Shown here: piece after piece, positions 1 through 64,000 of the stretch
Layout of the letters: each line of letters begins with the position of its first letter
How positions within the stretch are numbered: position 1 is the first letter of the stretch
Source: Escherichia coli
GTDB lineage: Bacteria; Pseudomonadota; Gammaproteobacteria; Enterobacterales; Enterobacteriaceae
Reading direction: 5' to 3' (one strand)
Length of the DNA: 64,000 nucleotides
NCBI RefSeq assembly: GCF_003334405.1
Contig: NZ_QOWM01000005.1
Program-made: the position numbers and the translations under genes
The notes under the pieces: generated by a model
What the model saw: only the letters and a program-made list of their open reading frames with translations
What the model was told of the DNA's origin: nothing
The model's database searches: none

Positions 1-453
1 GAACTCGTTGATTTTGCCTGCACCTAACAGTTGGATCAGCTCCGCCAGCGCATTGTGATAAATATCGTAATTACGTTTGATCTCTGCCGCTGCGGCGGTG
101 CTCTGACGCGGGTCACGCGGCAACGCTTCGTAATCCGCCCAGTTTTTTTCCGCCTGTTTCAGCGAAATACTGGCACTCTCCATCAGCTCAGCAACGGTTG
201 AACCGCTACCAATATTATTCTGATCCATCATGTAGCGGATACCCGCGCGGTTGAGGGTGTTACGCGTCTGCAACAACGCGACCCAGCTGCCATTCAGCGT
301 GGATTGCTGCTGGCGAATGGTTTGTAAAACAGTGAAATTTTCTTTGTCATTCTTTAAGGCATTAAAGAACAGACCGCCTGATGTCAGTTGTAAAAGGCCA
401 AAAACGGCCAAAACCAGCAGTAAGCTGGTCACAATTTTGATACGTTTTAACAT
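1..453 (-). CDS. tsr: methyl-accepting chemotaxis protein I (serine sensor), N-terminal part; gene continues beyond window start
   Basis: Reverse translation from 453 gives [40 protein letters not shown]..., recognisable as the Tsr N-terminus; no stop before position 1. Confidence 0.85.
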
Positions 454-483
454 GGTTTCTCTTTCCTGTGGACCGATGCAAGA

Positions 484-510
484 TTTTCGGCCAGGAAAGG
501 AAAAACTTTA
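484..510 (-). promoter_or_regulatory. sigma-28 (FliA)-type promoter upstream of tsr
   Basis: On the minus strand reads TAAAGTTT-N11-GCCGAAAA, matching the class 3 flagellar promoter consensus TAAAGTTT-N11-GCCGATAA. Confidence 0.55.
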
Positions 511-601
511 TGAATATCCCGCGGAGATTACGCCGAGTAATTTTATTCACACTCTGAATTTAAAAAGCCATTATTTACATAAATTACTCACAATATAAAT
601 A

Positions 602-617
602 TGTGATATGAATCACA
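602..617. promoter_or_regulatory. CRP-like binding site in the tsr/btsT divergent intergenic region
   Basis: TGTGA-tatgaa-TCACA, perfect match to the CRP core consensus, embedded in a longer palindrome 597-623. Confidence 0.5.
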
Positions 618-681
618 TATTTATCGTCACTTAAACGACGCCTTTGCCGCTCAACCGCAAAACTGACCGCTTACATCCCTA

Positions 682-710
682 AAATAACCACTCAGTTATT
701 TACCTTACTT
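682..710 (+). promoter_or_regulatory. BtsR (YehT, LytTR-type) direct-repeat binding site upstream of btsT
   Basis: ACCGCTTA-N13-ACCACTCA, matching the recalled motif ACC(G/A)CT(C/T)A repeated with a 13 bp spacer. Confidence 0.5.
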
Positions 711-829
711 TACGCGCGCGTAACTCTGGCAACATCACTACAGGATAGCGGTCAATTTACCTCCTCAAACGCAACGCAAACCTAGAACGGCTTCGGCCAA
801 CTATTAATCAATACATGCCAGGTTTTACT

Positions 830-2980
830 ATGGATACTAAAAAGATATTCAAGCACATACCCTGGGTGATTCTCGGAATCATCGGTGCATTCTGCCTCGC
901 GGTAGTTGCATTACGTCGGGGGGAGCACGTCAGCGCCCTGTGGATCGTGGTCGCCTCTGTGTCGGTGTATCTGGTGGCGTATCGCTACTACAGTCTGTAC
1001 ATCGCCCAGAAGGTGATGAAACTCGACCCCACGCGCGCGACGCCTGCGGTTATTAACAACGACGGTTTGAACTACGTTCCGACCAACCGTTACGTGTTGT
1101 TTGGTCACCACTTCGCCGCTATCGCCGGTGCTGGTCCGCTGGTGGGTCCGGTTCTCGCCGCGCAGATGGGCTACCTGCCTGGCACGCTGTGGCTGCTGGC
1201 GGGGGTCGTGCTGGCCGGTGCGGTTCAGGACTTTATGGTGCTGTTTATCTCCTCTCGCCGTAATGGCGCATCTCTTGGTGAGATGATCAAAGAAGAGATG
1301 GGACCAGTACCGGGGACTATCGCGCTGTTTGGCTGTTTCTTAATCATGATCATCATCCTCGCCGTCCTGGCGCTGATTGTGGTTAAAGCCCTGGCCGAAA
1401 GTCCGTGGGGTGTCTTCACCGTTTGCTCAACCGTACCGATTGCGCTGTTTATGGGTATCTACATGCGCTTTATTCGTCCGGGGCGTGTGGGTGAAGTCTC
1501 TGTCATTGGTATCGTGCTGCTGGTTGCCTCTATCTACTTCGGTGGCGTGATTGCTCACGATCCGTACTGGGGTCCGGCACTGACCTTTAAAGACACCACC
1601 ATTACCTTCGCGCTGATTGGCTATGCGTTTGTTTCCGCACTGCTGCCAGTGTGGCTGATCCTCGCACCGCGCGACTATCTGGCAACCTTCCTGAAAATCG
1701 GCGTTATCGTCGGCCTGGCGCTGGGTATCGTGGTGCTGAACCCGGAACTGAAAATGCCTGCCATGACCCAGTACATTGACGGTACTGGCCCGCTGTGGAA
1801 AGGCGCTCTGTTCCCGTTCCTGTTCATCACCATCGCCTGTGGTGCGGTATCTGGCTTCCACGCGCTGATCTCTTCCGGTACGACGCCAAAACTGCTGGCT
1901 AATGAAACCGACGCGCGTTTCATCGGCTACGGCGCAATGCTGATGGAGTCCTTCGTGGCGATTATGGCGCTGGTTGCTGCGTCCATCATCGAACCGGGTC
2001 TTTACTTCGCGATGAACACCCCGCCTGCTGGCCTTGGCATCACCATGCCTAACCTGCATGAAATGGGGGGCGAGAACGCGCCGATCATCATGGCGCAGCT
2101 GAAAGACGTTACCGCACACGCGGCAGCGACCGTCAGCTCCTGGGGCTTCGTGATTTCGCCAGAGCAGATCCTGCAAACCGCGAAAGACATTGGTGAGCCT
2201 TCTGTCCTGAACCGTGCAGGTGGTGCGCCGACGCTGGCGGTAGGTATCGCTCACGTGTTCCACAAAGTGCTGCCGATGGCTGACATGGGCTTCTGGTATC
2301 ACTTCGGTATTCTGTTCGAAGCACTGTTCATCCTGACCGCGCTGGATGCGGGTACCCGTTCTGGCCGCTTTATGCTGCAAGACCTGCTGGGTAACTTCAT
2401 CCCGTTCCTGAAAAAAACCGACTCTCTGGTTGCCGGTATCATCGGTACTGCGGGCTGTGTGGGTCTGTGGGGCTACCTGCTGTATCAGGGCGTGGTCGAT
2501 CCGCTGGGCGGCGTTAAGAGCCTGTGGCCGCTGTTCGGTATTTCCAACCAGATGCTGGCAGCCGTAGCGCTGGTACTGGGCACCGTTGTGCTGATTAAGA
2601 TGAAGCGCACCCAATACATCTGGGTAACTGTTGTTCCGGCTGTATGGCTGCTTATCTGCACCACCTGGGCGCTGGGCCTGAAACTGTTCAGCACCAACCC
2701 GCAGATGGAAGGCTTCTTCTACATGGCAAGCCAGTACAAAGAGAAGATTGCTAACGGTACTGACCTGACGACGCAGCAGATTGCCAACATGAACCACATC
2801 GTTGTGAACAACTACACCAACGCAGGTCTGAGTATTCTGTTCCTGATTGTGGTGTACAGCATCATCTTCTACGGTTTCAAAACCTGGCTTGCGGTGCGTA
2901 ACAGCGACAAACGTACTGACAAAGAAACACCGTACGTTCCAATCCCGGAAGGCGGCGTGAAGATCTCTTCGCACCACTAA
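830..2980 (+). CDS. btsT: pyruvate/H+ symporter, CstA family
   Basis: ORF 815..2980; start placed at MDTKKIFKHIPWVILG to give 716 aa; polytopic membrane protein recognisable as YjiY/BtsT. Confidence 0.9.
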   Translation: MDTKKIFKHIPWVILGIIGAFCLAVVALRRGEHVSALWIVVASVSVYLVAYRYYSLYIAQKVMKLDPTRATPAVINNDGLNYVPTNRYVLFGHHFAAIAGAGPLVGPVLAAQMGYLPGTLWLLAGVVLAGAVQDFMVLFISSRRNGASLGEMIKEEMGPVPGTIALFGCFLIMIIILAVLALIVVKALAESPWGVFTVCSTVPIALFMGIYMRFIRPGRVGEVSVIGIVLLVASIYFGGVIAHDPYWGPALTFKDTTITFALIGYAFVSALLPVWLILAPRDYLATFLKIGVIVGLALGIVVLNPELKMPAMTQYIDGTGPLWKGALFPFLFITIACGAVSGFHALISSGTTPKLLANETDARFIGYGAMLMESFVAIMALVAASIIEPGLYFAMNTPPAGLGITMPNLHEMGGENAPIIMAQLKDVTAHAAATVSSWGFVISPEQILQTAKDIGEPSVLNRAGGAPTLAVGIAHVFHKVLPMADMGFWYHFGILFEALFILTALDAGTRSGRFMLQDLLGNFIPFLKKTDSLVAGIIGTAGCVGLWGYLLYQGVVDPLGGVKSLWPLFGISNQMLAAVALVLGTVVLIKMKRTQYIWVTVVPAVWLLICTTWALGLKLFSTNPQMEGFFYMASQYKEKIANGTDLTTQQIANMNHIVVNNYTNAGLSILFLIVVYSIIFYGFKTWLAVRNSDKRTDKETPYVPIPEGGVKISSHH

Positions 2981-2988
2981 CCGTGTTT

Positions 2989-3016
2989 AGCCCCGCTTCG
3001 GCGGGGCTTTGTTCTT
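2989..3016 (+). terminator. rho-independent terminator after btsT
   Basis: GC hairpin agccccgc-ttcg-gcggggct followed by a T-rich run. Confidence 0.55.
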
Positions 3017-3029
3017 ATCAGAGTGAACT

Positions 3030-3233
3030 ATGTTTGGTAACTTAGGACAGGCAAAAAAATATCTCGGCCAGGCGGCGAAGATGTTGATTGGCATTCCAGA
3101 CTACGACAACTACGTCGAGCATATGAAGACCAACCATCCCGACAAGCCGTACATGAGCTATGAAGAATTCTTCCGCGAACGCCAGAACGCACGCTACGGC
3201 GGCGATGGTAAAGGCGGTATGCGCTGTTGTTAA
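3030..3233 (+). CDS. yjiX: small conserved protein YjiX (DUF466 family)
   Basis: 67 aa ORF immediately downstream of btsT, same strand; conserved partner of cstA-like genes. Confidence 0.8.
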
Positions 3234-3243
3234 TGGAGAGAGC

Positions 3244-4200
3244 ATGAACCCGATTGCAGTTACCCTACTCACCGGTTTTTTAGGCGCGGGCAAAACCACC
3301 CTGCTGCGCCATATTCTTAACGAACAACACGGCTACAAGATTGCCGTGATTGAAAACGAATTCGGCGAAGTCTCCGTTGATGATCAACTGATTGGCGACC
3401 GCGCCACGCAGATCAAAACGCTGACCAACGGCTGCATCTGCTGTTCGCGCTCCAACGAGCTGGAAGACGCACTACTCGACCTGCTGGATAATCTCGACAA
3501 GGGCAATATTCAGTTCGACCGTCTGGTCATTGAATGCACCGGCATGGCCGATCCCGGCCCGATTATTCAGACCTTTTTCTCCCATGAGATTTTATGCCAG
3601 CGCTACCTGCTGGACGGCGTGATTGCGCTGGTGGATGCGGTACATGCCGATGAGCAGATGAACCAGTTCACCATCGCCCAGTCCCAGGTTGGCTACGCCG
3701 ACCGTATTCTGCTGACGAAAACCGACGTCGCAGGCGAAGCAGAGAAACTGCGTGAACGCCTGGCGCGCATCAACGCCCGCGCACCGGTCTACACCGTTAC
3801 CCACGGCGATATCGACCTGGGCCTTCTGTTCAACACCAACGGTTTTATGCTGGAAGAAAACGTCGTCAGCACCAAACCGCGTTTCCACTTTATCACGGAC
3901 AAACAAAACGATATTTCGTCGATTGTGGTGGAACTGGATTACCCGGTAGATATCAGCGAAGTTTCCCGGGTGATGGAAAACCTGCTGCTGGAGTCGGCGG
4001 ATAAACTACTGCGTTACAAAGGGATGCTATGGATTGACGGCGAACCTAACCGCCTGCTATTCCAGGGCGTCCAACGCCTCTACAGCGCCGACTGGGACCG
4101 CCCGTGGGGCGATGAAAAACCGCATAGCACGATGGTGTTTATCGGGATTCAGTTGCCGGAGGAAGAGATTCGGGCAGCGTTTGCGGGGTTGAGGAAGTAA
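3244..4200 (+). CDS. yjiA: COG0523/CobW-family GTPase (metal-binding)
   Basis: ORF 3160..4200; start at MNPIAVTLLTGFLGAGKTT (Walker A GAGKTT); CICC metal-binding motif. Confidence 0.9.
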   Translation: MNPIAVTLLTGFLGAGKTTLLRHILNEQHGYKIAVIENEFGEVSVDDQLIGDRATQIKTLTNGCICCSRSNELEDALLDLLDNLDKGNIQFDRLVIECTGMADPGPIIQTFFSHEILCQRYLLDGVIALVDAVHADEQMNQFTIAQSQVGYADRILLTKTDVAGEAEKLRERLARINARAPVYTVTHGDIDLGLLFNTNGFMLEENVVSTKPRFHFITDKQNDISSIVVELDYPVDISEVSRVMENLLLESADKLLRYKGMLWIDGEPNRLLFQGVQRLYSADWDRPWGDEKPHSTMVFIGIQLPEEEIRAAFAGLRK

Positions 4201-4210
4201 TTTTGGATGA

Positions 4211-4245
4211 TGGCCGCCATGTGGCGGCCTGAATTATTTTTTGTT
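4211..4245. terminator. hairpin plus T-tract between convergent yjiA and brnA
   Basis: ggccgccatgtggcggcc inverted repeat followed by ttattttttg. Confidence 0.45.
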
Positions 4246-4536
4246 CTGATCGCGCAGCATCGCTTCACGTAAAATTGCGTTCAGGCGAGTTTGATAGCCT
4301 TTACCTGGTCGCTTCAACCATTCCATCACATCAGCATCAATACGCACCGAAGCCTGAGTTTTCAATGGCCGATAAAACTTACCGCGTTCGGCGTTAGACC
4401 ATTGCTCATCGCTGGAAGGTGGGATATCACTGTAATCAATATCTTCGTCGGATTTATTCGCCAGCGCCTTCAGTTCGGCCTCATGCTGCACATCGAGTGT
4501 AGAGGAGGTCCCTCGTTTATGTTTAACCATGCTCAT
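4234..4536 (-). CDS. BrnA-like antitoxin (DUF4415-type)
   Basis: ORF 4234..4623 trimmed to MSMVKHKRG...; start overlaps the stop of the upstream toxin reading frame, typical toxin-antitoxin coupling. Confidence 0.65.
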   Translation of the reverse strand: MSMVKHKRGTSSTLDVQHEAELKALANKSDEDIDYSDIPPSSDEQWSNAERGKFYRPLKTQASVRIDADVMEWLKRPGKGYQTRLNAILREAMLRDQNKK

Positions 4537-4808
4537 AGCGATTCCTCTCTTTACGATCTGCTTTTCGTGCACTGATGATTCGAATAATTTCATTTCCGCT
4601 TTCGAAACGGATGGTATGCGCAACCAGAATAACCACGATGCCGTAATGTCTGCCAGCGATACTCACCGTTTTCTATGCGTTCTTGCTGTGACAAATGTTG
4701 TGGATCATCAAACAATAACACCGCATCTTCAAAGCGGATGCCATGTTTCACCCGATTACTTTTGGCCTTGTTTTCATCCCATTCAAACTCCATTGGCATA
4801 ATTGCCAT
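4523..4808 (-). pseudogene. BrnT-like toxin (DUF497 family) interrupted by a +1 frameshift
   Basis: N-terminal frame (ORF 4590..4826) gives MEFEWDENKAKSNRVKHGIRFEDA...WQTLRH then runs out of frame; the C-terminal part GIVVILVAHTIRFESGNEIIRIISARKADRKERNRYEHG is in another frame ending at 4523. Confidence 0.55.
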
Positions 4809-4997
4809 CCCTAATTGTATATACAAAAATGTATCTACAATTATTCTGCAATTATAGCGTTGATGTTGGAAATAGCATCACGTTTCGAATAATCAACCAT
4901 GAAATTGACAATGAGTAAGTTGGACTTGATTCATCCAATAGAATTTCTCGCCTGACATGGCACACTAAACACCTCGCTGTCGGGTAATGACTCCAAC

Positions 4998-5501
4998 TTA
5001 CTGATAGTGTTTTATGTTCAGATAATGCCCGATGACCTTGTCATGCAGCTCCACCGATTTTGAGAACGACAGTGACTTCCGTCCCAGCCTTGCCAGATGT
5101 TGTCTCAGATTCAGATTATGTCGCTCAATGCGCTGAGTGTAACGCTTGCTGATAACGTGCAGCTTTCCCTTCAGGCGTGATTCATACAGCGGCCAGCCAT
5201 CCGTCATCTATACCACGACCTCAAAGGCCGACAGCAGGCTCAGAAGACGTTCCAGTGTGGCCAGAGTGCGTTCACCGAAGACGTGCGCCACAACCGTCCT
5301 CCGTATCCTGTCATACGCGTAAAACAGCCAGCGCTGACGTGATTTAGCACCGACGTAGCCCCACTGTTCGTCCATTTCAGCGCAGACAATCACATCACTG
5401 CCCGGTTGTATGCGCGAGGTTACCGACTGCGGCCTGAGTTTTTTAAGTGACGTAAAACCGTGTTGAGGCCAACGCCCATAATGCGTGCACTGGCGCGACA
5501 T
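4998..5501 (-). pseudogene. insB: IS1 insB reading frame with an internal in-frame stop
   Basis: ORF track splits it into 5208..5501 (97 aa) and 4998..5207 (69 aa) in the same frame, separated by a TAG codon directly followed by ATG. Confidence 0.55.
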
Positions 5502-5695
5502 CCGACGCCATTCATGGCCATATCAATGATTTTCTGGTGCGTACCGGGCTGAGAGGCGGTGTAAGTGAACTGTAGTTGCCATGTTTTACGGCAATGAGAG
5601 CAGAGATAGCGCTGATGTCCGGCAGTGCTTTTGCCGTTACGCACCACGCCTTCAGTAGCGGAGCAGGAAGGACATCTGATGGAAATGGAAGCCAC
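5420..5695 (-). CDS. insA: IS1 InsA
   Basis: 91 aa [43 protein letters not shown]... Confidence 0.9.
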
Positions 5696-5751
5696 GCAAG
5701 CACCTTAAAATCACCATCATACACTAAATCAGTAAGTTGGCAGCATTACCC

Positions 5752-5847
5752 GGATTCCATAATGATTCCACGCCCCGTTATGACAAATCTGCCGCCGATC
5801 TTGCCTGGCAAAGGACACTGAAATGGTTCGATAAATATCTCTCCTGA
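5752..5847 (+). pseudogene. 3' remnant of a dienelactone-hydrolase-like gene truncated by IS1
   Basis: Frame directly abutting the IS1 end reads [35 protein letters not shown], resembling the C-terminus of DLH-family hydrolases; only 31 codons. Confidence 0.3.
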
Positions 5848-5992
5848 TAGGTTTATCTCTTACGGGATTACGTCTTAAACAAGCATGAAAAAATAGCGTG
5901 CGCAAAAGTCGTTCTTTGCCTAAAATATCGCTATATATGGCGATATATAGCGAATAAAGTGAACGATGAATAACCATTTTGGTAAAGGCTTA

Positions 5993-7225
5993 ATGGCGGG
6001 ATTAAAAGCAACGCATGCCGCCACGCTGTTTTTCCCGATGGAGTTGATTTTGTATGATTTTGCCGCGTACCTGTCGACGGACCTGATTCAGCCGGGGATC
6101 ATTAATGTGGTCCGTGATTTTAATGCCGATGTCAGTCTGGCCCCGGCAGCCGTCAGTCTCTATCTCGCGGGCGGTATGGCGTTACAGTGGCTGCTGGGGC
6201 CGCTTTCCGACAGGATTGGCCGCAGGCCGGTGCTGATTACCGGGGCGCTAATATTTACCCTTGCCTGCGCTGCGACAATGTTCACAACGTCTATGACACA
6301 GTTTCTTATCGCGCGTGCAATTCAGGGCACCAGTATCTGTTTTATTGCCACCGTTGGTTATGTCACGGTGCAGGAGGCGTTCGGCCAGACAAAAGGGATC
6401 AGGTTGATGGCGATTATCACCTCCATCGTACTGATTGCGCCGATTATTGGCCCGCTTTCCGGCGCAGCTCTGATGCACTTTGTGCACTGGAAAGTCCTTT
6501 TTGCCATCATTGCGGTTATGGGGTTTATCTCATTTGTTGGCTTACTGCTGGCGATGCCAGAGACGGTGAAGCGCGGCGCGGTTCCATTTAGCGCCAAAAG
6601 CGTCTTGCGCGATTTTCGTAATGTCTTTTGCAATCGGCTGTTCCTCTTTGGCGCAGCAACCATCTCTTTAAGCTATATCCCAATGATGAGTTGGGTGGCT
6701 GTCTCGCCGGTGATCCTGATCGACGCGGGCGGCTTAACAACTTCGCAGTTCGCCTGGACACAGGTTCCGGTGTTCGGCGCGGTGATTGTCGCGAATGCCA
6801 TCGTGGCGCGTTTCGTTAAAGATCCAACCGAACCGCGCTTCATCTGGCGTGCCGTACCCATTCAACTGGTCGGCCTCGCGCTGTTGATTATCGGCAATCT
6901 GCTGTCACCGCACGTCTGGCTGTGGTCGGTGCTGGGCACCAGTTTGTATGCTTTCGGGATTGGTTTGATCTTCCCGACCTTATTCCGCTTTACGCTTTTT
7001 TCCAATAACTTACCGAAAGGGACCGTCTCCGCATCGCTGAATATGGTGATCCTGATGGTGATGTCTGTCTCGGTCGAAATCGGCCGCTGGCTGTGGTTTA
7101 ACGGCGGTCGCTTGCCGTTTCATCTGTTAGCCGTCGTGGCGGGCGTTATCGTCGTTTTCACCCTGGCAGGATTGCTTAATCGCGTGCGCCAACATCAGGC
7201 TGCCGAGCTGGCGGAGGAGCGGTGA
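5993..7225 (+). CDS. mdtM: MFS multidrug efflux transporter
   Basis: ORF 5966..7225; 12-TMS MFS protein recognisable as MdtM (YjiO); start chosen to give 410 aa. Confidence 0.85.
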
Positions 7226-7265
7226 TTTTTGCGCGATCCTGCCGTCAGGCTCTATTCTTAACGTT

Positions 7266-8546
7266 ATGAATAAACTCATTGAACTCAGACGCGCCAAAAT
7301 GTTGGCGCTCTCTTTACTGCTTATCGCCGCTGCTACCTTTGTCGTTACGCTGTTTTTGCCGCCCAATTTTTGGGTGAGCGGCGTGAAGGCGATTGCTGAA
7401 GCGGCGATGGTCGGCGCGCTGGCGGACTGGTTTGCGGTGGTGGCGCTGTTTCGCCGCGTGCCGATTCCGATCATTTCTCGTCATACGGCGATTATCCCGC
7501 GTAATAAAGACCGGATTGGCGAAAATCTCGGCCAGTTCGTGCAGGAAAAATTTCTCGATACCCAGTCGCTGGTGGCATTGATTCGACGTCACGAACCGGC
7601 GTTGTTGATTGGCAACTGGTTTAGTCAGCCGGAGAACGCCCGCCGCGTTGGTCAGCATCTGTTGCAGATCATGAGCGGTTTTCTTGAACTGACCGATGAT
7701 GCGCGTATTCAGCGCCTGCTTAAGCGCGCGGTCCATCGGGCGATTGATAAGGTCGATCTTTCCGGCACCAGTGCGTTGATGCTGGAGAGTATGACCAAAA
7801 ACAATCGTCATCAGGTGCTGCTGGATACGCTGATCGCACAGTTGATCGCCCTTCTCCAGCGCGATAAATCGCGCAAGTTTATTGCCCAGCAAATTGTTCG
7901 CTGGCTGGAGAGCGAGCATCCGCTGAAAGCCAAAATTTTGCCTACTGAATGGCTGGGCGAACATAGCGCGGAGTTGGTTTCTGACGCGGTGAATTCTTTG
8001 CTTGATGATATCAGCCGCGATCGTGCGCATCAGATCCGCCATGCATTTGATCGCGCCACCTTTGCCCTGATCGACAAGTTGAAAAACGATCCGGAAATGG
8101 CAGCGCGAGCCGATGCCGTAAAAAGTTATCTGAAAGAAGATGAAGCTTTTAACCGCTATCTCAGTGAATTGTGGGGGGATTTACGGGAATGGCTGAAAGC
8201 GGATATCAACAGTGAAGATTCTCGTGTGAAAGAACGTATCGCGCGGGCGGGTCAATGGTTTGGCGAAACGTTAATTGCCGATGATGCCTTGCGGGCATCG
8301 TTAAATGGTCACCTGGAACAAGCCGCGCACCGCGTCGCGCCTGAGTTTTCCGCATTCCTGACGCGCCACATCAGCGATACAGTAAAAAGCTGGGATGCTC
8401 GGGATATGTCGCGGCAAATCGAGTTAAATATCGGCAAAGATCTGCAGTTTATCCGTGTCAACGGTACGCTGGTTGGCGGTTGTATTGGGCTAATTTTATA
8501 TTTGTTGTCGCAGCTCCCGGCCTTGTTCCCCCTCAGCAATTTTTAG
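7266..8546 (+). CDS. yjiN: DUF445-family inner membrane protein
   Basis: 426 aa ORF, conserved neighbour of mdtM. Confidence 0.8.
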
Positions 8547-8661
8547 AAATCCATGAAAAACTAAGTGGCTAACCGCGAGAGAGATCAAATAAACCACACT
8601 AAAAGAATGGTAATAATGTGGCCTCTTTTCATTATCTCCCGTGGTACGGGGAAGGAAAATC

Positions 8662-11769
<3,108 letters not shown>

Positions 11770-11836
11770 CAGGCTGGCATATTTCACCTTTTTGTTATTA
11801 ACTTGTTAACAACAAAAATGACATACAAGGTTAAAC

Positions 11837-13015
11837 ATGCCTTCGTCCTCGCATCCCGTAGAACGCTTTTCTTTCAGCACCGCGCTTTTCGGGATGCTGG
11901 TTCTGACCTTAGGTATGGGATTAGGTCGCTTCCTTTATACGCCTATGTTGCCCGTCATGATGGCGGAAGGGGCGTTTTCATTTAGCCAGCTCTCGTGGAT
12001 TGCCAGCGGCAACTATGCGGGGTATCTGGCTGGCAGTCTGCTATTTTCGTTTGGCGCATTTCACCAGCCGTCGCGCCTGCGCCCATTTCTGTTGGTTTCT
12101 GCCCTGGCGAGCGGGTTGTTGATCCTCGCAATGGCATGGTTGCCGCCATTTATTCTGGTGTTATTGATTCGCTTCCTGGCGGGTGTCGCCAGCGCCGGTA
12201 TGCTGATTTTTGGTTCGACGCTGATTATGCAGCACACGCGCCATCCTTTTGTGCTGGCAGCTTTGTTTTCTGGCGTTGGCATTGGCATTGCACTGGGCAA
12301 CGAATATGTTCTGGCAGGCCTGCATTTTGCCTTCTCCTCGCAAACGTTATGGCAAGGCGCCGGGGCGCTTTCTGGCATGATGCTGATTGCACTTACGCTT
12401 TTAATGCCCTCGAAAAAACACGCCATCGCACCAATGCCATTGGCAAAAACGGAGCAACAGATAATGAGCTGGTGGTTACTGGCTATTCTGTACGGCCTGG
12501 CGGGATTTGGTTATATCATCGTCGCGACTTACCTGCCGCTCATGGCGAAAGATGCAGGCTCACCATTGTTAACCGCCCATCTCTGGACGTTAGTCGGCTT
12601 ATCAATTGTGCCAGGCTGCTTTGGCTGGCTATGGGCAGCAAAACGTTGGGGGGCTTTGCCTTGCCTGACGGCGAATTTGCTGGTGCAGGCTATCAGTGTG
12701 CTGCTTACTCTCGCCAGCGACTCTCCTCTCTTGCTTATCATTAGTAGTATCGGTTTTGGCGGTACCTTTATGGGCACGACATCTCTGGTGATGACTATCG
12801 CCCGCCAACTGAGCGTTCCGGGAAATCTCAATCTTTTAGGCTTTGTGACGCTCATTTACGGCATTGGACAAATCCTCGGCCCGGCGCTGACCAGTATGCT
12901 CGGCAATGGAACATCGGCGCTTGCCAGCGCCACTCTCTGCGGCGCGGCGGCGTTGTTTATTGCTGCGCTTATCAGCACAGTGCAATTATTTAAGCTACAA
13001 GTGGTCACTTCATGA
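11837..13015 (+). CDS. yjiJ: MFS-type transporter (DUF1228)
   Basis: 392 aa hydrophobic ORF. Confidence 0.8.
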
Positions 13016-13027
13016 GGGAAGTTTCCC

Positions 13028-13582
13028 TTACCACTCAAGAAACTCAACCGCAACCGTTGATGTCAGCCAGACCCCGTTTTCCGCTTGCCAGAAAGGGAGG
13101 CCTCGTTTCGCCATTTCCTGTGCTTTGACGGTTAAAATAACCGGCGATCCGTGTCTTGCTCCCACTTTGCGTGCCGTTGCTTCATCAGCAGAGAGATGTA
13201 CGTAGTGACGCTCACCTGCAATCAGCCCCTGTTTTTTTATCTCGTCAAGGAAACGGCTTGCCGTACCGTGGTAGAGAAACTGTGGCGGTGTTTTTTCGGC
13301 AAAGGAAATAGCGACCTGCGAAGTCGAATGCCCCTGAACCGCGCGGATGCACCTACCATCACTGGAATAACTAAAACGCTTTTTATCGCTGGTGGCAACC
13401 ACAGTATCCAGCAATGCACGGGTTAACCGCTTGCCCGCTTTTTGGGCACAAAGTATGAGCTTATCGATATCCGCCCATCCTTCACGGTCCAGTACGATAC
13501 CAATCGCCTCCGGTTTGTGTCGGAGGACAAAACTTAAAAACTTGCTCGTATCCGCCAGCTCTTTTTCGTTGTACTTTGCCAT
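13028..13582 (-). CDS. kptA: RNA 2'-phosphotransferase (Tpt1/KptA family)
   Basis: 184 aa [25 protein letters not shown]... with the family's HGT...R motifs. Confidence 0.9.
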
Positions 13583-13831
13583 CGCGTTTTCGTCCCTGGA
13601 TTATCTGTTTTTTATTTACTATGTCATTGTCACTGGGTTTATGAATTTTCTGCAACTCAATCCTGCGTAGAACCTTTTCCACACAGCGTAATTTTACCGC
13701 TATGCAAAAAACGCATAGTCAGAAACATACTTGCATTTTCCCCATACCCACATGGCTGATAAGGTTTTTCAGCTCCAGGAATTTTCCTGGCTCAAGCAAC
13801 ACACAAACACAAAAAAACAATGGGGATTGTT

Positions 13832-14515
13832 ATGACACAACAAGGGGATGCTGTAGCCGGGGAGCTGGCGACAGAAAAAGTGGGCATTAAAGGGTATCTG
13901 GCTTTTTTTCTCACCATAATCTTTTTTTCCGGTGTTTTTTCCGGGACAGACAGTTGGTGGCGCGTTTTTGATTTTTCCGTTCTGAACGGATCGTTTGGGC
14001 AACTGCCTGGTGCGAACGGAGCCACCACCTCGTTTCGCGGCGCGGGTGGCGCGGGGGCTAAAGATGGCTTTCTCTTTGCGCTGGAGCTGGCACCGTCAGT
14101 CATTCTCTCTCTGGGGATTATTTCAATTACCGATGGTCTTGGCGGATTACGCGCCGCGCAGCAGTTAATGACGCCAGTGCTAAAACCGTTGTTGGGCATT
14201 CCAGGGATCTGCTCGCTGGCGCTGATCGCTAACCTGCAAAACACCGATGCCGCCGCAGGTATGACCAAAGAGCTGGCGCAGGAAGGTGAAATTACCGAAC
14301 GCGATAAAGTGATTTTCGCCGCATATCAAACCAGCGGTAGCGCCATTATCACCAACTACTTCTCTTCCGGCGTCGCGGTGTTTGCCTTTCTGGGCACGTC
14401 CGTAATCGTACCTTTAGCAGTCATCCTGGTGTTTAAATTTGTCGGAGCCAACATTTTGCGCGTCTGGCTTAACTTCGAAGAACGTCGCAACCCAACGCAA
14501 GGAGCGCAAGCATGA
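13832..14515 (+). CDS. yjiH: membrane protein, nucleoside-recognition-domain family
   Basis: ORF 13820..14515 trimmed to MTQQGD for 227 aa; overlaps yjiG start. Confidence 0.75.
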   Translation: MTQQGDAVAGELATEKVGIKGYLAFFLTIIFFSGVFSGTDSWWRVFDFSVLNGSFGQLPGANGATTSFRGAGGAGAKDGFLFALELAPSVILSLGIISITDGLGGLRAAQQLMTPVLKPLLGIPGICSLALIANLQNTDAAAGMTKELAQEGEITERDKVIFAAYQTSGSAIITNYFSSGVAVFAFLGTSVIVPLAVILVFKFVGANILRVWLNFEERRNPTQGAQA

Positions 14516-14973
14516 CAACTCAGGTCCGCAAAAACGTCATGGATATGTTTATCGATGGTGCGCGCCGTGGCTTTACTATCGCCACGACCAACCTGCTGCC
14601 AAACGTGGTGATGGCGTTTGTCATCATTCAGGCGCTGAAAATTACCGGCCTGCTCGACTGGGTGGGGCATATCTGTGAACCCGTAATGGCGCTGTGGGGA
14701 TTACCCGGTGAAGCGGCAACCGTCCTTTTAGCCGCATTAATGAGTATGGGTGGCGCAGTCGGTGTTGCCGCCAGTCTGGCAACCGCTGGCGCATTAACCG
14801 GTCACGATGTCACCGTTTTACTGCCCGCGATGTATTTAATGGGCAACCCGGTGCAAAATGTCGGTCGCTGCCTGGGGACAGCCGAAGTGAATGCCAAATA
14901 TTACCCGCATATCATTACGGTCTGCGTGATTAACGCATTGCTGTCGATCTGGGTTATGCAGCTTATTGTTTAA
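14512..14973 (+). CDS. yjiG: membrane protein (SpmB-like)
   Basis: 153 aa ORF with ATGA overlap to yjiH. Confidence 0.8.
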   Translation: MTTQVRKNVMDMFIDGARRGFTIATTNLLPNVVMAFVIIQALKITGLLDWVGHICEPVMALWGLPGEAATVLLAALMSMGGAVGVAASLATAGALTGHDVTVLLPAMYLMGNPVQNVGRCLGTAEVNAKYYPHIITVCVINALLSIWVMQLIV

Positions 14974-14985
14974 CAAGGAGTTACC

Positions 14986-16158
14986 ATGATTGATTATACC
15001 GCAGCCGGTTTTACCCTGCTGCAGGGAGCGCATTTGTATGCGCCGGAAGATCGGGGAATTTGCGATGTCCTCGTCGCTAACGGCAAAATTATCGCCGTTG
15101 CCAGTAATATCCCTTCTGACATTGTACCGGACTGCACGGTTGTCGATCTCAGCGGGCAGATCCTCTGCCCAGGTTTTATTGATCAACACGTCCATTTGAT
15201 TGGCGGTGGCGGCGAAGCAGGTCCCACGACGCGCACGCCGGAAGTGGCGTTAAGTCGTCTGACGGAAGCAGGCGTCACGTCAGTGGTTGGTCTGCTGGGC
15301 ACCGACTCTATCTCTCGCCACCCGGAATCCCTGCTCGCCAAGACCCGTGCGCTCAATGAAGAAGGCATCAGCGCCTGGATGCTGACCGGCGCTTATCATG
15401 TCCCTTCCCGCACTATTACGGGTTCCGTGGAAAAAGACGTGGCGATTATCGATCGCGTGATTGGCGTGAAATGCGCCATCTCTGATCACCGTTCTGCCGC
15501 ACCGGACGTTTATCACCTGGCTAATATGGCGGCGGAATCCCGCGTTGGCGGTTTGCTCGGCGGTAAACCTGGCGTCACCGTGTTCCACATGGGCGACAGC
15601 AAAAAGGCGTTACAGCCTGTCTATGACCTGCTGGAAAACTGCGATGTGCCGATTAGCAAGTTGCTGCCGACCCACGTTAACCGCAACGTTCCGTTGTTTG
15701 AGCAGGCGCTGGAGTTCGCGCGCAAAGGCGGCACCATCGATATCACCAGCAGCATTGACGAACCAGTCGCCCCTGCCGAAGGTATTGCCCGCGCCGTTCA
15801 GGCGGGTATTCCGCTGGCACGCGTCACCCTCAGCTCCGACGGCAACGGTAGCCAGCCGTTCTTCGATGACGAAGGGAATTTAACCCATATCGGTGTTGCC
15901 GGTTTTGAAACGTTGCTGGAAACCGTGCAGGTGCTGGTCAAAGATTATGATTTCAGTATCAGCGATGCCCTGCGCCCGCTCACCAGTAGCGTAGCCGGTT
16001 TCCTTAACCTGAGCGGGAAAGGCGAAATTCTGCCAGGCAATGACGCAGACTTACTGGTCATGACGCCAGAATTACGCATTGAGCAGGTATACGCTCGCGG
16101 CAAGCTGATGGTCAAAGACGGCAAAGCCTGCGTGAAAGGAACGTTTGAAACGGCATAA
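14986..16158 (+). CDS. iadA: isoaspartyl dipeptidase
   Basis: 390 aa amidohydrolase with HxH metal motif (DQHVHLIGGGGE). Confidence 0.9.
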   Translation: MIDYTAAGFTLLQGAHLYAPEDRGICDVLVANGKIIAVASNIPSDIVPDCTVVDLSGQILCPGFIDQHVHLIGGGGEAGPTTRTPEVALSRLTEAGVTSVVGLLGTDSISRHPESLLAKTRALNEEGISAWMLTGAYHVPSRTITGSVEKDVAIIDRVIGVKCAISDHRSAAPDVYHLANMAAESRVGGLLGGKPGVTVFHMGDSKKALQPVYDLLENCDVPISKLLPTHVNRNVPLFEQALEFARKGGTIDITSSIDEPVAPAEGIARAVQAGIPLARVTLSSDGNGSQPFFDDEGNLTHIGVAGFETLLETVQVLVKDYDFSISDALRPLTSSVAGFLNLSGKGEILPGNDADLLVMTPELRIEQVYARGKLMVKDGKACVKGTFETA

Positions 16159-16164
16159 ACGGTT

Positions 16165-16212
16165 GTCAGCCGCCCGAATGGACGTAGAATGCCCGCAAGG
16201 GCGGCTGACAGA
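16165..16212 (+). terminator. hairpin after iadA
   Basis: Inverted repeat gtcagccgccc ... gggcggctgac. Confidence 0.4.
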
Positions 16213-16222
16213 GTAAAACGTA

Positions 16223-17134
16223 ATGGATGACTGTGGTGCGGTTTTGCATAATATTGAAACTAAATGGCTTTATGATTTTCTGACCCTGGAAAAATGCCGC
16301 AATTTTTCCCAGGCAGCAGTCAGTCGCAACGTCTCGCAACCGGCATTCAGCCGCCGCATCCGTGCGCTGGAACAGGCGATTGGCGTTGAATTGTTTAACC
16401 GCCAGGTGACGCCGCTGCAACTCTCGGAACAAGGTAAAATATTCCATTCGCAGATCCGCCATCTGTTGCAACAGTTAGAGAGCAACCTTGCAGAACTCCG
16501 TGGTGGCAGCGATTACGCGCAACGCAAAATTAAAATAGCCGCTGCACACTCTCTTTCCCTCGGGCTGTTACCGTCCATTATCAGCCAGATGCCGCCGCTC
16601 TTTACCTGGGCAATTGAAGCTATTGATGTCGATGAAGCGGTCGATAAACTGCGTGAAGGGCAAAGTGACTGTATTTTTTCCTTTCACGACGAAGATTTGC
16701 TGGAAGCGCCGTTTGACCACATTCGCTTATTTGAATCTCAATTGTTCCCTGTCTGCGCCAGTGACGAACACGGAGAAGCACTTTTTAACCTCGCGCAGCC
16801 ACACTTTCCGTTACTGAATTACAGCCGCAACTCCTACATGGGGCGATTGATTAATCGCACCCTGACGCGCCACAGTGAGTTAAGTTTCAGCACCTTTTTT
16901 GTCTCTTCGATGAGCGAGCTTTTAAAGCAGGTTGCCCTCGACGGCTGTGGGATTGCCTGGCTGCCGGAGTACGCCATCCAACAAGAAATTCGCAGCGGGC
17001 AGCTCGTTGTACTGAATCGGGACGAACTGGTGATCCCGATTCAGGCCTATGCATACCGAATGAATACCCGCATGAATCCAGTTGCCGAACGCTTCTGGCG
17101 TGAACTGCGCGAGCTGGAGATTGTACTTAGCTGA
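16223..17134 (+). CDS. hypT: LysR-family transcriptional regulator (hypochlorite-responsive HypT)
   Basis: 303 aa, N-terminal LysR HTH. Confidence 0.85.
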
Positions 17135-17519
17135 CATTCTCGAGCGTCGCACTACGCCAACCGCCATTATCCCAGACCAGATCAAACGTTAGCGGTTCAT
17201 CGTCGTGGTACAGCATTATCTCAAGGCTGATCGCCAGCGTGTGGCTGTACGCTTCTTTCAGATTGACCTGCAACGCCGCAATCCGTGGCTCATGAAATAA
17301 CAGTGCAGAACGCAGCTGACGGCAATACCAGCTCTGGAGATGTTTGTCGCTCTGGTTATGCACTTGCCACTCGGGCATGCCTGAAACAAGTAATGACGGT
17401 AATGCCGAATGAGGAGAATTAAAAAGAGTGAGGAGATCGCTACATATTGATTTACGCAGCGATGACGTTTTATTGCCTGAAATTTCAGGTAAAACAGCCT
17501 GACGTGATTGGCGCATCAT
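17127..17519 (-). CDS. iraD: anti-adapter protein IraD
   Basis: ORF 17127..17528 trimmed to [12 protein letters not shown] for 130 aa. Confidence 0.8.
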
Positions 17520-18191
17520 TTTGCGCACTCCTGACGTTTAGCAACATATGCGGCTTGCCCTGAACACCGGGCACCACTGTATTGATGCTCATTTTCCATA
17601 GCCATTCCCTTTTGTTCATTACATCCATGTCAGTCTGAGACAGGCCTGAATCCTGTCAGCAAAGTATAAAACCTTACTTGCCTATGAATATCTACTGACT
17701 TTTCAGGAAAAAAGTCATGATTTGATAAAAATCATCAAACTCAAAAAAAAACCGCTAGTATATTCTGAATATTCCGAATAGTTACGTAGATGAAAATACT
17801 TGTCACCACCGCTACTTAATTCCGGTGTGAAATTATTTATTTCCGCATAATCAGCCATGTATTATTTGAAACAATTAGTTTGTAAATAATATAAATTGAT
17901 AACATATCAAATACATCAAAAATACCATTCACAGGCATTATTAATATAGACATCAATATAGCAACATCAAATTCCAATTAGTAATAAGATATGCTTTTAA
18001 ATTGCATGAAAATAATTTCAAATGAGCGTTTTTTGATACTTTAGAGTGTTTCCTACCCTTTAATATCACCGTGTAGAGTTGATATCACTACAACAGAAAC
18101 ATGCATGTCATTTGTTTACTTCTCATTTTACTACAGAAAAATTTATCTATTTTTCTAAACATCAGTGAAATACTCATAAAAGGTAACTATT

Positions 18192-19022
18192 ATGTCTATG
18201 CCATTAAGCAATACCCTTCAGAGCCAAATTATTACAGATAATCACTTCCTTCATCATCCAAAAGTCGACAGTGAGTTAACACGTAAATATGAACGTGCAC
18301 GCCTGGATACGGAAAATATCTATCTTCTGCCTCTTGCTCGTGGCAATAACCATAATTACGATGGAAAAAGCGTTGTCGAAATTAGAAAACTTGATATTAG
18401 TAAAGAGTCCTGGCCATTTAATTATGTGACAGAAGCATGCAGAGAATCCGATGGTATTACAACAACAGGACGTATGCTCTATCGAAACTTGAAAATCACC
18501 TCAGCTTTAGACGAAATATATGGTGGCATATGTAAAAAGGCGCATGCTGCTACAGAATTAGCAGAAGGTTTACGGCTAAATTTATTTATGAAGAGCCCTT
18601 TCGATCCTGTTGAGGACTATACAGTTCATGAAATAACATTAGGCCCTGGTTGCAATGTTCCAGGTTACGCCGGAACCACGATAGGATATATTTCAACCCT
18701 TCCAGTTTCTCAGGCAAAAAGATGGACCAATGAGCAGCCAAGAATTGATATCTATATTGATCAGATAATAACTGTCTCAGGGGTAGCAAATTCTTCCGGA
18801 TTCGCCCTTGCCGCATTACTTAATGCTAATATTGAGATGGGAAATGACCCAATCATTGGTATAGAAGCCTATCCTGGTACCGCGGAGATCCATGCAAAAA
18901 TGGGATATAAAGTTATCCCCGGTGATGAAGATGCGCCACTCAAACGCATGACTCTGCAACCGTCATCTCTTCCAGAACTGTTTGAATTAAAAAATGGTGA
19001 ATGGAATTATATTGGTAAATAG
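18192..19022 (+). CDS. yjiC: uncharacterised protein YjiC
   Basis: 276 aa ORF in a markedly AT-rich segment. Confidence 0.7.
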   Translation: MSMPLSNTLQSQIITDNHFLHHPKVDSELTRKYERARLDTENIYLLPLARGNNHNYDGKSVVEIRKLDISKESWPFNYVTEACRESDGITTTGRMLYRNLKITSALDEIYGGICKKAHAATELAEGLRLNLFMKSPFDPVEDYTVHEITLGPGCNVPGYAGTTIGYISTLPVSQAKRWTNEQPRIDIYIDQIITVSGVANSSGFALAALLNANIEMGNDPIIGIEAYPGTAEIHAKMGYKVIPGDEDAPLKRMTLQPSSLPELFELKNGEWNYIGK

Positions 19023-19115
19023 CAACTGAGAAGAATGAGTACTAATATTCAGGTTATACAGATATTTAAACAATACCCTGCAATTTACAAAGCAATACTC
19101 ATTGCGACTTCTTAA

Positions 19116-19150
19116 TTTAAGAAAGCGCAAGGAACGTTTACCCTTGCGCT
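19116..19150. terminator. inverted repeat between convergent yjiC and uxuR
   Basis: aagcgcaagg ... ccttgcgctt. Confidence 0.4.
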
Positions 19151-19162
19151 TATTATAATAAG

Positions 19163-19936
19163 TCAGACGTCGACTTTATCCAGCGGCCATGAATCAAACA
19201 GATAGCCGTCAAAATAAATATCGTCAACGTTCGAGAATTCCAGCAGACGTTGCTTAACGTTTTCCAGATGCTGCCACATTGCCAGCTTCGCCGCTCGGGC
19301 ATCTTTTTTGATTAACGCGGCGAGGATCTGTTTGTGATCGCCCAACCACTCTTTGCGATACAGGCTGTCATCCAGATGGCTGTGCAACTGGATCCACATT
19401 GGATTGTTTTCCCGCCACTGCCAGGACTGACGGAATAACTCCACCAGCATGCTGTTATGCGTTGCTTCGGCAATGGCGAGATGGAACTGCATATCACCGC
19501 TTTCGCTGCTACCCGGCGCGCTGGAAGCCAGTTCACGCTCTTCCAGTTGCAATGCCTGACGCATTTTGACGATATCTTCGCGGGTAGCCTGCAAAGCGGC
19601 AAATTCCGCGATGTTACTTTCCAGTAACTGACGCGCCTGTAACAGCTCAAAAGGACCCGCATCATTACAGACGTTGGCATCCGAACTGTCTGTGTTGTGG
19701 CTGCCTGAGCTATCAAGAACATAGATACCGGCACCCCGGCGCACTTCCACCAGCCCTTTGATCTCCAGCATGATCAGCGCTTCACGTACCACCGTCCGCG
19801 TGACATCAAGCATTTCTGCAATTTCACGCTCCGGCGGCAGCCGTTCGCCAGGATTGTACGGCGTCTTTATGATCAGATCGCGGATCATCGCCCCGACTTC
19901 CTGGTAAGGTCTTTGCGCAGAGGTGGCAGATTTCAT
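19163..19936 (-). CDS. uxuR: GntR-family repressor of the hexuronate regulon
   Basis: 257 aa with GntR HTH. Confidence 0.9.
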   Translation of the reverse strand: MKSATSAQRPYQEVGAMIRDLIIKTPYNPGERLPPEREIAEMLDVTRTVVREALIMLEIKGLVEVRRGAGIYVLDSSGSHNTDSSDANVCNDAGPFELLQARQLLESNIAEFAALQATREDIVKMRQALQLEERELASSAPGSSESGDMQFHLAIAEATHNSMLVELFRQSWQWRENNPMWIQLHSHLDDSLYRKEWLGDHKQILAALIKKDARAAKLAMWQHLENVKQRLLEFSNVDDIYFDGYLFDSWPLDKVDV

Positions 19937-19973
19937 GGTGTTGTGTCCGTTAGGTGCGGTTAATCAAATTTTT

Positions 19974-20008
19974 GCCGGATGCGGCGTGAACGCCTTATCC
20001 GGCCTACA
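19974..20008. repeat. REP (repetitive extragenic palindromic) element
   Basis: gccggatgcggcgtgaacgccttatccggcctaca, canonical REP. Confidence 0.6.
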
Positions 20009-20150
20009 ACGGGCAATTTTACGGCCCCTGTTAATCTCAAACTATACCATTAGCACTGGAAGTTGGCACGTACAGGTGGGCAAAAAAACGAAAACTGGTC
20101 AACCAAATATCAGTTTGATTGACCAGTAAGTCTGTAGGGTAATCAGTTAG

Positions 20151-21611
20151 TTACAGCGCAGCCACACACTCGCGCGCACCGCGTTCGCACAGCTGCTGAT
20201 ATGCCGCCGTCACCGCGCCAACAAAGTCGGCATTCTGCGGCAGATCATCGGCAAAAATACCGCTCAGGCCTAGCAGCGCTTTCACGCGGTCTGCGCCCTG
20301 ATACTGCGCGTTAATCTTCTGGAACTCGGCCAGCATCGGGTCGACCACGTCAATGGCATTACCCTGCTCATCCACGCCCTGGGTGTAACGCATCCAGCCA
20401 GCCACGCCCAGCGCCAGGTGACGCCAGCTGCCGCCGTTTTGCAGGTGCAGACGCACCGGGTCCAGCAGACGCTGCGGTAACTTCTGGCTGCCGTCCATCG
20501 CAATCTGCCAGGTACGGTGACGCAGAGACGGGTTGCTGAAACGCTCGATCAGCAGCGTCGCATAGGCGTTCAGGTCCGTACCTTCCGGCATCGACAGCGT
20601 TGGCGCTTGTTCCTGCATCATCAGGGCAAAGGCCGCTTTGCGATAATCCGGGTTAGTCATGGTGTCGGCAATAGTTTCATAGCCGCCGAGGTAACCGAGG
20701 TACGCCAGGAAAGAGTGGCTACCGTTCAGCATACGCAGCTTCATCATTTCGAACGGCACAACGTCTGCAACGAACTGTGCGCCCACTTTATCCCAGTCCG
20801 GGCGACCATTAACGAAATTATCTTCAATCACCCACTGACGGAACGGTTCGCAGGCAATGGCGCACGGGTCGTAAACGCCCAGCTGGTCAGCAATTTCCTG
20901 TAAGGTTTCTGGCGTCGCCGCCGGAACGATGCGGTCAACCATGGTGCACGGGAAGGTGACGTTCTCTTCAATCCATGCCGCTAGCTGCGGGTCACGCGCC
21001 TGAGCCAGCCCCAGTACCGCGACCTTCGCCACATGACCGTTTTCACGCACGTTATCGCAGGACATCACCGTAAATGCTTTCAGCCCTTTTTCACGACGCA
21101 GACGCAAGGCTTCGACGATGTAACCAATCGCGGACTTCGGCGCAGTCGGGTTTTCCAGATCGTGCTTGATCAGCGGGTTATTGAGATCCAGTTGACCGCT
21201 TGCCGCATCAGCGCAGTAGCCTTTTTCCGTGACCGTCAGAGAGACAATCGCCGTTTGCGGACGCGCCATCGCGTTGAGAATACCTTCGCAGCCGTCGATT
21301 TCCGGGTGCAGCGCTTCTTTCATCGAACCGATAATTTTCAGCTCGGTGCTTTCCGCGCCTTTTTCCGCCACGGTGTACAGCAGTTGCTGTTTTTTCAGGT
21401 TTTCGATCAGCACGCGGTCGTTGCCTGGCATCAGGTTAACTTCGCAGATACCCCAGTCGCTGTCGGTGCTTTCCAGCAGATGATGGGTGTACAGCGCCTG
21501 GTGCGCACGGTGAAACGCCCCGCAACCGAGATGCACAATGCGTGATTCCAGACGAGAATGATCCCATGACGGGCGGGCAACCGGCAGATTGCTGTCAACA
21601 ATAGTAGTCAT
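20151..21611 (-). CDS. uxuB: D-mannonate oxidoreductase
   Basis: 486 aa with N-terminal Rossmann motif LGCGAFHRAH. Confidence 0.9.
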   Translation of the reverse strand: MTTIVDSNLPVARPSWDHSRLESRIVHLGCGAFHRAHQALYTHHLLESTDSDWGICEVNLMPGNDRVLIENLKKQQLLYTVAEKGAESTELKIIGSMKEALHPEIDGCEGILNAMARPQTAIVSLTVTEKGYCADAASGQLDLNNPLIKHDLENPTAPKSAIGYIVEALRLRREKGLKAFTVMSCDNVRENGHVAKVAVLGLAQARDPQLAAWIEENVTFPCTMVDRIVPAATPETLQEIADQLGVYDPCAIACEPFRQWVIEDNFVNGRPDWDKVGAQFVADVVPFEMMKLRMLNGSHSFLAYLGYLGGYETIADTMTNPDYRKAAFALMMQEQAPTLSMPEGTDLNAYATLLIERFSNPSLRHRTWQIAMDGSQKLPQRLLDPVRLHLQNGGSWRHLALGVAGWMRYTQGVDEQGNAIDVVDPMLAEFQKINAQYQGADRVKALLGLSGIFADDLPQNADFVGAVTAAYQQLCERGARECVAAL

Positions 21612-21691
21612 CGTAAACTCCAGAATCCGTCTTCAGAGAGTGACGGCAAGGAAGAAGGAACCGGCACGGCGCGCAGCCATGCCGGTGGATA

Positions 21692-22876
21692 TTAACGGCT
21701 AAAGAAAGCGCGCTGGATCGCCAGTTCGACACCGCGAACTTCGGCCAGGCCTTTCAGACGACCAATTGCGGAGTAACCTGGGTTGGTTTTCTTCTTCAGG
21801 TCGTCCAGCATCTGATGACCGTGGTCCGGACGCATCGGGATCAGGTCTTCTTTGCCTTCCGCTTTACGACGGTGTTCTTCTTCAACAATCGCTTTCACCA
21901 CTTCGTACATATCAACGTCACCGTTCAGGTGCGCCGCTTCGTGGAAGGTTTTCGGGTTATCTTCACGCATGGTGGAGCGCAGATGGGTGAAGTAAATACG
22001 CGGACCGAACTGCTTGATCATATCAACCAGATCGTTGTCAGCACGCACGCCGTAGGAACCGGTGCACATGGTGAAACCGTTCGCCATGCTATTTACGGTA
22101 TCAACCATCCACTGCATATCTTCAATGGTAGAAACAATGCGCGGCAGGCCGAGGATTGGGCGCGGCGGATCGTCCGGGTGAACAGCCATACGCACGCCAA
22201 CTTCTTCGGCAACCGGAATAATCGCCTTCAGGAAGACGGCAAAGTTTTCGCGCAGTTTGGCTTTGTCGATATCTTTGTACAGCTCCAGGTGCTTACGGAA
22301 CTGGTCGAGGGTGTACCCTTCTTCCGCGCCCGGCAGACCGGCAATGATGTTACGGGTCAGACGCGCTTTGTCTTCGTCGCTCATAGTGGCGAAGCGTTCA
22401 GCTGCCTGAGCAATTTCTTCTTCGGTGTAATCCGCTTCCGCACCTGGGCGTTTCAGGATATGCATTTCGAATGCAGCGAATTCGATCTGGTCGAAGCGCA
22501 GAGCTTTGGAGCCGTCTGGCAGCACGTATTCGAGGTCAGTACGGGTCCAGTCGAGCACCGGCATGAAGTTGTAGCACACGGTGCGAATACCGCACTGCGC
22601 CAGGTTGCGCAGAGTCTGCTGATAGTTAGCGATCCACTGCTCATAGTTGCCAGTGTGGGTTTTGATATCTTCGTGAATTGGCACGCTTTCTACGACAGAC
22701 CACACCAGGCCTGCATCTTCAACGATAGCCTTGCGTTTGAGGATCTCTTCTACGGACCATACTTCACCGTTCGGGATATGGTGCAAAGCGGTAACCACGC
22801 CAGTCGCGCCCGCCTGACGGACATCAGCTAAAGAAACCGGATCGTTTGGGCCGTACCAGCGCCAGGTCTGTTCCAT
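21692..22876 (-). CDS. uxuA: mannonate dehydratase
   Basis: ORF 21692..22912 trimmed to [16 protein letters not shown] for 394 aa. Confidence 0.9.
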
Positions 22877-23036
22877 GATTTTTCCTCTTTCACATAGTGG
22901 GTTCCACAGCAAAGAGACGCGGAACCCTGGAGTTGTTTAGGTATCCGGATGAACAACCAGACCGCAGCCGTGGCGTTGCATCGGATGAGATGGCGTATAA
23001 GTTCTACCTTTTGGTAAGACATGTCAACCCGAATTC

Positions 23037-23054
23037 TGAAATTGGTTAACCACA
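23037..23054. promoter_or_regulatory. candidate UxuR/ExuR operator in the uxuA/gntP divergent region
   Basis: AAATTGGTTAACCACAT, half-site AAATTGGT matches the recalled hexuronate operator consensus. Confidence 0.3.
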
Positions 23055-23215
23055 TCACAAGAATTTCACTCTCCTGGTTGTTGCTGCAAATTGCAGCAAA
23101 AGGTAATCGATGGTTATTGATCAGAGGATGTGACATTCATCGCAACAATGGTTGACCAATTTACATAACATGTCGCCCAAAATAACAACGGTTCAACCAG
23201 GTAAGGTAAAACGTT

Positions 23216-24559
23216 ATGCATGTGCTTAACATTCTCTGGGTGGTATTCGGCATTGGTCTGATGCTGGTACTGAATTTGAAGTTCAAAATCAATTCAATGG
23301 TGGCCTTGTTGGTGGCGGCGCTGTCCGTCGGGATGCTGGCGGGCATGGATTTGATGTCGCTGCTGCACACCATGAAAGCGGGCTTCGGCAACACGCTGGG
23401 GGAACTGGCTATCATCGTGGTGTTCGGTGCGGTCATCGGTAAATTGATGGTCGACTCCGGCGCGGCTCACCAGATAGCGCATACGCTGCTGGCACGTCTC
23501 GGTCTGCGTTATGTACAGCTGTCGGTGATTATCATCGGCCTGATTTTCGGTCTGGCGATGTTCTATGAAGTGGCCTTTATCATGTTAGCACCGCTGGTTA
23601 TTGTTATTGCCGCCGAAGCTAAAATTCCGTTCCTGAAACTGGCGATCCCGGCAGTAGCAGCTGCCACTACCGCACATTCACTGTTCCCACCGCAGCCGGG
23701 TCCGGTGGCGCTGGTGAATGCTTATGGCGCGGATATGGGGATGGTTTATATCTATGGCGTACTGGTGACGATCCCAAGTGTCATCTGCGCAGGTCTGATC
23801 CTGCCGAAGTTCCTCGGCAATCTTGAGCGCCCAACGCCATCATTCCTGAAAGCAGATCAACCGGTAGATATGAATAATCTGCCCTCTTTCGGCGTTTCGA
23901 TTCTGGTGCCGTTGATCCCGGCGATCATTATGATCTCTACCACCATCGCCAATATCTGGCTGGTAAAAGATACCCCTGCGTGGGAAGTGGTTAACTTTAT
24001 CGGTTCCTCGCCGATTGCAATGTTTATTGCGATGGTGGTTGCATTCGTACTCTTTGGCACCGCGCGCGGGCACGATATGCAGTGGGTAATGAACGCTTTT
24101 GAAAGCGCGGTGAAAAGCATTGCAATGGTGATTCTGATCATCGGTGCAGGTGGCGTGCTGAAGCAGACCATCATCGACACCGGCATCGGCGACACCATCG
24201 GCATGCTGATGTCCCACGGCAATATCTCGCCCTACATCATGGCATGGCTGATCACCGTACTGATTCGTCTGGCGACGGGTCAGGGTGTGGTTTCAGCGAT
24301 GACCGCCGCCGGGATTATCAGTGCAGCAATCCTTGATCCAGCAACTGGTCAGCTGGTTGGCGTGAATCCGGCGCTGCTGGTACTGGCGACGGCTGCGGGT
24401 TCCAACACCCTCACCCACATTAACGATGCCTCATTCTGGTTGTTCAAAGGTTACTTTGACCTGTCAGTAAAAGACACGTTGAAAACCTGGGGTCTGCTGG
24501 AGCTGGTCAACTCCGTGGTTGGGCTGATTATTGTGCTGATTATTAGCATGGTAGCGTAA
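23216..24559 (+). CDS. gntP: GntP-family permease (gluconate/fructuronate)
   Basis: 447 aa polytopic membrane protein. Confidence 0.9.
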
Positions 24560-24623
24560 AAGAGCACCTGAGCCTGCCATTGGCAGGCTCTGTTCGGATT
24601 GTCGGTAAAGTGCGCTTTGTTTA

Positions 24624-24661
24624 TGCCAGATGCGACGCTGACGCGTCTTATCTGGCCTACA
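24624..24661. repeat. REP element
   Basis: gccagatgcgacgctgacgcgtcttatctggcctaca. Confidence 0.5.
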
Positions 24662-24731
24662 AAGGGCTAACGTGCAGGTTTTAGCTTCAGGTAATATTGC
24701 GTACCTGCATTAGCAATGCCCTGTGATTTCT

Positions 24732-25634
24732 TTATTGATAAACAAAAGTCACGGCAATAATCGATTGCACATTCCCTGCAGTCACCTGCCCTCCGGTACG
24801 TGCGTAATTTGCCGTTAATCCCAGACTTACCGCCGAAGTCCCTACTGCTCCTAACGATACCGTGTTATTCGCTGGAATAATCGTACCGTTGCGCGTCAAC
24901 TGTACGCCGACGCCCTGTGCAGGTGAAAACGACGCGGTATTGGTGAAAATCGAGTTGCCCGCATCTGCGGTTGTGCCGGAGAGGTAATACCCCAGGTTTT
25001 GGCTTTTCGCACAATAAACGGTAAGAGGAATCGGCACTGAACCAGGGTAGTCCGGCAGAGTAACGGTGACATCACGAGCAGAAACATCGCAGCCGCCAGT
25101 GGGCACCACCACATCATTATTGGCGTAAATATTCCACACAAACTGGAAATCATCGCTGTTATAGTTGTTGGTCTGTCGCAAAATAAGCACGGCAATTAAT
25201 GAGCCAGCTTTAATCACCACCCCGCCCGCACTGCTCACAGGCGTCAAATAAAGCGCCACCGGCCACGGCTTATCCGTTCTCGAATTATAAACAACCCGCG
25301 GCGTTTCACTGGTGGTCGGAAATGGATAGCTACTGCCACTATATTTTACGGTCCCGGAAAAATTAGATAACACGCCGCCATAAGCCGAGCCTCGTTGCAG
25401 TGTGACATAATCTGTAATGGTTTCCGGGTAATCGTTATGGCAAAAGATTTGCGTCGAAAGATCCACGACCAGGTTTTGCCCCACATTCACGGCGGGCGCA
25501 AGGTTTACATAAACATTGGCGCTGCCACCGCCAATAGGGATAGCGGTGCCATTGGCGGTTTTACAGGCGAATGACCAGGCATTTACCGACCAGCCCATCA
25601 GCAGTACAGCAAACAGGTTAATAACTCGTTTCAT
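24732..25634 (-). CDS. fimH: type 1 fimbrial adhesin (mannose-binding)
   Basis: Start at MKRVI for 300 aa; FACKTANGTAIPIGGGSANVYVNLAP lectin domain. Confidence 0.9.
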   Translation of the reverse strand: MKRVINLFAVLLMGWSVNAWSFACKTANGTAIPIGGGSANVYVNLAPAVNVGQNLVVDLSTQIFCHNDYPETITDYVTLQRGSAYGGVLSNFSGTVKYSGSSYPFPTTSETPRVVYNSRTDKPWPVALYLTPVSSAGGVVIKAGSLIAVLILRQTNNYNSDDFQFVWNIYANNDVVVPTGGCDVSARDVTVTLPDYPGSVPIPLTVYCAKSQNLGYYLSGTTADAGNSIFTNTASFSPAQGVGVQLTRNGTIIPANNTVSLGAVGTSAVSLGLTANYARTGGQVTAGNVQSIIAVTFVYQ

Positions 25635-25653
25635 TACAATCATCTCTTCGGCT

Positions 25654-26157
25654 TCAGCTGTAGGTATAGGTGATGCTAATCACTGCCTGAATGGTTCCCT
25701 GAGTGGCTCCGCCATTTACCGTCAATGCTCTGACCTGTAACGGGAAGTGCGCTGATTGTGAGGAATCATCCACCTGAACTGTTTTGGTTGCGCCACTATT
25801 CAATGTGTTGCCACTGTCATCCTGTAGCTCTAACTGGATGTTTTGCGCGGTCCCCTGGTTTTTATAATATCCGGTACTGTCGGCTGCCCCGCTGAAGCTG
25901 GCAGTGACCCTCGACGTTCCCACCGGACAATTAGTCAACTCAAGCGCAACATCATGCCAGGCCGATGCCGCCCCGGCAGACATCAGACTGAAAGAATAAA
26001 GATCGCCGAGATCTACCGTGGCATTGGTGGTGGAAACCGTGCACGGTTTGGCGACGACCTTACCGTTCACCGTGATGGTGACATCGGCTGCCTGTATCGT
26101 CGCACTTGCGAGCGCCAATATTGCCGCCAATACATACCCACGTTTGCACCATTTCAT
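25654..26157 (-). CDS. fimG: type 1 fimbrial minor subunit
   Basis: 167 aa pilin-like with signal peptide. Confidence 0.9.
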   Translation of the reverse strand: MKWCKRGYVLAAILALASATIQAADVTITVNGKVVAKPCTVSTTNATVDLGDLYSFSLMSAGAASAWHDVALELTNCPVGTSRVTASFSGAADSTGYYKNQGTAQNIQLELQDDSGNTLNSGATKTVQVDDSSQSAHFPLQVRALTVNGGATQGTIQAVISITYTYS

Positions 26158-26169
26158 GAGCCTCTCCAG

Positions 26170-26700
26170 TTACTGATATTCAAGAGTGAAGGTAGCCGTG
26201 GCATTGATATGCCCCGCAGTGACAGGCACCTGTGTCGCCATTAGCCGGGCGTAAAAATTCAGCGTATTTGGTTTACCCGGCGTCAGGGTCGTCCACGAAA
26301 TCGCGGACGATGGGGCATTAATGGGTATCTGATTTTGTTGCTCATTCAGAAGCTGTATTCCCAGTCCCGCAACCGCTGACACCGTATTTTCAAGTGCAAG
26401 CAGGTTGGCATTGTGGCTATCTGCAACACCGGTAAACCCAACTTTTACGGCAGAAACGGCATTACCACAGGGTGACAGCAAAATACGAAATGGAACGACA
26501 GGAGTCGTCGCGCCAATGTTGTTAAATTGCTTCGCCGCGTTTTCCATCAGATCAACAGTAAAATTGGTTGATTCAGCGGCCACACTACAGCCGTTATCTC
26601 TGACATAGCCGCGGATAGTAATCGTGCTATCCGCAGCCAAAGCGTGACTTACCGCCAGCCACAAAAAAGCGCACAGAAGATAAAAAGGTTTGTTTCTCAT
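26170..26700 (-). CDS. fimF: type 1 fimbrial minor subunit
   Basis: 176 aa from MRNKPFYLL. Confidence 0.9.
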
Positions 26701-26709
26701 CACGCCCCC

Positions 26710-29346
26710 TTAACGACATTCAGCTGATAGCTGAGTTAATAACTGCTGCTGACTCTCTGGTGGCAGTTGATAATTGGCGACACAGTGAGCATTTTCCTCT
26801 TCTCCCCATTTCACCTGAACTTTTCCCGCTAAAGGCATTCCGCTGAGGTAAACCTGACCATTATCCGCAACAATGCCGCTACTCTGGCTACTCTCTGATG
26901 TCACCATCGCCCCAAACGGCAGCGGCTTATTATTGTGGGTTAGCGTCATGAGCAGTTTTATCCCAACGCGCGCTTTAAACTCTGCTCGCACGATCGCCCC
27001 ACGGGTGGGAACAACGTTAGCGACCGCGTTATCTAAATCGACGTTATCAGCCAGGGTATTGGTATCCAGCGCTACTCTGTTCTCCCGATATTCAGTGGCA
27101 TAAGGCAGCACGGCATAACCGCGCCAGTCGGTACGCACCCCCGTCTGGTTTTCGACTTTTGCATCTTTTGCGCCAGGCGCTTTAACAAGCACCACCGTAT
27201 CGTTTAACGGCTGCCCCAGCGTTACGCCATTGGCATGAGCCAGTACCCCACCGCTGACTCCGTAATAGAGCTGCTTAATATCATCGCTATGGCTGTAACC
27301 GATGTTGGCATTGCCGTAACCACCGCGATAATTCAGCGTGGCGTAGCCTGTACTTCCGCTATTACCATCACCTCCCCCGGCGTAACCGGTTTGCACGCTA
27401 TAGCTGAGGTTGTTGTCTTCCAGCAACGTACCGTATACACCGACCAGATTGGTCATCCGACCGTTGAGATCGTGTGACATGCTGTAACTGGCACTGGCAT
27501 GTCGCCACTGAGATTTACTGTCAGAACGCAGCCAGTGGCTGAAAGGAATATTGACGTTAAGCGCTAACATCTGATCCCGTCCTTTTTGCCAGGCGTTTTT
27601 CGTCAGGCTATAGCTGAGCGTCCAGTTGATATCTTCGAATGCAGTATTTAAACCAGCCTGGAATTGCTCATCGACATTACTCGTTCCCCAATAAGTTTGA
27701 TGGCTACCACTCAAATACAGTGTTGATGTGCGCCCGAGTTGCTGAGTAACGGTGAGTTGTAATTTCCCGCGTTTGTTATAAGCGAGATTGTAATAGTCGG
27801 TGAATTTCGGCTTAACCTGAATAACACCATCCTGTGTTTCGATGTTGTAGCCATTCATTCGACTGTATGTTGTATCAGCGAAATTAAAATATCCGCTGGT
27901 CGAATAACGGTAACCCACTAACTGAATATTCGTGCCTGATTCATTGAGCGATTTGTTATAGAGAAAACGCACCGATTGTCCGTCATGCTGACTGTCATCG
28001 GGAAGTGTGGAATTAGCCTGCGTCATATCCACAGACAGAGCGCCCAGTGCCCCCATGTTTTTCCCGATACCGAAATTAAACGCACGATAACGATCCGCCA
28101 GTTGCGTTCCACCATATATTGTCCAGCCAGCCGGAAGGCCGTGGAGTAATGTACTCTGGAAAAAGCGGGGTTTTTCCTGCTGCGCATTTCCACTACGGTA
28201 TTCTCCTGCCGTAATGGAATAACGAGTATGCCCTTCACGTTGCAAAAGCGGGACTGACGAATAGGGTACGGTAAAGATCTGCGTGCTGCCGTCAGCCTCT
28301 TTAATCGTTACCTGCAAGTCACCACTATTACCTGCGGCATAGATATCGTTGATGGTAAAAGGCCCCGGCGGCACCGTACTATTATAAATGTCATACCCAT
28401 TTTGTTTAATAGTGACCTGTGCAGTACCACGAGCAATACCGTGGATCACCGGAGCAAATCCTCTTTGGCTATCGGGTAACATATTGTCATCTGAGGCCAA
28501 TTGTGCGCCGCGAAAGTTAATACCATCGAAAATATCGCCCTGGGTATAACCATCACCCAGCGTCAGCCGGGAACGTAACGGAATTATGTCTCGCTCAAGC
28601 CAGGTATTGATATGCTGCCATTTATTTTTGCTACCTGATGAACTGTCGCTACTGTTATAACTCCAGGTGGTATTGTCGCGTAAACGCCACGCACCAATAT
28701 TTAACCCACTCTGTAGGTTTAAATATGCATAATGGCTGTTACCCCCAATCCGATTCTGTACACTATTTCCGCTGAAATTATAATTGAGCAATCCGGCATT
28801 AATACCAGGATCCCATAACTCAGGAGGAATATAACCACGCGCGCGATTACTCATAAATGCCTGAGGGATCGTCAGGTTGAGTCGCTGCTGACCAACATCC
28901 AGATGCGCAGTAGCGTCATGGATCATTGAGGTTAATGGCACGCAGGCATCATCCGCCAGCAGATTCATACCGGAGACAGAAGCCGTATTCAGCTCCATAC
29001 TTGCAAGTTGCGCGCGTGTCAGGCAGGGAACAATCCCTTGTTCACTGTCGCCCGTATTAAATGTGACATCACGCGTTGCCATATAACCATTATTCAAATA
29101 GATATCGACACGATACGTCCCTGGCGGTAATTCTTGCCCATTTTCAAAACGCGATAAATCGGCCACAGCCTGGGGATCATCCGCTAAAAAGCGCGGATTA
29201 AAATAGAGTTCGGCAGATGACAAAGGTGCCTGTGCGGCAAAAGCACAGGCGACAAAGAGCCGGACAAAAAAACCAGCCAAACGATGCTTACGAATATGCA
29301 AGCATTGTGTGTTTCGCTGGTAAAGTCTTAAATTCAGATATGACAT
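26710..29346 (-). CDS. fimD: fimbrial outer membrane usher
   Basis: 878 aa usher. Confidence 0.9.
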   Translation of the reverse strand: MSYLNLRLYQRNTQCLHIRKHRLAGFFVRLFVACAFAAQAPLSSAELYFNPRFLADDPQAVADLSRFENGQELPPGTYRVDIYLNNGYMATRDVTFNTGDSEQGIVPCLTRAQLASMELNTASVSGMNLLADDACVPLTSMIHDATAHLDVGQQRLNLTIPQAFMSNRARGYIPPELWDPGINAGLLNYNFSGNSVQNRIGGNSHYAYLNLQSGLNIGAWRLRDNTTWSYNSSDSSSGSKNKWQHINTWLERDIIPLRSRLTLGDGYTQGDIFDGINFRGAQLASDDNMLPDSQRGFAPVIHGIARGTAQVTIKQNGYDIYNSTVPPGPFTINDIYAAGNSGDLQVTIKEADGSTQIFTVPYSSVPLLQREGHTRYSITAGEYRSGNAQQEKPRFFQSTLLHGLPAGWTIYGGTQLADRYRAFNFGIGKNMGALGALSVDMTQANSTLPDDSQHDGQSVRFLYNKSLNESGTNIQLVGYRYSTSGYFNFADTTYSRMNGYNIETQDGVIQVKPKFTDYYNLAYNKRGKLQLTVTQQLGRTSTLYLSGSHQTYWGTSNVDEQFQAGLNTAFEDINWTLSYSLTKNAWQKGRDQMLALNVNIPFSHWLRSDSKSQWRHASASYSMSHDLNGRMTNLVGVYGTLLEDNNLSYSVQTGYAGGGDGNSGSTGYATLNYRGGYGNANIGYSHSDDIKQLYYGVSGGVLAHANGVTLGQPLNDTVVLVKAPGAKDAKVENQTGVRTDWRGYAVLPYATEYRENRVALDTNTLADNVDLDNAVANVVPTRGAIVRAEFKARVGIKLLMTLTHNNKPLPFGAMVTSESSQSSGIVADNGQVYLSGMPLAGKVQVKWGEEENAHCVANYQLPPESQQQLLTQLSAECR

Positions 29347-29412
29347 TATTCCTCCGGTTTAAAATCACCCGGCAGTCAATTCTTTTTATTCAGGCGAAAA
29401 ATTCCCCCTGCG

Positions 29413-30138
29413 TTATTCCATTACGCCCGTCATTTTGGGGGTAAGTGCGCCATAATCATTTATTGTTCGGTAAGTAATATTGCTTCCTGCATCAGAAGGC
29501 AATTTAACCGTGCTTTCGCCCATTGGAGGCACCAATGCATTTTCAAGAACCCGGGTTCCGGCATTCAACTCTGTTACCGTCAGGTAATAGGGTGTCGGGT
29601 TAATCAGAGTCAGAGAATTCGCGCTACGACGAAATCTTAATTTTTCTGCGGCCTGATCGGGTGGCAACGCTAATTTAGCCGGGCGATAGTACAGTTTAAT
29701 GCGGCTGATAATTGCGAGCTGTAGCGTATTCTCAGTCAATTTTGATTTATCCATTGACGGAATCGCTTTAACGTTCATCCAGAATAAACTTTCCCGATCC
29801 TGTGGCAATTGGTTATTTGTTGCATCAAGAATACGTAAGGTATTCTCTTTTTTTCCCTTCATCGCAAACAGAGGTGGCGTCACGATAAAACGACCATCCT
29901 TTACACCATCGGCATTTTCCACCCATGATTGAATTAAATAGGTGCTATTTTCATCATTATTTGTCACGGCAAGTTGCACTTGTTTTTGCCCTGCCGGATA
30001 AATTACGCGAGTCGCACCTAAGGCCACTCCCGCTTCGGCGCGTCCGGCAACCATCATTGCCATGAACATCAGGATACCTGCCAGCAAGCAGAATGTTATT
30101 TCCTGCGATTTCCTTACATTGACGTTTTTATTACTCAC
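29413..30138 (-). CDS. fimC: periplasmic fimbrial chaperone
   Basis: 241 aa PapD-like. Confidence 0.9.
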   Translation of the reverse strand: MSNKNVNVRKSQEITFCLLAGILMFMAMMVAGRAEAGVALGATRVIYPAGQKQVQLAVTNNDENSTYLIQSWVENADGVKDGRFIVTPPLFAMKGKKENTLRILDATNNQLPQDRESLFWMNVKAIPSMDKSKLTENTLQLAIISRIKLYYRPAKLALPPDQAAEKLRFRRSANSLTLINPTPYYLTVTELNAGTRVLENALVPPMGESTVKLPSDAGSNITYRTINDYGALTPKMTGVME

Positions 30139-30174
30139 TGTCCTGTTCCTGTTATCACATTATCTGCTGAACAA

Positions 30175-30714
30175 TTACTGATAGGTTAAAGAGAACCAGG
30201 CCTGGGCATTGGCGATGCCGCCAGTAACCCGACGCCCGGTAGCACGATATTTGGCGATGAAATGTAGCGAAGTAGAGCCTGAGTAAAGCCGTTTCCAGTT
30301 TGCTGGAGGACGATTAATCGGTACGAGGTTTCCTTCATCATCAAACAACGCTACGCCAATATTGGTGGCTATCCCTGGCCCCTCTCCCACGGAAAGCACA
30401 TCTGGATTTTTACCATCCGCGACACCGTGAAACGCCACACCCACACGTTCACTCACCACCGTGCTACATTCCCGTAAATGAATAACAAAAGGCACCGGTG
30501 CGCTATCTTCCCCTACCGCATGAAACCGGTTACTGCTGATTTGCCCCATATTGACCGTCATTTGTTTATCACCGGCTTCAATCCGGCAAGTTTCCGCAAT
30601 AATGACGCCCTGAAATTGCATATTTCCGCCGGGCAGCGTGGTGTTCCATTTATTTCCGGCCAGAGCAAACATTGGCAGCAACGACGCTAATAGAAATAAT
30701 CTCTTCCTTTTCAT
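30175..30714 (-). CDS. fimI: fimbrin-like protein FimI
   Basis: ORF 30175..30846 trimmed to [19 protein letters not shown] for 179 aa. Confidence 0.8.
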
Positions 30715-30778
30715 CGTTATTTTTATCGCACAAGGGTGGGCATCCCTGCCCGTAATGACGTCCCTGAACCTGGGTAGG

Positions 30779-31333
30779 TTATTGATACTGAACCTTGAAG
30801 GTCGCATCCGCATTAGCAGCACCCGGGGTTGCCTCGCCGATTGCATAATAACGCGCCTGGAACGGAATGGTGTTGGTACCGTTATTCAGGGTTGTTTGTG
30901 CACTAAATGTCGCACCGTCCAGCGTCAGCTCATTTCCTGTTCTGTCCAGTATCTGCACACCAACATTTGTTGCGCTACCCGCAGCTGAACTCTGCAGAGC
31001 CAGTACTTTAGGATGAGCACTGTCAATCGCAGTCCCCAAGAAGGCAACAGCGGCTTTTGTGGCAACACTGGTATCGCAATCATTCAGCTGAATGTTAAAA
31101 CCGACAGCAGAGCTGGTTGCTCCAGTCTGCTTCAGACTAGCGGTACGAACCTGGCCCAACTGAACGGTTTGATCAACAGATCCTGCATCAACTGCGCAAG
31201 CGGCGTTAACAACTTCCCCTTTAAAGTGAACGGTCCCACCATTTACCGTCGTGGGTGTAGTTTCAGCCAGAGCCGCTGTAGAACTCAGGGACAGAGCCGA
31301 CAGAACAACAATTGCCAGAGTTTTAATTTTCAT
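30779..31333 (-). CDS. fimA: type 1 fimbrial major subunit
   Basis: 184 aa [23 protein letters not shown]...ATFKVQYQ. Confidence 0.9.
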
Positions 31334-31452
31334 ACTGCTTTCCTTTCAAAAAACTATTTCTAAATCGACATGGGCAGTCGTTCCGTACACTTTGTTTTGT
31401 CAACGAGTTTGACTGCCAACACTGCACAGTTTCCCCCCAAAAGATGAAACAT

Positions 31453-31767
31453 TTGGGGCCATTTTGACTCATAGAGGAAAGCATCGCGCACAAACTTTTT
31501 CAGTTTATTTGTTGGCTTTATATTCTATTGTTATCTTTATTTATAGATTTTTATATTGCATGAGGTGGTTTTTGGAGAGAAGAATGAGGAAGTTGCTTCG
31601 AGACACAGAAACGTTAGCTTTACATTTAGCGGAGGTGATGTGAAATTAATTTACAAGAGAAATGATTTACATATCAAACAGTTAGATGCTTTTTGTCGTT
31701 TTATAATATTTTTATGCTTGAGAAAAAATACGTAACTTATTTATGATATGGACAGTTTTGGCCCCAA
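31453..31767. promoter_or_regulatory. fimS: fimS invertible promoter element (fim switch), apparently in the OFF orientation
   Basis: 9 bp inverted repeats TTGGGGCCA at 31453-31461 and TGGCCCCAA at 31759-31767; internal TTGAGA-N18-TATGATA promoter (31718-31748) reads toward fimE, away from fimA. Confidence 0.7.
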
Positions 31768-31814
31768 TTGTCTTGTATTTATTTGTTTTTTACCTTTACT
31801 ATCAATAAGTTAAA

Positions 31815-32411
31815 TTAAACCTCTTCTCTTTTTAATTTTTCGTTTATAAGATTATTTCTTTCCCATAATCCGGCAAAACGAGCAGCATTACTGGCGGTAT
31901 AACGCACAGTATGGCGAATATTTCGATGCCCGAGATAATCCTGAATTAAACGGGTATCTGCACCACGCTCCGCCAGTTCATAACCGCAAGCATGCCTTAA
32001 CATATGAGGATGAGTCTGCGTTACGGTTCCAGCTTCAATACCGGCATCGCGAATAATGCGATAGGCCTGCTGGCGAGAAAGCCGACTCCCGCGGCGAGAA
32101 ATAAATATAGCGTCGGTCCGGTCAGCGCCTTTCCAGTTAGCACGTTCCTGGGTCCAGCGTTCCACGGCTTCACGCTCATCAAAACGTAACGGGTGAACGG
32201 TAGAAAATCCGTTCTTCAGTCGGCGAATATTTATTCGACCTTCATTAAGGTCAAGGTCCTGATAATGCAGATCAAGCAGTTCACTAATACGCATCCCATG
32301 CCGATATGCCAACAGAATAAGACAATAATCTCTGGCTCCCGTTGCCCCGTAACAAACCGCCTGCATCATGGCCTGAACTTCTTTACCGGTAAGATAACGA
32401 CGTTTACTCAC
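31815..32411 (-). CDS. fimE: fim switch tyrosine recombinase (ON-to-OFF)
   Basis: 198 aa tyrosine recombinase. Confidence 0.9.
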   Translation of the reverse strand: MSKRRYLTGKEVQAMMQAVCYGATGARDYCLILLAYRHGMRISELLDLHYQDLDLNEGRINIRRLKNGFSTVHPLRFDEREAVERWTQERANWKGADRTDAIFISRRGSRLSRQQAYRIIRDAGIEAGTVTQTHPHMLRHACGYELAERGADTRLIQDYLGHRNIRHTVRYTASNAARFAGLWERNNLINEKLKREEV

Positions 32412-32887
32412 AATAGTAGTACTCCTGACTGAGATATATTTGAATGAATACCTATAGGAAACCTCAATCGGTCAAAATTAGCCCAATAGATAAAAAGATA
32501 ACCACACACGAAGTGATGTGGCTATCAGTCAATTACATTAAATATCATACAAAAATAAAATATCACTGATGTGATAACATCTATTTTCATTGATTTGATT
32601 CAATATAACAATAGATTGCAGTGGATTAACTTCCAGTTGCTTAAAAAATAAAGAAAAAATGTGAAAACAGATGAATTTAAGTGATGTGTAAATTTATGAA
32701 TGATTTTGTTTATTTATTTTGAAGAACATAAACCATTGTATTTTGTATGGATATGGTTAACTTAATGTTTATTATTATAATTAAGAATCACACTTACAAT
32801 AACATCAATTAATAAATGGTTAATCATTTTTGATATATCGTAAGAATAATGTAGTTTTTAACACCATCCCTGGTATCTCAACTATCT

Positions 32888-33490
32888 CTATAAAACAGCG
32901 TGACGCTGTCGTCCTCTGGCCCTATCCCAGATGCCGTAAAAACGCCCTGCATTGCTGGCGGTATACCAGACAGTATGACGAATATTGCGATGCCCAAGAT
33001 AATCCTGGATAAGTCGCGTATCTATTCCCATATTCGCCAAAGCAAAACCACACGAATGGCGTAACATGTGCGGATGAATCTCCAGTGACAACCCGGCATT
33101 ACCACCGGAAGTCGAGATAATATGGTAAAACTGTTGCCGAGAAAGCGGATTCCCCTTACGCGATAAAAATACCCATTCGCTCTCAGCATGCGGGTACGAA
33201 GTACGGATACTCAACCAGTTTTTTAAAGCCTGAACTTCTTTGTTCAATAGCGGGTGCGTTGTTGAAAAGCCTTTTTTTAATCGATGGATATAGATACACT
33301 TTGCCTTAAGATCAATATCCGAAATCCTCAATCGACAAATTTCACTCGCCCGGAAACCATGAATAAAACAAAGCAAAGTCAGACAATAATTACGTGCTGC
33401 ATGAGGCCCGGTATTTGCTGCTTTAAGGAGTGATTCGATTTCACTATGGGTCAGGAAGTTCCTTTTTTTGTTATCAGCCTTATTCTTCAT
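32888..33490 (-). CDS. fimB: fim switch tyrosine recombinase (bidirectional)
   Basis: 200 aa tyrosine recombinase. Confidence 0.9.
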   Translation of the reverse strand: MKNKADNKKRNFLTHSEIESLLKAANTGPHAARNYCLTLLCFIHGFRASEICRLRISDIDLKAKCIYIHRLKKGFSTTHPLLNKEVQALKNWLSIRTSYPHAESEWVFLSRKGNPLSRQQFYHIISTSGGNAGLSLEIHPHMLRHSCGFALANMGIDTRLIQDYLGHRNIRHTVWYTASNAGRFYGIWDRARGRQRHAVL

Positions 33491-34503
33491 CGTTTTCCCT
33501 TATAATTACAGACGCGCACTAGCTGTGCTGGGTTAGCAATAATCCAACATTTTAATCCTGATTATGTTTATAAAAGCGAACGTTTGCTTAATAACTAACG
33601 TAAGTGGACCAGTTCTTCTGAGTGAACTTAAATGGAGTAGCGATAGTTACTTATAATAACTTTGCCATACAAACGCCATGCTCTTGCATGCTATGTACCT
33701 TTATATATTTATAAATCTGATACGAATCGAATAATAACCCTCATCATTAATGCAACTAATCTTATCTATATATCATGTGATATGTTCTGTAACAAGTAAA
33801 ATCAACATAAAAAATTCAGCAAAATTTAATATTCGTTCAACTAGCCGTCTCACATATGACATTATTAGTCAACTGCATTTGCCACAAAATGGCTATTTCA
33901 TGGAACGCAGTAATTTCTTAGTGGCTATTATCATGCTAATTCTTAGATCCCTAGCGATTATTCCTGCCTGGTTCGTCAGCTTAGGCCATGAGATTGTTAC
34001 ATTCCCTTTTATCCTGGAGATATGGGGGAACGCAGGCGACGCTTTTTCATCTACATCCGTTGGTAACTATGGCTTTGGTCACTACGACTTAAACCTTCCT
34101 CAATCACAGCTATTCGCCGGGCGATACGGCAAACAAACTAAGTGAAACATCATCCTGAAAACACCAACATCAACAAGCCTCTCCAGATCGACATCAGGAG
34201 TGACCAGTTACAAGCCACAAACCAAGAAACATATTTCATGATGAGAATTATACTCAGCCTGATGGCGGGTAAACACTTATTTTCACCAAGCTCACTGAGT
34301 TAGCTTGCAAAGCTTTCTTTGTTTAGATTCTAAATAAATTATTTACAAAACAGATTGTTAAAAGAAAACCTTTAGTTTTTGAAGACCAATGCAAGTGTTC
34401 GTCTGGCTTCACATGGCATCTGCTTCTTAGGAAAAGATCGACATATTTTGTGACACGAATTGCAAATCTGGTTTTGTTGTATGGATTGCGTGATTTTTGA
34501 TCT

Positions 34504-34523
34504 GGTATAACAGGTATAAAGGT
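34504..34523. promoter_or_regulatory. NanR operator-like GGTATA repeats upstream of nanC
   Basis: GGTATAACAGGTATAAAGGT: two exact GGTATA hexamers and a degenerate third. Confidence 0.5.
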
Positions 34524-34943
34524 GCACCGCGATAGTCAATGAGACTGGGCATCTCGTAATCTATGGCAAACATCACTTCAGTTCTTTCTCATCGGGTGAT
34601 GAAAACGCACTTCAGTCTGAAAGGAATATGAAAATGAGATCAACAGACACTCTATTTTATGACTCTGGGTAAAATGGATTGAGTAAGCGATATAGCTTAC
34701 GAAAATTCAAATCAATTAAACATCAGCAGAGATTTTATACTCAGGTATTTAATCTGGCCCTCTGTTTATTTAAATAATGTGGAAAGAGATTTTTCACAGG
34801 AGATATTATACAAAAAATATAAAATACAGCTACCGGTTGCCAAAGACACTATAAGCCTGGCAAAAAAATATTACACAACATAAATGCTAATTGTTTATGC
34901 GGGCTTTGTATTGCTTTCTGTATCCTACAAATGAGTGAAATTT

Positions 34944-35660
34944 ATGAAAAAGGCTAAAATACTTTCTAGCGTATTATTACTGTGCTTTTCGTCCCCATTA
35001 ATTTCTCAGGCTGCGACACTGGACGTACGTGGTGGATATCGTAGTGGAAGCCACGCCTATGAGACTCGACTCAAAGTCAGTGAGGGATGGCAAAATGGAT
35101 GGTGGGCAAGCATGGAAAGTAATACCTGGAATACCATTCATGATAATAAAAAGGAAAATGCCGCACTCAATGATGTTCAGGTTGAAGTTAATTACGCGAT
35201 TAAACTTGATGATCAATGGACGGTGCGCCCGGGAATGTTAACGCATTTTAGCAGCAATGGCACACGCTACGGACCCTACGTAAAACTGTCCTGGGACGCG
35301 ACAAAAGATCTTAATTTTGGCATTCGCTATCGTTACGACTGGAAAGCTTACCGACAACAAGACTTATCTGGTGATATGTCTCGTGATAACGTTCATCGTT
35401 GGGATGGATATGTCACTTACCATATTAATAGTGATTTCACCTTCGCATGGCAAACGACGCTATACAGTAAACAGAACGATTATCGCTATGCAAACCATAA
35501 GAAATGGGCGACGGAAAATGCATTTGTTCTACAATACCATATGACGCCCGATATTACGCCATACATAGAATATGACTACCTTGACCGTCAGGGTGTTTAC
35601 AACGGCAGAGATAATTTATCGGAAAACAGTTATCGCATTGGTGTGTCATTTAAACTGTAG
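34944..35660 (+). CDS. nanC: N-acetylneuraminic acid outer membrane channel (KdgM family)
   Basis: ORF 34935..35660, start at MKKAKILSSVLLLCF for 238 aa. Confidence 0.9.
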   Translation: MKKAKILSSVLLLCFSSPLISQAATLDVRGGYRSGSHAYETRLKVSEGWQNGWWASMESNTWNTIHDNKKENAALNDVQVEVNYAIKLDDQWTVRPGMLTHFSSNGTRYGPYVKLSWDATKDLNFGIRYRYDWKAYRQQDLSGDMSRDNVHRWDGYVTYHINSDFTFAWQTTLYSKQNDYRYANHKKWATENAFVLQYHMTPDITPYIEYDYLDRQGVYNGRDNLSENSYRIGVSFKL

Positions 35661-35679
35661 TAGACAGGAGACAGTCACA

Positions 35680-36786
35680 ATGAATAAAACAATAACGGCG
35701 CTTACTATCATAATGGCTTCATTTGCCGCAAACGCGTCTGTATTACCGGAAACTCCTGTGCCATTTAAAAGTGGTACCGGAGCAATTGATAACGACACTG
35801 TCTACATTGGTTTAGGTAGCGCAGGTACGGCATGGTACAAGCTGGATACACAGGCCAAAGATAAAAGATGGACAGCGTTAGCTGCATTCCCTGGCGGACC
35901 GAGAGATCAAGCAACCTCTGCATTTATTGATGGCAATCTGTATGTGTTTGGCGGCATTGGCAAAAACAGCGAGGGCTTGACTCAGGTATTTAATGACGTA
36001 CACAAATACAACCCCAAAACCAATAGCTGGGTTAAATTGATGTCGCACGCGCCGATGGGCATGGCGGGCCATGTGACTTTTGTACACAACGGCAAGGCTT
36101 ATGTTACTGGCGGTGTTAACCAGAATATCTTCAATGGCTATTTTGAAGATCTCAACGAAGCTGGAAAAGATTCAACCGCTATAGATAAAATCAACGCCTA
36201 CTATTTTGACAAAAAAGCAGAAGATTATTTCTTCAATAAGTTTCTGTTGTCTTTTGATCCCTCAACACAGCAATGGAGTTACGCTGGCGAATCTCCCTGG
36301 TACGGAACGGCTGGTGCGGCGGTTGTGAATAAAGGTGATAAAACCTGGCTTATTAATGGCGAAGCCAAACCAGGATTGCGAACGGATGCCGTATTTGAAC
36401 TTGACTTCACCGGTGATAATTTAAAATGGAATAAGCTTGATCCCGTCTCATCACCAGATGGCGTCGCTGGCGGTTTTGCGGGGATAAGCAATGATTCTCT
36501 TATATTTGCTGGAGGGGCCGGATTCAAAGGTTCACGAGAAAATTACCAGAACGGTAAGAACTATGCGCATGAAGGCCTGAAAAAATCATATAGCGTTGAT
36601 ATTCATCTTTGGTATAACGGGAAATGGGATAAATCGGGTGAATTATCGCAAGGTCGGGCCTACGGAGTATCATTGCCCTGGAATAATAGTTTATTAATTA
36701 TTGGCGGTGAAACTGCAGGCGGCAAAGCAGTGATGGATTCAGTTTTAATTTCTGTGAAGGATAATAAAGTCACAGTACAAAACTAA
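35680..36786 (+). CDS. nanM: N-acetylneuraminate mutarotase (Kelch-repeat)
   Basis: ORF 35572..36786 trimmed to MNKTITALTIIMASFAANA for 368 aa. Confidence 0.9.
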   Translation: MNKTITALTIIMASFAANASVLPETPVPFKSGTGAIDNDTVYIGLGSAGTAWYKLDTQAKDKRWTALAAFPGGPRDQATSAFIDGNLYVFGGIGKNSEGLTQVFNDVHKYNPKTNSWVKLMSHAPMGMAGHVTFVHNGKAYVTGGVNQNIFNGYFEDLNEAGKDSTAIDKINAYYFDKKAEDYFFNKFLLSFDPSTQQWSYAGESPWYGTAGAAVVNKGDKTWLINGEAKPGLRTDAVFELDFTGDNLKWNKLDPVSSPDGVAGGFAGISNDSLIFAGGAGFKGSRENYQNGKNYAHEGLKKSYSVDIHLWYNGKWDKSGELSQGRAYGVSLPWNNSLLIIGGETAGGKAVMDSVLISVKDNKVTVQN

Positions 36787-36850
36787 CGCTTCAGGGCCCC
36801 GGTAAAGGGGCCCTGCTATCAATTTGTCATTTCAATTACGCGAAATTTAT

Positions 36851-37831
36851 ATGAACGCAATAATATCGCCTGATTATTACTATATTCTTACCGTTGCTGG
36901 TCAGTCTAATGCCATGGCGTATGGCGAAGGACTGCCATTACCGGACAGGGAAGATGCGCCTCATCCCAGAATTAAACAATTAGCGAGATTTGCGCATACG
37001 CATCCCGGAGGCCCGTCATGTCACTTTAACGACATTATTCCACTGACTCACTGCCCACACGATGTTCAGGATATGCAGGGTTATCACCATCCTCTGGCAA
37101 CGAATCATCAAACACAGTACGGCACCGTTGGCCAGGCACTGCATATAGCACGGAAATTACTGCCCTTTATTCCTGATAATGCAGGGGTTCTCATCGTTCC
37201 GTGTTGCCGTGGCGGATCGGCTTTTACCGCGGGCAGCGAAGGAACATATTCAGAACGGCACGGAGCCAGCCATGATGCTTGTCGTTGGGGAACGGATACT
37301 CCGCTATACCAGGATTTAGTCAGCAGAACGCGAGCCGCACTGGCAAAAAATCCGCATAACAAATTCCTCGGCGTATGCTGGATGCAAGGCGAATTTGACT
37401 TAATGACCAGTGACTACGCGTCACACCCTCAACACTTTAATCATATGGTTGAAGCCTTTCGTAGGGATCTAAAACAATACCATTCTCAGCTTAATAATAT
37501 TACTGACGCACCGTGGTTTTGCGGCGATACCACCTGGTACTGGAAAGAAAATTTCCCTCATGCGTATGAAGTTATTTATGGCAATTATCAAAATAATGTT
37601 TTAGCCAATATTATTTTCGTCGACTTCCAGCAACAAGGTGAAAGAGGACTGACGAACGCGCCTGATGAAGACCCGGACGATTTAAGCACGGGATATTACG
37701 GTTCAGCGTACCGGTCACCGGAGAACTGGACGACGGCACTGCGAAGCAGTCATTTCAGCACGGCAGCCCGTCGGGGGATTATTTCTGACAAGTTTGTAGA
37801 AGCAATTTTGCAGTTTTGGCGCGAAAGGTGA
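36851..37831 (+). CDS. nanS: 9-O-acetyl-N-acetylneuraminate esterase
   Basis: ORF 36824..37831 trimmed to MNAIISPDYYYIL for 326 aa. Confidence 0.85.
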   Translation: MNAIISPDYYYILTVAGQSNAMAYGEGLPLPDREDAPHPRIKQLARFAHTHPGGPSCHFNDIIPLTHCPHDVQDMQGYHHPLATNHQTQYGTVGQALHIARKLLPFIPDNAGVLIVPCCRGGSAFTAGSEGTYSERHGASHDACRWGTDTPLYQDLVSRTRAALAKNPHNKFLGVCWMQGEFDLMTSDYASHPQHFNHMVEAFRRDLKQYHSQLNNITDAPWFCGDTTWYWKENFPHAYEVIYGNYQNNVLANIIFVDFQQQGERGLTNAPDEDPDDLSTGYYGSAYRSPENWTTALRSSHFSTAARRGIISDKFVEAILQFWRER

Positions 37832-37838
37832 GCGTTCA

Positions 37839-38489
37839 TTAATTTGATTTATTCGCATCCATCAGCGCTTTTAACTGCTCCGGCGTAAACGGTGGTTTGC
37901 GTCGGTGCAACATCGCATGGCAATTAGGGTACACAGGCAGCAAATCATTAACTGGATCCAGCTGGTAATCCTCTTTAATGGCTGACAGCGGCACCAGGTG
38001 ATGCACATGGATAAAGCCTTCAGCGATATCACCATAGATCTTCACCAGATCAACACCGCATACGTTGCACTGGCATCCATGATGTTCGACCGCTTTATCT
38101 CGGGCCTTTTTATCGCGTTCATAGCGGTTTACTGTCACCTTTATCGCCGCACCTTCAAGGTATGTCTCCTGCGACGGCAACTCATCCGGGAACAGAACGT
38201 CGGCTATGGGAGCCGCAGCGGCTTTATCCAGATGAATATGAAATCCCTGCTCTATGAGTAGCTTGACACATTTAGATTTTATTCCGCCGGTGAAATCCGC
38301 AGGGGTAAATTGCGTCCCCGTCATCAATGTCGCTGCGATGCCAGCAATCGCCTTCGAGGGGTAACGTCGGCCATGATATTCAATCTCATACAACCGCGCA
38401 GGCTGGAACTGATGAGTTTCTCCCGCATCCCATAAATGGATAGCTTCGATGATATACCGCCGCGGAAGATGATCAGGGAGTTTATTCAT
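37839..38489 (-). CDS. HNH-family nuclease with an uncharacterised ~135 aa N-terminal domain
   Basis: 216 aa; C-terminal GCQCNVCG...IHVHHLVPL...NDLLPVYPNCHAMLH is a zinc-ribbon HNH motif; convergent with nanS. Confidence 0.6.
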   Translation of the reverse strand: MNKLPDHLPRRYIIEAIHLWDAGETHQFQPARLYEIEYHGRRYPSKAIAGIAATLMTGTQFTPADFTGGIKSKCVKLLIEQGFHIHLDKAAAAPIADVLFPDELPSQETYLEGAAIKVTVNRYERDKKARDKAVEHHGCQCNVCGVDLVKIYGDIAEGFIHVHHLVPLSAIKEDYQLDPVNDLLPVYPNCHAMLHRRKPPFTPEQLKALMDANKSN

Positions 38490-38568
38490 GGAGAATGTCC
38501 TTATACGTTCTCAGAACAGGCAGCAAAAAAACAAATGAGATCAAGGTAATATATCTTCACTTGCAGGC

Positions 38569-38811
38569 TTGAACAGCAGAAAATTTGCGAGCATGATCGC
38601 AATTATTTCACTGCCAGGGATATCAATAGCTTCCAGTAAATCGCTACAGCAGGCAATTGCCAATATAAAAATCTGGCACAAGGGTGAACAGCGCGCGCCG
38701 CATAAGCCATTGTTATTGCTATACGTATTAGCGGGATACCTGAATGGACATCCGCGCCTTTTCGATTATTGTAGTGGAACAGTCTACGAGGATGCAGTTC
38801 GAAGTGAGTAA
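38569..38811 (+). other. unassigned 80 aa ORF divergent from the HNH gene
   Basis: Contains ...KIWHKGEQRAPHKPLLLLYVLAGYLNGHPRLF...; no confident family assignment. Confidence 0.25.
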
Positions 38812-39255
38812 GTAAAGGTTGCTGGAAACGATCAATGCCGCCATACAATGATTTTTTAGGATCAACAATGAGTAATAAAAACTACGAAAGTCACCGCAAA
38901 GCGATTGTTAGTAAAGGTATACCACCCGCTCTATTAAATAGGCTCACCAATTCGGATGTTCAGGTGATCAATACCTTCTTAACACGAGTGAGCAAACTGG
39001 AACTATCTCAACAAGAGAAAGACTGGATCATAAAAATCATCTCTATGGTTTAGACAATTTCAGCCTTGTAGCCTTTCAAGGGTTTTGTGTGGGTACAAAC
39101 ATTATCGAATCGGGGTATAGCCGCAGCTGTAGCTGTATCCACATCAGTAAGTTGATGTAGGTTGACTTAGGTTGAGCGAAAAATAGCGAAAAGCCTTGTG
39201 TGGCGCGGATTTCAGTCATAAAAAAACGTCCGTTGATGTCTATTGATGTTCCGAT

Positions 39256-39293
39256 GGTGCGAAGGTGCAAAGGTGCGAAGGCCGGACTCAAAC
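39256..39293. repeat. degenerate tRNA-Leu 3'-end-like sequence with a partial tandem duplication; probable island attachment-site remnant
   Basis: ggtgcgaaggccggactcaaac resembles the reverse complement of a tRNA-Leu acceptor/T-arm end (TGGTGCCGAAGGCCGGACTCGAACC); ggtgcgaagg also occurs immediately upstream. Confidence 0.4.
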
Positions 39294-39770
39294 ATGTGAC
39301 TTAACCTCATGATTTAAAATTGTTAATAATAAACAATATCATCTTATACCAACACAGATACCAACACGAAAAATCACTGGTTTTCGGCATCGAACCAGGA
39401 CAATCAGCTCCTGATTGAGATACCGAGCTCTGTTACTCGTCATCTTCCTCGACAGGCTTCATTGCATCAAGTAGTACTCGCACCATCGCGATAGAACCAA
39501 TCCGGATAAAAGCATCTTCTCCATCTATATCTGTTAACTGATATCGCTCACTTGATGCCGGATAATTGTGTCGATTTGCAGCAGTGAACTCTTTCGTACA
39601 GCCAGAATGCGGCGGATGCTGGTTGAGCAGATAACGTCCGTATTCTCGTTGACCACTTCCGGACGGTAGGCTGTGATATCAGACATAATCGATATTCCTT
39701 TTTGCAGATAAATGAAAATGCCAGCCCTGTTCAGGCTGGCGTCAGTGGAATGAAGTCTGGTGAGTAAGAC

Positions 39771-39968
39771 TCACCGGTTCTGGTGCTGAAGCTGCAGTTG
39801 GCGCAGGGTACGGATATCCTCTCTGGCCTGTTCGATACAGGGCAACAGTGCTGCTGAATCCGTTTTATCCTCATTGTTGTCAAAGATAATTCCCGATTCG
39901 CAGTCGATATTGTCCTGCAGCCACGCAATCAGAATATCCAGTGCGGTTTCCGTGGTTAATGATTTCAT
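39771..39968 (-). CDS. small DUF957-like island protein
   Basis: 65 aa MKSLTTETALDILIAWLQDNIDCESG..., typical last gene of CP4-type toxin-antitoxin modules. Confidence 0.4.
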   Translation of the reverse strand: MKSLTTETALDILIAWLQDNIDCESGIIFDNNEDKTDSAALLPCIEQAREDIRTLRQLQLQHQNR

Positions 39969-39979
39969 GTTGTTCCTGG

Positions 39980-40468
39980 TTACCAGTTGAAAGTGGGTAA
40001 ACCCGGCAGGCATTCAGCGCTGGCATCCAGATGAATGAGACTGACGCCATAACGTCGGGTAAGTGTGATAACCAGACGACGGAACGTTTTTGACAGCCCC
40101 AGGCGTTTAAGCCGCAGAACCGGATATGACCACGCATCGGTACGTAACAGATATCCGCTACCTGTGAAATGAATCCATTCTGATTCACCAACGTCACTGG
40201 TCTGATGCGACAGCGAGTACAGCCAGGCGTTATCCTTTTCCGTGATATGTGCGGTACTGCAGCGTATGCCGGCAAGGGTTGCAAACGGTGGTAGTGTGCA
40301 GGTTGACTGTTGGTCGGATTCCTCCACCACGCGGAGTGAATAACCGTTTTCAGCGACCTTGTTAATCAGTTCAGTGAGATTAACACCATCGACGTCAACG
40401 ACAATTCGCCCCATGTTCAGTGCCTGCACATTAATTCTGTCGGCTTCCAGCATCAGGGAAAGTTTCAT
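39980..40468 (-). CDS. YeeW-like (DUF5983-type) protein
   Basis: 162 aa, start overlaps the toxin gene stop by 4 nt. Confidence 0.45.
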
Positions 40469-40839
40469 CGTTTCTCCGGATGCTTACCCAGGGTAATGTT
40501 ATTTACCGTTCTGTAATTGTCGCGGGTCATCAGGCCGGTCGCCCTGCGAGCCCGGAGGATATCAATACTGTTTATTAACTGAGAGCGGGGACAAGTGCTG
40601 AATCCCGGCTGGTCGGTACGCACCAGCGCGTATTTTTCCACGAGAAAATTCACCGCATCACACAGTGAAATGCCAGCTTCAATATGCTGCTCAATCACAC
40701 GTTCATCGGCGAACGGTGTGTCATTCAGTGTAAGGCCGTAATGCTGGCCCAGTAGTCGGGAGAGCAGAGTCTGCCAGATGGTGACGGGAGACGGGCAGCT
40801 CGATGCCTCCCGTACGTGTGTATCGGGTAATGTTTTCAT
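40465..40839 (-). CDS. CbtA/YkfI/YpjF-family toxin
   Basis: 124 aa; [45 protein letters not shown] highly similar to recalled CbtA. Confidence 0.8.
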
Positions 40840-40928
40840 ACTGAAGGTTTTCCTGATATGCAGAGATGAAAAATGGAAAAGTGGCGTGGTGAAAGCACCA
40901 GGCCGGAGCAGAAGGTTATTCCGGTGGT

Positions 40929-41297
40929 TTACTTTTTCGTTTCGGGCGTCGGATAAACAGCCAGATAAACGTAACCACCGCTACCGAGAGTGTCAGCTTT
41001 GCAGGTCAGACCTTTTGCATACAGCGTGACGGTATGCTGATGGCGGGGATTCAGTTCACCGCTGGTGAGCATGAGTTCCAGTTGTTTCATCAGCAGCGGA
41101 AAGGCCTGGTCCAGGTGGTACGCATCTGCATCGCTGAACAGGCCTCTGATACCGGCGCGGTCGGCAAGGTAATGCAGGCGGTTACCCTCCTGCACCAGAC
41201 GGGCGCCGAAACAGGGCGTCACTGTGCAGGGTAGTCTCCACCAGGGATGGTCGTCATTGTCATCGGGATGCGTTGTCCCGGAAAGTGTGTCTGACAC
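40929..41297 (-). CDS. CbeA/YeeU-family antitoxin
   Basis: ORF 40929..41405 trimmed to GTG start (VSDTLSGTT...) for 122 aa; [34 protein letters not shown]. Confidence 0.8.
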
Positions 41298-41459
41298 GAT
41301 AAAATCCTCACAGAAAATCGGTGAATGATAGTTTAACGATGACGGGTCAGCCGGCGCGCAGACCGGCTTCGGTAAAGGTGTATTCGTTGATGAGCAGGAC
41401 CTCATCCACAGCGGCGTCTGAGCTCAGCCAGTCGTACTCGTTTTCCGGGTGACGGAACA

Positions 41460-41681
41460 TCAGTTCAGGGTGACGCTCATCAGCCGGACATACGGACCAA
41501 AACTGTCCTTACGGCGTTCTGCAAACACGGCCAGCACACCGGGAATATCCTGCACTTCACGACCGGTATACGCTTCAGCACTGCCGTGCCAGCGGTATTT
41601 GCCGGTACAGAACGGAAAAAGACGGGATGCCGGATGCTGACGGTGAATACGCATGGCTTCGCCACGGGTGATGATTTTCAT
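41460..41681 (-). CDS. YeeT-like (DUF987) protein
   Basis: 73 aa MKIITRGEAMRIHRQHPASRLFPFCTGKYRWHGSAEAYTGREVQDIPG... Confidence 0.65.
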   Translation of the reverse strand: MKIITRGEAMRIHRQHPASRLFPFCTGKYRWHGSAEAYTGREVQDIPGVLAVFAERRKDSFGPYVRLMSVTLN

Positions 41682-42149
41682 AGTGGGATACCTCTGAAGA
41701 CAGAAGATAAAAGTGAAAACAGGTGTGATGTGGTTGTGACGGGTTAAAGCAGACCATGTTCGGCAAAGGAGAAAACCTGGCTGCCACCGACTATCAGATG
41801 GTCCGGCACCCGGATAGCTGGAGGTACCGTCATGAGAGTTGAGCAGAATAATTTCAGGGACATGTTCTCCGTTTATCTCTCCGGCCCGCCGCAGACGCAG
41901 CATGTGTTTTGTGTATCCCCGGCGGCCCGGGTCGCGCACACGGGTCTGGCAGGCGAAGAATGGCTGAAAGCCTTCCCGCTGCAGGCTTTCCAGTACGGTG
42001 ATGGTGGGGATGTACGTATAGTTCTGGCTTCGGGACGTGTGTTTATCTTCCCCGAAAATCCCCGGCACATAGTGCATCAGTTCTTCGTGTGTCAGCGGAC
42101 GGTCACGGCGTATCTGGTTCGCATAACCAAAACGACTGGCTAGTCGCAT
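41682..42149 (-). pseudogene. 5' fragment of a DUF932-like (YfjQ-type) gene, frameshifted and fused in-frame to the yeeT-like ORF
   Basis: First ~120 codons of ORF 41460..42149 (MRLASRFGYANQIRRDRPL...LLNSHDGTSSY) look DUF932-like, then lose resemblance. Confidence 0.4.
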
Positions 42150-42560
42150 AATTTGCTCCTTATCGGTGGTTAAGATTTACTGGTGTAATAAATGAAAAAG
42201 CCACGTCTCCCGGAGAAGACGCGGCCTGATGGGTGAAATGAATGACGTTTATTGTCTGAGAAGACCGTCACTGGCGAGCCGCGTATTAAGCACCTTTCCG
42301 GCATCGGGTTCAGAATTCCGGCAGCGCCAGCGTCGCTGACCTTCCGCGTTGCGGATAACCCGACGGAAATGCATTCCCGGGTCATCCTGGATAAACACAT
42401 TGCGGTAAGCGGTTATGACAGCAACCGCCTGCCCGTATGAGAAAGATCCTTCAGCCAGGACATACTCTGTGTAACCCGGCATATCTGTTTTCTCCTGATA
42501 AATAAAAAGCCTCTGCCACGCGTTGTGACAGAGGCTGAAGCATGAAACTGACTTCAGGGA

Positions 42561-43016
42561 TCAGTTAACGTTTTTTCCGGAAACGGTAATCAGCAGTGGA
42601 TGGTAGTCCTGGGGATTGAAAACCGATAACGGCAGACTGACACGATGGCCGTTACTTTCTTCAGTTGCTTTGATGATTTCGGTTGTGGCGACATTTTCCA
42701 CGCACTCCGTTTCCAGAAATGCGTCTGTGGTTCGCGTGGCATTACTGTCACCAAAAGCTTCCGTTTCCATTTTTCTGGTCACCAGCGTCTGACCATATTT
42801 GTCTTTGAGTTGCAGAGTGATGGTGAGGGGGCCAAATCCTTCATCGTTTCCGCCATTATCCAGCCGGAACTGGTAAGCACAAATATTTCCCGGGAGCCAT
42901 ATCGTATCTGTATTGCGTATACTGATGTAACGTTGATCCTGTGCCCGGAGTGGGGCAGACCACGTTAACCCCAGAATGAAGGCGGTAATCATGCAGGTTT
43001 TGAACAGGTGAATCAT
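42561..43016 (-). CDS. hypothetical secreted protein
   Basis: 151 aa with N-terminal signal-peptide-like hydrophobic segment ending ...APLRAQ. Confidence 0.45.
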   Translation of the reverse strand: MIHLFKTCMITAFILGLTWSAPLRAQDQRYISIRNTDTIWLPGNICAYQFRLDNGGNDEGFGPLTITLQLKDKYGQTLVTRKMETEAFGDSNATRTTDAFLETECVENVATTEIIKATEESNGHRVSLPLSVFNPQDYHPLLITVSGKNVN

Positions 43017-43091
43017 GGTATTTACCTCTCTGAGTCATGACGATGACACTGACAAATCAGGTGATAAAGCGTAAAAGGCGCAGAATAGCCG

Positions 43092-44057
43092 TTATGCCGG
43101 TAACTCCGGGGGTAATGCTTCTTCCAGTCGGTTAACCATATTGCCGAGATGGGATGCATCATATTCCATGACGGGGCGTTGCCTGATGATACTGACCACC
43201 AGTGGTTTGATTAACATATTGGTCGCGGCCCGTTGTTGTATACCGGCGGCGAAAATGATCTCCAGAGCATTCTGATCGATAACACGGGCCAGATTCTCGT
43301 TCAGATTTTCAATCTCATGTCCGGTCAGCAGGAAACTGCCGGCAAGCCATGTCACCTGCTCCTGAATCATTGCCAGAATTTTGACGCGATCTTCTTCAAC
43401 CAGCGCTCCGGCAATTTTTCCTGATACAGCGGAGGCAATCATTCCCCCCAGAACACCGCCAACCACACGCCCTGTCAGTGCACCAAATGGTCCCAGTGGA
43501 CTGAACAGTATTCCGCCCGCCACTGACCCGACAGCACCACCTGCCACACCGGAAGATGCCACGGCAAGATTCCTGATGAACTGCGTACCGGAGATCCGTC
43601 CCCGCAACATTTTGATCATGTCAGGGCCGGTTGTGACAGCTACCAGTGCCAGAGATGTCACCAGCGTACCCTTCATCACTTTGTTCAGGGCACTGATATT
43701 TCCTGCACCGGTCCCCTTCTGAAGAGCCAGTCGAACAGTCGGGCTGGCAGTCGAAAAATCAATGTGCTTCAGCATACCCTGAACAACACTGAGCCGGTGG
43801 AGTTGCTGGGTTGTGACGTAGACAGCCAGTGTGCGGGTGAAGGTTTTTCCTGCCTGGACAGCAGCTGTCTGCAGGGCAGCATCGCGATCGCCGGTGCTGA
43901 GCCAGAAGACCGATGCCGTCAGGGCAAAACTGATCCCTCCGGCCGCCAGACTGACAACCGAACCCTCGGCAATATCATAAGTGACCGATTCGATGGTCCC
44001 GAACCGGGTGATATTACGGGCCTGAGTATAAGTCAGATGAGCCATACACGCGGCTTC
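43092..44057 (-). pseudogene. C-terminal fragment of an unidentified glycine-zipper-rich island protein, fused in-frame to a truncated IS66 tnpC
   Basis: Last ~320 codons of ORF 43092..45068; [41 protein letters not shown]; unlike IS66 TnpC C-termini. Confidence 0.35.
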
Positions 44058-45950
44058 CGTTATTCTGCCGGATTCGTATAACGCCCGGTAACCACCGTAA
44101 GCATCGGCCTGAAGCACACCGCTGTAACCGGCCAGGTGATTTTGTGGATGGATACCTTTCCGGTCCGGACTGTACGCGAACCAGACCGCCGGGGGCATCT
44201 GTGAACCGGCGTTACGGTCATCACGGACGTAGACCCACAGCCGGGCTGTCCGGGTTTTACCGCTGCCCGGCTCCTGGACCGGGACGGGGATATCATCAGC
44301 ATGGACTTTACCGGGCATCAGCACATACTGGCGCAGGACGTCATACAGCGGCTCCAGCAGTTCAGCAACAGCACCTGTCCAGCGCCCCAGTGTGGCACGG
44401 CTCAGCTCCACTCCCTGACGACGGTATATTTCTGACTGGCGGTATAACGGCAGATGGTCTGCATATTTCCCGGTGACAACATGGGCCAGAAGCCCCGCTC
44501 CGGCATAACTGCGTGCAATGGGTTTTGAAGGTACTGGTGCCTGCACGATATGGTCGCACCGGCAACAGGCCTGTTTCGGACGTTGTGTTTCGATAACCTT
44601 AAAGGCGCTGCTGATAAGCTCCAGTTGCTCTGACACATCACATCCCAGAGAACTGAGTTCACCACCACAGGCAGGACAGCATTCCTCTTCCGGCCGGATA
44701 ACCCGGGTTTCACGGGGAAGTGAGGCCGGTAACGGTTTACGGGCTGAAGACTGGCGCAGGGCGGATGGCAGTACCGGGTCATATTGCTCACCCAGCGTTT
44801 CCGCCATTTCTTCCTGAAGTGCGCTGATTCGCTCCTGTGCTTCCTGTATCTGCCGTTCGGTTTTTGCACGAAGTTTTTCTGAGCTTTTACCGAACTGCAT
44901 ACGTTGCAGTTTCGCAACCAGCGCCTTCAGCCGGTTGATTTCGGAAGCATAAGCCGCCACCCGCTGTGAGAGCAGGCGGTTGTATTCAGCCATCTGGCGG
45001 ATGGTGTCCTGTTGCGTCTGCAACAGTGCCCGCAGGCGGGCGTTCTCATGAGCAAGTGAGGTGTCCATATCCTCACTTTACAACGGGTTATATGCGGATT
45101 CCAGCGCGTTCCGTTCGTTTCGGGTGCTTCCAGTTGATACCTTCAAGAAGCATGGATAACTGAGCCGGAGTAAGGTGCACCTTGCCGTCACGGGTGACTG
45201 GCCAGACGAAGCGGCCCCGCTCCAGGCGTTTGGTGAAGAGGCACAGTCCGTCACTGTCAGCCCACAACACTTTTATCTGGTCACCCCGGCGTCCGCGGAA
45301 GATGAACAGGTGTCCGGAGAACGGGTCATCCTTCAGGACGTTCTGAACTTTTGATGCCAGGCCGTTAAAGCCATTTCGCATATCGGTGATACCTGCAACC
45401 AGCCAGATACGCGAACCTGCAGGGAGAGATATCATCAGTGGCTGCTCCCTTTTATTTCGCGGATAAGTGTCTGTAATAACGCCGGCGTCAGTTTACCTTT
45501 AAGCCTGAGAGTTCCGGCCGGCAGAACCAGCTCACAACACAGACTGTCGGACGGTGTATTTATCTGCTCTGGTTCCTGTGCGGGGGCCGGGATTTTATTA
45601 TCCGGCTCCGGCGTTAACGTCACGGGAAGCAGTGCCGGCATATTTTTTCCGGAAGGCAGCAGGCCACCTTTCCGGTATTGATGGCGCCAGTTGAAGAGCA
45701 GGTTATCGTTGATTCCGTTTTCCCGGGCGATCTGCGCCACACAGGCTCCGGGCTGCAGTGACTGCTCCACTAAGGCGATTTTAAACTCATAAGGGAAGTT
45801 GGGCCGCCGGGGACGTTTTTTTACCACGGGGGCTTCGGATATAACGGTGCTTTCAGGACGTACGACTGGTACCGTGGAAAATTGTCCGTAACCCTCAGTA
45901 TCAGCTGTGAGGTAACGTTCCGGCACGGGACGCTCCGCTTCAATGGCAAT
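44058..45950 (-). mobile_element. IS66-family element, copy 1, truncated at the tnpC 3' side
   Basis: tnpA-like (45435..45926), tnpB (45088..45435; WLVAGITDMRNGFNGL) and first ~337 codons of tnpC (CCPACGG zinc-finger, through EAACMAHL); boundaries approximate. Confidence 0.65.
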
Positions 45951-47811
45951 GTCAGCGAAAAGCTCCTGACTCTGCTGATACAGGAACTGAAGCGATGATC
46001 CCGTTACCTTCCGGGACCAAAATTTGGCTGGTTGCCGGTATCACCGATATGAGAAATGGCTTCAACGGCCTGGCTGCGAAAGTACAAACGGCGCTGAAAG
46101 ACGATCCCATGTCCGGCCATGTTTTCATTTTCCGGGGCCGCAGCGGCAGTCAGGTTAAACTGCTGTGGTCCACCGGTGACGGACTGTGCCTCCTGACCAA
46201 ACGGCTGGAGCGTGGGCGCTTCGCCTGGCCGTCAGCCCGTGATGGCAAAGTGTTCCTTACGCAGGCGCAGCTGGCGATGCTGCTGGAAGGTATCGACTGG
46301 CGACAGCCCAAGCGGCTGCTGACCTCCCTGACCATGCTGTAAATCTCTTTATCCTGGTTGTCACAGAATAAGCCCGGTAAAATACGGGCTTATGAACGAC
46401 ATCTCTTCTGACGACATCTTCCTGCTAAAACAGCGCCTGGCCGAACAGGAAGCGCTGATCCACGCCCTGCAGGAAAAGCTGAGCAACCGGGAGCGCGAAA
46501 TAGACCATCTGCAGGCGCAGCTGGATAAACTCCGCCGGATGAACTTCGGCAGTCGTTCCGAAAAAGTCTCCCGCCGTATCGCACAAATGGAAGCCGATCT
46601 GAACCGGCTTCAGAAAGAGAGCGATACGCTGACTGGTAGGGTGTATGACCCGGCAGTACAGCGTCCGTTGCGTCAGACCCGCACCCGTAAGCCGTTCCCT
46701 GAATCACTACCCCGTGACGAAAAGCGACTGTTGCCTGCGGCGCCGTGCTGCCCGAACTGCGGCGGTTCACTGAGCTATCTGGGCGAGGATACCGCCGAAC
46801 AGCTGGAGTTGATGCGTAGCGCATTCCGGGTTATCCGGACGGTACGGGAAAAACATGCCTGTACTCAGTGCGATGCCATCGTGCAGGCACCTGCACCTTC
46901 GCGGCCCATCGAGCGGGGTATCGCCGGACCGGGGCTGCTGGCCCGCGTGCTGACCTCGAAGTATGCAGAGCACACCCCGCTGTATTGCCAGTCAGAAATA
47001 TACGGCCGGCAAGGTGTGGAGCTGAGCCGTTCACTGCTGTCAGGCTGGGTGGATGCATGCTGCCGGCTGCTGTCTCCGCTGGAAGAGGCGCTTCATGGCT
47101 ATGTCATGACTGACGGCAAACTCCATGCCGATGATACCCCGGTCCAGGTACTGCTGCCGGGTAATAAGAAGACGAGGACCGGGCGGTTGTGGGCGTATGT
47201 TCGTGATGACCGCAATGCCGGGTCAGCGTTGGCACCTGCAGTGTGGTTCGCTTACAGCCCGGACAGAAAAGGCATCCATCCGCAGACTCATCTTGCTTGC
47301 TTCAGCGGTGTGCTGCAAGCGGATGCGTACGCCGGGTTCAACGAGCTGTATCGCAATGGTGGGATAACGGAAGCTGCCTGCTGGGCTCATGCCCGCCGAA
47401 AGATCCACGATGTGCACGTCCGCATCCCGTCAGCACTGACGGAAGAAGCCCTGGAGCAGATCGGTCAGTTGTACGCCATAGAGGCGGATATAAGGGGAAT
47501 GCCGGCAGAGCAGCGGCTTGCTGAACGTCAGCGAAAAACGAAACCGCTGTTGAAATCCCTGGAAAGCTGGTTGCGTGAAAAGATGAAGACCCTGTTCTTC
47601 GGCTCTGGCCATGGTGGTGAGCGGGGAGCGCTACTGTACAGCCTGATCGGGACGTGCAAACTGAATGACGTGGATCCAGAAAGCTACCTTCGCCATGTGC
47701 CTGGCGTCATAGCAGACTGGCCGGTCAACCGGGTCAGCGAACTGCTTCCGTGGCGCATAGCACTGCCAGCTGAATAACACATCCCCGTCAATACGGCCCT
47801 CGCTGTACGCT
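45951..47811 (+). mobile_element. IS66-family element, copy 2, lacking most of tnpA
   Basis: tnpA C-terminal tail (...EKLLTLLIQELKR), tnpB 45995..46342, tnpC 46392..47777 (461 aa), terminal GTAAGCG-type end at about 47805-47811; TnpB only ~75% identical to copy 1. Confidence 0.65.
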
Positions 47812-48015
47812 TACTTTTGTTCGGACTGCTTATGGCCTTTTTCCACTGGTGTAGCAGGAAAGTTAACCGGCTGCCACCATGAGATGACGTGTAAACCGTG
47901 CAGGCATGTTTTCACGTGGTGACGCTTTCATTGGGGGTCTACGCCGGAACCCCAATATTGTTCACATACATGAATTTGAAAAACTAAGCGATACTGCTGT
48001 CCGTACCTTATAAAC

Positions 48016-49374
48016 TTATTTCAACGCTTCCGGCAGCGTCACAATCCACAGTTCACTGTCAGACTCCGGTTTCTCCAGTGGCTTCACTCTGAGGGTCGTT
48101 TCAACCTGCTTGTCGTCAAGCGTCAGCTTTCCTTCCGCGTTCACCCGATAATCCTTGAATGTCTTGCCCTCGACCGGATGTTGCATCGCCACCTTCACGC
48201 CAAAGTCGTTATCGTTCGCCACCGCCAGCGTTTTGCTGTCGATCAGCGCCAACCCTTCAGCCTTCTCCTGCTGCCAGCCCAAGGAGCGCAGATCAACAAC
48301 CTGCGTTTTCTGCGCAAGGGTAATGCCGCGCTGTGACAGGGTTTTCTCATCATCAAACTCCGGATACTCACCCGGCTTGTCGAAGCCTGACAGGTCGCTC
48401 GCCTTATTGAGATCGACCTCGTAAATCAGGTTACGCATTCTGTTGTTTTTATCTCTTCCCTGTTCGATCAGCAGGATGTGCTGGTTATCGAGCGCCACGA
48501 TGTCTCCGATTTTAGCGTCGCTGTTTTTGCTGTAGGCCGCGCTGTCGATAGGATAACCGTACATCGCGGTTTTTCCGCTTGCCGGATCGAAGCTCACCAG
48601 ACGCGTAAACAGCGCCTTTTTCTTGCTCTTAGCGTCGATATCCAGCGTACTTTGCACGGCGACAATAATACGCCCGTCCGGCATACGGGTGAGGCCTTCA
48701 AAGCCGCGGTTCGCCTGACGCCATTTGAGGATATTTGGCAAACCGCCCGCAATCGCTTTTTCCCCTTCCGCCGCCTGCGGACCGTGGATTGCCAGGATTT
48801 TCCCTTTACTGTCGATGTTAATCAGGAACGGGCCATACTCATCGCACAGCCAGTAACCTCCTTTACCATCCGGAGTGATCCCTTCCGTATCCAGCCCGCG
48901 ATTATCCCCCTTCAGTCTATGTAACGTGTCGCTGAAGGCCACTTCATTGGTGGAGCCAATCACGTCGCTTGCCAGCGGCAGACCGTTGATCGCGCCTTTA
49001 TCGTCATGCAGAGGACGAGGATCGATGGCCTCCGCTTTGCCGTTTTGTACACGAATCGTCATCAGCAGCGGCGCGAAATCTGGCGTAACGAAAATTTTAG
49101 TTTCGTTTTTCCCCTCTTTCGGTGAATCCGCGTTCGGACCGCGATCGGTAATGGTTGCGAATGTCAGGGCATCGCCCTGTTTACCGGTGAACAGCAGGCC
49201 AGAACCTATCCCAACCGGAAGGCCGTTCGGGAATGCACTGGCAAATGCGCCGGCGTAGTTCACGTGCGTGCCTTCTGGAAAACTGACGACATAGCGCTCA
49301 GCCGTAGGTTGTGCCGCCAGGGCAGAGAAAGAGAGCGTACAACCGATTAGCACGGGAATAATTTTTCTTTTCAT
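48016..49374 (-). CDS. secreted phytase-like (esterase-like-activity-of-phytase family) protein
   Basis: ORF 48016..49389, start at MKRKIIPVLIGCTLSFSALAA signal peptide; repeated beta-propeller-like segments. Confidence 0.45.
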   Translation of the reverse strand: MKRKIIPVLIGCTLSFSALAAQPTAERYVVSFPEGTHVNYAGAFASAFPNGLPVGIGSGLLFTGKQGDALTFATITDRGPNADSPKEGKNETKIFVTPDFAPLLMTIRVQNGKAEAIDPRPLHDDKGAINGLPLASDVIGSTNEVAFSDTLHRLKGDNRGLDTEGITPDGKGGYWLCDEYGPFLINIDSKGKILAIHGPQAAEGEKAIAGGLPNILKWRQANRGFEGLTRMPDGRIIVAVQSTLDIDAKSKKKALFTRLVSFDPASGKTAMYGYPIDSAAYSKNSDAKIGDIVALDNQHILLIEQGRDKNNRMRNLIYEVDLNKASDLSGFDKPGEYPEFDDEKTLSQRGITLAQKTQVVDLRSLGWQQEKAEGLALIDSKTLAVANDNDFGVKVAMQHPVEGKTFKDYRVNAEGKLTLDDKQVETTLRVKPLEKPESDSELWIVTLPEALK

Positions 49375-49637
49375 ATTGTTAGCATCCATAAAGTGAAGAT
49401 CACACTACACCATAAAGAAGAAACGAGTCAGGAAAATGACATCGAATGGCAACATGCGCGGGCCTGAGGCCAAAGAAATGTAAAACACTGTTGTTATTTG
49501 TAACAACGGAAACATTTACGGAAATTATTTGTCTTTCTTCGTGATCAAAAATGCTGTGTCTTGTTGGATTGGAGTGATGAGGGCTGCGTTTAGGAAACGC
49601 CCTATATTGTACGGTTGCATTATCGCGGTAGGGGTAA

Positions 49638-49790
49638 TGCACGTGTCAGTATGATGAGCTGACCACACTCACGTGGGTGGACTGGTATAACAATCGACGA
49701 TTGCTGGAAAGGCAGGGCCATATCCCACCGGCAGAAGCAGAAAAAGCTTATTATGCTTCCATCGGAAACGATGATCTGGCAGCCTGAGTT
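49638..49790 (+). pseudogene. 3' remnant of an IS3-family transposase (integrase-core C-terminus)
   Basis: Frame reads ...WVDWYNNRRLLERQGHIPPAEAEKAYYASIG...stop, the conserved W-x-x-WYN-x-R-R-x-H...PAE transposase tail with no upstream part. Confidence 0.4.
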
Positions 49791-50013
49791 CACAGATAAA
49801 ACACTCTCCAGGAAACCCGGGGCGGTTCACTTAGCCGCGTGTCCATTATTGCTGGATAAGATCAGTCAATAATAGCAGACCAACCACATCATGAGTCATT
49901 CTGACCGACACATGCCAGAAGCAGAGGCTCCATCCCATTTTATACCTACCTTATAACACTTAGAAAAACAACATGTTAAAAATGTCTATTGGAAACAATT
50001 TTATTTCCAATTG

Positions 50014-50032
50014 TAATGATAACCATTCTCAT
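50014..50032. promoter_or_regulatory. Fur box upstream of fecI
   Basis: taatgataaccattctcat versus Fur consensus GATAATGATAATCATTATC. Confidence 0.6.
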
Positions 50033-50074
50033 ATTAATATGACTACGTGATAATTAACTTTTGATGCACTCCGC

Positions 50075-50592
50075 ATGTCTGACCGCGCCACTACCACAGC
50101 TTCCTTAACGTTCGAGTCGCTTTATGGCACACATCACGGCTGGTTGAAAAGCTGGCTGACGCGCAAACTCCAGTCTGCTTTTGATGCAGATGACATTGCC
50201 CAGGACACTTTTTTGCGGGTAATGGTCAGCGAAACGCTCTCGACGATCCGCGATCCTCGCTCCTTCCTCTGCACTATCGCCAAACGCGTGATGGTGGACC
50301 TGTTTCGCCGAAACGCGCTGGAAAAAGCGTATCTGGAGATGCTGGCGCTTATGCCGGAGGGGGGAGCGTCTTCACCTGAGGAACGCGAAAGCCAACTCGA
50401 GACCCTACAACTCCTCGACAGCATGCTGGACGGGCTAAACGGCAAAACACGTGAAGCGTTTCTGCTTTCGCAACTGGATGGTCTGACATACAGCGAGATT
50501 GCGCACAAACTCGGTGTTTCCATCAGCTCCGTGAAAAAATACGTGGCGAAAGCCGTCGAGCACTGCCTGCTGTTCCGTCTGGAGTATGGGTT

Positions 50593-50596
<4 letters not shown>
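50075..50596 (+). CDS. fecI: ECF sigma factor for ferric citrate transport
   Basis: 173 aa, recognisable FecI. Confidence 0.9.
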
Positions 50597-53957
<3,361 letters not shown>

Positions 53958-54001
53958 TGTGTTAACGCCCGGCTTGCCGGGCTTTTAGCTGGAATGTGAT
54001 T

Positions 54002-54904
54002 ATGTTGGCATTTATCCGTTTTGTTTTTGCAGGCCTGCTGCTGGTGATCAGCCACGCCTTTGCCGCCACGGTTCAGGACGAACACGGCACGTTTACACTC
54101 GAAAAAACGCCACAACGGATTGTGGTGCTGGAACTCTCGTTCGCCGATGCGCTGGCCGCCGTGGACGTCAGCCCGATCGGTATTGCCGACGATAACGATG
54201 CAAAACGCATCCTGCCCGAAGTGCGTGCGCACCTGAAACCGTGGCAGTCCGTCGGAACGCGCGCGCAGCCGAGCCTGGAAGCCATTGCCGCTCTGAAACC
54301 AGACCTGATCATTGCCGACAGCAGTCGCCATGCGGGGGTTTACATCGCCTTGCAGCAAATCGCGCCGGTACTGCTGCTTAAGTCCCGCAACGAAACCTAC
54401 GCTGAAAATTTGCAATCTGCGGCTATCATCGGCGAAATGGTGGGTAAAAAGCGAGAGATGCAGGCACGCCTGGAACAACATAAAGAGAGGATGGCGCAGT
54501 GGGCCAGCCAGCTTCCCAAAGGGACACGCGTGGCCTTTGGCACATCACGCGAACAGCAATTCAACCTGCATACTCAGGAGACCTGGACCGGCAGCGTGCT
54601 GGCCTCTCTGGGGCTGAACGTTCCCGCTGCGATGGCGGGTGCGTCCATGCCGTCCATCGGCCTGGAGCAACTGCTGGCGGTCAATCCTGCCTGGCTGCTG
54701 GTTGCCCACTATCGCGAAGAGAGCATTGTTAAACGCTGGCAACAAGATCCGCTCTGGCAGATGTTAACCGCCGCGCAGAAGCAGCAGGTTGCTTCGGTCG
54801 ACAGTAACACCTGGGCGCGGATGCGCGGTATTTTTGCTGCAGAGCGTATTGCCGCTGACACGGTAAAAATCTTCCACCATCAGCCGCTTACCGTTGTGAA
54901 ATGA
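54002..54904 (+). CDS. fecB: periplasmic ferric citrate-binding protein
   Basis: ORF 53996..54904, start at MLAFIRF for 300 aa. Confidence 0.9.
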   Translation: MLAFIRFVFAGLLLVISHAFAATVQDEHGTFTLEKTPQRIVVLELSFADALAAVDVSPIGIADDNDAKRILPEVRAHLKPWQSVGTRAQPSLEAIAALKPDLIIADSSRHAGVYIALQQIAPVLLLKSRNETYAENLQSAAIIGEMVGKKREMQARLEQHKERMAQWASQLPKGTRVAFGTSREQQFNLHTQETWTGSVLASLGLNVPAAMAGASMPSIGLEQLLAVNPAWLLVAHYREESIVKRWQQDPLWQMLTAAQKQQVASVDSNTWARMRGIFAAERIAADTVKIFHHQPLTVVK

Positions 54905-55899
54905 CCGCGATAAAACACCCGGTGCTGCTGTGGGGGCTTCCCGTTGCAGCACTTATTATTATTTTCTGGCTGAGTCTGTTTTGCTACTCGGCCATTCCTG
55001 TTTCCGGAGCAGATGCAACCCGCGCCCTGCTGCCTGGACACACGCCAACGCTACCAGAAGCGCTGGTGCAAAACCTTCGTTTGCCACGAAGCCTGGTCGC
55101 CGTTCTGATCGGCGCAAGCCTGGCGCTCGCGGGCACGCTGCTGCAAACCCTGACCCACAACCCAATGGCCTCTCCTTCACTGCTCGGCATTAACAGCGGC
55201 GCGGCGCTGGCTATGGCGCTTACCAGCGCGCTGAGTCCGACGCCGATTGCAGGCTATTCTCTGTCGTTCATCGCGGCATGCGGGGGCGGCGTGAGCTGGC
55301 TGCTGGTCATGACCGCAGGAGGCGGATTTCGTCATACCCATGACAGAAACAAACTGATCCTCGCGGGTATCGCGCTGTCGGCCTTTTGTATGGGCCTTAC
55401 CCGCATCACCCTGCTGCTGGCCGAAGATCATGCTTACGGCATCTTTTACTGGCTGGCAGGCGGAGTGTCCCACGCCCGCTGGCAGGATGTCTGGCAGCTC
55501 TTGCCGGTGGTGGTCACTGCAGTCCCTGTCGTGTTGCTGCTGGCGAATCAACTGAACCTGCTCAACCTCAGCGACAGCACCGCCCATACGCTGGGAGTGA
55601 ACCTGACGAGGCTACGTTTGGTCATCAATATGTTAGTGCTGCTTCTGGTTGGTGCGTGCGTCAGCGTGGCAGGTCCGGTGGCGTTTATCGGTCTGCTGGT
55701 GCCACATCTGGCGCGCTTCTGGGCAGGCTTCGATCAGCGCAACGTACTGCCAGTGAGCATGCTGCTGGGGGCCACGCTGATGCTGCTGGCAGATGTACTC
55801 GCACGCGCGCTGGCCTTCCCCGGAGATCTGCCCGCAGGCGCAGTGCTGGCGCTGATTGGCAGCCCTTGCTTTGTCTGGCTTGTGAGGAGGCGAGGATGA
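54901..55899 (+). CDS. fecC: ferric citrate ABC permease
   Basis: 332 aa FecCD-family permease. Confidence 0.9.
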   Translation: MTAIKHPVLLWGLPVAALIIIFWLSLFCYSAIPVSGADATRALLPGHTPTLPEALVQNLRLPRSLVAVLIGASLALAGTLLQTLTHNPMASPSLLGINSGAALAMALTSALSPTPIAGYSLSFIAACGGGVSWLLVMTAGGGFRHTHDRNKLILAGIALSAFCMGLTRITLLLAEDHAYGIFYWLAGGVSHARWQDVWQLLPVVVTAVPVVLLLANQLNLLNLSDSTAHTLGVNLTRLRLVINMLVLLLVGACVSVAGPVAFIGLLVPHLARFWAGFDQRNVLPVSMLLGATLMLLADVLARALAFPGDLPAGAVLALIGSPCFVWLVRRRG

Positions 55900-56852
55900 A
55901 AATTGCGCTGGTTATTTTCATCACCCTTGCCCTGGCGGGCTGTGCGCTGTTATCACTCCATATGGGAGTGATCCCCGTGCCGTGGCGCGCGCTGCTGACC
56001 GACTGGCAGGCCGGACGCGAGCATTATTATGTATTGATGGAGTACCGACTGCCGCGCTTGCTGCTGGCACTGTTTGTCGGTGCAGCCCTCGCCGTGGCGG
56101 GCGTGCTGATACAGGGGATTGTGCGCAACCCTCTGGCATCACCGGATATTCTCGGCGTTAACCATGCCGCCAGCCTGGCCTCTGTGGGGGCTCTACTTCT
56201 TATGCCGTCACTGCCCGTGATGGTGCTGCCGCTGCTGGCCTTTGCGGGCGGCATGGCGGGGTTGATATTGCTGAAGATGCTGGCAAAGACCCACCAGCCG
56301 ATGAAGCTGGCGCTCACCGGCGTGGCGCTTTCTGCATGCTGGGCCAGCCTGACGGATTATCTGATGCTCTCGCGCCCGCAGGATGTGAACAACGCCCTGC
56401 TGTGGCTGACCGGCAGCTTATGGGGCCGTGACTGGAGCTTTGTGAAGATTGCCATCCCGCTGATGATTTTATTTCTGCCGCTGAGCCTGAGTTTTTGCCG
56501 CGATCTCGACCTCCTTGCACTCGGCGATGCGCGCGCCACCACGCTCGGTGTGTCGGTGCCCCATACCCGATTCTGGGCTTTGTTACTAGCTGTCGCCATG
56601 ACATCTACCGGCGTGGCCGCCTGCGGCCCGATTAGCTTTATTGGTCTCGTGGTGCCGCATATGATGCGTAGCATCACCGGTGGACGTCACCGCAGACTGC
56701 TGCCTGTTTCAGCCCTGACAGGTGCGTTGCTGTTGGTGGTTGCCGATCTGCTGGCGAGAATTATTCATCCCCCACTGGAGCTCCCGGTTGGCGTGCTGAC
56801 CGCCATTATCGGTGCGCCGTGGTTTGTCTGGTTGCTTGTGAGAATGCGATAA
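55896..56852 (+). CDS. fecD: ferric citrate ABC permease
   Basis: ORF 55386..56852 trimmed to MKIALVIFITLALAG for 318 aa, ATGA overlap with fecC. Confidence 0.85.
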   Translation: MKIALVIFITLALAGCALLSLHMGVIPVPWRALLTDWQAGREHYYVLMEYRLPRLLLALFVGAALAVAGVLIQGIVRNPLASPDILGVNHAASLASVGALLLMPSLPVMVLPLLAFAGGMAGLILLKMLAKTHQPMKLALTGVALSACWASLTDYLMLSRPQDVNNALLWLTGSLWGRDWSFVKIAIPLMILFLPLSLSFCRDLDLLALGDARATTLGVSVPHTRFWALLLAVAMTSTGVAACGPISFIGLVVPHMMRSITGGRHRRLLPVSALTGALLLVVADLLARIIHPPLELPVGVLTAIIGAPWFVWLLVRMR

Positions 56853-57620
56853 ATGACTTTACGAACTGAAAATCTGACGGTCAGTTACGGGACAGACAAG
56901 GTACTTAACGACGTTTCACTCTCACTGCCAACGGGGAAGATCACCGCCCTGATCGGTCCTAACGGTTGCGGGAAATCGACGCTGTTAAACTGTTTTTCGC
57001 GGCTTTTAATGCCGCAGTCTGGCACCGTATTTCTCGGCGATAATCCCATAAATATGCTCTCATCGCGCCAGTTGGCCCGCAGGCTTTCGCTGCTGCCTCA
57101 GCACCATTTAACGCCAGAGGGGATCACAGTCCAAGAGCTGGTTTCGTATGGTCGTAATCCCTGGCTGTCACTCTGGGGGCGTCTCTCCGCTGAAGACAAT
57201 GCACGAGTTAATGTCGCCATGAACCAGACCCGGATCAATCATCTTGCCGGTCGTCGGTTAACCGAGCTTTCCGGCGGTCAGCGCCAGCGCGTATTTCTGG
57301 CGATGGTCCTGGCCCAGAATACGCCCGTTGTATTACTTGATGAGCCAACCACCTATCTTGATATCAATCACCAGGTGGACCTGATGCGGTTGATGGGCGA
57401 ACTCCGGACTCAGGGGAAAACGGTGGTCGCTGTGCTGCACGACCTTAATCAGGCTAGCCGGTACTGCGATCAACTGGTGGTAATGGCAAACGGACATGTT
57501 ATGGCGCAAGGCACACCAGAAGAGGTGATGACCCCAGGATTGCTGAGAACAGTATTCAGCGTGGAAGCGGAAATACACCCCGAGCCGGTATCTGGCAGGC
57601 CGATGTGCCTAATGAGGTAG
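56853..57620 (+). CDS. fecE: ferric citrate ABC ATPase
   Basis: 255 aa; Walker A GPNGCGKST and LSGGQRQR signature. Confidence 0.9.
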   Translation: MTLRTENLTVSYGTDKVLNDVSLSLPTGKITALIGPNGCGKSTLLNCFSRLLMPQSGTVFLGDNPINMLSSRQLARRLSLLPQHHLTPEGITVQELVSYGRNPWLSLWGRLSAEDNARVNVAMNQTRINHLAGRRLTELSGGQRQRVFLAMVLAQNTPVVLLDEPTTYLDINHQVDLMRLMGELRTQGKTVVAVLHDLNQASRYCDQLVVMANGHVMAQGTPEEVMTPGLLRTVFSVEAEIHPEPVSGRPMCLMR

Positions 57621-58177
57621 ATTGCACAGGCCGTAAGAACCAAACCACGACTGAATGAAACTGGACTGGCGCCAGCAAGCCTGTTCAGACTGGGGCTGAA
57701 CTTTTCCGGACTCTGAAAGATTACCAATACTCATCGTCCATCCGCTTGCTTTAGGCTGACAGGTTCATAATCAACGCAAACCAGAGCTGTACAGGCTTGG
57801 GCGCGGCTTTCAAACCAGTCGTGATCACGGCAATCAATTTTGAACTCTGCTTAACGGACATTTCTGTATAACCCTTACGGCAACGAAAAACGCGAAGTTA
57901 AAATTTTAGAAACCCAAAAACGTGACATGACTAAGTTTAGATTTCAGGGGGGGAGATCAAAAAATTTCGCTCTGTGCCAGAGCGGACATTCACGGAGCTG
58001 GTTCATTACCAATGAGGTTGGGCTTTTGAGGATAAATCAATGATCAGACGCCAACGTAAATCAAAAGCAACCCTGGAACGGAATTGCTAATCCAGTTTCT
58101 GACCATCGATTTTTCTAAAAAGTGTGCGTTTGCTACTACTTAGGTAGGTGCAGCTTTCTTAATCACCGGCAGCCACG

Positions 58178-58519
58178 TTATACAGGCCAGTTGATGGATC
58201 GATTGTTATCAATGATATCTTCATGAGTCGGTGTCTCACCCAGCTTACCGAAGCTGGCATAAAGTGAAGGCAGACGGGCCCGTCCTTCTCCCTTTTTCGC
58301 CAGAGGGAAAGCGCGAAGCATGGTGGCAGCCTCCCAGTCACAACAATAGGATGGTGTGCACGGCTGCTGACGCCATGATTCAGCGATAGAGCCGGAAAAT
58401 ACGGGGTCAAAGCCGGTATCATTAACCAGAGTCATCGTGACCTGTACTGCGGCTGGATGATCTCCTGCTACTGCAACTGCTAGGCGACCGCGGCTCCCTT
58501 CAGGTAGTGAAGTGGTCAA
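58178..58519 (-). pseudogene. C-terminal fragment of an NAD(P)-binding oxidoreductase-like gene
   Basis: 113 aa ORF resembling only the C-terminal part of F420/NADP-type oxidoreductases (VAGDHPAAVQVTMTLVNDTGFDPV); no N-terminal Rossmann motif. Confidence 0.3.
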
Positions 58520-58795
58520 CTTAAACTGGCCACCGATTTAGAGTTTTTCCAGTAGCGGTGTTCCGATTCGTTTGGGGGCAACCCGCCGTTATTGTCATGC
58601 GGTCTTAGCGAGCTGTAATACCCGATGATATAGTCTGTGATCGCATGAGCAGCTTCGCTAAAGCTTATGCGTTAGCGCTCTACAGAAGTACAGAGCATGT
58701 CTGCACGGTTGCTCTGGGTTATAGAGCAAAATTGCGGGTATATTGAAAGGTGGTACGCAATTTATTACGTGAAAAAGCTGTAATTTCTAGCCAGT

Positions 58796-58817
58796 GTTAC
58801 GTAAAATATAACGTAAC
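58796..58817. promoter_or_regulatory. palindrome at the dnd promoter, candidate DndB operator
   Basis: GTTACGT-aaaatata-ACGTAAC containing TACG-N10-CGTA, overlapping a TAAAAT -10-like hexamer 21 bp upstream of dndB. Confidence 0.35.
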
Positions 58818-58837
58818 AAAATTCACCTTATGCTTTT

Positions 58838-59935
58838 ATGGATTACAGCATGGCTAGTGTTGATGCAGATTACTGCTACTCGTTTCCGGCTATACGTGGC
58901 ATTCAGGCTGGTCGCCCTTTCTATATCGCCACATGCCCGATGCGTATCATCCCGAAAATATTCAGTTTTGATGAAAATGATGTGCCACCGGAATTACGCG
59001 CACAGCGCACGCTAAATAAATCGCGCATTCCCGAGATGGTACGTTATTTGTTGGAAAACCCTAAAGATTATGTGTTTTCAGCTCTGACGGCTTCCATTGC
59101 CGTAGACGTTCAATTTGATGAGTTTCCAGGTTCTAACAATCTGGGGACGTTGTGCGTACCAATGGATGCGCAAATTCTAATCAATGATGGACAACATCGC
59201 CGTAAAGCGATTGAAGACGCTTTAGACGCTCGTCCGGAGCTGGGCCAGGATAATATCCCGGTGTTGTTCTTTGTCGATGAAGGCTTAAAGCGTAGCCAGC
59301 AGATGTTCGCCGATCTGAATAAATACGCCATTCGCCCCAGCCCATCGCTGGCGTCGCTATACGATCATCGCGATGCCTGTTCGAATCTGGCGCGTTATCT
59401 GGCAATGTCAGTAGAGCCGTTTGTTGGGATGACGGAACTGGAAAAATCTGGCATTAGCCAGAGGTCGAATAAGCTATTTACGTTGAGCAGCATCAAGCAG
59501 GCTACCCGCGCATTGTTGGGCAAAGATCCCAAAGAGGATAACTTTGAGGAATGCACCCACATTGCTACCCAATATTGGCAGGCTATTTTTAGTGTAATGC
59601 CTGATTGGCAATTAGCGGCTAAAAAGGAAGTTTCACCGGTTCAATTGCGACAAGATTATGTTCACGCTCATGGCATTGGATTGCAGGCACTTGGGCAACT
59701 AGGATATACCCTGCTGACGGATTATCCTGAGCAATGGCCGGAGAAAATCGCTGCACTCAAAACATTTAACTGGCGTAGAAACAATCCGGACCTCATCAAG
59801 CGAGCGATGCAGCATGGGAAGTTGAGTAAAACCAGTACCGCGATCCAGTTAACCTGCAATGCGCTAAAAACCGCACTCTCAATTCCCCTCACTCCTGAAG
59901 AACAGGAGCTTGAAGCTCAAATGGTTGTCTCATGA
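58838..59935 (+). CDS. dndB: DndB-like DGQHR-domain protein (regulator of DNA phosphorothioation)
   Basis: 365 aa with exact DGQHR motif (LINDGQHRRKAIEDAL); first gene of a four-gene coupled operon. Confidence 0.8.
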   Translation: MDYSMASVDADYCYSFPAIRGIQAGRPFYIATCPMRIIPKIFSFDENDVPPELRAQRTLNKSRIPEMVRYLLENPKDYVFSALTASIAVDVQFDEFPGSNNLGTLCVPMDAQILINDGQHRRKAIEDALDARPELGQDNIPVLFFVDEGLKRSQQMFADLNKYAIRPSPSLASLYDHRDACSNLARYLAMSVEPFVGMTELEKSGISQRSNKLFTLSSIKQATRALLGKDPKEDNFEECTHIATQYWQAIFSVMPDWQLAAKKEVSPVQLRQDYVHAHGIGLQALGQLGYTLLTDYPEQWPEKIAALKTFNWRRNNPDLIKRAMQHGKLSKTSTAIQLTCNALKTALSIPLTPEEQELEAQMVVS

Positions 59936-61554
59936 GTAAATTAGTTCAGGCCTATGATTTGGCCGAATACGAAGATTTTATTAATCAGGAACAGTTCGCC
60001 GGACGTCCTCTGGCCGAATATGTTGCTGAGGTTCAACGAATTTATTGTGCGGATAAACGTCCGTGGGTGATTGGCTACAGCGGTGGGAAAGATTCTTCCG
60101 CTGTGATCACGCTGGTGTATCTGGCCTTGCTCGGCCTGCCCCCGGAAATGCGCAGCAAAGATATTTTTGTGGTGTCGTCCGATACGCTGGTCGAAACACC
60201 GGTAGTCGTGGATCTGATTAAGAAAACGATGTTGCAGATTGAGGCGGGAGCGAAGCGTAACGGCTTGCCGATCACTCAACACGCGGTAACGCCTAAAACG
60301 AATGAAACCTTCTGGGTCAATTTGCTGGGGAAAGGTTATCCGGCTCCAACTCGTAGTTTCCGTTGGTGCACTGAGCGCATGAAAATCAACCCGGTGAGTG
60401 ACTTTATTAAAGATAAGGTCAGCCAGTTTGATGAAGTCATCGTCGTACTTGGTTCGCGCAGTAGTGAAAGTGCTTCTCGTGCGCAGGTGATCGCAAAGCA
60501 CAAGATTGATGGATCACGCCTTGCCCGGCATACCACGCTGGCAAATGCATTCATCTATACCCCCATTGATACCTGGGATGTAGAAGATGTCTGGAAGCTG
60601 CTGCGGGGCGCGTTCCGCTATGCCCCTGAAGATATCGACGAGTGGGAAAGCCCGTGGGGTGGAAACAACCGTCCACTGTGGACGTTGTATATGGATTCTT
60701 CCGCACAGGGTGAATGTCCTCTGGTAATTGATGATAGTACCCCTTCCTGCGGCAACTCGCGTTTTGGCTGTTGGACCTGTACCGTTGTCACTAAAGATAA
60801 GGCGATGGAAAGCCTGATCAAAAACGGTGAAGAATGGATGTCTCCGTTGCTGAAATATCGTGATCTGCTGGCATTTACCACCGATCCGGTGAATAAAGAC
60901 ACGTTTCGAAACTATAAGCGCCGTACTGGTAAGGTGAGCTATCAGTACGCTAAAGAAAGTGATGAGCCGGGGGCTGAGCGTAAGCATGTTCCAGGTCCTT
61001 ACTGGCTAAAATACCGTCAGCAATGGCTCAAAGAATTGCTGGAGATAGAGCGCGATTTGAATGCTCAAGGCCATACCATTACGTTAATTACCAAACCAGA
61101 GCTGCATGCGATTCGTCAGGAGTGGTTGAAAGATCCTAATGAACCAGACTGGTATGACACGCTGCCGGGTATTTACCGTGAAGTGTATCAACAGGATTTA
61201 GACTGGGTGGTGGACGATCAGTCGCGCTTTGATGCCAGCGATGCAGATCTGTTGGTGCAGATAGCGCAGGGATTTGACGTTGTGCCTGAAATGGTGATGA
61301 AACTCATCGAGCTGGAAGTTTCAATGGAAGGCTTAAGCCGTCGTCAGGGCATTTTTGACAAACTTGGCACGATTTTAAAGCAGGACTGGGGCACTCTCGA
61401 AGAAATTGAACAACAACAGGTCACTCTGCAAAAACGAGTTGAACGAGATATTCATCAGGAAGAACTTACAAAGCTGGAAACTGAACTTCAGGTTTTACAG
61501 CGCAGAATTGTTGATGCCAGTGAATCCTCGTTACTGATTGGGGAGGAGAAATAA
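59932..61554 (+). CDS. dndC: DndC-like PAPS-reductase-fold sulfurtransferase
   Basis: 540 aa; PP-loop SGGKDSS; cysteine cluster CGNSRFGCWTC; ATGA overlap with dndB. Confidence 0.85.
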   Translation: MSKLVQAYDLAEYEDFINQEQFAGRPLAEYVAEVQRIYCADKRPWVIGYSGGKDSSAVITLVYLALLGLPPEMRSKDIFVVSSDTLVETPVVVDLIKKTMLQIEAGAKRNGLPITQHAVTPKTNETFWVNLLGKGYPAPTRSFRWCTERMKINPVSDFIKDKVSQFDEVIVVLGSRSSESASRAQVIAKHKIDGSRLARHTTLANAFIYTPIDTWDVEDVWKLLRGAFRYAPEDIDEWESPWGGNNRPLWTLYMDSSAQGECPLVIDDSTPSCGNSRFGCWTCTVVTKDKAMESLIKNGEEWMSPLLKYRDLLAFTTDPVNKDTFRNYKRRTGKVSYQYAKESDEPGAERKHVPGPYWLKYRQQWLKELLEIERDLNAQGHTITLITKPELHAIRQEWLKDPNEPDWYDTLPGIYREVYQQDLDWVVDDQSRFDASDADLLVQIAQGFDVVPEMVMKLIELEVSMEGLSRRQGIFDKLGTILKQDWGTLEEIEQQQVTLQKRVERDIHQEELTKLETELQVLQRRIVDASESSLLIGEEK

Positions 61555-61555
61555 C

Positions 61556-63556
61556 GTGCTCATTAAACAGCTGGTATTACATAATTTTCGGGTATTTAAC
61601 GGTACACATACCATTGATCTGGCACCCAGAAAGCGTCCGCACGATTTGAATCCACGACCTATTGTGCTGTTTGGTGGTTTAAACGGCGCAGGGAAAACGT
61701 CTATCCTGTCGGCGATCCGCATAGCGTTGTATGGACGACTGGCGTTTGGGCTAGCGACTCAACAGCAAGAGTATATCGAACAACTCAGTGCATTGATTCA
61801 TAACGGCGCGTACTATATTGAGCAGCCGGAAGAAGCATCTGTAGAACTGACGTTTACCTATAATAAAGGCGGTCATGAGGCCGAATTTACCGTTACGCGA
61901 ACCTGGAAAAAGGGGAAGAGGGACCGCCTTTCTCTGCAACAGGATGGGCAGCCACTCAGTGAGCTGGATTACGATCAGTGCCAGGGATTTCTAAATGAGT
62001 TAATTCCGCATGGCATTGCTGATTTGTTCTTTTTCGATGGCGAGAAAATTGCAGAACTTGCTGAGGACGAATCCGGTAATATTTTACGTACTGCCGTACG
62101 ACGCTTATTGGGGCTGGATCTCATCTCTAAACTGCGTAACGATTTAATGATTTTTGTTAAGCGTCAGCAATCCAGCCAGCTAGCAAGTTCTCAGCAACAA
62201 CAGATTGCAGAGCTTGAAAAACAGAGTAAAGAATTAGCCTGCCAGACAGAAGCACTGCTGGAAAGCGCCGATTTTGCCAAATCGCGGATTGAGTTTCTAT
62301 CTAAAGATATAACCCATTATGAAGGCTTGCTAAATGCTCAGGGGGGCGCTTTTGCCCAGACTAAAGCGCAGGAAAAACAGAAAGTCGAAACGCTGCTAAA
62401 AGATAAAGAACATCTGGAAAAAGCACTGAGACAAGAATGCGATGGCTCGCTACCTTATGCGCTTGCGCCCACTATTTTGTCTCATTTGCTGCAACAAATT
62501 GCTGATGAAACGCAAATTAAACAGGCAAAAAGCTTTGAAAAAGAGCTGAGCCAGTTTTTAACGCAACTCAGAAATGATATTGCATTTCGTTCTGCGGGGA
62601 CTGGCAAAATAGCAGCTGAAGCGATTACCGATAATCTAAAAGATTATATGGCAACGAAACCAAAAGGTGATTTGCTCTTTGATATCTCTGAGCGTGAAGC
62701 AGGTATGCTTCAACAGTCTATTGAGATAGATAGTAAAAGAGCATGGCAGCGTTTCGAGCTTTATCGCACACAGTTATCTGAGATTGAACAACAGTTAGAA
62801 CAAGCGGCTGCTAATATTGCCCGCGCTCCTGAAGATGAGCAGCTGATGGATCTCTTTGAAAAATTACGTGACCTGGATAGGCAGCGCGAAGCCCAATTGC
62901 AGAAATATCGGTCATTGCTAGAAGATGCTAAACGTAAAAAACAGCAGCAACTGGATTGTGTTCGTCAGATTCAAAAAGCGCATGACGCCGCTCGTTATCA
63001 GCACAGTTATAGCAGTGCGTTTAAGAATGCTCAGGAAACGATAAATTTACTCGATCGCTACAGCGATGTATTAACCCAGGCTCGGGTAAAAACGCTGTCG
63101 ACAAACTTCGAGCTTGCTTACCGTAAGTTGGCTCGCAAAGAGGATTTACAACTTAGTGCGCATATCAACCCTCAAACGTTTGATGTTGAATTAATTGATG
63201 AGAATGGCTCAGTAATTAACCGTAAGTTACTTTCTGCTGGTGAAAAACAGATTTATGCAATTGCTATTCTTGAGGCGCTGGCGAAAACCTCTGGCCGTGA
63301 TTTACCAGTGATCATTGATACACCATTGGGTCGTCTGGACTCTCAACATCGAGATAAATTGATTAATCACTACTTCCCTGAAGCCAGTCATCAGGTTGTG
63401 TTGCTTTCTACCGATACTGAAGTAGATGAACGTTATTTTGTTGATCAGTTGCGTGATGATATCTCTCATGCTTATGAGATTGTGTTTAATGCACATACTA
63501 AGTCATCAACGCTGAAGCCTGGTTATTTCTGGGAATTAACTAAGGAGGCTATCTGA
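61556..63556 (+). CDS. dndD: DndD-like SMC/ABC-type ATPase
   Basis: GTG start after SD gggaggag; Walker A GGLNGAGKTS; long coiled-coil middle; C-terminal DTPLGRLD signature-like segment. Confidence 0.8.
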   Translation: MLIKQLVLHNFRVFNGTHTIDLAPRKRPHDLNPRPIVLFGGLNGAGKTSILSAIRIALYGRLAFGLATQQQEYIEQLSALIHNGAYYIEQPEEASVELTFTYNKGGHEAEFTVTRTWKKGKRDRLSLQQDGQPLSELDYDQCQGFLNELIPHGIADLFFFDGEKIAELAEDESGNILRTAVRRLLGLDLISKLRNDLMIFVKRQQSSQLASSQQQQIAELEKQSKELACQTEALLESADFAKSRIEFLSKDITHYEGLLNAQGGAFAQTKAQEKQKVETLLKDKEHLEKALRQECDGSLPYALAPTILSHLLQQIADETQIKQAKSFEKELSQFLTQLRNDIAFRSAGTGKIAAEAITDNLKDYMATKPKGDLLFDISEREAGMLQQSIEIDSKRAWQRFELYRTQLSEIEQQLEQAAANIARAPEDEQLMDLFEKLRDLDRQREAQLQKYRSLLEDAKRKKQQQLDCVRQIQKAHDAARYQHSYSSAFKNAQETINLLDRYSDVLTQARVKTLSTNFELAYRKLARKEDLQLSAHINPQTFDVELIDENGSVINRKLLSAGEKQIYAIAILEALAKTSGRDLPVIIDTPLGRLDSQHRDKLINHYFPEASHQVVLLSTDTEVDERYFVDQLRDDISHAYEIVFNAHTKSSTLKPGYFWELTKEAI

Positions 63557-63909
63557 TGCTCCCGAATCGAATGGCGCTTAGCCGTCAGACTGAAGATCAG
63601 CTTAAAAAGCTTAAAGGGTATACTGGGATTACACCCAATATTGCTGCCCGGCTAGCATTTTTCCGCTCGGTGGAGAGTGAGTTTCGCTATTCACCTGAAC
63701 GAGATAGTAAGAAGCTGGATGGTACGCTGGTGCTGGATAAAATTACGTGGCTGGGGGAGACACTACAAGCTACAGAATTGGTGCTGAAGATGCTTTATCC
63801 ACAATTAGAGCAAAAGGCGTTGATTAAGGCATGGGCTGCTCATGTTGAGGATGGGATTGCGGCATTGAGAAATCATAAAAGTTTAATTAGCTTATTAAAT
63901 GCTATATAA
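63556..63909 (+). CDS. dndE: DndE-like small protein
   Basis: 117 aa, start overlaps dndD stop; position and size match DndE. Confidence 0.7.
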   Translation: MLPNRMALSRQTEDQLKKLKGYTGITPNIAARLAFFRSVESEFRYSPERDSKKLDGTLVLDKITWLGETLQATELVLKMLYPQLEQKALIKAWAAHVEDGIAALRNHKSLISLLNAI

Positions 63910-63953
63910 AACATTTAAATTTATTGGTATGACCTTTTGTTTTCAACCTAAAA

Positions 63954-63977
63954 CCACCTCCTAGGGAGGTGGTGATT
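63954..63977 (+). terminator. hairpin after dndE
   Basis: ccacctcc-tagg-gaggtgg inverted repeat. Confidence 0.4.
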
Positions 63978-64000
63978 GAGTTTTATAATTGTCATATTGC

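Follow-up and report, generated by a model that had tools for sequence, protein, structure and literature searches.

A head-HNH nuclease gene of the McrA/ScoMcrA kind at a defence hotspot of Escherichia coli, next to the remnant of an EcoWI-like gene

ScoMcrA (Sco4631, PDB 5ZMM) of Streptomyces coelicolor is a Type IV restriction enzyme that is dependent on phosphorothioation (PT) and 5mC. It contains a small, flexibly attached "head domain" of unknown function, while its sulfur pocket sits in a separate domain, the SBD, in which H116 and R117 (HR or HK) lie on one helix and Y164-P165-x-x-A168, with the sequence YPFWA, on another (PMC6224610). EcoKMcrA (PDB 6GHC), the 5mC/5hmC-dependent enzyme of the e14 prophage, forms a dimer via its HNH domains, with a domain-swapped crossover (residues 179-191) and a single DNA channel, and its N-terminal domains bind DNA at separate sites (PMC6182155). 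EcoWI and the other SBD-HNH enzymes carry an SBD reader (PF26340) and an HNH_2 nuclease (PF13391); the PT dependence of EcoWI has been shown experimentally, and EcoWI-type enzymes restrict plasmids modified by the dnd system of E. coli B7A to zero transformants (PMC7461809). The SRA-, EVE- and DUF3427-HNH enzymes (the TagI, ScoA3IV and VcaM4I group) combine HNH with exchangeable sensors that have base-flipping pockets; of these sensors, DUF3427 and EVE are known to read modified DNA (PMC6765204).

Here a gene was analysed that lies within a window of 64,000 nucleotides of E. coli DNA, which is the whole stretch under study. It is a genuine, conserved nuclease gene of the McrA/ScoMcrA kind in a defence hotspot, and it encodes an N-terminal head domain followed by a C-terminal HNH cassette (head-HNH protein). 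The protein has the head and the type of HNH domain in common with ScoMcrA, but it is devoid of the SBD and SRA readers, has a length of 216 aa instead of 561 aa, and in the allele of the window one zinc cysteine is replaced. With EcoKMcrA it shares the type of HNH cassette, including the segment that aligns with the crossover, and both are small proteins with an N-terminal DNA-targeting and a C-terminal dimerising HNH part, a layout that is assigned to the head-HNH protein by analogy. In contrast, the N-terminal domains are unrelated (NEco fold versus head fold), and a structure search with the N-terminal domain did not yield a match to 6GHC. Like EcoWI, the head-HNH protein is a single chain with a putative N-terminal reader and a C-terminal HNH nuclease, and EcoWI-like genes occupy the same hotspot; reader and nuclease belong to different families in the two cases. 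The design of the TagI group is also the same, whereas the head domain is without a recognised pocket or a solved DNA complex. The protein is thus an uncharacterised member of the McrA/ScoMcrA-type nucleases, and the interest in it lies mainly in the widespread and unexplained head domain. The features of the gene are the following:

37839..38489, minus strand: coding sequence of the head-HNH protein, 216 codons plus stop with exact boundaries (open reading frame list; 100% identical annotated E. coli proteins; 1054 homologues)
38220..38477, minus strand: ScoMcrA_N head domain (PF26345), residues ~5-90, alpha-beta-beta-alpha-alpha-beta, with the motif RRYP(P/S)KAI(V/A)G
38115..38219, minus strand: residues 91-125, made up of a variable linker and, after it, the conserved pre-HNH segment EG-x5-V-x-VNRYERD (alignment to EcoKMcrA)
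37890..38114, minus strand: McrA-type beta-beta-alpha-metal HNH core, residues 126-200 (profile, PHROG and Foldseek matches)
37929..37931, minus strand: codon 187, TAC (Tyr), at the third zinc-ligand position, TGC to TAC, an allele-specific substitution (comparison of homologues and alleles)
38490..38625, no strand: divergent intergenic region of 136 bp, which includes the HNH gene's 5'UTR with its ribosome-binding site as well as sequence upstream of the SBD gene

An earlier, sequence-only reading had proposed a real open reading frame with a C-terminal HNH nuclease at this position, and this was borne out by the open reading frame list, the homologues and the profile matches to EcoKMcrA and ScoMcrA described below. 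The encoded protein is 100% identical to RefSeq WP_001037966.1, which is annotated as "HNH endonuclease" alone in many E. coli genomes. At E<=1e-3 the database contained 1054 head-HNH homologues, mostly of about 210 aa. The gene is located on the E. coli chromosome, tail-to-tail with nanS, adjoins fim-nanCM, and lies at the border of a variable island. A ribosome-binding site (AAGGA) is present 8 nt 5' of the ATG. A scan for promoter and terminator consensus sequences from 37700 to 38900 yielded no minus-strand promoter, and the counts were within the expectation from shuffled sequences. In PADLOC the mREase_IV models for ScoMcrA and EcoKMcrA matched the protein weakly (E 1e-4 and 2.5e-4), indicating that it does not represent a separate catalogued defence system.

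When the single sequence was used, the Pfam HNH match was weak (E 0.006). The family profile matched residues 177-271 of EcoKMcrA (E 2.5e-5) and residues 456-534 of ScoMcrA, and the same two proteins were the top matches of Foldseek. The profile match takes in the pre-HNH segment EG-x5-V-x-VNRYERD-x2-AR (Y-x-RD-x2-AR) with the invariant residues E112, G113, N121, E124, R125 and R130, and this segment aligns with residues 177-191 of EcoKMcrA, covering the crossover region. In the model of the monomer, residues ~91-125 had low pLDDT values; the low confidence of residues 92-125 is probably explained by the crossover segment being domain-swapped. In the HNH core, H163/H164, N189, H191 and H195 are invariant in 59/59 sequences and are present in the allele of the window, including the complete catalytic His/Asn/His set (H163/H164, N189 and H195).

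The zinc site deviates from this conservation. A [CxxC]2 zinc site is described as a defining part of these HNH domains (PMC3592412). In the allele of the window the respective positions are C141, C144, Y187 and C190, and hence three of the four are cysteines. The "clear zinc-ribbon HNH" of the sequence-only reading therefore stood with respect to the HNH nuclease, based on the EcoKMcrA/ScoMcrA profile and the catalytic residues, and did not stand with respect to the zinc site. Position 187 is a cysteine in 57 of 59 homologues, in the alleles of E. coli ETEC1730 and ETEC1746, and also in the gene remnant of E. coli W/KO11FL. Three full-length alleles are common in E. coli, each being present on at least 1000 contigs. 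One is the Tyr187 allele. The ETEC1730 allele (at 3350-4000 of its locus, L005) has kept Cys187 and carries R122C in the near-invariant NRYERD motif, and the ETEC1746 allele (WP_001037977.1) is intact at every conserved position. In addition, the frameshifted variants P0002 and P0006 (205 aa) are in circulation. Taken together, C187Y, R122C and the frameshifts showed that different alleles are damaged at different conserved positions. As C187Y affects a zinc ligand, the Tyr187 enzyme is probably destabilised or inactive, as far as can be judged from its sequence.

The HNH cassette turned out to be shared by a larger protein family. A scan of a genome collection with the head-HNH protein yielded 80 loci, most of which matched residues ~95-215, i.e., the cassette alone. 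In 66 cassette proteins (or genomes) the cassette followed 26 unrelated N-terminal sequence clusters. Representatives of 25 clusters were scanned with Pfam; one contained DpnI_C (E 1.4e-16), which like DUF3427 is a reader of methylated DNA, one contained DUF3427 (2.3e-7), one further representative showed a weak match to EVE (E 1.2e-3), and the remaining of the 25 did not match any Pfam family. The occurrence behind many different N-terminal clusters indicated that the cassette is the shared effector of a modular family and that the head occupies the sensor slot.

The N-terminal ~135 aa had been regarded as unrecognised in the sequence-only reading, and this has to be revised, because residues ~5-90 were identified as the ScoMcrA_N head (PF26345) by phmmer, profile and Pfam. 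With phmmer against the PDB, residues 24-86 aligned with residues 29-92 of ScoMcrA (5zmm_A; E 9.6e-4), and with a profile of 59 family members positions 6-89 aligned with ScoMcrA 4-94 (i-E 7.5e-7). PF26345 is precomputed on the 99% identical homologue P0001 and on nearly all homologues; a local Pfam-A scan left the N-terminus without a match, the library apparently being older than PF26345. The fold of the domain is that of the solved ScoMcrA head domain. Candidates for a conserved surface are R41, R42, K46, K73 and K76 as well as H26, F28, Y34 and Y43. The mean net charge of the head domain is only about +1.6, and thus DNA binding is not obvious from it.

The distribution of the head domain extends far beyond the two-domain proteins. 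A profile search against 1.84 billion representatives found it in 3905 clusters. Among the best 150 of these 3905 clusters, 12 were plain head-HNH proteins and 44 had extra domains together with the same cassette, while the other 94 had different C-terminal regions or ended soon after the head (21 of the 94). According to Foldseek and PADLOC, the latter run on ten of 52 long head-containing proteins, the head occurs on proteins annotated as EVE, YDG, DUF3427, DUF3578/McrB-type AAA+ and NOV_C, and also on methyl-directed restriction endonucleases, candidate defence proteins and stand-alone proteins of ~95 aa. The single polypeptides P0090 and P0094 contain a DUF3427-like or YDG-like segment, a head and an HNH domain. 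The head is clearly a restriction/defence module. Because it is often found beside a bona fide reader (SBD and SRA in ScoMcrA; P0090 and P0094), its role may be that of an accessory DNA-binding module and not of a modification sensor. A full-text literature search for the names of the head domain returned the ScoMcrA structure paper alone, and no characterised two-domain head-HNH member. The head is thus a widespread module of restriction-type proteins, and the two-domain family is the simplest place to learn its role.

Divergently oriented and immediately upstream of the head-HNH gene, at a distance of 136 bp, the remnant of an SBD gene was found, and a dnd cluster is present further away in the window:

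38626..38775, plus strand: remnant of an EcoWI-like SBD-HNH PT-dependent restriction endonuclease gene (RefSeq pseudogene; SBD HMM)
58850..63909, plus strand: dndBCDE phosphorothioation cluster, as context (open reading frames; annotation of near-identical genomes; dndC search)

In RefSeq the remnant is labelled as a truncated "phosphorothioated DNA-binding restriction endonuclease". It has retained the first ~48 codons, including the sulfur-pocket motif APHKPLLLL, and was recognised by the SBD HMM (E 7e-28) at HMM positions 2-54 only. Its start codon is ATA, in contrast to the ATG of the intact copies in E. coli W/KO11FL and ETEC1730, and from base ~144 onwards it diverges into unrelated island DNA. 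At the same place an intact SBD-HNH_2 protein of 290 aa is encoded in E. coli W/KO11FL and in ETEC1730. In W/KO11FL the head-HNH gene is reduced to 105 nt, while in ETEC1730 both genes are intact. The KO11FL protein is called "EcoWI-like" to express likeness, and it is not equated with the EcoWI of the literature. On the other side of the remnant (39700-42200, minus strand) follows an island with CP4-type cargo, comprising DUF957, DUF5983, the toxin-antitoxin pair CbtA/YeeU, DUF987, a JAB-domain protein, an antirestriction protein and DUF932, and thereafter an IS66 element and the fec operon.

A dnd cluster had been noted about 20 kb away, and indeed dndBCDE was found at a distance of ~20.4 kb from the head-HNH gene. 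Its dndC and the dndC of E. coli B7A share 100% identity. In a near-identical genome (L002, 26582-28590) the genes after dndBCDE encode an "ATP-dependent nuclease" and a DUF262 protein, and are not dptFGH. E. coli B7A, the dnd system of which makes PT DNA, encodes an identical head-HNH protein and contains the same SBD remnant. The B7A-type dnd cluster was present in only 15 of 5426 complete E. coli genomes, and a type with 86-88% identity (SE11, 55989) in 192, while 779 complete genomes had the arrangement with the truncated SBD gene. As 779 genomes share this arrangement and 15 carry the B7A-type cluster, the SBD gene was not truncated specifically in response to dnd. The true PT sensor of the locus is the EcoWI-like neighbour, which is destroyed here. 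The sequence-only reading had anticipated a conflict between a PT-dependent nuclease and dnd. Such a conflict is real for the EcoWI-like neighbour, which is already dead, and does not apply to the head-HNH protein. The apparent paradox is thereby removed, i.e., the flagged protein is no sulfur reader, and the gene that could attack B7A-type PT DNA has already been lost.

The reading that we favour, and that we hold with some reserve to be the probable one, is that of a two-module nuclease of the McrA/ScoMcrA kind, which would be dimeric, targeted by its head and Type IV-like, with the Tyr187 allele probably being impaired. The protein would correspond to ScoMcrA minus SBD and SRA, with the head domain (residues ~5-90) joined to the McrA-type HNH cassette (residues ~100-200). 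By analogy to EcoKMcrA, two copies would dimerise via their HNH domains, with the participation of the crossover segment, and would form one central DNA-cleaving channel, while each head would be a separate, flexibly tethered DNA-targeting module. Most likely, the family members would be modification-dependent, Type IV-like restriction enzymes encoded in defence islands. C187Y would impair the Tyr187 enzyme, and this would agree with its occurrence in genomes whose own DNA is phosphorothioated, including B7A. The Type IV-like, modification-dependent reading of the head-HNH protein seems reasonable. A nuclease was found together with a separate putative targeting domain, without a cognate methyltransferase, and in a defence island, and the fusions of the cassette to DpnI_C, DUF3427 and EVE readers elsewhere lend indirect support. 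Of the proposal that the protein has a Type IV architecture and senses PT, the architecture was retained, in accordance with the McrA-type cassette, the reader fusions and the hotspot, and the PT-sensing form was given up, since the SBD tests failed.

That form deserves a closer look together with the other explanations. It holds that the N-terminal domain senses PT via its YPxxA segment and that the protein is a PT-dependent nuclease, which would necessarily be inactive in a dnd-positive host. The spacing of Y43-P44-x-x-A47 is indeed identical to that of Y164-P165-x-x-A168 of the SBD, so that the earlier description of the SBD pocket was correct. However, Y43-P44-S-K-A47 belongs to the head-family signature RRYP(P/S)KAI(V/A)G and aligns with LYDSKAIAG of the ScoMcrA head, which has an Asp in place of the Pro, and hence it does not represent a pocket. 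The NCBIfam model PT-DNA_restrict produced a weak match to residues 65-149 (E 0.0019), which can be counted in favour, but its 17.4 bits are to be compared with a cut-off of 180. A local SBD HMM matched the neighbouring remnant and not the head-HNH protein, the homologues carry PF26345 and not the SBD family PF26340, the HK/HR-P motif (compare APHKP of the neighbour) is absent, and the SBD fold was not found in the N-terminal domain. The comparison with SBD models and structures that had been proposed earlier thus led to the ScoMcrA head instead. The genomic linkage to SBD genes is in line with PT sensing, and C187Y could account for tolerance in B7A. With the failure of the profile, fold and pocket tests the N-terminal domain was rejected as an SBD; PT sensing by the head-HNH protein is not supported, and we regard it as very improbable. 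A related explanation is that head-HNH and the divergent SBD-HNH are the two halves of a split ScoMcrA, i.e., a two-gene PT-dependent system, of which the head-HNH gene has been orphaned in this genome. ScoMcrA combines head and SBD in one chain, the divergent pair has been kept in E. coli ETEC1730, Klebsiella aerogenes, three Citrobacter and one Enterobacter, and an integrative conjugative element encodes a 57% identical head-HNH protein 4 kb from another SBD-HNH gene. However, EcoWI by itself is sufficient for the restriction of PT plasmids in vivo, and its homodimer is the form that cleaves in vitro (PMC7461809); moreover, the two nucleases are members of different families (HNH versus HNH_2). 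Among the 5426 complete E. coli genomes 1239 contained at least 80% of the HNH gene, 1707 the SBD gene and 326 both, compared to ~390 expected for independence, and thus there is no positive association. Furthermore, none of seven distant head-HNH loci had an SBD within 10 kb, as judged with an HMM from five enterobacterial SBDs that may miss divergent ones. A partnership is therefore quite unlikely. The element mentioned is an E. coli integrative conjugative element (L007-L011). Its head-HNH paralogue P0036, which was seen on hundreds of contigs, lies at 6001-6654 between an AbiEi/HTH region and TraI, beside an ArdC-like anti-restriction gene, and the divergent SBD-HNH_2 gene at 10744-11616.

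It is also conceivable that the gene is a decaying relic, i.e., that selection is relaxed in E. coli, the allele is functionless, and a leftover of a once active Type IV cassette persists at a hotspot into which deletions cut from both sides. Signs of decay are C187Y here, R122C in the NRYERD motif of ETEC1730 and the frameshifted or truncated variants P0002, P0006 and P0056. At least 80% of the gene is kept in just 1239 of the 3151 genomes with any match (among 5426 complete E. coli genomes), and only 105 nt remain in E. coli W, five codons in K-12 and nothing in SE11. Against this stand an intact and identical reading frame in many genomes, including distant lineages, a ribosome-binding site and start codon that are conserved and are active in K-12, the undamaged ETEC1746 allele, and orthologues in other genera with 57-70% identity that have kept all invariant residues. 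Decay is thus a possibility to be taken seriously, although we consider it rather unlikely. A role outside of defence, as a homing, mobile-element or phage-packaging HNH endonuclease or as a non-specific nuclease toxin, has little probability. In its favour, proteins of this sort often contain HNH domains, residues 124-199 are matched by PHROG phage HNH families, and one paralogue is encoded on an integrative conjugative element, but the phage families match the HNH core and not the head, and among solved structures the nearest relatives are two restriction enzymes, ScoMcrA and EcoKMcrA. The locus showed no sign of an intron, intein, terminase or cos site, nor of an immunity or antitoxin gene beside the nuclease gene; a homing endonuclease and a phage HNH protein were rejected on the basis of the genomic context. 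Lastly, it is tempting to speculate that the head is an unrecognised reader of a DNA modification or another DNA feature and serves as a general targeting module for HNH, ATPase and other defence nucleases, with head-HNH and SBD-HNH as the split counterpart of ScoMcrA as a variant. This remains tentative, and we think it unlikely; if true, the head-HNH proteins of ~210 aa would be minimal enzymes for a direct readout of head specificity.

The favoured reading of a two-module nuclease of a defence island is set in a site with variable content. The site near nanS/nanM contains McrBC-like genes and a Type I restriction-modification system in E. coli W, Zorya II in O157 and BREX in ETEC1746. In SE11 it is occupied by dndBCDE-dptFGH, and neither nanS nor the HNH and SBD genes are left. 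The cargo is thus strain-dependent, and its content in SE11 indicates that PT writers and PT-dependent cutters alternate at one locus. In other genera the loci of homologues adjoin Mrr-like, methyltransferase or further defence genes. Within the window nanS itself (36851-37831, plus strand) is full-length with 326 codons, and in an alignment with K-12 NanS that spans 327 positions (326 residues and the stop) 319 are identical. In near-identical genomes (L001, L002 and L097) RefSeq calls it an incomplete "sialate O-acetylesterase" pseudogene, which looks like an inconsistency of the annotation.

In K-12 the long-range homology stops at the stop codon of nanS, and an alignment with short words revealed a scar. 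The 5'UTR and the ribosome-binding site of the HNH gene (88% identical) have been kept together with its five initial codons (MNKLP), which continue into the sequence just past the HNH stop codon, and the resulting gene encodes the small protein YthB of 32 aa (b4802; 9598-9696 of the K-12 locus). Both initiation-complex ribosome profiling and chromosomal tagging have revealed YthB (bioRxiv 10.1101/511675), indicating a functional promoter and translation start of the HNH gene. YthB is a deletion scar of the head-HNH gene that is translated from its leftover start. The window contains a counterpart of its downstream part:

37750..37839, minus strand: open reading frame of 29 codons, the ATG of which overlaps the HNH stop codon (TAATG) (RefSeq WP_418267963.1; comparison of translations)

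This short reading frame is antisense to the 3' end of nanS, and its product has its homologue in the last 27 residues of K-12 YthB.

Follow-up and report, generated by a model that had tools for sequence, protein, structure and literature searches.

Two short open reading frames at the leuX island edge of Escherichia coli: a predicted stump of an EcoWI-type nuclease gene and a putative separate gene

Two short open reading frames lie side by side in a 64,000-nucleotide stretch of Escherichia coli DNA (the window, which here always means the whole stretch that was analysed), between an HNH endonuclease gene and an att-like remnant. The question is what they are and whether they belong together. 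An earlier note, made from the letters of this DNA, had left both unassigned and suggested that they may be the frameshifted remains of one larger gene. The ORF listing returned exactly the two frames of that note, both on the plus strand (ORF1 and ORF2 in Table 1), and the HNH gene is indeed head-to-head with them, with its start facing ORF1. Our reading, to which we give a probability of about 0.88, is that ORF1 is the dead stump of an EcoWI-type gene, that ORF2 is a separate and complete 61-aa gene, and that the dead nuclease makes the locus compatible with a dnd cluster in the same window. Both the stump and ORF2 were already known, as RefSeq annotates both and PHROGs holds the ORF2 family. 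Taken alone, the assignment of two previously unplaced ORFs is an ordinary result of little weight.

Table 1. Coordinates of the features discussed, in positions of the window
Feature	Position	Strand	Remarks
HNH endonuclease gene	37839..38489	-	Intact, 216 aa; WP_001037966.1, 'HNH endonuclease' in twin genomes
ORF1, mechanical ORF	38569..38811	+	80 aa, TTG start, from the ORF listing; 19 upstream non-gene codons, 48 native stump codons and 13 read-through codons, ending in TAA
5' stump of EcoWI-type SBD-HNH gene	38626..38769	+	Codons 1-48 of 290; from NF045808 and the alignment to the intact allele
Foreign segment	38770..39063		294 bp; replaces the rest of the restriction gene and carries ORF2
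ORF2 as listed	38835..39053	+	72 aa, ATG start; the 38835 start is specific to this allele
ORF2 proper	38868..39053	+	Predicted intact 61-aa gene; WP_000066585.1, phrog_25874
Integrase-upstream remnant	39064..39254		Sequence found upstream of the P4-type integrase in leuX islands; integrase missing
att remnant	~39255..39293	-	Degenerate, internally duplicated leuX 3' end; aligned to genuine leuX in L006
dndB	58838-59935	+	TIGR03233, above the NCBIfam equivalog cut-off
dndC	59932-61554	+	TIGR03183, above cut-off
dndD	61556-63556	+	TIGR03185, above cut-off
dndE	63556-63909	+	TIGR03184, above cut-off

Just downstream of nanS lies the region of interest, the decayed distal edge of the leuX genomic-island hotspot of E. 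coli. It is flanked on the left by nanC, nanM and nanS and on the right by minus-strand CP4-type island genes (DUF957, DUF5983, cbtA, cbeA and others), with 99–100% DNA matches in E. coli. Both ORFs appear from the alignments to sit between the nanS-HNH backbone and the att remnant of tandem or eroded leuX islands. The nanS gene of the window (sialate O-acetylesterase, 36824-37831) is open for 335 aa. Most twin RefSeq genomes label it a partial pseudogene and place a separate hypothetical gene of 29 aa at the 3' end, on the other strand, and 23-AB02114 annotates it as complete; the discrepancy may stem from divergence of the C-terminus or from the annotation itself.

Within ORF1, what carries biological meaning is the run of native stump codons listed in Table 1. 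ORF1 contains the motif RAPHKPLLLLYVLAGYL, and the earlier note had seen in it a conserved core that it could not place. Such a core is there: ORF1 matches the NCBIfam model NF045808 (PT-DNA restriction endonuclease) over profile positions 2-45 of 284 with E=1.7e-16 and 60.2 bits, and APHKPLLLL in ORF1 is the motif whose His-Lys pair contacts sulfur in the sulfur-binding domain (SBD). An intact 290-aa allele occupies the same place in strain SCU-171. It scores 438.7 bits against NF045808, above the curated cut-off of 180 bits below which ORF1 falls, carries Pfam HNH_2 at residues 182-236, and aligns over residues 5-142 to the solved SBD of ScoMcrA (E=6e-8). E. coli W also has an intact 290-aa protein at this nanS-adjacent locus, WP_000168572.1, with a computed mass of 33.3 kDa. 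In genomes identical to the window, the annotation beneath ORF1 reads 'phosphorothioated DNA-binding restriction endonuclease', partial, with the C-terminus missing, and the RefSeq label for the stump was partial pseudogene in the five genomes inspected.

The characterised E. coli enzyme of the SBD-HNH type is EcoWI, which cuts GpsAAC/GpsTTC at N7/N6 (PMC7461809; Yang et al. 2022, PMC9521924); the SBD of the EcoWI-type enzyme reads the Rp-phosphorothioate in this sequence and the C-terminal HNH domain cuts nearby. Lutz et al. (2020, PMC7461809) demonstrated PT-dependent cleavage by EcoWI, whose predicted mass is 33.4 kDa, and found that it blocks transformation by dnd+ plasmids completely. From the enzyme name, the organism and the size (33.3 vs 33.4 kDa), we infer that WP_000168572.1 is EcoWI. 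The stump resembles it in lying downstream of nanS at the locus of the E. coli W gene, in matching NF045808 and in being identical to the W protein over codons 2-48 (38629-38769). In contrast to EcoWI, it has 48 of 290 codons, has lost its start codon and is without the HNH domain, and so cannot be an enzyme.

The comparison with the intact allele also located the lesion. Over 38440-38769, the DNA of the window is 98% identical to the intact allele, and beyond 38769 similarity drops to noise. When the intact 290-aa protein was compared by tblastn with the whole 64 kb, only residues 1-54 were matched, at 38626-38790, with the last few residues being a weak gapped extension. Residues 55-290 had no match in any frame of 38560-39060 or in the rest of the window, the HNH_2 domain at the C-terminus of the enzyme had no counterpart in the window, and the next-best match was the HNH motif of the neighbouring gene at E=0.23. 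Because the DNA homology stops cleanly at 38769, the lesion is a deletion or replacement junction and not a frameshift. The comparison with intact homologues that had been proposed for locating frameshifts thus found a clean break, and the search for one gene spanning 38560-39060 found enzyme homology that ends at the stump, with nothing of it in ORF2. That ORF1 and ORF2 are two frameshifted fragments of one larger gene would fit their position as neighbours on one strand with 23 bp between them, and ORF1 truly is a fragment of a larger gene; but with most of the enzyme unmatched in every frame, with DNA identity collapsing at a single point, and with ORF2 having full-length homologues of about 60 aa with starts and stops of their own, this explanation has almost no chance of being right. 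Half of the earlier suggestion therefore survives: ORF1 is what remains of a larger gene, whereas ORF2 belongs to a different family of about 60 aa.

The descent of the stump is supported by its orthologous position, with the same nanS and HNH neighbours as in SCU-171, E. coli W and FORC_041, together with the 98% DNA identity. ORF1 falls short of functional membership in the SBD-HNH family on every count (score cut-off, full sulfur cavity and HNH domain). Judged by its sequence, ORF1 is a pseudogene remnant of a family member and not itself a member. The stump keeps His26-Lys27, which correspond to the sulfur-cavity residues His116-Arg117 of ScoMcrA (ScoMcrA/SprMcrA SBD; PDB 5ZMO, 5ZMM, 7CC9; PMC6224610, PMC7470945), but it lacks the half of the cavity formed by Tyr164/Pro165/Ala168 as well as the base-reading loop; ScoMcrA differs further in having an additional head domain and an SRA domain. 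The sulfur cavity is therefore incomplete, the Pro165-equivalent segment (DMPFW in the intact allele) having been deleted along with the remaining SBD and the entire HNH domain. With these residues and domains missing, the stump would be unable to bind PT-DNA or to cut DNA.

At 38626, where the intact allele has its native ATG start codon, the window reads ATA. Among the truncated alleles, ATG was found in four others, and ATA was shared by the window, WCHEC020031 and CB6837. Loss of the start codon thus looks like a later step in the decay, as four other truncated alleles kept it. These findings bear on the idea that the stump has been retained for a function, either as a short N-terminal SBD peptide or as promoter or regulatory DNA for the divergent HNH gene. 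In hundreds of genomes the stump is conserved, as is the spacer of 136 bp between its native start and the start of the HNH gene, the 80-aa in-frame ORF is open, and the adjoining HNH gene is intact. Conservation of this kind is, however, explained by recent common descent (99-100% identity). Moreover, the native start is ATA and no ribosome-binding site is evident for the TTG and ATG codons upstream of it, the SBD is down to 48 of about 145 residues with the essential Pro165-equivalent gone, and K-12 and W show that either gene can be lost independently of the other. We consider a retained function very improbable.

For ORF2, the true start is likely the ATG at 38868. The extension from 38835 was closed by a TGA in 5/6 other genomes and plasmids aligned, a GAGGA ribosome-binding site precedes the 38868 ATG by 6 nt in most aligned alleles, and RefSeq genomes annotate a 61-aa hypothetical protein, WP_000066585.1, that begins there. 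The 72-aa form is peculiar to the window allele and in this it differs from phrog_25874 and WP_000066585.1. ORF2 matched phrog_25874 in PHROGs from end to end (profile positions 1-61 of 61, E=6.5e-47) and was 100% identical to a 61-aa protein (P0004) present on at least 1,000 contigs. A word-indexed protein search returned 262 proteins; the best 120 of the 262 were 95-100% identical to ORF2, and all organism-named matches among these 120 came from E. coli. An exhaustive search of 1.84 billion proteins revealed three genuine homologues (P0125, P0133 and P0134) of 51-64 aa with 61-67% identity, which share with ORF2 the invariant core NTFLTRVxKLEL. Large repeat proteins from the searches (P0127, P0132 and P0136) were rejected as relatives, as their scores were sums of 8-15 weak repeat matches and were judged spurious from the sequences. 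In the comparison of ORF2 with two of the homologues, pN was 0.17-0.28 and pS was 0.81-0.97 (three pairwise comparisons, with synonymous sites saturated). The frame is under purifying selection, with pN well below pS, which argues that ORF2 is a real gene.

Against these data we weighed the possibility that ORF2 is no gene but an open frame that arose by chance in junk DNA. ORF2 is short and was without a match in NCBIfam, PADLOC or the phage collection, the database records of its near-identical copies list no Pfam domain, and near-invariance within E. coli means that within-species data say little. An AlphaFold2 model with four short helices had no match in the PDB (Foldseek, best E=4.4). 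However, the model is confident (mean pLDDT 81) although built from only 4 sequences, the homologues of the same length lie on unrelated contigs, and the low pN relative to pS and the GAGGA site before the ATG in most alleles both speak for a gene. A chance frame is on this evidence quite unlikely. ORF2 has a full-length profile match, a length similar to that of its relatives and a reading frame under purifying selection, and it is predicted to be a complete gene of a small, conserved, mobile-element-borne family, separate from the gene of ORF1. One homologue lies in an operon-like run (a 152-aa protein, a 139-aa protein, the homologue and a 742-aa AAA_25 primase/helicase-like protein); resolvase and toxin-antitoxin genes are found on the same contig. 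Another homologue lies beside YeeR-like and Hha-like genes. There was no signal when the sequence upstream of ORF2 was compared with the 3' end of the gene preceding the homologue in L010, nor was there any signal in the window for the primase-like gene downstream of that homologue. Going by genomic context, a low-confidence guess is that integrative elements could use the small helical product as an accessory or regulatory protein.

The 294-bp segment that carries ORF2 is unrelated to the restriction gene, and its occurrences in complete E. coli genomes were all beside the stump. When 38480-39320 was compared by megablast with 5,426 complete E. coli genomes, matches were found in 3,156, and the junction allele (at least 80% coverage) was common to 776-778 of the 5,426; the estimate rises to about 960 genomes if only the ORF2 segment is required. 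In other strains and plasmids (CFIAFB20190172 and plasmid p1585m1_C), the right edge at 39063 abuts different island DNA while the stump/ORF2 junction is constant, which suggests that the junction is the older event. The junction at 38769/38770 showed neither an IS end nor microhomology, and no donor context for the segment was found in E. coli. An old deletion or replacement would have taken out codons 49-290 of the EcoWI-type gene, and ORF2 would have arrived with the 294-bp segment now found next to the stump; in a sub-lineage, a point mutation would afterwards have changed the start codon from ATG to ATA. Twenty-seven plasmid copies of ORF2 were also found, but a native plasmid context for ORF2 was rejected, as the copies are IS1-bracketed pieces of this chromosomal locus. 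On p1585m1_C (L013 4560-5442) and 26 other plasmids, IncY and others, the HNH 5' end, the stump, ORF2 and the start of the AbiEii-side DNA follow each other between two IS1.

On the right, the att-like remnant described in the earlier note is present next to the two ORFs. Its parts are some 190 bp that resemble the sequence upstream of the integrase and a degenerate, duplicated leuX 3' end. In other E. coli, the counterpart of 39068-39265 is the DNA from the start of a P4-type integrase gene to tRNA-Leu (leuX), with about 79% identity. Neither a tRNA gene nor an integrase was found in the window, so the att is a remnant rather than a working site. We also considered 38770-39067 as an integrase remnant and rejected it, as homology to the integrase-leuX region starts only about 10 bp upstream of the would-be integrase ATG. 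At 39064-39081, precisely where the ORF2 segment gives way on its right to the integrase-upstream-like sequence, there is a terminator-like hairpin, CCTTGTAGCCTTTCAAGG, with a T-run after it. The att remnant next to the stump/ORF2 allele is followed in some strains, after a few hundred bp, by fosA7.5, a fosfomycin-resistance gene (L007 2112-2534, L009 2401-2823).

The HNH neighbour has an N-terminal domain (residues 24-86) that resembles the 'head' domain of ScoMcrA with E of about 1e-3 to 1e-4; PDB 5zmm was matched at residues 29-92 (E~1e-3) and PADLOC mREase_IV at positions 29-91 of 560 (E=1e-4). Its C-terminus is an HNH nuclease with a weak Pfam HNH match, and the EcoKMcrA HNH (6ghc) was also matched. 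With its head-like domain and McrA-like HNH, the 216-aa protein forms together with the SBD-HNH gene a pair that looks like a split ScoMcrA.

Across strains, the two genes have different fates. The HNH neighbour was at least 80% complete in 1,239 genomes and the restriction gene was at least 80% kept in 1,707. In E. coli W, the nuclease is intact and the HNH neighbour is reduced to about 105 bp. K-12 has a different remnant straight after nanS, between nanS and yjhR; it shares gene family and locus with the stump and is annotated as a partial/frameshifted restriction endonuclease. It differs from the stump in being another allele (about 90% identity), in having neither the HNH neighbour nor the ORF2 segment, and in that a deletion of about 60 bp takes the start region and the truncation lies near nt 268. 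The locus appears to decay by several independent routes, with the HNH gene and the SBD-HNH gene lost independently of each other, as in K-12 and W. The deletion in K-12 (L005 3930-4060 compared with 38570-38650 in the window), which includes the start codon, lies between two short direct repeats, ACAGCAG, and these suggest a slipped or microhomology-mediated deletion. Beyond the intact EcoWI-type gene in E. coli W, there are McrBC-like genes, HsdM/HsdS type I R-M genes, a HerA-like helicase gene and a Ser/Thr kinase gene (L012 8989-27804). Such defence genes point to the nanS-leuX edge as a defence-island hotspot.

At the other end of the window, dndBCDE (58838-63909) is an intact-looking cluster of the type found in E. 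coli B7A, predicted to write phosphorothioation. Its dndC gene is 100% identical to the B7A gene, and the B7A locus has the same layout, with the HNH gene, the same stump annotation and an island with dndBCDE and dpt-like genes at its end; just past the end of the window, twin genomes have dptF/G/H-like genes. Cells expressing EcoWI yielded zero transformants with plasmids into which the EcoB7A dnd cluster had been cloned (PMC7461809). As EcoWI fully restricts B7A-type PT DNA, an active EcoWI-type copy in this genome would be expected to attack the host DNA. The dead state of the nuclease would then be what makes an EcoWI-type locus and B7A-type dndBCDE compatible on one chromosome. Both in B7A, the reference dnd+ strain, and in the window, a dead copy of the enzyme class that destroys B7A PT-DNA lies about 20-35 kb from dnd. 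Fewer than 3.6% of predicted PT-dependent nucleases are near dnd clusters (PMC7461809), and a dead nuclease beside dnd agrees with this.

The B7A-type dnd was found in 15 of the 5,426 complete genomes, and a type that is about 84-88% identical was found in 192. The stump/ORF2 allele was present in 10/15 genomes with B7A-type dndC, compared to an estimated 18% overall, counts that ignore shared ancestry. Two of the 15 had neither the stump nor the nuclease gene body, so that the gene body was absent from 12/15. The remaining three (FORC_041, JNE082640 and UMB200201_11) have an apparently intact allele, WP_000168567.1, which shows four differences from the E. coli W protein, namely R156G, R254K and two near the C-terminus. 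The cross-tabulation of dnd and nuclease used chimeric queries and a places-per-record count over the top 60 records, and it is crude and ignores phylogeny.

It could be argued that dnd itself selected the truncation, self-restriction having forced the loss of the EcoWI-type gene after dnd arrived. The full restriction of EcoB7A-type PT DNA by EcoWI (PMC7461809), the combination of a writer cluster and a dead reader in both the window and B7A, and the 12/15 genomes without the nuclease gene body all accord with such a sequence of events. However, the junction is present in about 780-960 genomes, of which only 10 were seen with B7A-type dnd, making the truncation far older or wider than the cluster; three dnd+ genomes keep an intact allele, and the other dnd type shows no depletion. 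Selection by dnd is for these reasons an unlikely cause. The far wider spread of the truncation suggests instead that it most likely preceded dnd and was permissive. A dead nuclease is compatible with dnd carriage and plausibly permissive for it, and, with three dnd+ genomes keeping an apparently intact allele, strict exclusion does not follow from the counts. A more specific proposal, which we put forward tentatively, is that the truncated allele is a permissive genotype that lets B7A-type dnd islands settle at leuX and that WP_000168567.1 is a silenced, inactive or specificity-shifted PT-dependent nuclease. If this were true, the locus would be a natural genetic system for how a PT 'writer' and a 'reader-killer' are reconciled in one genome.

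The few strains in which dnd and the nuclease both seem intact are a small natural experiment on modification-dependent restriction versus self-modification. In these strains, the intact WP_000168567.1 gene lies only 5-19 kb from the B7A-type dnd (L015 35668-36540, L017 40227-41099, L018 27333-28205). Among 45 sampled genomes with the commoner dnd type (about 86% identity), 27 had some EcoWI-like 3' sequence, with intact genes and remnants counted together, and 7 had the ORF2 segment, which amounts to no obvious depletion or enrichment of either. In strain NDM4, this commoner type is located at selC and not at leuX.

Follow-up and report, generated by a model that had tools for sequence, protein, structure and literature searches.

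We report here that the degenerate tRNA end lying at 39256-39293 of the window, that is, of the whole 64-kb stretch of Escherichia coli DNA that was analysed, is very probably the distal, attR-type junction of a P4-family element integrated at the 3' end of leuX, and that it forms the seam of a tandem array of islands. The second part of this reading follows from the DNA to its left, which appears to derive from the integrase-side arm of an earlier P4-type island, so that the site would join two layers of acquired DNA and not an island to the core chromosome. From left to right, the segments concerned are as follows.

36824-37831, plus strand: nanS, final gene of the K-12-colinear stretch (97.8% identity as far as 37834)
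37835-38476, minus strand: HNH endonuclease cassette (its ORF, 37839-38489, extends 13 bp past the right-hand junction)
38461-38811, plus strand: truncated gene for a phosphorothioate-DNA-dependent restriction endonuclease, N-terminal ~45 aa (positions 2-45 of 284 in NCBIfam NF045808)
38770-39067, plus strand: remnant of older accessory DNA with a small conserved ORF (38835-39053)
39068-39254, minus strand: attL-type arm of an earlier island, in decayed form (75-87% identical to intergenic regions between leuX and integrase in other genomes)
39252-39281, no strand: 8-bp tandem repeat (GGTGCGAA x3) inside the core copy (Tandem Repeats Finder and the junctions of 10 other genomes)
39255-39289, minus strand (tRNA sense): degenerate copy of the 20-bp P4/leuX att core (comparison with leuX and the annotated P4 attP core)
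39290-39400, no strand: P arm, or element-side att arm, of a P4-family element of the PAI II536/IntB type (aligned with P4 attP and with the corresponding junctions in EC11 and isolate 68)
39294-64000, no strand: composite accessory region at leuX (colinearity with strain JNEC-KY180 and its annotation; IS66 proteins)
39346-39367, plus strand: two tandem arm-type repeats ATACCAACAC, putative sites for the N-terminal arm domain of the integrase (repeat search, P4 alignment)

The stretch 39256-39293 reads ggtgcgaaggtgcaaaggtgcgaaggccggactcaaac, identical to the letters given in the first-pass annotation, and the same strand of leuX in the closest genome, JNEC-KY180, reads TGGTGCCGAAGGCCGGACTCGAACCGG. 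Phage P4 and leuX have in common a 20-bp att core, TGGTGCCGAAGGCCGGACTC, of which the window carries a copy on the minus strand; in tRNA sense this copy runs TGGTGC-GAAGG[+16 bp]CCGGACTC, having lost one C of the core and gained 16 bp in the form of two additional 8-mers. Nineteen of the 20 core positions are nonetheless kept, split by the 16-bp tandem insertion, and the orientation is that of leuX in the colinear genome. The earlier observation that the site resembles the reverse complement of a tRNA-Leu 3' end is therefore borne out: the sequence matches the end of leuX, and chance is excluded as a source of the match. When searched with up to 3 mismatches, the 18-mer GAAGGCCGGACTCGAACC occurs once in the 64-kb window (39277-39294, 2 mismatches), with no second leuX-end copy besides, against an expectation of 0.02 in shuffled sequence. 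Moreover, the adjoining ~200 bp find matches downstream of real leuX genes (E-values 4e-59 to 7e-31). ARAGORN and Rfam found no tRNA, no RNA family and no cloverleaf over the whole window, so the site is a tRNA fragment comprising the 3' 20 nt only, and not a gene.

The attP of phage P4 reads TGGTGCCGAAGGCCGGACTCAAACAT, in which the annotated core is followed by AAACAT, and in the window AAACAT likewise follows GGACTC. The true shared core is thus the 20 bp ending in GGACTC (39289), and AAAC(AT) belongs to the element's own arm. Because P4 attP has the same AAACAT past its core, the 'caaac' end of the copy is P-arm sequence and not tRNA decay, and we rejected random decay as the source of the G>A in 'tcaaac'.

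Tandem Repeats Finder detects an 8-bp unit in ~3.8 copies at 39252-39281 (score 46). The first-pass annotation had noted a partial tandem repeat, described as a duplication of ggtgcgaagg; the repeat is real, but it consists of three copies of the 8-bp unit GGTGCGAA, not of a duplication. The middle copy carries a G>A in the window that close relatives do not have. One copy of the unit is present in EC11, MNCRE44, isolate 68 and SaT040, three in the window, O26 11368, JNEC-KY180, WCHEC020031, 582 and RCAD0514, and five in SW07091; copy number is polymorphic among E. coli, and even numbers were absent from this small sample (the window and 10 genomes). The loss of the core C is common to pseudo-cores with four different left arms, which points to an old deletion inherited via recombination at the site, and in strain 536 a further nucleotide of the core is gone. 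Private random decay was for these reasons rejected as an account of the C deletion. A perfect 11-nt inverted repeat, CGATGGTGCGA at 39252-39262 and TCGCACCATCG at 39478-39488, links the core copy, at its left margin, with a spot 215 nt inside the island end, where ~0.03 such pairs are expected in 500 bp.

To the right of the core the sequence turns into an AT-rich arm that begins with AAACAT and aligns with the P arm of P4 attP, and 39290-39400 is, on visual comparison, ~95% identical to the right terminus of PAI II536. Two copies of ATACCAACAC lie within it at 39346-39355 and 39358-39367, spaced by 12 bp, and they fall in the same alignment columns as the annotated tandem 12-bp arm repeats of P4 (4151-4174); by this positional analogy we regard them as putative arm sites of the integrase. 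A scan for exact motifs placed the integrase arms of K-12 intB and 536, together with the distal arms of the window, 536 and isolate 68, in the TACCAACA type, and the integrase arms of JNEC-KY180 and isolate 68, together with the distal arms of SaT040 and RCAD0514, in the TATACTCA type. The O8:H28 arm is of the TACCCGCA type, of which the left arm of the window is a decayed version.

Everything beyond this arm had been described as accessory-like, and the genes found agree with that description. The region 39294-64000 contains a CP4-type end module (fragments of HTH and DUF4942 genes, DUF957, DUF5983 and CbtA/YeeU), IS66 copies, fecIRABCDE and dndBCDE. JNEC-KY180 is 99.98% identical to the window over 36000-41816 and 45890-64000, and matches 85% of 39200-64000 at 100% identity. 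Its annotation reads rightward from the CP4-type module through IS66, a phytase-like esterase, fecIRABCDE and dndBCDE to dptFGH, a tyrosine integrase of the P4 family split by IS100, the tRNA-Leu gene leuX, and ahr. The intact leuX of this nearest relative lies 37.2 kb to the right of the site, which corresponds to ~14.5 kb past window position 64000. An intact tRNA and an integrase had been predicted beyond that position, and both are found there in JNEC-KY180; given this colinearity, the window's own genome presumably has them too. The two genomes differ by a 1.4-kb deletion in the window at 41816, covering most of a JAB/RadC gene, an antirestriction gene and part of a DUF932 gene, and by an additional 3.8 kb in the window (42070-45889) that bears the second IS66 copy (43092-45926, minus strand; TnpA, TnpB and a 658-aa transposase ORF).

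Yet the two ends of this region do not match. In the lineage of the window and JNEC-KY180 the distal arm is of the TACCAACA type, whereas the arm of the leuX-proximal integrase carries the TATACTCA motif. The right-hand DNA is therefore not one coherent island, and its mismatched ends indicate that two or more elements have fused to form the 37-39 kb between the arms; the seam between them has disappeared, as the 18-mer search found no further core copy that would mark it. Since the proximal integrase, as seen in the nearest relative, belongs to the other arm-site subfamily and is moreover split by IS100, the region is probably fixed, unless an integrase of the IntB/PAI II536 type acts in trans. 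In practice, the fec-dnd region should be regarded as a mosaic with mismatched ends that is unlikely to move alone.

The left flank had been taken for core-like DNA, and this part of the earlier description did not hold. Colinearity with K-12 continues through nanS to 37834 and resumes only at 38461-38769, whose K-12 counterpart (85-90% identity) lies downstream of nanS. Between the core copy and nanS there lies instead a decayed island arm (39068-39255), followed by ~1.2 kb of accessory remnants. The arm comprises a relic of the leuX terminator (~39216-39250) and the upstream region of an integrase whose gene has been deleted. In distant BLAST searches, 39068-39265 is 75-87% identical to the regions between real leuX genes and integrases in many genomes, and in the O8:H28 strain BMH-17-0027 the match spans from the 3' end of leuX to within 6 bp of the integrase start codon. 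The terminator hairpin has decayed as well: it folds at -4.6 kcal/mol in the window copy (z +0.75), against -14.5 to -19.4 kcal/mol for real leuX-downstream hairpins with their U run (z -2.5 to -4.4). Remains of the integrase are still present after the arm in isolate 68, as a pseudogene belonging to a BREX island, and in SaT040, as a fragment, in both cases to the left of the same pseudo-core. These two genomes thus show the left-arm arrangement in its undecayed form.

Further to the left, homology between the window and CEC15 ends at 39063, after which CEC15 has an AbiEii/DUF6088/DUF4942/type I R-M module beside leuX; CEC15 thus gives a picture of the older layer. The small ORF at 38835-39053 (plus strand, 61-72 aa) is annotated elsewhere as the hypothetical protein WP_000066585.1, has no NCBIfam match, and is kept in CEC15, HCP6S3_I1 and relatives. 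EC11 and 536 have the restriction endonuclease gene at its full length of 290 aa. Its remnant in the window (38569-38811, the first ~45 codons) shares its neighbourhood with the dndBCDE phosphorothioation genes at ~58.8-64 kb, and the truncation may reflect an incompatibility resolved via gene loss. Compared with K-12 (GAGCG|GGGAG), the HNH cassette (640 bp, encoding 216 aa) is inserted precisely between the stop codon of nanS and the restriction gene start, with no target duplication, and only a 105-bp fragment of it is retained in EC11 and 536. No second att copy marking the far end of the older island was found near nanS, either by the 18-mer search of the window or in K-12, and there was no leuX-end copy in the K-12 region from leuX to fimE (apart from leuX itself) or at the CEC15 junction locus (nan/fim to hsdR). 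The extent of the older island is thus inferred.

A simpler reading would have a single island at leuX, with the DNA to the left of 39256 ancestral and its similarity to other arms due to the native leuX terminator; we consider this unlikely. It draws on the genome HCP6S3_I1, in which the same left DNA (97.1% identity over 36000-39244) stands directly beside leuX, and on the terminator-like hairpin and T run that are common to all leuX-downstream arms. The homology, however, extends over ~190 bp and takes in a whole integrase upstream region, to the very edge of an integrase gene of the O8:H28 type, and in isolate 68 and SaT040 integrase remains are still found after the arm. Nor does the intervening DNA look ancestral: 37835-39067 holds the HNH cassette, the truncated restriction gene and a segment that reaches the Abi/DUF4942 module in CEC15, and K-12 colinearity stops already at 37834. 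The island boundary proposed in the first-pass annotation can thus be retained as the distal end of leuX-integrated DNA, but not as a border between core and island, nor as the edge of a single coherent island on the right.

The arrangement in HCP6S3_I1 warrants a closer description. Its genes run nanC-nanM-nanS-HNH-restriction fragment-small ORF-arm, immediately after which come an intact leuX and ahr (extracted locus positions 11650-12450), and there is no degenerate core copy. It is the one empty site among 5,426 complete E. coli genomes, the locus being occupied in the other 5,425, and it comes from a single CM-accession assembly in which a collapse between two similar arms is possible. 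Its terminator is of the K-12 type joined to a window-type arm, which suggests that an island was lost through recombination between two similar arms. A chimeric query made of the left arm, the triple repeat and the rest of leuX, representing an empty site with a broken leuX, corresponded to no genome; its best match was the intact-leuX empty site of HCP6S3_I1 (92.4%). The annotation had named two findings that would speak against it, namely that no tRNA shared this 3' sequence or that an island-free strain carried the copy; leuX does share the sequence, and the island-free HCP6S3_I1 lacks the degenerate copy.

Both flanks occur together (query 39190-39400) in 654 genomes. Elsewhere they are combined differently. 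EC11 and MNCRE44 match from 39272 rightward only and have other left arms and a single 8-mer; 536 likewise has the right flank in common from 39272 and a different left arm. Conversely, RCAD0514 has the left arm with its triple repeat in common with the window as far as 39287, beyond which comes a different CP4-type end. Strain 582 has the same two features in common with the window, up to 39293 only; its leuX sequence then goes on for another 33 nt, and next come an integrase and a 12.6-kb phage-like element extending to the real leuX. That the flanks reassort exactly at the core indicates repeated site-specific recombination, and breakpoints coinciding with the core are what integrase-mediated exchange is expected to leave. 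The element of strain 582 (extracted locus 1-12930) occupies leuX and encodes an integrase, a major capsid protein and a baseplate protein. Its segment of leuX identity extends at least 33 nt beyond GAAGG, much longer than that of P4-type islands, and the element could represent another type of phage or satellite that targets leuX.

Three right-hand elements are therefore found on the same half-site: an end of the PAI II536 type, the 12.6-kb element of 582, and the TATACTCA-type island of RCAD0514. One could suppose that such elements integrated into the pseudo-core itself, used as a secondary attachment site in place of the real leuX. The intact GAAGGCCGGACTC beside the P arm would be in keeping with this, as would the identical left arm and triple repeat next to three unrelated elements, but we hold it to be highly improbable. 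In strain 582 the 12.6-kb element alone fills the interval from the pseudo-core to the real leuX, a layout in keeping with insertion into leuX, whether intact or broken and then repaired by the element. In addition, PAI II536 leaves the chromosome as a circle and inserts again at leuX alone via its P4-like integrase, and when remobilised into a deletion mutant it restored the tRNA gene (PMC3202238). As for a chance resemblance or a generic low-complexity repeat unrelated to tRNA integration, the perfect match covers 13 nt only and an 8-bp microsatellite could arise anywhere, but the 18-mer expectation of 0.02, the leuX-arm homology with E-values down to 4e-59, the alignment of the right flank with P4 attP and the same junction at the end of PAI II536 leave this reading next to no probability.

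A distal attR-type junction within a tandem array could have arisen as follows. A P4-type tyrosine integrase would bind arm-type repeats and the 20-bp core, as established for P4 and PAI II536 and as we infer here, and strand exchange would take place inside the core. The incoming element would bring a new tRNA 3' end and terminator beside its integrase, and the old tRNA 3' end would be displaced to the far end of the element. The layout of the window is consistent with this: the element-side arm would lie on the right (39290 onward), the displaced tRNA end at 39255-39289, and the former leuX-downstream DNA on the left. That left-hand DNA would be the terminator and integrase upstream arm of the earlier P4-type island, its integrase and cargo deleted. 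The displaced half-site would then have decayed, with the C lost, the 8-bp unit triplicated and the terminator hairpin broken. Excision of the element should leave a defective leuX, to be repaired by incoming elements.

Excision leaving a defective leuX is known for strain 536. We tentatively put forward, as a possibility and not as our expectation, that the degenerate attR acts as a lock, the decayed half-site and its left arm having persisted while at least three unrelated right-hand elements replaced one another. If so, precise excision would regenerate a broken leuX, and only cells gaining an element with a good tRNA 3' end would be restored. The leuX locus would then stay occupied, as it is in 5,425 of the 5,426 genomes, and turnover of islands would be driven, not their loss. 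For annotation, the junction provides a landmark: DNA integrated at leuX stops at 39289/39290, the conserved flank proper begins only at the nanS stop (37834), and the 1.4 kb between that stop and the core is debris of the older island.

Among known systems, PAI II536 comes closest. Like the window, it has the same P arm (~95% by eye) with two TACCAACA arm repeats, end genes consisting of DUF4942 and HTH fragments, DUF957, DUF5983 and CbtA, a neighbourhood of restriction gene, HNH and nanS/M/C, and a core copy with a small deletion at the tRNA 3' end. Its core copy, TGGTCGAAGGCCGGACTCGAAC, is a perfect 18-bp repeat with leuX. It differs from the window in reading TGGT--CGAAGG without the 8-bp triplication, in having GAAC instead of AAAC, and in its left arm, which is of the CEC15/EC11 terminator type and not an integrase-arm relic. 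At its proximal end PAI II536 has a matching IntB-type integrase and arm (TACCAACA) and is experimentally mobile (PMC3202238), whereas the counterpart in the nearest relative of the window is the IS100-split integrase of the other arm type. All these integrases belong to the P4 family: that of 536 is 59% identical to P4 Int, and those of the nearest relative and of O8:H28 are 82% and 78% identical, respectively, to the 536 enzyme.

The attP/attB pair of P4 itself (20-bp core in leuX) resembles the window in having the same core, bar the deletion and insertion, with AAACAT next, and an AT-rich arm with two tandem 12-bp arm repeats equally far from the core; the integrase family is also the same. 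The arm repeat sequences differ (ATACCAAC against ATGCCCCC), and the cargo is, unlike that of P4, a CP4-type island with fec and dnd. None of the P4 genes alpha primase, sid, psu, delta or cI/epsilon occurs in the annotation of the colinear 37 kb of JNEC-KY180, and P4 was not among the matches listed when leuX was compared by BLAST with a phage collection. An integrated satellite phage P4 was rejected, as the JNEC-KY180 annotation lists fec, dnd, dpt, IS and the CP4-type module instead. KpLE2/PR-Y of K-12 (intB ... fec ... yjhR, upstream of nanS) occupies the same locus at leuX and carries fec; like the region in the window it is bracketed by ahr-leuX and nanS-nanM-nanC-fim, and its integrase arm has TACCAACA motifs. 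In contrast to the window, it has no recognisable copy of the leuX 3' end at its distal end, and its cargo is sgc, yjhGHI and nanXY.

Tandem island arrays at one tRNA gene are represented in the Islander and TIGER catalogues. In such arrays the arrival of a new island moves the previous one, together with the former tRNA end, away from the gene, and serial integration leaves a pseudo-att followed by the integrase-side arm of the older island. The window departs from them in that its older island has shrunk to ~1.4 kb and has lost its integrase. The junction described here is nevertheless already known in kind, being a textbook tRNA-island junction whose counterparts are the right-end direct repeat of PAI II536 and phage P4, and conceptually it changes nothing.

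What the first reader, a model, noticed from the sequence alone, without database searches (positions are those of the whole stretch)
39771..42149. Decayed CP4-type toxin-antitoxin module with an in-frame DUF932::yeeT fusion
The minus-strand order DUF932 fragment, yeeT-like, cbeA-like antitoxin, cbtA-like toxin, yeeW-like, DUF957-like matches cryptic-prophage modules, but the antirestriction and radC-like genes normally between DUF932 and yeeT are missing. The DUF932 N-terminus runs without a stop into yeeT, indicating a deletion. Toxin and antitoxin genes look intact.
Basis: partly seen in the sequence, partly recalled or inferred. Interest (0 to 1): 0.4.

Follow-up and report, generated by a model that had tools for sequence, protein, structure and literature searches.

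The report
Deletion scar in CbtA/CbeA toxin-antitoxin module
This is one copy of a well-known, many-times-repeated E. coli island module in which a rare 1,445-base deletion removed two and a half genes and left a chimeric open reading frame next to an intact CbtA/CbeA toxin-antitoxin pair; this is ordinary gene decay.

Summary
On the minus strand, window 39771-42149 carries a DUF932 N-terminal fragment, YeeT (DUF987), CbeA/YeeU antitoxin, CbtA toxin, DUF5983 (YeeW-like) and DUF957.

E. coli O26:H11 11368 and B7A hold the same locus at 99.96-100% identity, but with 1,445 extra bases. The window has lost DUF932 codons 112-272, the whole antirestriction gene and the first 135 codons of the RadC/JAB gene (yeeS). 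The junction lies at window 41815/41816 and shows 2 bp of microhomology.

The ORF stays open only because the yeeT reading frame happens to be stop-free for 67 codons upstream. The "fusion" is therefore DUF932(1-111), then a 44-residue nonsense linker, then YeeT(73).

The toxin, antitoxin, YeeT, DUF5983 and DUF957 proteins are identical to alleles seen on at least 1,000 contigs each. The fusion is seen on only 3-5 contigs, and none of 5,426 complete E. coli genomes has this junction.

Chimeric ORFs from other deletions in this module are common, and K-12 CP4-44 itself carries a 3.3-kb deletion here. The copy lies between fec and nanS and is not one of the three K-12 CP4 elements. Verdict: real, ordinary, low interest.

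The parts
41815..42149 (-). DUF932 gene fragment: codons 1-111 plus 2 nt. The last 2 nt, TA, are the junction microhomology.
   Evidence: 100% identical to L001 6452-6786 of O26:H11 11368, where the gene is 272 aa. Pfam DUF932 covers model positions 1-78 of 227 only.
41814..41816 (-). Deletion junction. 1,445 bp are missing relative to intact alleles (L001 about 6787-8231), with a 2-bp TA microhomology.
   Evidence: The BLAST blocks overlap by 2 nt. The junction sequence is CCTCCAGCTA|TCCGGGTGCC.
41744..41814 (-). Last 71 nt of the RadC/JAB gene (yeeS), read in the wrong frame as part of the chimeric ORF.
   Evidence: Equals L001 8232-8302, the 3' end of the annotated JAB domain gene at 7826-8302.
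41682..41743 (-). yeeS-yeeT intergenic spacer, translated as part of the 44-residue linker. It contains the yeeT Shine-Dalgarno-like AGAGG.
   Evidence: Equals L001 8303-8364. In the intact allele the yeeT frame is open for 67 codons upstream, with no start codon in that stretch.
41460..41681 (-). yeeT (DUF987), a complete 73-aa gene with its own ATG.
   Evidence: Pfam DUF987 covers the full model. It is 97% identical to K-12 YeeT. The exact protein is on at least 1,000 contigs.
41347..41460 (-). Remnant (last ~35 codons; a 37-aa ORF here) of a 215-aa gene that lies between yeeT and cbeA in fuller copies of the module. This is an older 553-bp deletion scar, at 41459/41460.
   Evidence: The 37-aa ORF matches the C-terminus of P0094/P0095. 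The gene sits between DUF987 and CbeA in L011-L013. The window lacks L013 4983-5535. The scar is shared with O26 and B7A.
40929..41297 (-). cbeA/yeeU-family type IV antitoxin, 122 aa, GTG start, full length. It carries R21 where O26 and K-12 have G.
   Evidence: PDB 2H28 (YeeU) matches at E=4.7e-75 over residues 1-121. It is 93% identical to K-12 CbeA and identical to the B7A allele. The exact protein is on at least 1,000 contigs.
40465..40839 (-). cbtA-family toxin, 124 aa, full length. F65 is retained and position 15 is C.
   Evidence: Pfam CbtA_toxin on the identical contig. It is 88% identical to K-12 CbtA. The exact protein is on at least 1,000 contigs.
39980..40468 (-). DUF5983 (full-length YeeW-like) gene, 162 aa. 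It overlaps the cbtA stop by 4 nt.
   Evidence: Pfam DUF5983_N and DUF5983 and RefSeq annotation. K-12 YeeW is a 64-aa truncated form.
39771..39968 (-). DUF957 gene, 65 aa.
   Evidence: Identical to WP_000839281.1, annotated as a DUF957 domain-containing protein. The exact protein is on at least 1,000 contigs.
39534..39686 (-). N-terminal fragment (50 aa) of the DUF4942 gene that ends the module in fuller copies.
   Evidence: Annotated as an incomplete DUF4942 pseudogene in O26 and B7A. Full 263-280-aa genes are present in L011-L013.
42249..42482 (-). DUF905 gene, 77 aa, immediately upstream of the DUF932 fragment.
42561..43016 (-). irmA-family gene, 151 aa.

Best explanation
Window 39.5-45 kb holds one paralogous copy of the widely repeated E. 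coli island module. Its gene order is agn43/flu, yeeR-like, irmA, DUF905, DUF932, antirestriction, radC/yeeS, yeeT, (215-aa gene), cbeA, cbtA, DUF5983, DUF957, DUF4942. This copy sits between fec and nanS.

In this strain lineage, an illegitimate recombination event at a 2-bp microhomology deleted 1,445 bp. The loss covers DUF932 codons 112-272, the whole antirestriction gene and radC/yeeS codons 1-135. The yeeT reading frame is fortuitously stop-free for 67 codons upstream. The truncated DUF932 ORF therefore reads through 44 nonsense codons into yeeT and gives a 229-aa chimeric ORF. That ORF is best regarded as a pseudogene by-product, and YeeT can still be made from its own start codon.

The downstream type IV toxin-antitoxin pair is untouched. 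By homology to the characterised K-12 proteins, CbtA would block FtsZ and MreB polymerisation. CbeA would counteract it by acting on the filaments rather than by binding the toxin.

Shown here: the gene order, the deletion end points, the open frame, and the intactness and commonness of the TA alleles. Inferred: that the fusion is non-functional, that the TA pair is still expressed and active, and the deletion mechanism.
For: The deletion was mapped to the nucleotide against alleles that are 99.96-100% identical on both sides.

Pfam shows only a third of the DUF932 domain and a complete DUF987.

The yeeT frame is open for 67 codons upstream in the intact allele and holds no start codon, so the read-through is a property of the sequence and not a new feature.

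The exact fusion protein is on only 3-5 contigs, from independent assemblies (GCA_024592625.1 and Logan ERR3469010). No junction match was found in 5,426 complete E. coli genomes, in JGI metagenomes or in GTDB representative genomes.

Every intact component allele is on at least 1,000 contigs.

Many other rare chimeras use the same open frame: RadC::YeeT, antirestriction::YeeT and another DUF932::YeeT.

K-12 CP4-44 has its own 3,336-bp deletion across the same segment.

In the paralogous CP4-6 module (yafX-ykfG-ykfH with YafW/YkfI), the three upstream genes did not neutralise the toxin, so by analogy their loss should not unbalance the pair (PMC5371832). The CbtA mechanism comes from PMC5624674.
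Against: No expression data are available here. The σ70 consensus scan found no minus-strand promoter in 39500-42700, so how cbeA-cbtA is transcribed after the deletion is unknown.

An independent, nearly coincident deletion in strain ET82 also gives an in-frame DUF932N::YeeT ORF. This leaves a small possibility that the fusion or the deletion site is not purely accidental.

CbeA carries G21R at a position that is G in all three K-12 paralogues. The allele is common, however, and co-occurs with an intact toxin in B7A.
Confidence: 0.93

Rival explanations
1. The DUF932-to-yeeS interval contains a deletion hot spot, perhaps promoted by an imperfect inverted repeat that brings the two break sites together. 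On this view the event is recurrent and mechanistically driven, not a one-off accident.
For: Two other complete genomes carry deletions in paralogous copies at other chromosomal sites. These are B-1109 (near php/ggt) and ET82 (next to tRNA-Ser/ghrA). Their junctions are different but nearly coincident: the left break is within 24 bp and the right break within 8 bp of the window's. The two breakpoint regions form a 17-nt imperfect inverted repeat, CTACCAGATGCTGCCGG against CCGGACCATCTGATAG. It scores higher than 96% of random DUF932/yeeS window pairs.
Against: The junction search could only detect deletions ending within about 30 bp of the query junction, so the coincidence is partly a selection effect. 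There were only 2 such cases among more than 15,000 module copies. The inverted repeat is marginal (p about 0.04, untested for multiple windows) and only one arm is deleted. Other chimeras break at scattered positions. A pattern scan found none in metagenomes or representative genomes.
Confidence: 0.15
2. The DUF932N-linker-YeeT chimera is a selected, functional new protein, for example an N-terminally extended YeeT with altered activity or regulation.
For: The ORF is intact, with a good Shine-Dalgarno sequence (AAGGAG) upstream of the DUF932 ATG. An independent in-frame equivalent of 223 aa exists in ET82.
Against: It retains only 78 of 227 DUF932 model positions, and the linker is out-of-frame or intergenic sequence. 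It is seen on 3-5 contigs only. The B-1109 equivalent is out of frame. Two of three in frame is compatible with chance (about 0.26). Analogous ORFs are annotated as pseudogene fragments by PGAP. Many unrelated partners fuse to YeeT through the same open frame.
Confidence: 0.04
3. The junction is an assembly artefact: a collapse or chimera between paralogous module copies in a short-read assembly.
For: E. coli genomes carry a median of 3 copies of this module, a classic cause of mis-assembly. The only genome source is a draft assembly.
Against: Both flanks are 100% identical to the same single locus in B7A and O26, not to different paralogues. The junction joins two non-homologous sequences through 2 bp only, which assemblers do not create. 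The same protein and context were recovered in independent assemblies, one from NCBI and one from Logan ERR3469010, with 5 contigs read in all.
Confidence: 0.02
4. The short form is ancestral, and the 1,445 bp found in other strains is an insertion.
For: None beyond formal symmetry of the comparison.
Against: An insertion would have to complete three ORFs exactly: the DUF932 C-terminus, the antirestriction gene and the RadC N-terminus. The long form occurs in thousands of genomes and in all paralogous islands, including K-12 CP4-57 and CP4-6. The short form truncates a Pfam domain.
Confidence: 0.01

Closest known systems
CbtA/CbeA (YeeV/YeeU) type IV toxin-antitoxin system of E. coli K-12 cryptic prophage CP4-44
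   Same: The gene order yeeT-cbeA-cbtA-yeeW is the same. Identities to K-12 are YeeT 97%, CbeA 93% and CbtA 88%, and all are full length. CbeA matches the solved YeeU structure 2H28 at E=4.7e-75. CbtA keeps F65, the residue required for FtsZ binding.
   Different: The chromosomal site differs: fec-nanS rather than the CP4-44 site. YeeW is full length (162 aa against 64 in K-12). CbtA has C15 where K-12 has R15, and CbeA has R21 where K-12 has G21. The upstream deletion is a different one: 1,445 bp here, from DUF932 to yeeS, against 3,336 bp in K-12, from yeeR to yeeS.
Intact flu-yeeR-irmA-aec module copy at the fec-nanS locus of E. coli O26:H11 11368 and B7A
   Same: It is the same locus with the same flanks (IrmA and DUF905 upstream; DUF4942 fragment, HNH endonuclease and nanS downstream). 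Identity is 99.96-100% outside the deletion.
   Different: Those strains keep full DUF932 (272 aa), the antirestriction gene (161 aa) and JAB/RadC (158 aa). B7A has an IS2 in DUF5983 and O26 has an IS600 in the yeeR-like gene. The window instead has an IS66-associated truncation that removes agn43 and the 5' part of the yeeR-like gene.
YpjF/YfjZ (CP4-57) and YkfI/YafW (CP4-6) modules of E. coli K-12
   Same: They share the core order antirestriction, RadC, DUF987, antitoxin, toxin, with a DUF932 gene further upstream. The toxins share the FtsZ/MreB mechanism (PMC5624674).
   Different: Protein identity is only 59-67%, and 79-80% for the DUF932 N-terminus. Those modules keep the antirestriction and RadC genes (lfgA/lfgB; yafX/ykfG). 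They are flanked by tRNA or attachment sites of P4-like prophages.
Other chimeric ORFs produced by decay of this module
   Same: Examples are RadC::YeeT (P0113), antirestriction::YeeT (P0139, on 51 contigs; P0127) and DUF932::YeeT (P0107). P0113, P0127 and P0139 enter YeeT through the same open alternative frame (...SRWQPGFLLCRTWSALT...).
   Different: The upstream partners and break points differ. P0107 joins DUF932 residue ~243 directly inside YeeT with no linker.

Membership tests
CbtA/CbeA (YeeV/YeeU) type IV toxin-antitoxin pair | Toxin gene encoding a CbtA_toxin (PF06755) domain protein of about 110-125 aa | tested here: met
   124-aa ORF at 40465-40839. Pfam CbtA_toxin on the identical contig. 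88% identical to K-12 CbtA over the full length.
CbtA/CbeA (YeeV/YeeU) type IV toxin-antitoxin pair | Antitoxin gene (CbeA_antitoxin, PF06154) immediately upstream on the same strand | tested here: met
   122-aa ORF at 40929-41297, 89 nt upstream of cbtA. Pfam CbeA_antitoxin. Matches PDB 2H28 YeeU at E=4.7e-75.
CbtA/CbeA (YeeV/YeeU) type IV toxin-antitoxin pair | Toxin residues shown to mediate target binding in K-12 CbtA: F65 for FtsZ and R15 for MreB | tested here: inconclusive
   F65 is present. Position 15 is C, the substitution that abolishes MreB binding in K-12 CbtA (PMC5624674). [quoted passage not shown]
CbtA/CbeA (YeeV/YeeU) type IV toxin-antitoxin pair | Toxin expression is growth-inhibitory and is rescued by the antitoxin without toxin-antitoxin binding | not testable with these tools
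   Needs expression and rescue assays.
K-12 cryptic P4-like prophages (CP4-44, CP4-57, CP4-6) | Conserved module order DUF932, antirestriction, RadC, DUF987, antitoxin, toxin | tested here: not met
   The antirestriction gene is absent, RadC is reduced to 71 nt and DUF932 is truncated. The order of the surviving genes matches.
K-12 cryptic P4-like prophages (CP4-44, CP4-57, CP4-6) | Location at one of the three K-12 CP4 sites, next to a tRNA/tmRNA attachment site | tested here: not met
   There is no tRNA or tmRNA in the 64-kb window. The module lies between fecIRA and nanS-nanM-nanC-fimB. It is a paralogous copy, not one of those three elements.
DUF932 (PF06067) protein | Complete DUF932 domain (227 model positions; proteins of about 272 aa) | tested here: not met
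   Only model positions 1-78 are matched, at residues 36-112. The intact allele is 272 aa.
DUF987 (PF06174) / YeeT | Complete DUF987 domain with its own start codon | tested here: met
   Model positions 1-65 of 65 are matched at residues 157-221. The ATG is at 41681 with AGAGG upstream. The 73-aa protein is identical to WP_000692345.1.

The most novel reading that the evidence does not exclude
Deletions joining DUF932 codons ~105-112 to yeeS codons ~136-139 recur independently in paralogous islands: this window, ET82 and B-1109. The cause could be a structure-prone hot spot (an imperfect inverted repeat at the two break sites). Alternatively, loss of the antirestriction and RadC genes with retention of a DUF932N::YeeT read-through product could be favoured. 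Two of the three events keep the frame.
Probability: 0.07. Interest if true: 0.3.

Novelty: already known. Interest (0 to 1): 0.08.

Why it matters
It matters little beyond correct annotation. The 229-aa ORF should be treated as a pseudogene scar plus an intact yeeT, not as a new two-domain protein.

The case shows how the stop-free alternative frame upstream of yeeT repeatedly produces spurious "fusion proteins" in databases. It also shows that the reference CP4-44 module is itself a deletion derivative.

The strain offers a natural test of whether cbeA-cbtA expression depends on the upstream antirestriction/radC segment. That is a minor question.

Tried and rejected
1. I looked for the exact junction elsewhere. 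A 301-bp junction query against 5,426 complete E. coli genomes gave no identical junction. A gapped DNA pattern spanning the junction gave 0 hits in JGI metagenome contigs and 0 in GTDB representative genomes.

2. A NCBIfam scan of ten ORFs returned only IS66 transposase for the 658-aa chimera. These small island proteins have no NCBIfam models.

3. An Rfam scan of 36-50 kb found no RNA family.

4. The promoter scan found no minus-strand σ70 consensus site in the module. Counts were at chance level, so no statement on transcription is possible.

5. A repeat search in the module found only short pairs, mostly chance-level.

6. I considered that C15 in CbtA makes it an FtsZ-only toxin. I rejected this as unsupported because YpjF and YkfI carry C15 naturally.

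7. I considered that CbeA G21R inactivates the antitoxin. I rejected this as unlikely because the allele is on at least 1,000 contigs and co-occurs with an intact toxin in B7A.

8. I tested whether direct repeats explain the deletion. Only 2 bp of microhomology is present, and the direct-repeat score at the break sites is at background level.
Full report
**What is in the sequence**

On the minus strand, window 39771-42149 contains five consecutive ORFs:
- 41460-42149: a 229-aa ORF.
- 40929-41297: a 122-aa ORF from a GTG start.
- 40465-40839: a 124-aa ORF.
- 39980-40468: a 162-aa ORF.
- 39771-39968: a 65-aa ORF.

Pfam on the first ORF finds DUF932 at residues 36-112, which covers only model positions 1-78 of 227. 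It also finds a complete DUF987 at residues 157-221. On a public contig that is 100% identical to window 31460-52149 (GCA_024592625.1), the precomputed Pfam calls for the next ORFs are CbeA_antitoxin, CbtA_toxin and DUF5983. RefSeq names the 100%-identical proteins in E. coli O26:H11 11368 and B7A as YeeU-family antitoxin, CbtA-family toxin, DUF5983 and DUF957.

**The deletion**

A megablast of window 39500-42600 against 5,426 complete E. coli genomes gives full-length hits rounding to 100.0% identity. These hits span 4,546 bp in the subject against 3,101 bp in the query.

Pairwise BLAST against O26:H11 11368 (locus L001) gives two blocks:
- 786/786 identical, to L001 6001-6786.
- 2,316/2,317 identical, to L001 8230-10546.

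The blocks overlap by 2 nt. The window therefore lacks 1,445 bp. The junction is CCTCCAGCTA|TCCGGGTGCC at window 41815/41816, with a TA microhomology.

In the reference, the lost DNA encodes DUF932 codons 112-272, the whole 161-aa antirestriction gene and codons 1-135 of the 158-aa JAB/RadC gene (yeeS). The last 71 nt of yeeS survive at window 41744-41814.

The DUF932 fragment ends after 111 codons plus 2 nt, so it enters the yeeS remnant in a frame other than the yeeS frame. It runs through that remnant and the 62-nt spacer, 44 codons in all, and meets the yeeT ATG in frame.

In the intact allele the yeeT frame is already open for 67 codons upstream and contains no start codon. The read-through is thus a latent property of the sequence that any suitably phased deletion exposes. 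YeeT keeps its own ATG and an AGAGG motif.

**How common it is**

The exact 229-aa protein is on record on only 3-5 contigs. These come from independent assemblies, one from NCBI and one from Logan ERR3469010, which argues against an assembly artefact.

No complete E. coli genome has this junction. A gapped junction pattern found nothing in JGI metagenome contigs or in GTDB representative genomes.

By contrast, the window's YeeT, CbeA, CbtA, DUF5983 and DUF957 proteins are each on at least 1,000 contigs.

**State of the toxin-antitoxin pair**

Both genes are full length. Compared with K-12 CP4-44, YeeT is 97% identical, CbeA 93% and CbtA 88%. Identity to the CP4-57 and CP4-6 paralogues is 59-67%. 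CbeA matches the solved YeeU structure 2H28 at E=4.7e-75 over residues 1-121.

The single nucleotide difference from O26 (window 41237) makes CbeA G21R. This position is G in all three K-12 paralogues. The R21 allele is also the B7A allele and is itself common.

CbtA keeps F65, which is needed for FtsZ binding, but has C at position 15. In K-12 CbtA the R15C change abolishes MreB binding (PMC5624674). [quoted passage not shown]

From the K-12 literature, the expected mechanism is direct inhibition of FtsZ and MreB by the toxin (PMC5624674). The K-12 type IV pairs are expressed at low level and are not autoregulated. In the paralogous CP4-6 module, the three upstream genes (yafX, ykfG, ykfH) did not neutralise the YkfI toxin (PMC5371832). 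By analogy, losing the antirestriction and RadC genes should not unbalance the pair. That CbeA acts by bundling FtsZ and MreB filaments rather than by binding the toxin is from my own knowledge of the literature, not from a paper read here. Transcription after the deletion could not be assessed, because the σ70 consensus scan was at chance level.

**Context and family**

The module lies between fecIRA and nanS-nanM-nanC-fimB. There is no tRNA in the window. It is therefore a paralogous copy of the repeated "flu-yeeR-irmA-aec-yeeS-yeeT" cluster, parts of which are described as present in 4-6 copies in many E. coli genomes (PMC6480617). A median of 3 places per genome was found. It is not one of the three K-12 CP4 prophages.

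Decay of this segment is the rule:
- K-12 CP4-44 itself lacks 3,336 bp relative to B7A. The loss covers the yeeR C-terminus, irmA, DUF905, DUF932, the antirestriction gene and the first 8 codons of yeeS.
- All alleles at this locus (window, O26, B7A) have lost 553 bp containing most of a 215-aa gene that sits between yeeT and cbeA in fuller copies. The loss leaves a 37-aa remnant ORF at window 41347-41460.
- The terminal DUF4942 gene is truncated.
- Upstream, an IS66 transposase gene truncated after codon 343 is joined in frame to the last 316 codons of the yeeR-like gene, at window 43092-45068 with the junction at 44039/44040.

A homology search with the fusion protein returns many other rare chimeras from the same module. 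They include RadC::YeeT, antirestriction::YeeT, DUF932::antirestriction, DUF932::CbtA and a second DUF932::YeeT. Of the four I read, three (P0113, P0127, P0139) enter YeeT through the same open alternative frame.

**Is there a hot spot?**

Two complete genomes carry near-coincident deletions in paralogous copies at other loci:
- B-1109 retains 8 bp less at the junction than the window.
- ET82 retains 24 bp less at the junction than the window.

The ET82 event also yields an in-frame DUF932N::YeeT ORF of 223 aa. The B-1109 event is out of frame.

The two break regions form a 17-nt imperfect inverted repeat that scores above 96% of random window pairs. This is suggestive but weak for four reasons:
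- The search could only find junctions within about 30 bp of the query.
- Only 2 cases turned up among more than 15,000 module copies.
- The other chimeras break at scattered sites.
- Two of three events in frame is compatible with chance.

I keep the hot spot as a minor rival (0.15) and as the basis of the novel case.

**Verdict**

The feature is a rare, lineage-specific deletion scar in a well-known module next to an apparently intact CbtA/CbeA pair. It is ordinary gene decay and of low interest.

Noticed in passing
window 43092-45068 (-), junction at 44039/44040: A second in-frame chimeric ORF of 658 aa. An IS66-family transposase N-terminus (residues 1-343; NCBIfam transpos_IS66 covers model positions 5-230 of 387) is fused to the last 316 codons of the yeeR-like 838-aa 'hypothetical protein' of B7A. 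The joint is not at an IS end, so it is a deletion that also removed agn43. The exact protein is on 6 contigs and is deposited as 'IS66 family transposase'.
   Followed up: partly
window 41347-41460 (-): A 37-aa ORF overlapping the yeeT stop codon is the C-terminal remnant of a 215-aa gene with no Pfam family, which sources label 'antitoxin of toxin-antitoxin stability system'. In fuller module copies (L011-L013) that gene sits between yeeT and cbeA. 553 bp are missing here, and also in O26 and B7A.
   Followed up: yes
L008 (E. coli K-12 CP4-44), yeeR/yeeS boundary at locus 7300-7303: The reference CP4-44 module is itself a deletion derivative. It lacks 3,336 bp present in B7A: the yeeR C-terminus, irmA, DUF905, DUF932, the antirestriction gene and the first 8 codons of yeeS. 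Its left break (B7A L002 4513) is only 49 bp from the window's IS66 junction (L002 4562).
   Followed up: partly
window 40795-40797 (-), CbtA codon 15: The CbtA allele has Cys at position 15. R15C in K-12 CbtA specifically abolishes MreB binding (PMC5624674). YpjF and YkfI also have C15, so the effect in this background is unknown.
   Followed up: partly
window 41237 (-), CbeA codon 21: This is the only nucleotide difference from O26:H11 in 2,317 bp, and it gives CbeA G21R. The position is G in K-12 CbeA, YfjZ and YafW. The R21 allele is shared with B7A and is on at least 1,000 contigs.
   Followed up: partly
window 42508-42536, 42198-42227 and 39720-39740 (-): Three terminator-like G+C-rich hairpins lie after irmA, after DUF905 and after DUF957. 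The first two are followed by TTT(T)CATTTAT / TTTTATTTAT and the third by ATTTTCATTT. The tails after DUF905 and DUF957 share the 16-nt repeat ATAAATGAAAA(T/A)GCCA on the + strand. They may be a recurrent intergenic punctuation element of the module.
   Followed up: no
L003 (E. coli B-1109) 4121-4170 and L004 (E. coli ET82) 4121-4160: Independent deletions in paralogous module copies join DUF932 codon ~105-112 to yeeS codon ~137-139, within 24 bp and 8 bp of the window's break points. The ET82 version is also an in-frame DUF932N::YeeT ORF (223 aa).
   Followed up: partly
window 37839-39300: An intact 216-aa HNH endonuclease with a ScoMcrA_N domain lies next to a fragment annotated in O26 and B7A as 'phosphorothioated DNA-binding restriction endonuclease'. 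Further fragments (DUF4942, HTH regulator) follow. This is a decayed defence-gene patch between the module and nanS.
   Followed up: no
window 45088-47777: Two IS66-family elements lie back to back in opposite orientation. One has tnpA-like (163 aa) and tnpB (115 aa) genes on the minus strand. The other has tnpB (115 aa) and a full 461-aa transposase on the plus strand. They sit directly upstream of the chimeric 658-aa ORF.
   Followed up: no

What the first reader, a model, noticed from the sequence alone, without database searches (positions are those of the whole stretch)
43092..47811. Two different, mutually truncated IS66-family elements head-to-head, one fused in-frame to a glycine-zipper protein fragment
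Copy 1 (minus strand) has tnpA, tnpB and only the first ~337 codons of tnpC, which continue without a stop into ~320 codons of an unrelated glycine-rich sequence. Copy 2 (plus strand) starts with only the last ~14 codons of tnpA followed by tnpB and a 461 aa tnpC. The TnpB proteins differ by about a quarter of residues, so these are distinct elements, not an inversion of one. The 658 aa chimeric ORF could be expressed.
Basis: seen in the sequence. Interest (0 to 1): 0.4.

Follow-up and report, generated by a model that had tools for sequence, protein, structure and literature searches.

The report
Deletion-scarred IS66 remnants fused to yeeR
Two dead insertion sequences (ISCro1 and ISEc8) in a very variable E. 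coli genomic island were cut down by small-homology deletions, one of which joined half a transposase gene in-frame to the tail of the yeeR gene; this is ordinary genome decay, not a new system.

Summary
It describes a decay product.

- **Copy 1** (44037-45891, minus strand) is 100% identical to ISCro1 but keeps only nt 275-2129 of 2699. Both inverted repeats are gone. tnpA is 5'-truncated, tnpB is intact, and tnpC stops at codon 344 of 523.
- **Copy 2** (45890-47814, plus strand) is ISEc8 nt 365-2442. It keeps its right inverted repeat and carries a 153-bp in-frame deletion in tnpC, giving 461 aa instead of 512.
- **Age of copy 2.** This defective ISEc8, with the same right flank, is found in 2162 of 5426 complete E. 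coli genomes, so it is an old fixed fossil.
- **The glycine-rich part.** It is residues 524-838 of the 838-aa YeeR protein of the published agn43-yeeR-irmA operon, 99-100% identical.
- **The junctions.** Both lie inside genes, share only 2-3 bp, and have no IS end or target duplication. I infer illegitimate-recombination deletions. The one at 44037-44039 removed agn43 and the yeeR 5' part, about 12 kb judged from an intact island.
- **A third deletion.** A similar one lies at 41815/41816.
- **Distribution.** The exact locus occurs in at least four independent public assemblies and in none of the complete genomes.
- **Function.** Neither remnant can transpose. I found no evidence that the 658-aa chimera is expressed or functional.

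The parts
43092..45068 (-). 658-aa chimeric ORF: ISCro1 TnpC residues 1-344 fused in-frame to YeeR residues 524-838
   Evidence: ORF list. BLASTP 344/344 to ISCro1 TnpC and 312/315 to the 838-aa YeeR-type protein. Pfam and NCBIfam show a truncated IS66 transposase.
43092..44039 (-). 3' fragment of yeeR (codons 524-838 plus stop). It contains the glycine-zipper-like stretch, chimera residues about 496-560.
   Evidence: 100% DNA identity to O26:H11 11368 L003 6593-7540 and to ETEC1747 L013 up to 13693. Eight GxxxG motifs and 23% Gly in residues 496-560. Pfam hits are only sub-threshold: C19orf12 E 0.009-0.02, Gly-zipper_Omp E 0.1.
44037..44039 (.). Junction A: 3-bp microhomology (ATG on the + strand) between the yeeR interior and the ISCro1 tnpC interior
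   Evidence: Three-way comparison of window, L003 and L001. The junction is absent from 5426 complete E. coli genomes.
44037..45891 (-). ISCro1 remnant (nt 275-2129 of the 2699-bp element). Both terminal inverted repeats are missing.
   Evidence: 100% identical over 1855 bp to ISCro1 copies in E04, 21AR0173 and DA33133. ISCro1 ends were defined in L001 at 3431-6129 and in DA33133 with the 8-bp duplication ATTCAACC.
45088..45435 (-). ISCro1 tnpB, intact (115 aa)
   Evidence: NCBIfam IS66_TnpB, E 5e-38, full model
45435..45926 (-). 163-aa ORF containing 5'-truncated ISCro1 tnpA (codons 74-225). Its first 11 codons run into antisense ISEc8 sequence.
   Evidence: BLASTP against the 225-aa TnpA of E04. 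NCBIfam matches model positions 68-189 of 190 only.
45890..45891 (.). Junction B: 2-bp microhomology (AA) joining the ISCro1 tnpA interior to the ISEc8 tnpA interior. One deletion removed both left ends.
   Evidence: 782 bp are missing relative to E04 and 2691 bp relative to DA33133. No complete genome has the junction in one piece.
45890..47814 (+). ISEc8 remnant (nt 365-2442 of 2442, with an internal 153-bp deletion). The left inverted repeat and most of tnpA are missing.
   Evidence: 99.1-99.3% identical to ISEc8 reconstructed from APEC17
45891..45998 (+). Last 35 codons plus stop of ISEc8 tnpA
   Evidence: The translation matches the C-terminus of the 126-aa TnpA of E04
45995..46342 (+). 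ISEc8 tnpB, intact (115 aa)
   Evidence: NCBIfam IS66_TnpB, E 3e-35
46392..47777 (+). ISEc8 tnpC with an in-frame 51-codon deletion (461 aa instead of 512)
   Evidence: The deletion lies inside Pfam DDE_Tnp_IS66, residues 175-461 of the intact protein. NCBIfam splits the match into two stretches.
47591..47595 (+). Site of the 153-bp internal deletion in tnpC, between 5-bp direct repeats CCTGT
   Evidence: Comparison with intact ISEc8 in L010
47793..47814 (+). Right terminal inverted repeat of ISEc8 (ACGGCCCTCGCTGTACGCTTAC), the only IS end left in the region
   Evidence: Inverted-repeat pair I12 in E04. The sequence is seen in the window. The ISEc8 match ends at 47814.
47817..47894 (+). Remnant of a DUF6404 gene flanking ISEc8 (context)
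   Evidence: RefSeq annotation of E04 (L001 8565-8642), carried over through the 99.4% alignment
42561..43016 (-). irmA, intact, immediately downstream of the chimeric ORF (context)
   Evidence: RefSeq 'IrmA family protein' under a 100% match. Pfam PF18673 in identical public contigs.

Best explanation
The region is a set of deletion scars in the hypervariable CP4-44-like island that lies between the nan genes and the fec operon of E. coli.

**Shown**
- An old, already defective ISEc8 with a 153-bp in-frame deletion in tnpC sits next to a phytase-like esterase gene in about 40% of complete E. coli genomes.
- In some lineages an ISCro1 lies nearby in the opposite orientation.
- In the window's lineage one deletion (junction B, 2-bp overlap) removed the left ends of both elements and whatever lay between them.
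- A second deletion (junction A, 3-bp overlap) runs from ISCro1 tnpC codon 344 to yeeR codon 524. It removed the ISCro1 right end, agn43 and the yeeR 5' part. It happened to be in-frame, which creates the 658-aa ORF.

**Inferred**
- The deletions arose by microhomology-mediated illegitimate recombination (replication slippage or end-joining), not by transposase action.
- Both remnants are immobile. Copy 1 has no inverted repeat and copy 2 has one. No intact TnpA or TnpC is encoded.
- The chimeric ORF is a by-product without a selected function.
- The main biological effect is loss of Ag43 and full-length YeeR, and separation of irmA from the OxyR/Dam-controlled agn43 promoter.
For: **Identity of the pieces**
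- The ISCro1 part is 100% identical over 1855 bp.
- The ISEc8 part is about 99.2% identical.
- The yeeR part is 100% identical in DNA to O26 and ETEC1747 copies. K-12 YeeR equals residues 1-507 of the same 838-aa protein.

**Junctions**
- Resolved to the base, the overlaps are ATG, AA and TA. None lies at an IS terminus.

**Ancestral-type structures at the same locus**
- ETEC1747 carries irmA, yeeR (838 aa), agn43, GTPase, then further genes, an ISCro1-like element, further genes, ISEc8, phytase and fecI. The equivalent interval there is 12.1 kb.
- In DA33133 and SHP24 ISCro1 and ISEc8 lie head-to-head around the Gp2 and zinc-ribbon genes. In DA33133 ISCro1 has an intact 8-bp duplication.
- In E04 the two elements are 144 bp apart.

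**Age and reality**
- The defective ISEc8 plus its right flank is in 2162 of 5426 genomes.
- The window's exact structure is in at least 10 public contigs. Two NCBI assemblies and two independently assembled sequencing runs are 100% identical over up to 14 kb, so it is real and lineage-specific.

**Published background**
- agn43-yeeR-irmA is an operon, and the K-12 yeeR is a deletion product (PMC4807369).
- IS disruptions and deletions are frequent in flu-yeeR (PMC9431211).
Against: - No complete genome holds the immediate ancestor. The size and content of the deleted DNA are therefore inferred from related, not identical, islands. The ISCro1-like element of ETEC1747 is only 95% identical.
- Nothing here tests expression. 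The ORF keeps the native tnpC start and Shine-Dalgarno-like sequence.
- No terminator-like site lies on the minus strand between the phytase-like gene and the ORF. Read-through transcription is therefore possible.
- The fragments are undecayed, at 100% identity. That fits a recent event but cannot exclude maintenance by selection.
Confidence: 0.9

Rival explanations
1. The chimeric ORF is expressed and does something. One version: a membrane-tethered, catalytically dead TnpC fragment, with leucine zipper, zinc finger and half a DDE domain, binds ISCro1 ends and damps transposition of other copies. Another version: its transcription drives irmA.
For: - The ORF is in-frame and undecayed, and keeps the native tnpC translation start.
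- The N-terminal DNA-binding-type domains are complete.
- The YeeR tail has hydrophobic glycine-zipper-like segments.
- No terminator-like site lies upstream on the minus strand as far as the phytase-like gene.
- irmA lies 75 bp downstream.
Against: - The promoter-bearing left end of ISCro1 is deleted.
- No promoter-like site was found on the minus strand.
- An in-frame outcome is expected in 1 of 3 random deletions.
- All carriers are 100% identical over 14 kb, so they are clonal and give no evidence of selection.
- The junction is absent from 5426 complete genomes.
- Neighbouring deletions of the same kind produced similar accidental ORFs.
Confidence: 0.05
2. The deletions were made by transposase or IS-associated activity rather than by transposase-independent illegitimate recombination. 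Candidates are IS-adjacent deletion or IS-excision-enhancer-type events starting at an IS that has since been lost.
For: - The locus is crowded with IS elements in relatives: IS600 in yeeR in O26, IS2, IS3 remnants, ISEc43.
- E04 shows an ISCro1-adjacent deletion whose end lies exactly at the IS terminus.
Against: - None of the three junctions in the window coincides with an IS terminus.
- No IS sequence or target duplication is left at any of them.
- Only 2-3 bp of shared sequence is present at each.
Confidence: 0.08
3. The structure is an assembly artefact: a chimeric join of repeats.
For: IS66-family repeats are a common cause of misassembly. The junctions are absent from complete RefSeq genomes.
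Against: - The same 14 kb is found at 100% identity in two NCBI assemblies and in two independently assembled sequencing runs.
- The junctions lie in unique combinations of sequence, with continuous reading across them.
Confidence: 0.01
4. It is one IS66 element partly inverted, or the glycine-rich tail is a normal part of this TnpC subfamily. These are the first reader's own refutation conditions.
For: None found.
Against: - The TnpB proteins are 76% identical, and the DNA of the two copies is 68-78% identical.
- Intact ISCro1 TnpC is 523 aa with an ordinary IS66 C-terminus.
- The tail is 99-100% identical to YeeR residues 524-838.
Confidence: 0.005

Closest known systems
ISCro1 (IS66 family), as annotated by NCBI PGAP in E. 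coli genomes
   Same: Window 44037-45891 is 100% identical to 1855 bp of ISCro1 copies in E04, DA33133 and 21AR0173. The tnpA-tnpB-tnpC order is the same.
   Different: Only nt 275-2129 of 2699 remain. Both inverted repeats, the first 73 tnpA codons and the last 179 tnpC codons are gone. There is no target duplication.
ISEc8 (IS66 family)
   Same: About 99.2% identical to the 2442-bp ISEc8 of APEC17. The right inverted repeat, tnpB and the tnpC frame are kept.
   Different: It lacks nt 1-364 (the left repeat and 91 of 126 tnpA codons) and 153 bp inside the DDE domain of tnpC. The internally deleted version is a fixed copy at this locus in 2162 of 5426 genomes.
agn43-yeeR-irmA operon and its known disruptions (Moriel et al. 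2016, PMC4807369; PMC9431211)
   Same: The glycine-rich part is the yeeR 3' end, followed by irmA exactly as in the operon. The papers report IS disruptions and deletions in flu-yeeR, and a deletion-truncated yeeR in MG1655.
   Different: Here the complementary part of yeeR survives: residues 524-838, whereas K-12 keeps 1-507. It is fused to a transposase fragment, and agn43 with its promoter is absent.
Truncated transposase derivatives that inhibit transposition, such as the Tn5 inhibitor protein (from my own knowledge; relevant only to the minority reading)
   Same: The chimera keeps the N-terminal, presumably DNA-binding and multimerising, domains of a transposase without a complete catalytic domain.
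   Different: No evidence of expression or activity. It arose by accidental deletion and is fused to a membrane-protein tail.

Membership tests
IS66 family, copy 1 (ISCro1) | Three genes in the order tnpA, tnpB, tnpC | tested here: met
   NCBIfam IS66_access_TnpA, IS66_TnpB and transpos_IS66 hits occur in that order on the minus strand. tnpA and tnpC are partial.
IS66 family, copy 1 (ISCro1) | Terminal inverted repeats (GTAAGCG... type) at both ends | tested here: not met
   The remnant corresponds to nt 275-2129 of 2699. The ends seen in E04 and DA33133 are absent from the window.
IS66 family, copy 1 (ISCro1) | 8-bp target-site duplication | tested here: not met
   Both borders are internal deletion junctions. 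An intact copy in DA33133 has ATTCAACC on both sides.
IS66 family, copy 1 (ISCro1) | Complete DDE transposase TnpC | tested here: not met
   Pfam DDE_Tnp_IS66 positions 1-156 of 284 only, and 344 of 523 residues.
IS66 family, copy 2 (ISEc8) | Terminal inverted repeats at both ends | tested here: not met
   The right repeat is present at 47793-47814. The left repeat and the first 364 nt are deleted.
IS66 family, copy 2 (ISEc8) | Complete tnpA, tnpB and tnpC | tested here: not met
   tnpA keeps 35 of 126 codons. tnpB is intact. tnpC lacks 51 codons inside the DDE domain.
IS66 family, copy 2 (ISEc8) | 8-bp target-site duplication | tested here: not met
   The right flank is TTTTGTTC. In relatives with an intact left end the left flank is AAATAGTG. 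An unrelated intact ISEc8 in APEC17 has TTCTATTG on both sides.
[quoted passage not shown] | Sequence identity over the full length, and position between agn43 and irmA | tested here: not met
   Only residues 524-838 are present, at 99-100% identity. irmA follows, but agn43 and residues 1-523 are absent.
Glycine-zipper domains (Pfam Gly-zipper_Omp PF13488, C19orf12 PF20721) | Significant profile match | tested here: inconclusive
   E 0.1 and 0.009-0.02, below the usual thresholds. A GxxxG-rich stretch with 8 motifs in 65 residues is visible.

The most novel reading that the evidence does not exclude
The TnpC(1-344)-YeeR(524-838) chimera is transcribed by read-through from the phytase-like gene. 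It would yield a membrane-anchored protein with the DNA-binding region of a transposase and no complete catalytic domain. Such a protein could act in trans on other ISCro1 copies, for example as a transposition inhibitor. Alternatively, its transcript could supply a new way of expressing irmA after loss of the agn43 promoter.
Probability: 0.04. Interest if true: 0.3.

Novelty: already known. Interest (0 to 1): 0.08.

Why it matters
It matters little beyond annotation.

- It shows that a long, clean-looking ORF in this island is a transposase-yeeR pseudogene fusion and should not be annotated as a functional gene.
- It shows that the 461-aa 'IS66 family transposase' found at this locus in thousands of E. 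coli genomes is an internally deleted fossil.
- For strain biology, the relevant point is that this lineage has lost agn43 and full-length yeeR while keeping irmA. This may change how the vaccine-candidate protein IrmA is regulated.
- The locus also gives a compact example of three microhomology deletions within 4 kb.

Tried and rejected
- **Search for the structure in complete genomes.** No genome has either junction. The records listed as covering at least 80% are stitched from separate pieces.
- **Single inverted element.** Rejected on TnpB and DNA divergence.
- **Glycine-rich tail as a TnpC domain.** Rejected.
- **Transposition-generated borders.** I looked for IS ends and target duplications at the junctions and found none.
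- **Origin from the nested ISEc8::ISCro1 composite** seen in APEC17 and on plasmids. This is less parsimonious. Copy 2 carries the locus-specific 153-bp deletion and the conserved right flank, and relatives at this locus have ISCro1 outside ISEc8.
- **Pfam and NCBIfam on the 838-aa YeeR.** No significant family.
- **Rfam on 40000-50500.** Nothing.
- **Promoter and terminator scan.** No support for a promoter on the coding strand.
- **The listing of cluster members.** Failed twice because the queue was full. The distribution rests on the look-up of encoding contigs instead.
- **Literature.** The search on IS66 catalytic residues gave nothing usable, and the IS679/IS66 paper is not held. I therefore make no claim about which catalytic residue is lost.
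Full report
**1. What is in the sequence**

The ORF list shows these genes on the minus strand:
- a 658-aa ORF at 43092-45068
- a 115-aa ORF at 45088-45435
- a 163-aa ORF at 45435-45926

On the plus strand it shows:
- a 115-aa ORF at 45995-46342
- a 461-aa ORF at 46392-47777

NCBIfam names them IS66 transposase, IS66 TnpB, IS66 TnpA (partial), IS66 TnpB and IS66 transposase. In the 658-aa ORF, Pfam finds LZ_Tnp_IS66, zf-IS66 and only positions 1-156 of 284 of DDE_Tnp_IS66. Nothing significant matches beyond residue 345.

**2. Identity of the pieces**

Megablast against 5426 complete E. coli genomes splits the region into three blocks.

- **Block 1, window 42500-44039.** It is 100% identical to irmA plus the 3' end of the gene upstream of it in O26:H11 11368, ETEC1747 and many others.
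  - That gene encodes an 838-aa protein when intact.
  - K-12 YeeR (510 aa) equals its residues 1-507.
[quoted passage not shown] It notes that MG1655 yeeR is a deletion product (PMC4807369).
  - The chimera's residues 344-658 match YeeR residues 524-838 at 312/315.
- **Block 2, window 44037-45891.** It is 100% identical to ISCro1 copies (E04, DA33133, 21AR0173).
  - With the element's ends defined at L001 3431-6129, 2699 bp, the window holds nt 275-2129 in standard orientation.
  - It keeps TnpC residues 1-344 of 523, an intact tnpB, and TnpA residues 74-225 of 225.
- **Block 3, window 45890-47814.** It is about 99.2% identical to ISEc8. I reconstructed that element as 2442 bp from APEC17, where an ISCro1 is nested in it.
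  - The window holds nt 365-2442: the last 35 tnpA codons, tnpB, tnpC and the right inverted repeat at 47793-47814.
  - tnpC lacks 153 bp between two CCTGT repeats. This removes 51 residues inside the DDE_Tnp_IS66 domain of the 512-aa protein.

The two TnpB proteins are 76% identical.

**3. The junctions**

- **Junction A (44037-44039)** shares ATG between the yeeR interior and the tnpC interior.
- **Junction B (45890-45891)** shares AA between the ISCro1 tnpA interior and the ISEc8 tnpA interior.

Neither lies at an IS terminus and neither has a target duplication. A third junction of the same type (TA, 41815/41816) lies 2 kb to the left. It removed 1443 bp relative to O26:H11 11368.

I read all three as microhomology-mediated illegitimate-recombination deletions. 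This is an inference from junction anatomy. An IS-associated mechanism whose IS has since been lost cannot be excluded.

**4. The locus in other genomes**

The region lies between nanM/nanS' and the fec operon, and it is extremely variable.

| Strain | Order at the locus |
|---|---|
| ETEC1747 | most complete form: irmA, yeeR (838 aa), agn43, GTPase, YfjI, further genes, an ISCro1-like element, ISEc43, Gp2, two zinc-ribbon genes, ISEc8 remnant, DUF6404', phytase-like gene, further genes, fecI |
| DA33133 and SHP24 | ISCro1 and the defective ISEc8 head-to-head around Gp2 and the zinc-ribbon genes; in DA33133 ISCro1 has an intact 8-bp duplication |
| E04 | the two elements 144 bp apart |
| O26 strains | IS600 inserted in yeeR and no ISCro1 |
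| JNEC-KY180 | 100% identical to the window in all shared parts; a complete-ended defective ISEc8 abuts a truncated DUF932 gene |

- The interval in ETEC1747 that corresponds to deletion A is 12.1 kb.
- The defective ISEc8, with the 153-bp deletion, its right end and 146 bp of flank, is present in 2162 of 5426 genomes. It is an old, fixed, immobile copy.
- The window's own arrangement is in none of the complete genomes.
- It is found at 100% identity over up to 14 kb in at least four independent public assemblies, and 10 contigs were read in all. It is real and belongs to one lineage.

**5. What it does**

Most likely nothing as an element.

- Copy 1 has no inverted repeat and copy 2 has one.
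- No intact TnpA or TnpC is encoded.
- The promoter-bearing left ends of both elements are gone.

The 658-aa ORF keeps the native tnpC start. There is no promoter-like site on its strand, and there is no terminator-like site between it and the upstream phytase-like gene. A strong terminator-like hairpin follows irmA. Read-through expression is therefore possible but unsupported.

An in-frame result is expected for one deletion in three. The neighbouring deletion produced a similar accidental 229-aa DUF932'-yeeT ORF. The fragments are undecayed because the events are recent, so their intactness says nothing about selection.

The likely biological consequence is loss of Ag43 and full-length YeeR. 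irmA is also uncoupled from the OxyR/Dam-controlled agn43 promoter that drives it in CFT073 and EC958 (PMC4807369). Strain 042 uses a promoter in the yeeR-irmA spacer (PMC9431211), and that spacer is retained here.

**6. Comparison with what is known, and verdict**

Both elements are known insertion sequences. The glycine-rich part is a known, uncharacterised gene. Frequent IS insertions and deletions in flu-yeeR-irmA are already published (PMC9431211).

As they stand, the remnants fail the defining tests of a functional IS66-family element: two inverted repeats, a target duplication and an intact TnpC. They are unmistakably derived from members of that family.

Nothing here is new in kind. 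The interest is low and lies in annotation hygiene and in the possible effect on irmA regulation.

Noticed in passing
window 41460-42149 (-), junction at 41815/41816: A third microhomology deletion (TA overlap) removed 1443 bp relative to O26:H11 11368: part of the JAB/yeeS gene, the antirestriction gene and the 3' part of DUF932. It creates a 229-aa read-through ORF that joins a DUF932 N-terminus, about 45 out-of-frame codons and a full yeeT (DUF987).
   Followed up: partly
window 46392-47777; junction 47591-47595: The 461-aa 'IS66 family transposase' that PGAP annotates as tnpC is an ISEc8 TnpC with a 51-codon in-frame deletion between CCTGT repeats. With the same right flank it is present in 2162 of 5426 complete E. 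coli genomes, so it is a fixed fossil IS.
   Followed up: yes
L010 (APEC17) 806-5954; also hits H11-H25, including plasmids: At other loci ISCro1 and ISEc8 are again head-to-head because ISCro1 is nested inside the left end of an intact ISEc8. The inner duplication is GGCGAAAA and the outer one is TTCTATTG. The similar hit spans on several chromosomes and plasmids suggest that this nested composite has spread as a unit.
   Followed up: partly
L004 (K-12 MG1655) yeeR compared with L002 10233-12749: K-12 YeeR (510 aa) is the N-terminal 507 residues of an 838-aa protein. The window keeps only the complementary C-terminal 315 residues. The full-length protein matches no Pfam or NCBIfam family.
   Followed up: partly
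L011 (JNEC-KY180) 10977-13967 compared with window 41460-47814: A complete genome that is 100% identical to the window in all shared parts has a different deletion at this locus. A truncated DUF932 gene abuts a complete-ended defective ISEc8, with no irmA, yeeR fragment or ISCro1. It shares the short phytase-fecI spacing of the window. The two look like alternative outcomes from one ancestor.
   Followed up: no
L001 (E04) 6130-6273 and L009 (DA33133) 16130-18182: In E04 ISCro1 has no target duplication. It abuts the last 144 bp of the spacer that in DA33133 holds the Gp2 and two zinc-ribbon genes. This is an IS-adjacent deletion ending exactly at the ISCro1 terminus, unlike the window's junctions.
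   Followed up: partly
window 47815-47822 and L009 18175-18182: The fixed defective ISEc8 has no matching 8-bp target duplication, even where both ends are intact (left AAATAGTG, right TTTTGTTC). This suggests an old rearrangement at one of its ends.
   Followed up: no
window 42561-43091: irmA and the 75-bp yeeR-irmA spacer are intact, but agn43 and its OxyR/Dam-regulated promoter are absent from the locus. irmA expression here would depend on the spacer promoter described for strain 042 or on read-through.
   Followed up: no

Follow-up and report, generated by a model that had tools for sequence, protein, structure and literature searches.

The gene located upstream of fecI in the window, i.e. 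the whole stretch of 64,000 nucleotides of Escherichia coli DNA that was analysed, is best explained as a foreign gene for an exported beta-propeller protein, which natively would be a phosphate hydrolase under the control of PhoB and which in E. coli would be a passenger of the fec island. The probability of this explanation as a whole is estimated at about 0.7. An earlier note on the same DNA had described a secreted phytase-like gene, stranded between two insertion sequences and delivered or rearranged by them next to the iron-citrate operon. The observation itself was confirmed by the analysis, and its interpretation was partly supported.

The phytase-like gene and its product

The open reading frame extends from position 48016 to 49389 on the minus strand of the 64-kb window. 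The second ATG, at position 49374, is the start codon used by RefSeq and by all orthologs, and the sequence context ahead of it, GGATG...ATG, is conserved. With this start, the gene (48016..49374, minus strand; ORF list, Pfam and RefSeq) is intact and encodes a protein of 452 amino acids, the length given in the earlier note, which is identical to the family of WP_000823243.1.

In the Pfam search the protein matched PF13449, "Phytase-like / esterase-like activity of phytase", with an E value of 7.5e-43 and a score of 147.9. The match comprises residues 60-396 of the protein and positions 4-284 of the 284 positions of the model, so that the phytase-like domain is present at full length; PF13449 was also the sole Pfam family matched at E ≤ 10. 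An AlphaFold2 model, calculated from an alignment of 45 sequences, showed an all-beta propeller with very high confidence (pLDDT of 95, pTM of 0.91). The phytase-like beta-propeller character, which had been suggested from the letters of the DNA, was thus borne out. The word "phytase-like" holds for membership in PF13449, whereas no membership in a true phytase family was found.

Other searches yielded little beyond this family. No NCBIfam family was matched by the 452-amino-acid protein at E ≤ 10, and no PDB sequence was matched by the single sequence at E ≤ 1; a PDB search with a profile of 45 sequences gave single-blade NHL/Pizza similarities only. The fold neighbours closest to the model were YjiK, glutaminyl cyclase and a Ca-activated nucleotidase. 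Among the neighbours in the AlphaFold database with TM values of 0.8-0.96, every one is a member of PF13449, and the structure search against AFDB50 returned only uncharacterised members of this family. At E ≤ 0.001, 2065 cluster representatives matched the protein, which corresponds to a family of about 2000 clusters at 50% identity. The alignment of the family contains numerous near-invariant Asp, Glu and Asn residues. A characterised member of PF13449 with a demonstrated activity was not found in the structure-neighbour and literature searches, and literature searched under the protein accessions yielded nothing, while that under PF13449 comprised a single methods preprint on an unrelated subject; expression data for the gene did not turn up in the searches either. 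The gene therefore encodes an intact, single-domain beta-propeller protein of the uncharacterised family PF13449, and "phytase-like" is the name of a Pfam family, a prediction and not an activity.

Export of the protein

The presence of a signal peptide, which had likewise been proposed, was corroborated by inspection of the Sec-type N-terminus and by a hydrophobicity scan. The putative signal peptide consists of codons 1-20 (MKRKIIPVLIGCTLSFSALA; 49315..49374, minus strand) with a predicted cleavage site ALA-AQ. As judged by inspection, it is composed of the n-region MKRK, the h-region IIPVLIGCTLSFS and the c-region ALA-AQ. The cleavage site, (S/A)xA-A, is conserved in the orthologs, and residues 1-20 of the AlphaFold2 model showed low pLDDT values.

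A lipoprotein was also considered, since the sequence LIGC occurs at residues 9-12. This was rejected because the cysteine is located only 11 residues from the start. In the orthologs of Cronobacter, Serratia and Yersinia, Cys12 is replaced by Ala or Ser, and the lack of conservation of this residue, while the cleavage site is conserved, argues against a lipoprotein as well. With a standard Sec signal and a non-conserved cysteine, the protein should be exported by the Sec pathway (SPI) and should be soluble in the periplasm, as predicted from these sequence features.

Origin of the gene

In a scan with the single protein, in which one genome per species was considered, 74 ortholog loci were found. 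The nearest orthologs are found in the chromosomes of Enterobacter, Lelliottia and Pseudenterobacter (86-90% amino acid identity), followed by those of Pantoea, Scandinavium, Pluralibacter and Yokenella (77-82%) and by more distant ones of Buttiauxella, Serratia, Yersinia, Cronobacter and others (approximately 64%). Synteny with yfaZ-like and yjiA-yjiX-cstA genes is seen in two genera, yjiA-yjiX-cstA being close to the gene in both Enterobacter hormaechei and [Enterobacter] lignolyticus; in Serratia, Cronobacter and Pantoea, the neighbours of the ortholog are all different. At none of the inspected loci of other genera did the gene adjoin fec. Its native hosts include Enterobacter, Lelliottia, Pantoea, Scandinavium, Buttiauxella, Serratia, Yersinia and Cronobacter, in whose chromosomes the gene stands alone.

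The homology to Enterobacter at the DNA level (blastn) starts at position 48013, just past the stop codon, and reaches at least to position 49529, which is 155 bp upstream of the start codon. This extension suggests that the gene arrived together with its own promoter region. The upstream region that was carried in with the gene comprises 49375..49655 (minus strand; blastn and alignment) and contains a palindromic element at 49477-49518. On the other side, a spacer of 201 bp (47815..48015; blastn) lies between the end of the IS66-family element and the stop codon. In blastn it did not resemble the sequence that follows the orthologs in Enterobacter, and its sole blastn match was one E. coli-derived contig.

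In comparison to the Enterobacter orthologs, a dS of approximately 0.57 and a dN/dS of approximately 0.09 were obtained. These values point to a functional gene from an unsampled relative and not to a recent transfer from a known species. Judged by its sequence relationships, the phytase-like gene is foreign and horizontally acquired. An ancestor of the common fec island of E. coli and Shigella would have captured the gene along with roughly 280 bp from its native upstream region.

A Pho box upstream of the orthologs

In an alignment of the upstream regions, an 18-bp motif, TGTCAT-N4-(C/T)TG(T/A)CA(T/C), is kept where the surrounding DNA stops aligning between genera; in the orthologs, the distance from it to a -10-like hexamer further downstream is about 10 nt. 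For scoring, an approximate position weight matrix was derived from five E. coli Pho boxes; the best match within 200 nt upstream of the gene was determined at 68 ortholog loci and compared with control percentiles. The best score exceeded the 95th percentile of the controls (8.4) at 67 of the 68 loci and the 99th percentile at 91% of them. At most loci the Pho box lies at a near-constant distance of 44-60 nt before the start codon. It is the only conserved cis element of the orthologs and is placed at the position of the -35 hexamer.

In these properties, the upstream regions of the orthologs resemble the PhoB-dependent promoters of E. coli (pstS, phoA, phoB and phoE type), with which they share TGTCA-type direct repeats that are 11 bp apart and replace the -35 hexamer; examples are CTGTCATTAATCTGTCAC of Franconibacter and TTGTCATAAAAATGTCAC of Serratia. 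This architecture suggests that the native gene belongs to the phosphate starvation regulon, with PhoB as its most likely activator when phosphate is scarce.

The copy in the E. coli island differs from PhoB-dependent promoters in its degraded second repeat, CTGACTC. The corresponding site, ATGTCATTTTCCTGACTC (49425..49442, minus strand; alignment with the ortholog motif), has an intact first half-site, and two consensus positions are lost in the second. It is the only match of the pattern in the 64-kb window, for a pattern that was picked after the site had been seen. A candidate -10 hexamer, TATGGT, is located 10 nt downstream of it at 49409-49414. A simple promoter scan upstream of the phytase-like gene did not reveal a sigma-70 consensus, which is explained by the fact that PhoB-type promoters have no -35 hexamer. 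The site scored 5.1, against 10.9-21.4 in orthologs, and thus below the 95th percentile of the controls, so that control by PhoB in E. coli itself is not supported, and due to the two lost positions the regulation of the gene in E. coli is uncertain.

Putative function

In the native hosts, the protein most likely hydrolyses an organic phosphate compound in the periplasm, and acidic, probably Ca2+-binding residues at the centre of the propeller would carry out this hydrolysis. Several observations support phosphoester chemistry, and none of them is decisive. Among 25 longer relatives, the PF13449 domain is fused to a 5'-nucleotidase in three and to a ParB-like nuclease in one. The conserved acidic residues point in the same direction. 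Furthermore, a protein of Nodularia that bears the same family name is strongly induced by phosphorus limitation (PMC9846622), and "phytase-like" proteins of Synechococcus are induced under phosphorus limitation (PMC11020310); in both cases the comparison is one by name. Counted against phosphoester chemistry is that neither YjiK nor glutaminyl cyclase, which lead the list of fold neighbours, is a phosphatase.

Two other proteins were considered as relatives. Psip1 was rejected, since its family is another one, in which some members are fused to a phytase-like domain (PMC11098088). PhoAaty, known as the "atypical alkaline phosphatase" in algae and cyanobacteria, could not be tied to the family, since the PhoAaty papers examined are silent on a phytase-like domain; a single line of annotation in the paper on Nodularia (PMC9846622) is what suggests the link.

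It was also considered whether the protein is a genuine phytase, which would release phosphate from myo-inositol hexakisphosphate in the periplasm like the beta-propeller phytases of Bacillus. The family name and the propeller fold fit such an enzyme, as do the conserved acidic residues and the occurrence of orthologs in soil and plant bacteria, e.g. Pantoea, while the Pho box of the orthologs suits any enzyme that releases phosphate. With the Bacillus-type phytases (PF02333) the protein indeed shares the secreted propeller, the many conserved acidic residues and a predicted phosphate-related regulation. However, it differs from them in that there was no HMM match and no sequence match to the solved phytases, and these phytases were not among the top fold neighbours. 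As the HMM, PDB sequence and fold-neighbour comparisons all spoke against it, membership in PF02333 or the 3-phytases was rejected, and a true phytase activity is quite improbable.

The protein could also be a propeller enzyme or a binding protein unrelated to phosphate, such as a lactonase, a cyclase or a YjiK-like protein, in keeping with its closest fold neighbours. The sequence identity to these neighbours amounts to just 11-16%, and the conservation of the Pho box at 67 of 68 ortholog loci as well as the fusions to 5'-nucleotidase and nuclease domains argue against a role outside of phosphate metabolism, which makes such a protein unlikely.

A native phosphate hydrolase under the control of PhoB is thus the preferred function. 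What is new in this study is the prediction, based on the conserved Pho boxes, of periplasmic hydrolases of phosphate starvation for an uncharacterised family in Enterobacterales. As a tentative extension, the enterobacterial PF13449 proteins may represent an unrecognised class of PhoB-controlled periplasmic phosphoesterases or nucleotidases with a YjiK-like, Ca-dependent propeller. If this were true, approximately 40% of the E. coli strains would hold a working copy in the fec island and would be capable of a scavenging of organic phosphate that K-12 lacks.

Insertion sequences flanking the gene

Downstream of the gene, the window contains a 5'-truncated IS66-family element, referred to as copy 2 (45890..47814, plus strand; ORFs, RefSeq on identical DNA and homology to a complete copy). 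IS66-family elements are characterised by the genes tnpA-tnpB-tnpC, by terminal repeats starting with GTAAGCG and by an 8-bp target duplication. Copy 2 begins inside tnpA, and its left end and most of tnpA are missing, while tnpB (45995-46342) and tnpC (46392-47777, 461 amino acids) are present. Its right inverted repeat ends with ...GTACGCTTAC at position 47814; the element thus flanks the gene as proposed, and its end, which had been placed at 47811, is located three positions further on. The truncation was caused by a second, different IS66-family element in opposite orientation. At the ends of the complete copy in a reference genome the 8-mers differ (AAATAGTG vs TTTTGTTC), i.e. there is no target duplication.

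On the upstream side, a 174-bp 3' remnant of an IS1203/IS629-like element of the IS3 family (49656..49829, plus strand; RefSeq pseudogene, DNA identity and NF033516) starts 281 bp before the start codon of the phytase-like gene. It consists of the last 43 codons of orfB (stop codon at 49785-49787) and the right terminal repeat, which ends with ...GGCGGTTCA. RefSeq lists a pseudogene "IS3 family transposase, missing N-terminus" at 49656-49787; the DNA is approximately 95% identical to annotated IS1203 copies over about 175 bp, up to the end of the element at about 49829, and the 43 amino acids match positions 344-369 of the 369 positions of NF033516. The transposase remnant reported earlier is therefore real, and the coordinates given for it (49638-49790) were slightly off. 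Since only the last 174 bp remain, the element is a dead remnant. Homology to transposases was thus present on both sides of the gene, to the IS66 family on one and to the IS3 family on the other.

The lack of an 8-bp target duplication around the complete IS66 copy of the reference genome and the cut of the IS3-family element inside orfB fit a rearrangement mediated by insertion sequences. A composite transposon on the chromosome was rejected, because the flanks belong to the IS66 family and the IS3 family, respectively. It was also considered whether the two IS3-family remnants around fec, one upstream and one downstream of fecE, form a single composite transposon; they show no sequence similarity to each other, and this was rejected as well. 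With flanks of different families and an unrelated IS3 remnant beyond fecE, the chromosomal gene is not carried by a composite transposon. Of the idea of a cargo delivered or rearranged by insertion sequences, the foreign DNA and the signs of rearrangement stand, whereas the different IS families speak against a composite transposon with the gene as cargo. The captured piece is now bounded by the IS66-family element and the truncated IS1203/IS629-like tail.

The fecI upstream region contains a homolog of ykiE, a small-protein gene of K-12 (49866..49934, minus strand; transferred from the MG1655 annotation), and a Fur-box-like site of the fecI promoter with four mismatches to the consensus (TGTAATGATAACCATTCTC; 50012..50030, plus strand). 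The gene fecI itself, the first gene of fecIRABCDE (50075..50596, plus strand; ORFs and RefSeq), is divergent from the phytase-like gene, which starts 700 bp upstream of it on the opposite strand, and the location upstream of fecI was thereby confirmed. An Rfam search of 47700-50200 revealed no RNA element.

Distribution in E. coli and relation to the fec island

Among 5426 complete E. coli genomes, 2754 contained fecIR. Some part of the phytase-like gene was present in 2262 genomes and the full-length gene in 2191. The whole block, consisting of the IS66 end, the gene, the IS3 tail and the region upstream of fecI, was found in 2167 genomes (approximately 40%). The copies were at least 99% identical in all but one of the matching records, and in 99% of the carriers the phytase-like gene adjoins fecI. 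A block that is so common at near-identity suggests one acquisition, which has since been fixed in the usual fec island.

The earlier note had called the gene "stranded", which implies an accident specific to one strain. This cannot be maintained in view of the 2167 genomes and of the table of the SRL island, in which the segment is listed (PMC6980539). The comparison of the fecI upstream region among fec-positive strains showed that the layout bounded by insertion sequences recurs in 79% of them and is not strain-specific; about 21% lack the block, K-12 among them. [quoted passage not shown] In the table of this island, orf34 corresponds to the present protein (99.78%) and orf35-37 are the IS66 genes, and the island carries fec (PMC6980539). 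The gene order of orf34-orf37 is the same as in the window; a difference is that in the window the IS66 copy is 5'-truncated by the second IS66-family element. A layout common to about 40% of the E. coli genomes is ordinary; thousands of genomes already have the gene and the two IS remnants annotated as a matter of routine, in this same order, and the arrangement is thus known.

The fec region of K-12 (KpLE2: fecI-ykiE-IS1F) resembles the window from position 49865 onwards with 99.3% identity, but neither the phytase-like gene nor the IS3 tail and IS66 element that flank it are present there; beyond this breakpoint, 30 unrelated bases and then IS1F follow. K-12 thus represents the minority form of the fec region. 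In B strains, as in K-12, fec is present without the phytase-like gene.

These data also bear on the question whether the gene, silent or decaying in E. coli, is a hitchhiker that is kept only by its physical linkage to the fec operon, on which selection acts. In the E. coli copy the Pho box is degraded (5.1 in comparison to 10.9-21.4 in orthologs), the IS3 tail truncates the upstream region at position 49655, the gene adjoins fecI in 99% of the carriers, K-12 and B strains keep fec without it, and truncated variants of the gene occur in databases, all of which would fit a gene in decay. On the other hand, the reading frame is full-length with all residues conserved in the family, and of the 2262 genomes with some portion of the gene, 2191 have it complete. 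An identity of at least 99% leaves too short a time for selection within E. coli to be assessed, and the dN/dS of approximately 0.09 mostly reflects the history before the transfer. A gene that is silent or decaying in E. coli is somewhat unlikely. In the preferred explanation, the gene is a passenger that would have been handed down, and would have spread, as a fixed component of the fec island.

A cooperation with the ferric-citrate system, in which the protein would free iron from phosphate-rich chelators such as phytate, would be in agreement with the tight linkage to fecI in 2167 genomes and the SRL island. However, the orthologs of other genera never adjoin fec, the gene and fecI are divergent with the IS tail between them, and about 21% of the fec-positive genomes, including K-12, lack the block. 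In addition, no Fur box was detected near the phytase-like gene, where the best site has eight mismatches in comparison to four at the fecI site, and plasmids carry the block without fec. A link to iron is thus very improbable, and the phytase-like gene is most probably not functionally coupled to the uptake of ferric citrate.

As a feature of the genome, the phytase-like gene beside fec matters little. For the fec island, which has been linked to mastitis and extraintestinal fitness, it is a passenger gene conserved in four out of five fec-positive strains. The complementary piece, comprising part of tnpC, the gene and the IS3 tail, is carried without fec by approximately 55 plasmids; in the one plasmid examined, NZ_CP042894, the block is located between two direct copies of IS1.

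Signs of rearrangement around the phytase-like gene

The junction at 49864/49865, between the IS3-family tail and fecI, is a recurrent breakpoint. The fec-side DNA is common to E. coli K-12 and the window from 49865 only; beyond this position K-12 has 30 unrelated bp, followed by IS1F. The gene-side DNA is shared by the plasmid copies and the window up to 49864, except for 18 bp (49830-49847), which are deleted. The K-12 form and the plasmid form look like complementary halves of the layout found in the window. On plasmid NZ_CP042894, the phytase-like block is flanked by IS1 copies, to which a full-length IS1 at 4983-5750 of the window shows 96-99% identity. Furthermore, a 2971-bp contig (L008, CAJKJS010000287.1), binned in a MAG of an 'uncultured Ruminococcaceae', is 98.5-99% identical to the E. 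coli block; that this contig comes from E. coli and was mis-binned is almost certain.

On the other side of the gene, the two IS66-family elements designated 'copy 1' (43092-45926, minus strand) and 'copy 2' (45890-47814, plus strand, starting inside its own tnpA at 45890) are distinct elements in head-to-head arrangement, with an identity of only 68-78% in the window. 'Copy 1' contains a chimeric ORF of 658 aa (43092-45068), of which the N-terminal ~350 aa are TnpC-like; no NCBIfam model matched its C-terminal 312 aa. At the complete IS66 copy beside the gene in the reference genome L001 (NZ_CP068155, position 9827; window 47814/47815), the 8-mers at the left (AAATAGTG) and right (TTTTGTTC) ends differ and, consequently, no target-site duplication is present around this copy. 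Its absence suggests that the two flanks were joined through recombination or deletion and not by simple insertion.

Neighboring elements and related proteins

About 100-140 nt upstream of the phytase-like gene, a palindromic element (AAATGT...GTTGTTATTTGTAACAAC...ACATTT, 49477-49518) was detected, which is partially conserved in the upstream regions of Enterobacter and not in those of Pantoea. Its core, TGTTA-N4-TAACA, resembles a LacI/GntR-type operator. Between the IS3 tail and fecI, the segment 49866-49934 (minus strand) is homologous to ykiE, a gene for a small protein in K-12; at this position, RefSeq lists a slightly longer hypothetical protein of 30 aa in other strains.

The fec operon is followed by DNA phosphorothioation genes (58838-63556, plus strand), beginning with dndB (TIGR03233, E 2.6e-138) and continuing with dndC- and dndD-sized ORFs. 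Ahead of them, RefSeq annotates a second IS3-family remnant, unrelated to the first (equivalent of window ~58516-58665).

Longer members of the phytase-like family (P0274, P0154 and others; alignment A2) possess additional 5'-nucleotidase (Metallophos and 5_nucleotid_C), ParB-like nuclease, choice-of-anchor I and SLH domains. Because of these domains, a cell-surface or extracellular role of the longer proteins in nucleotide or nucleic-acid breakdown is suggested.
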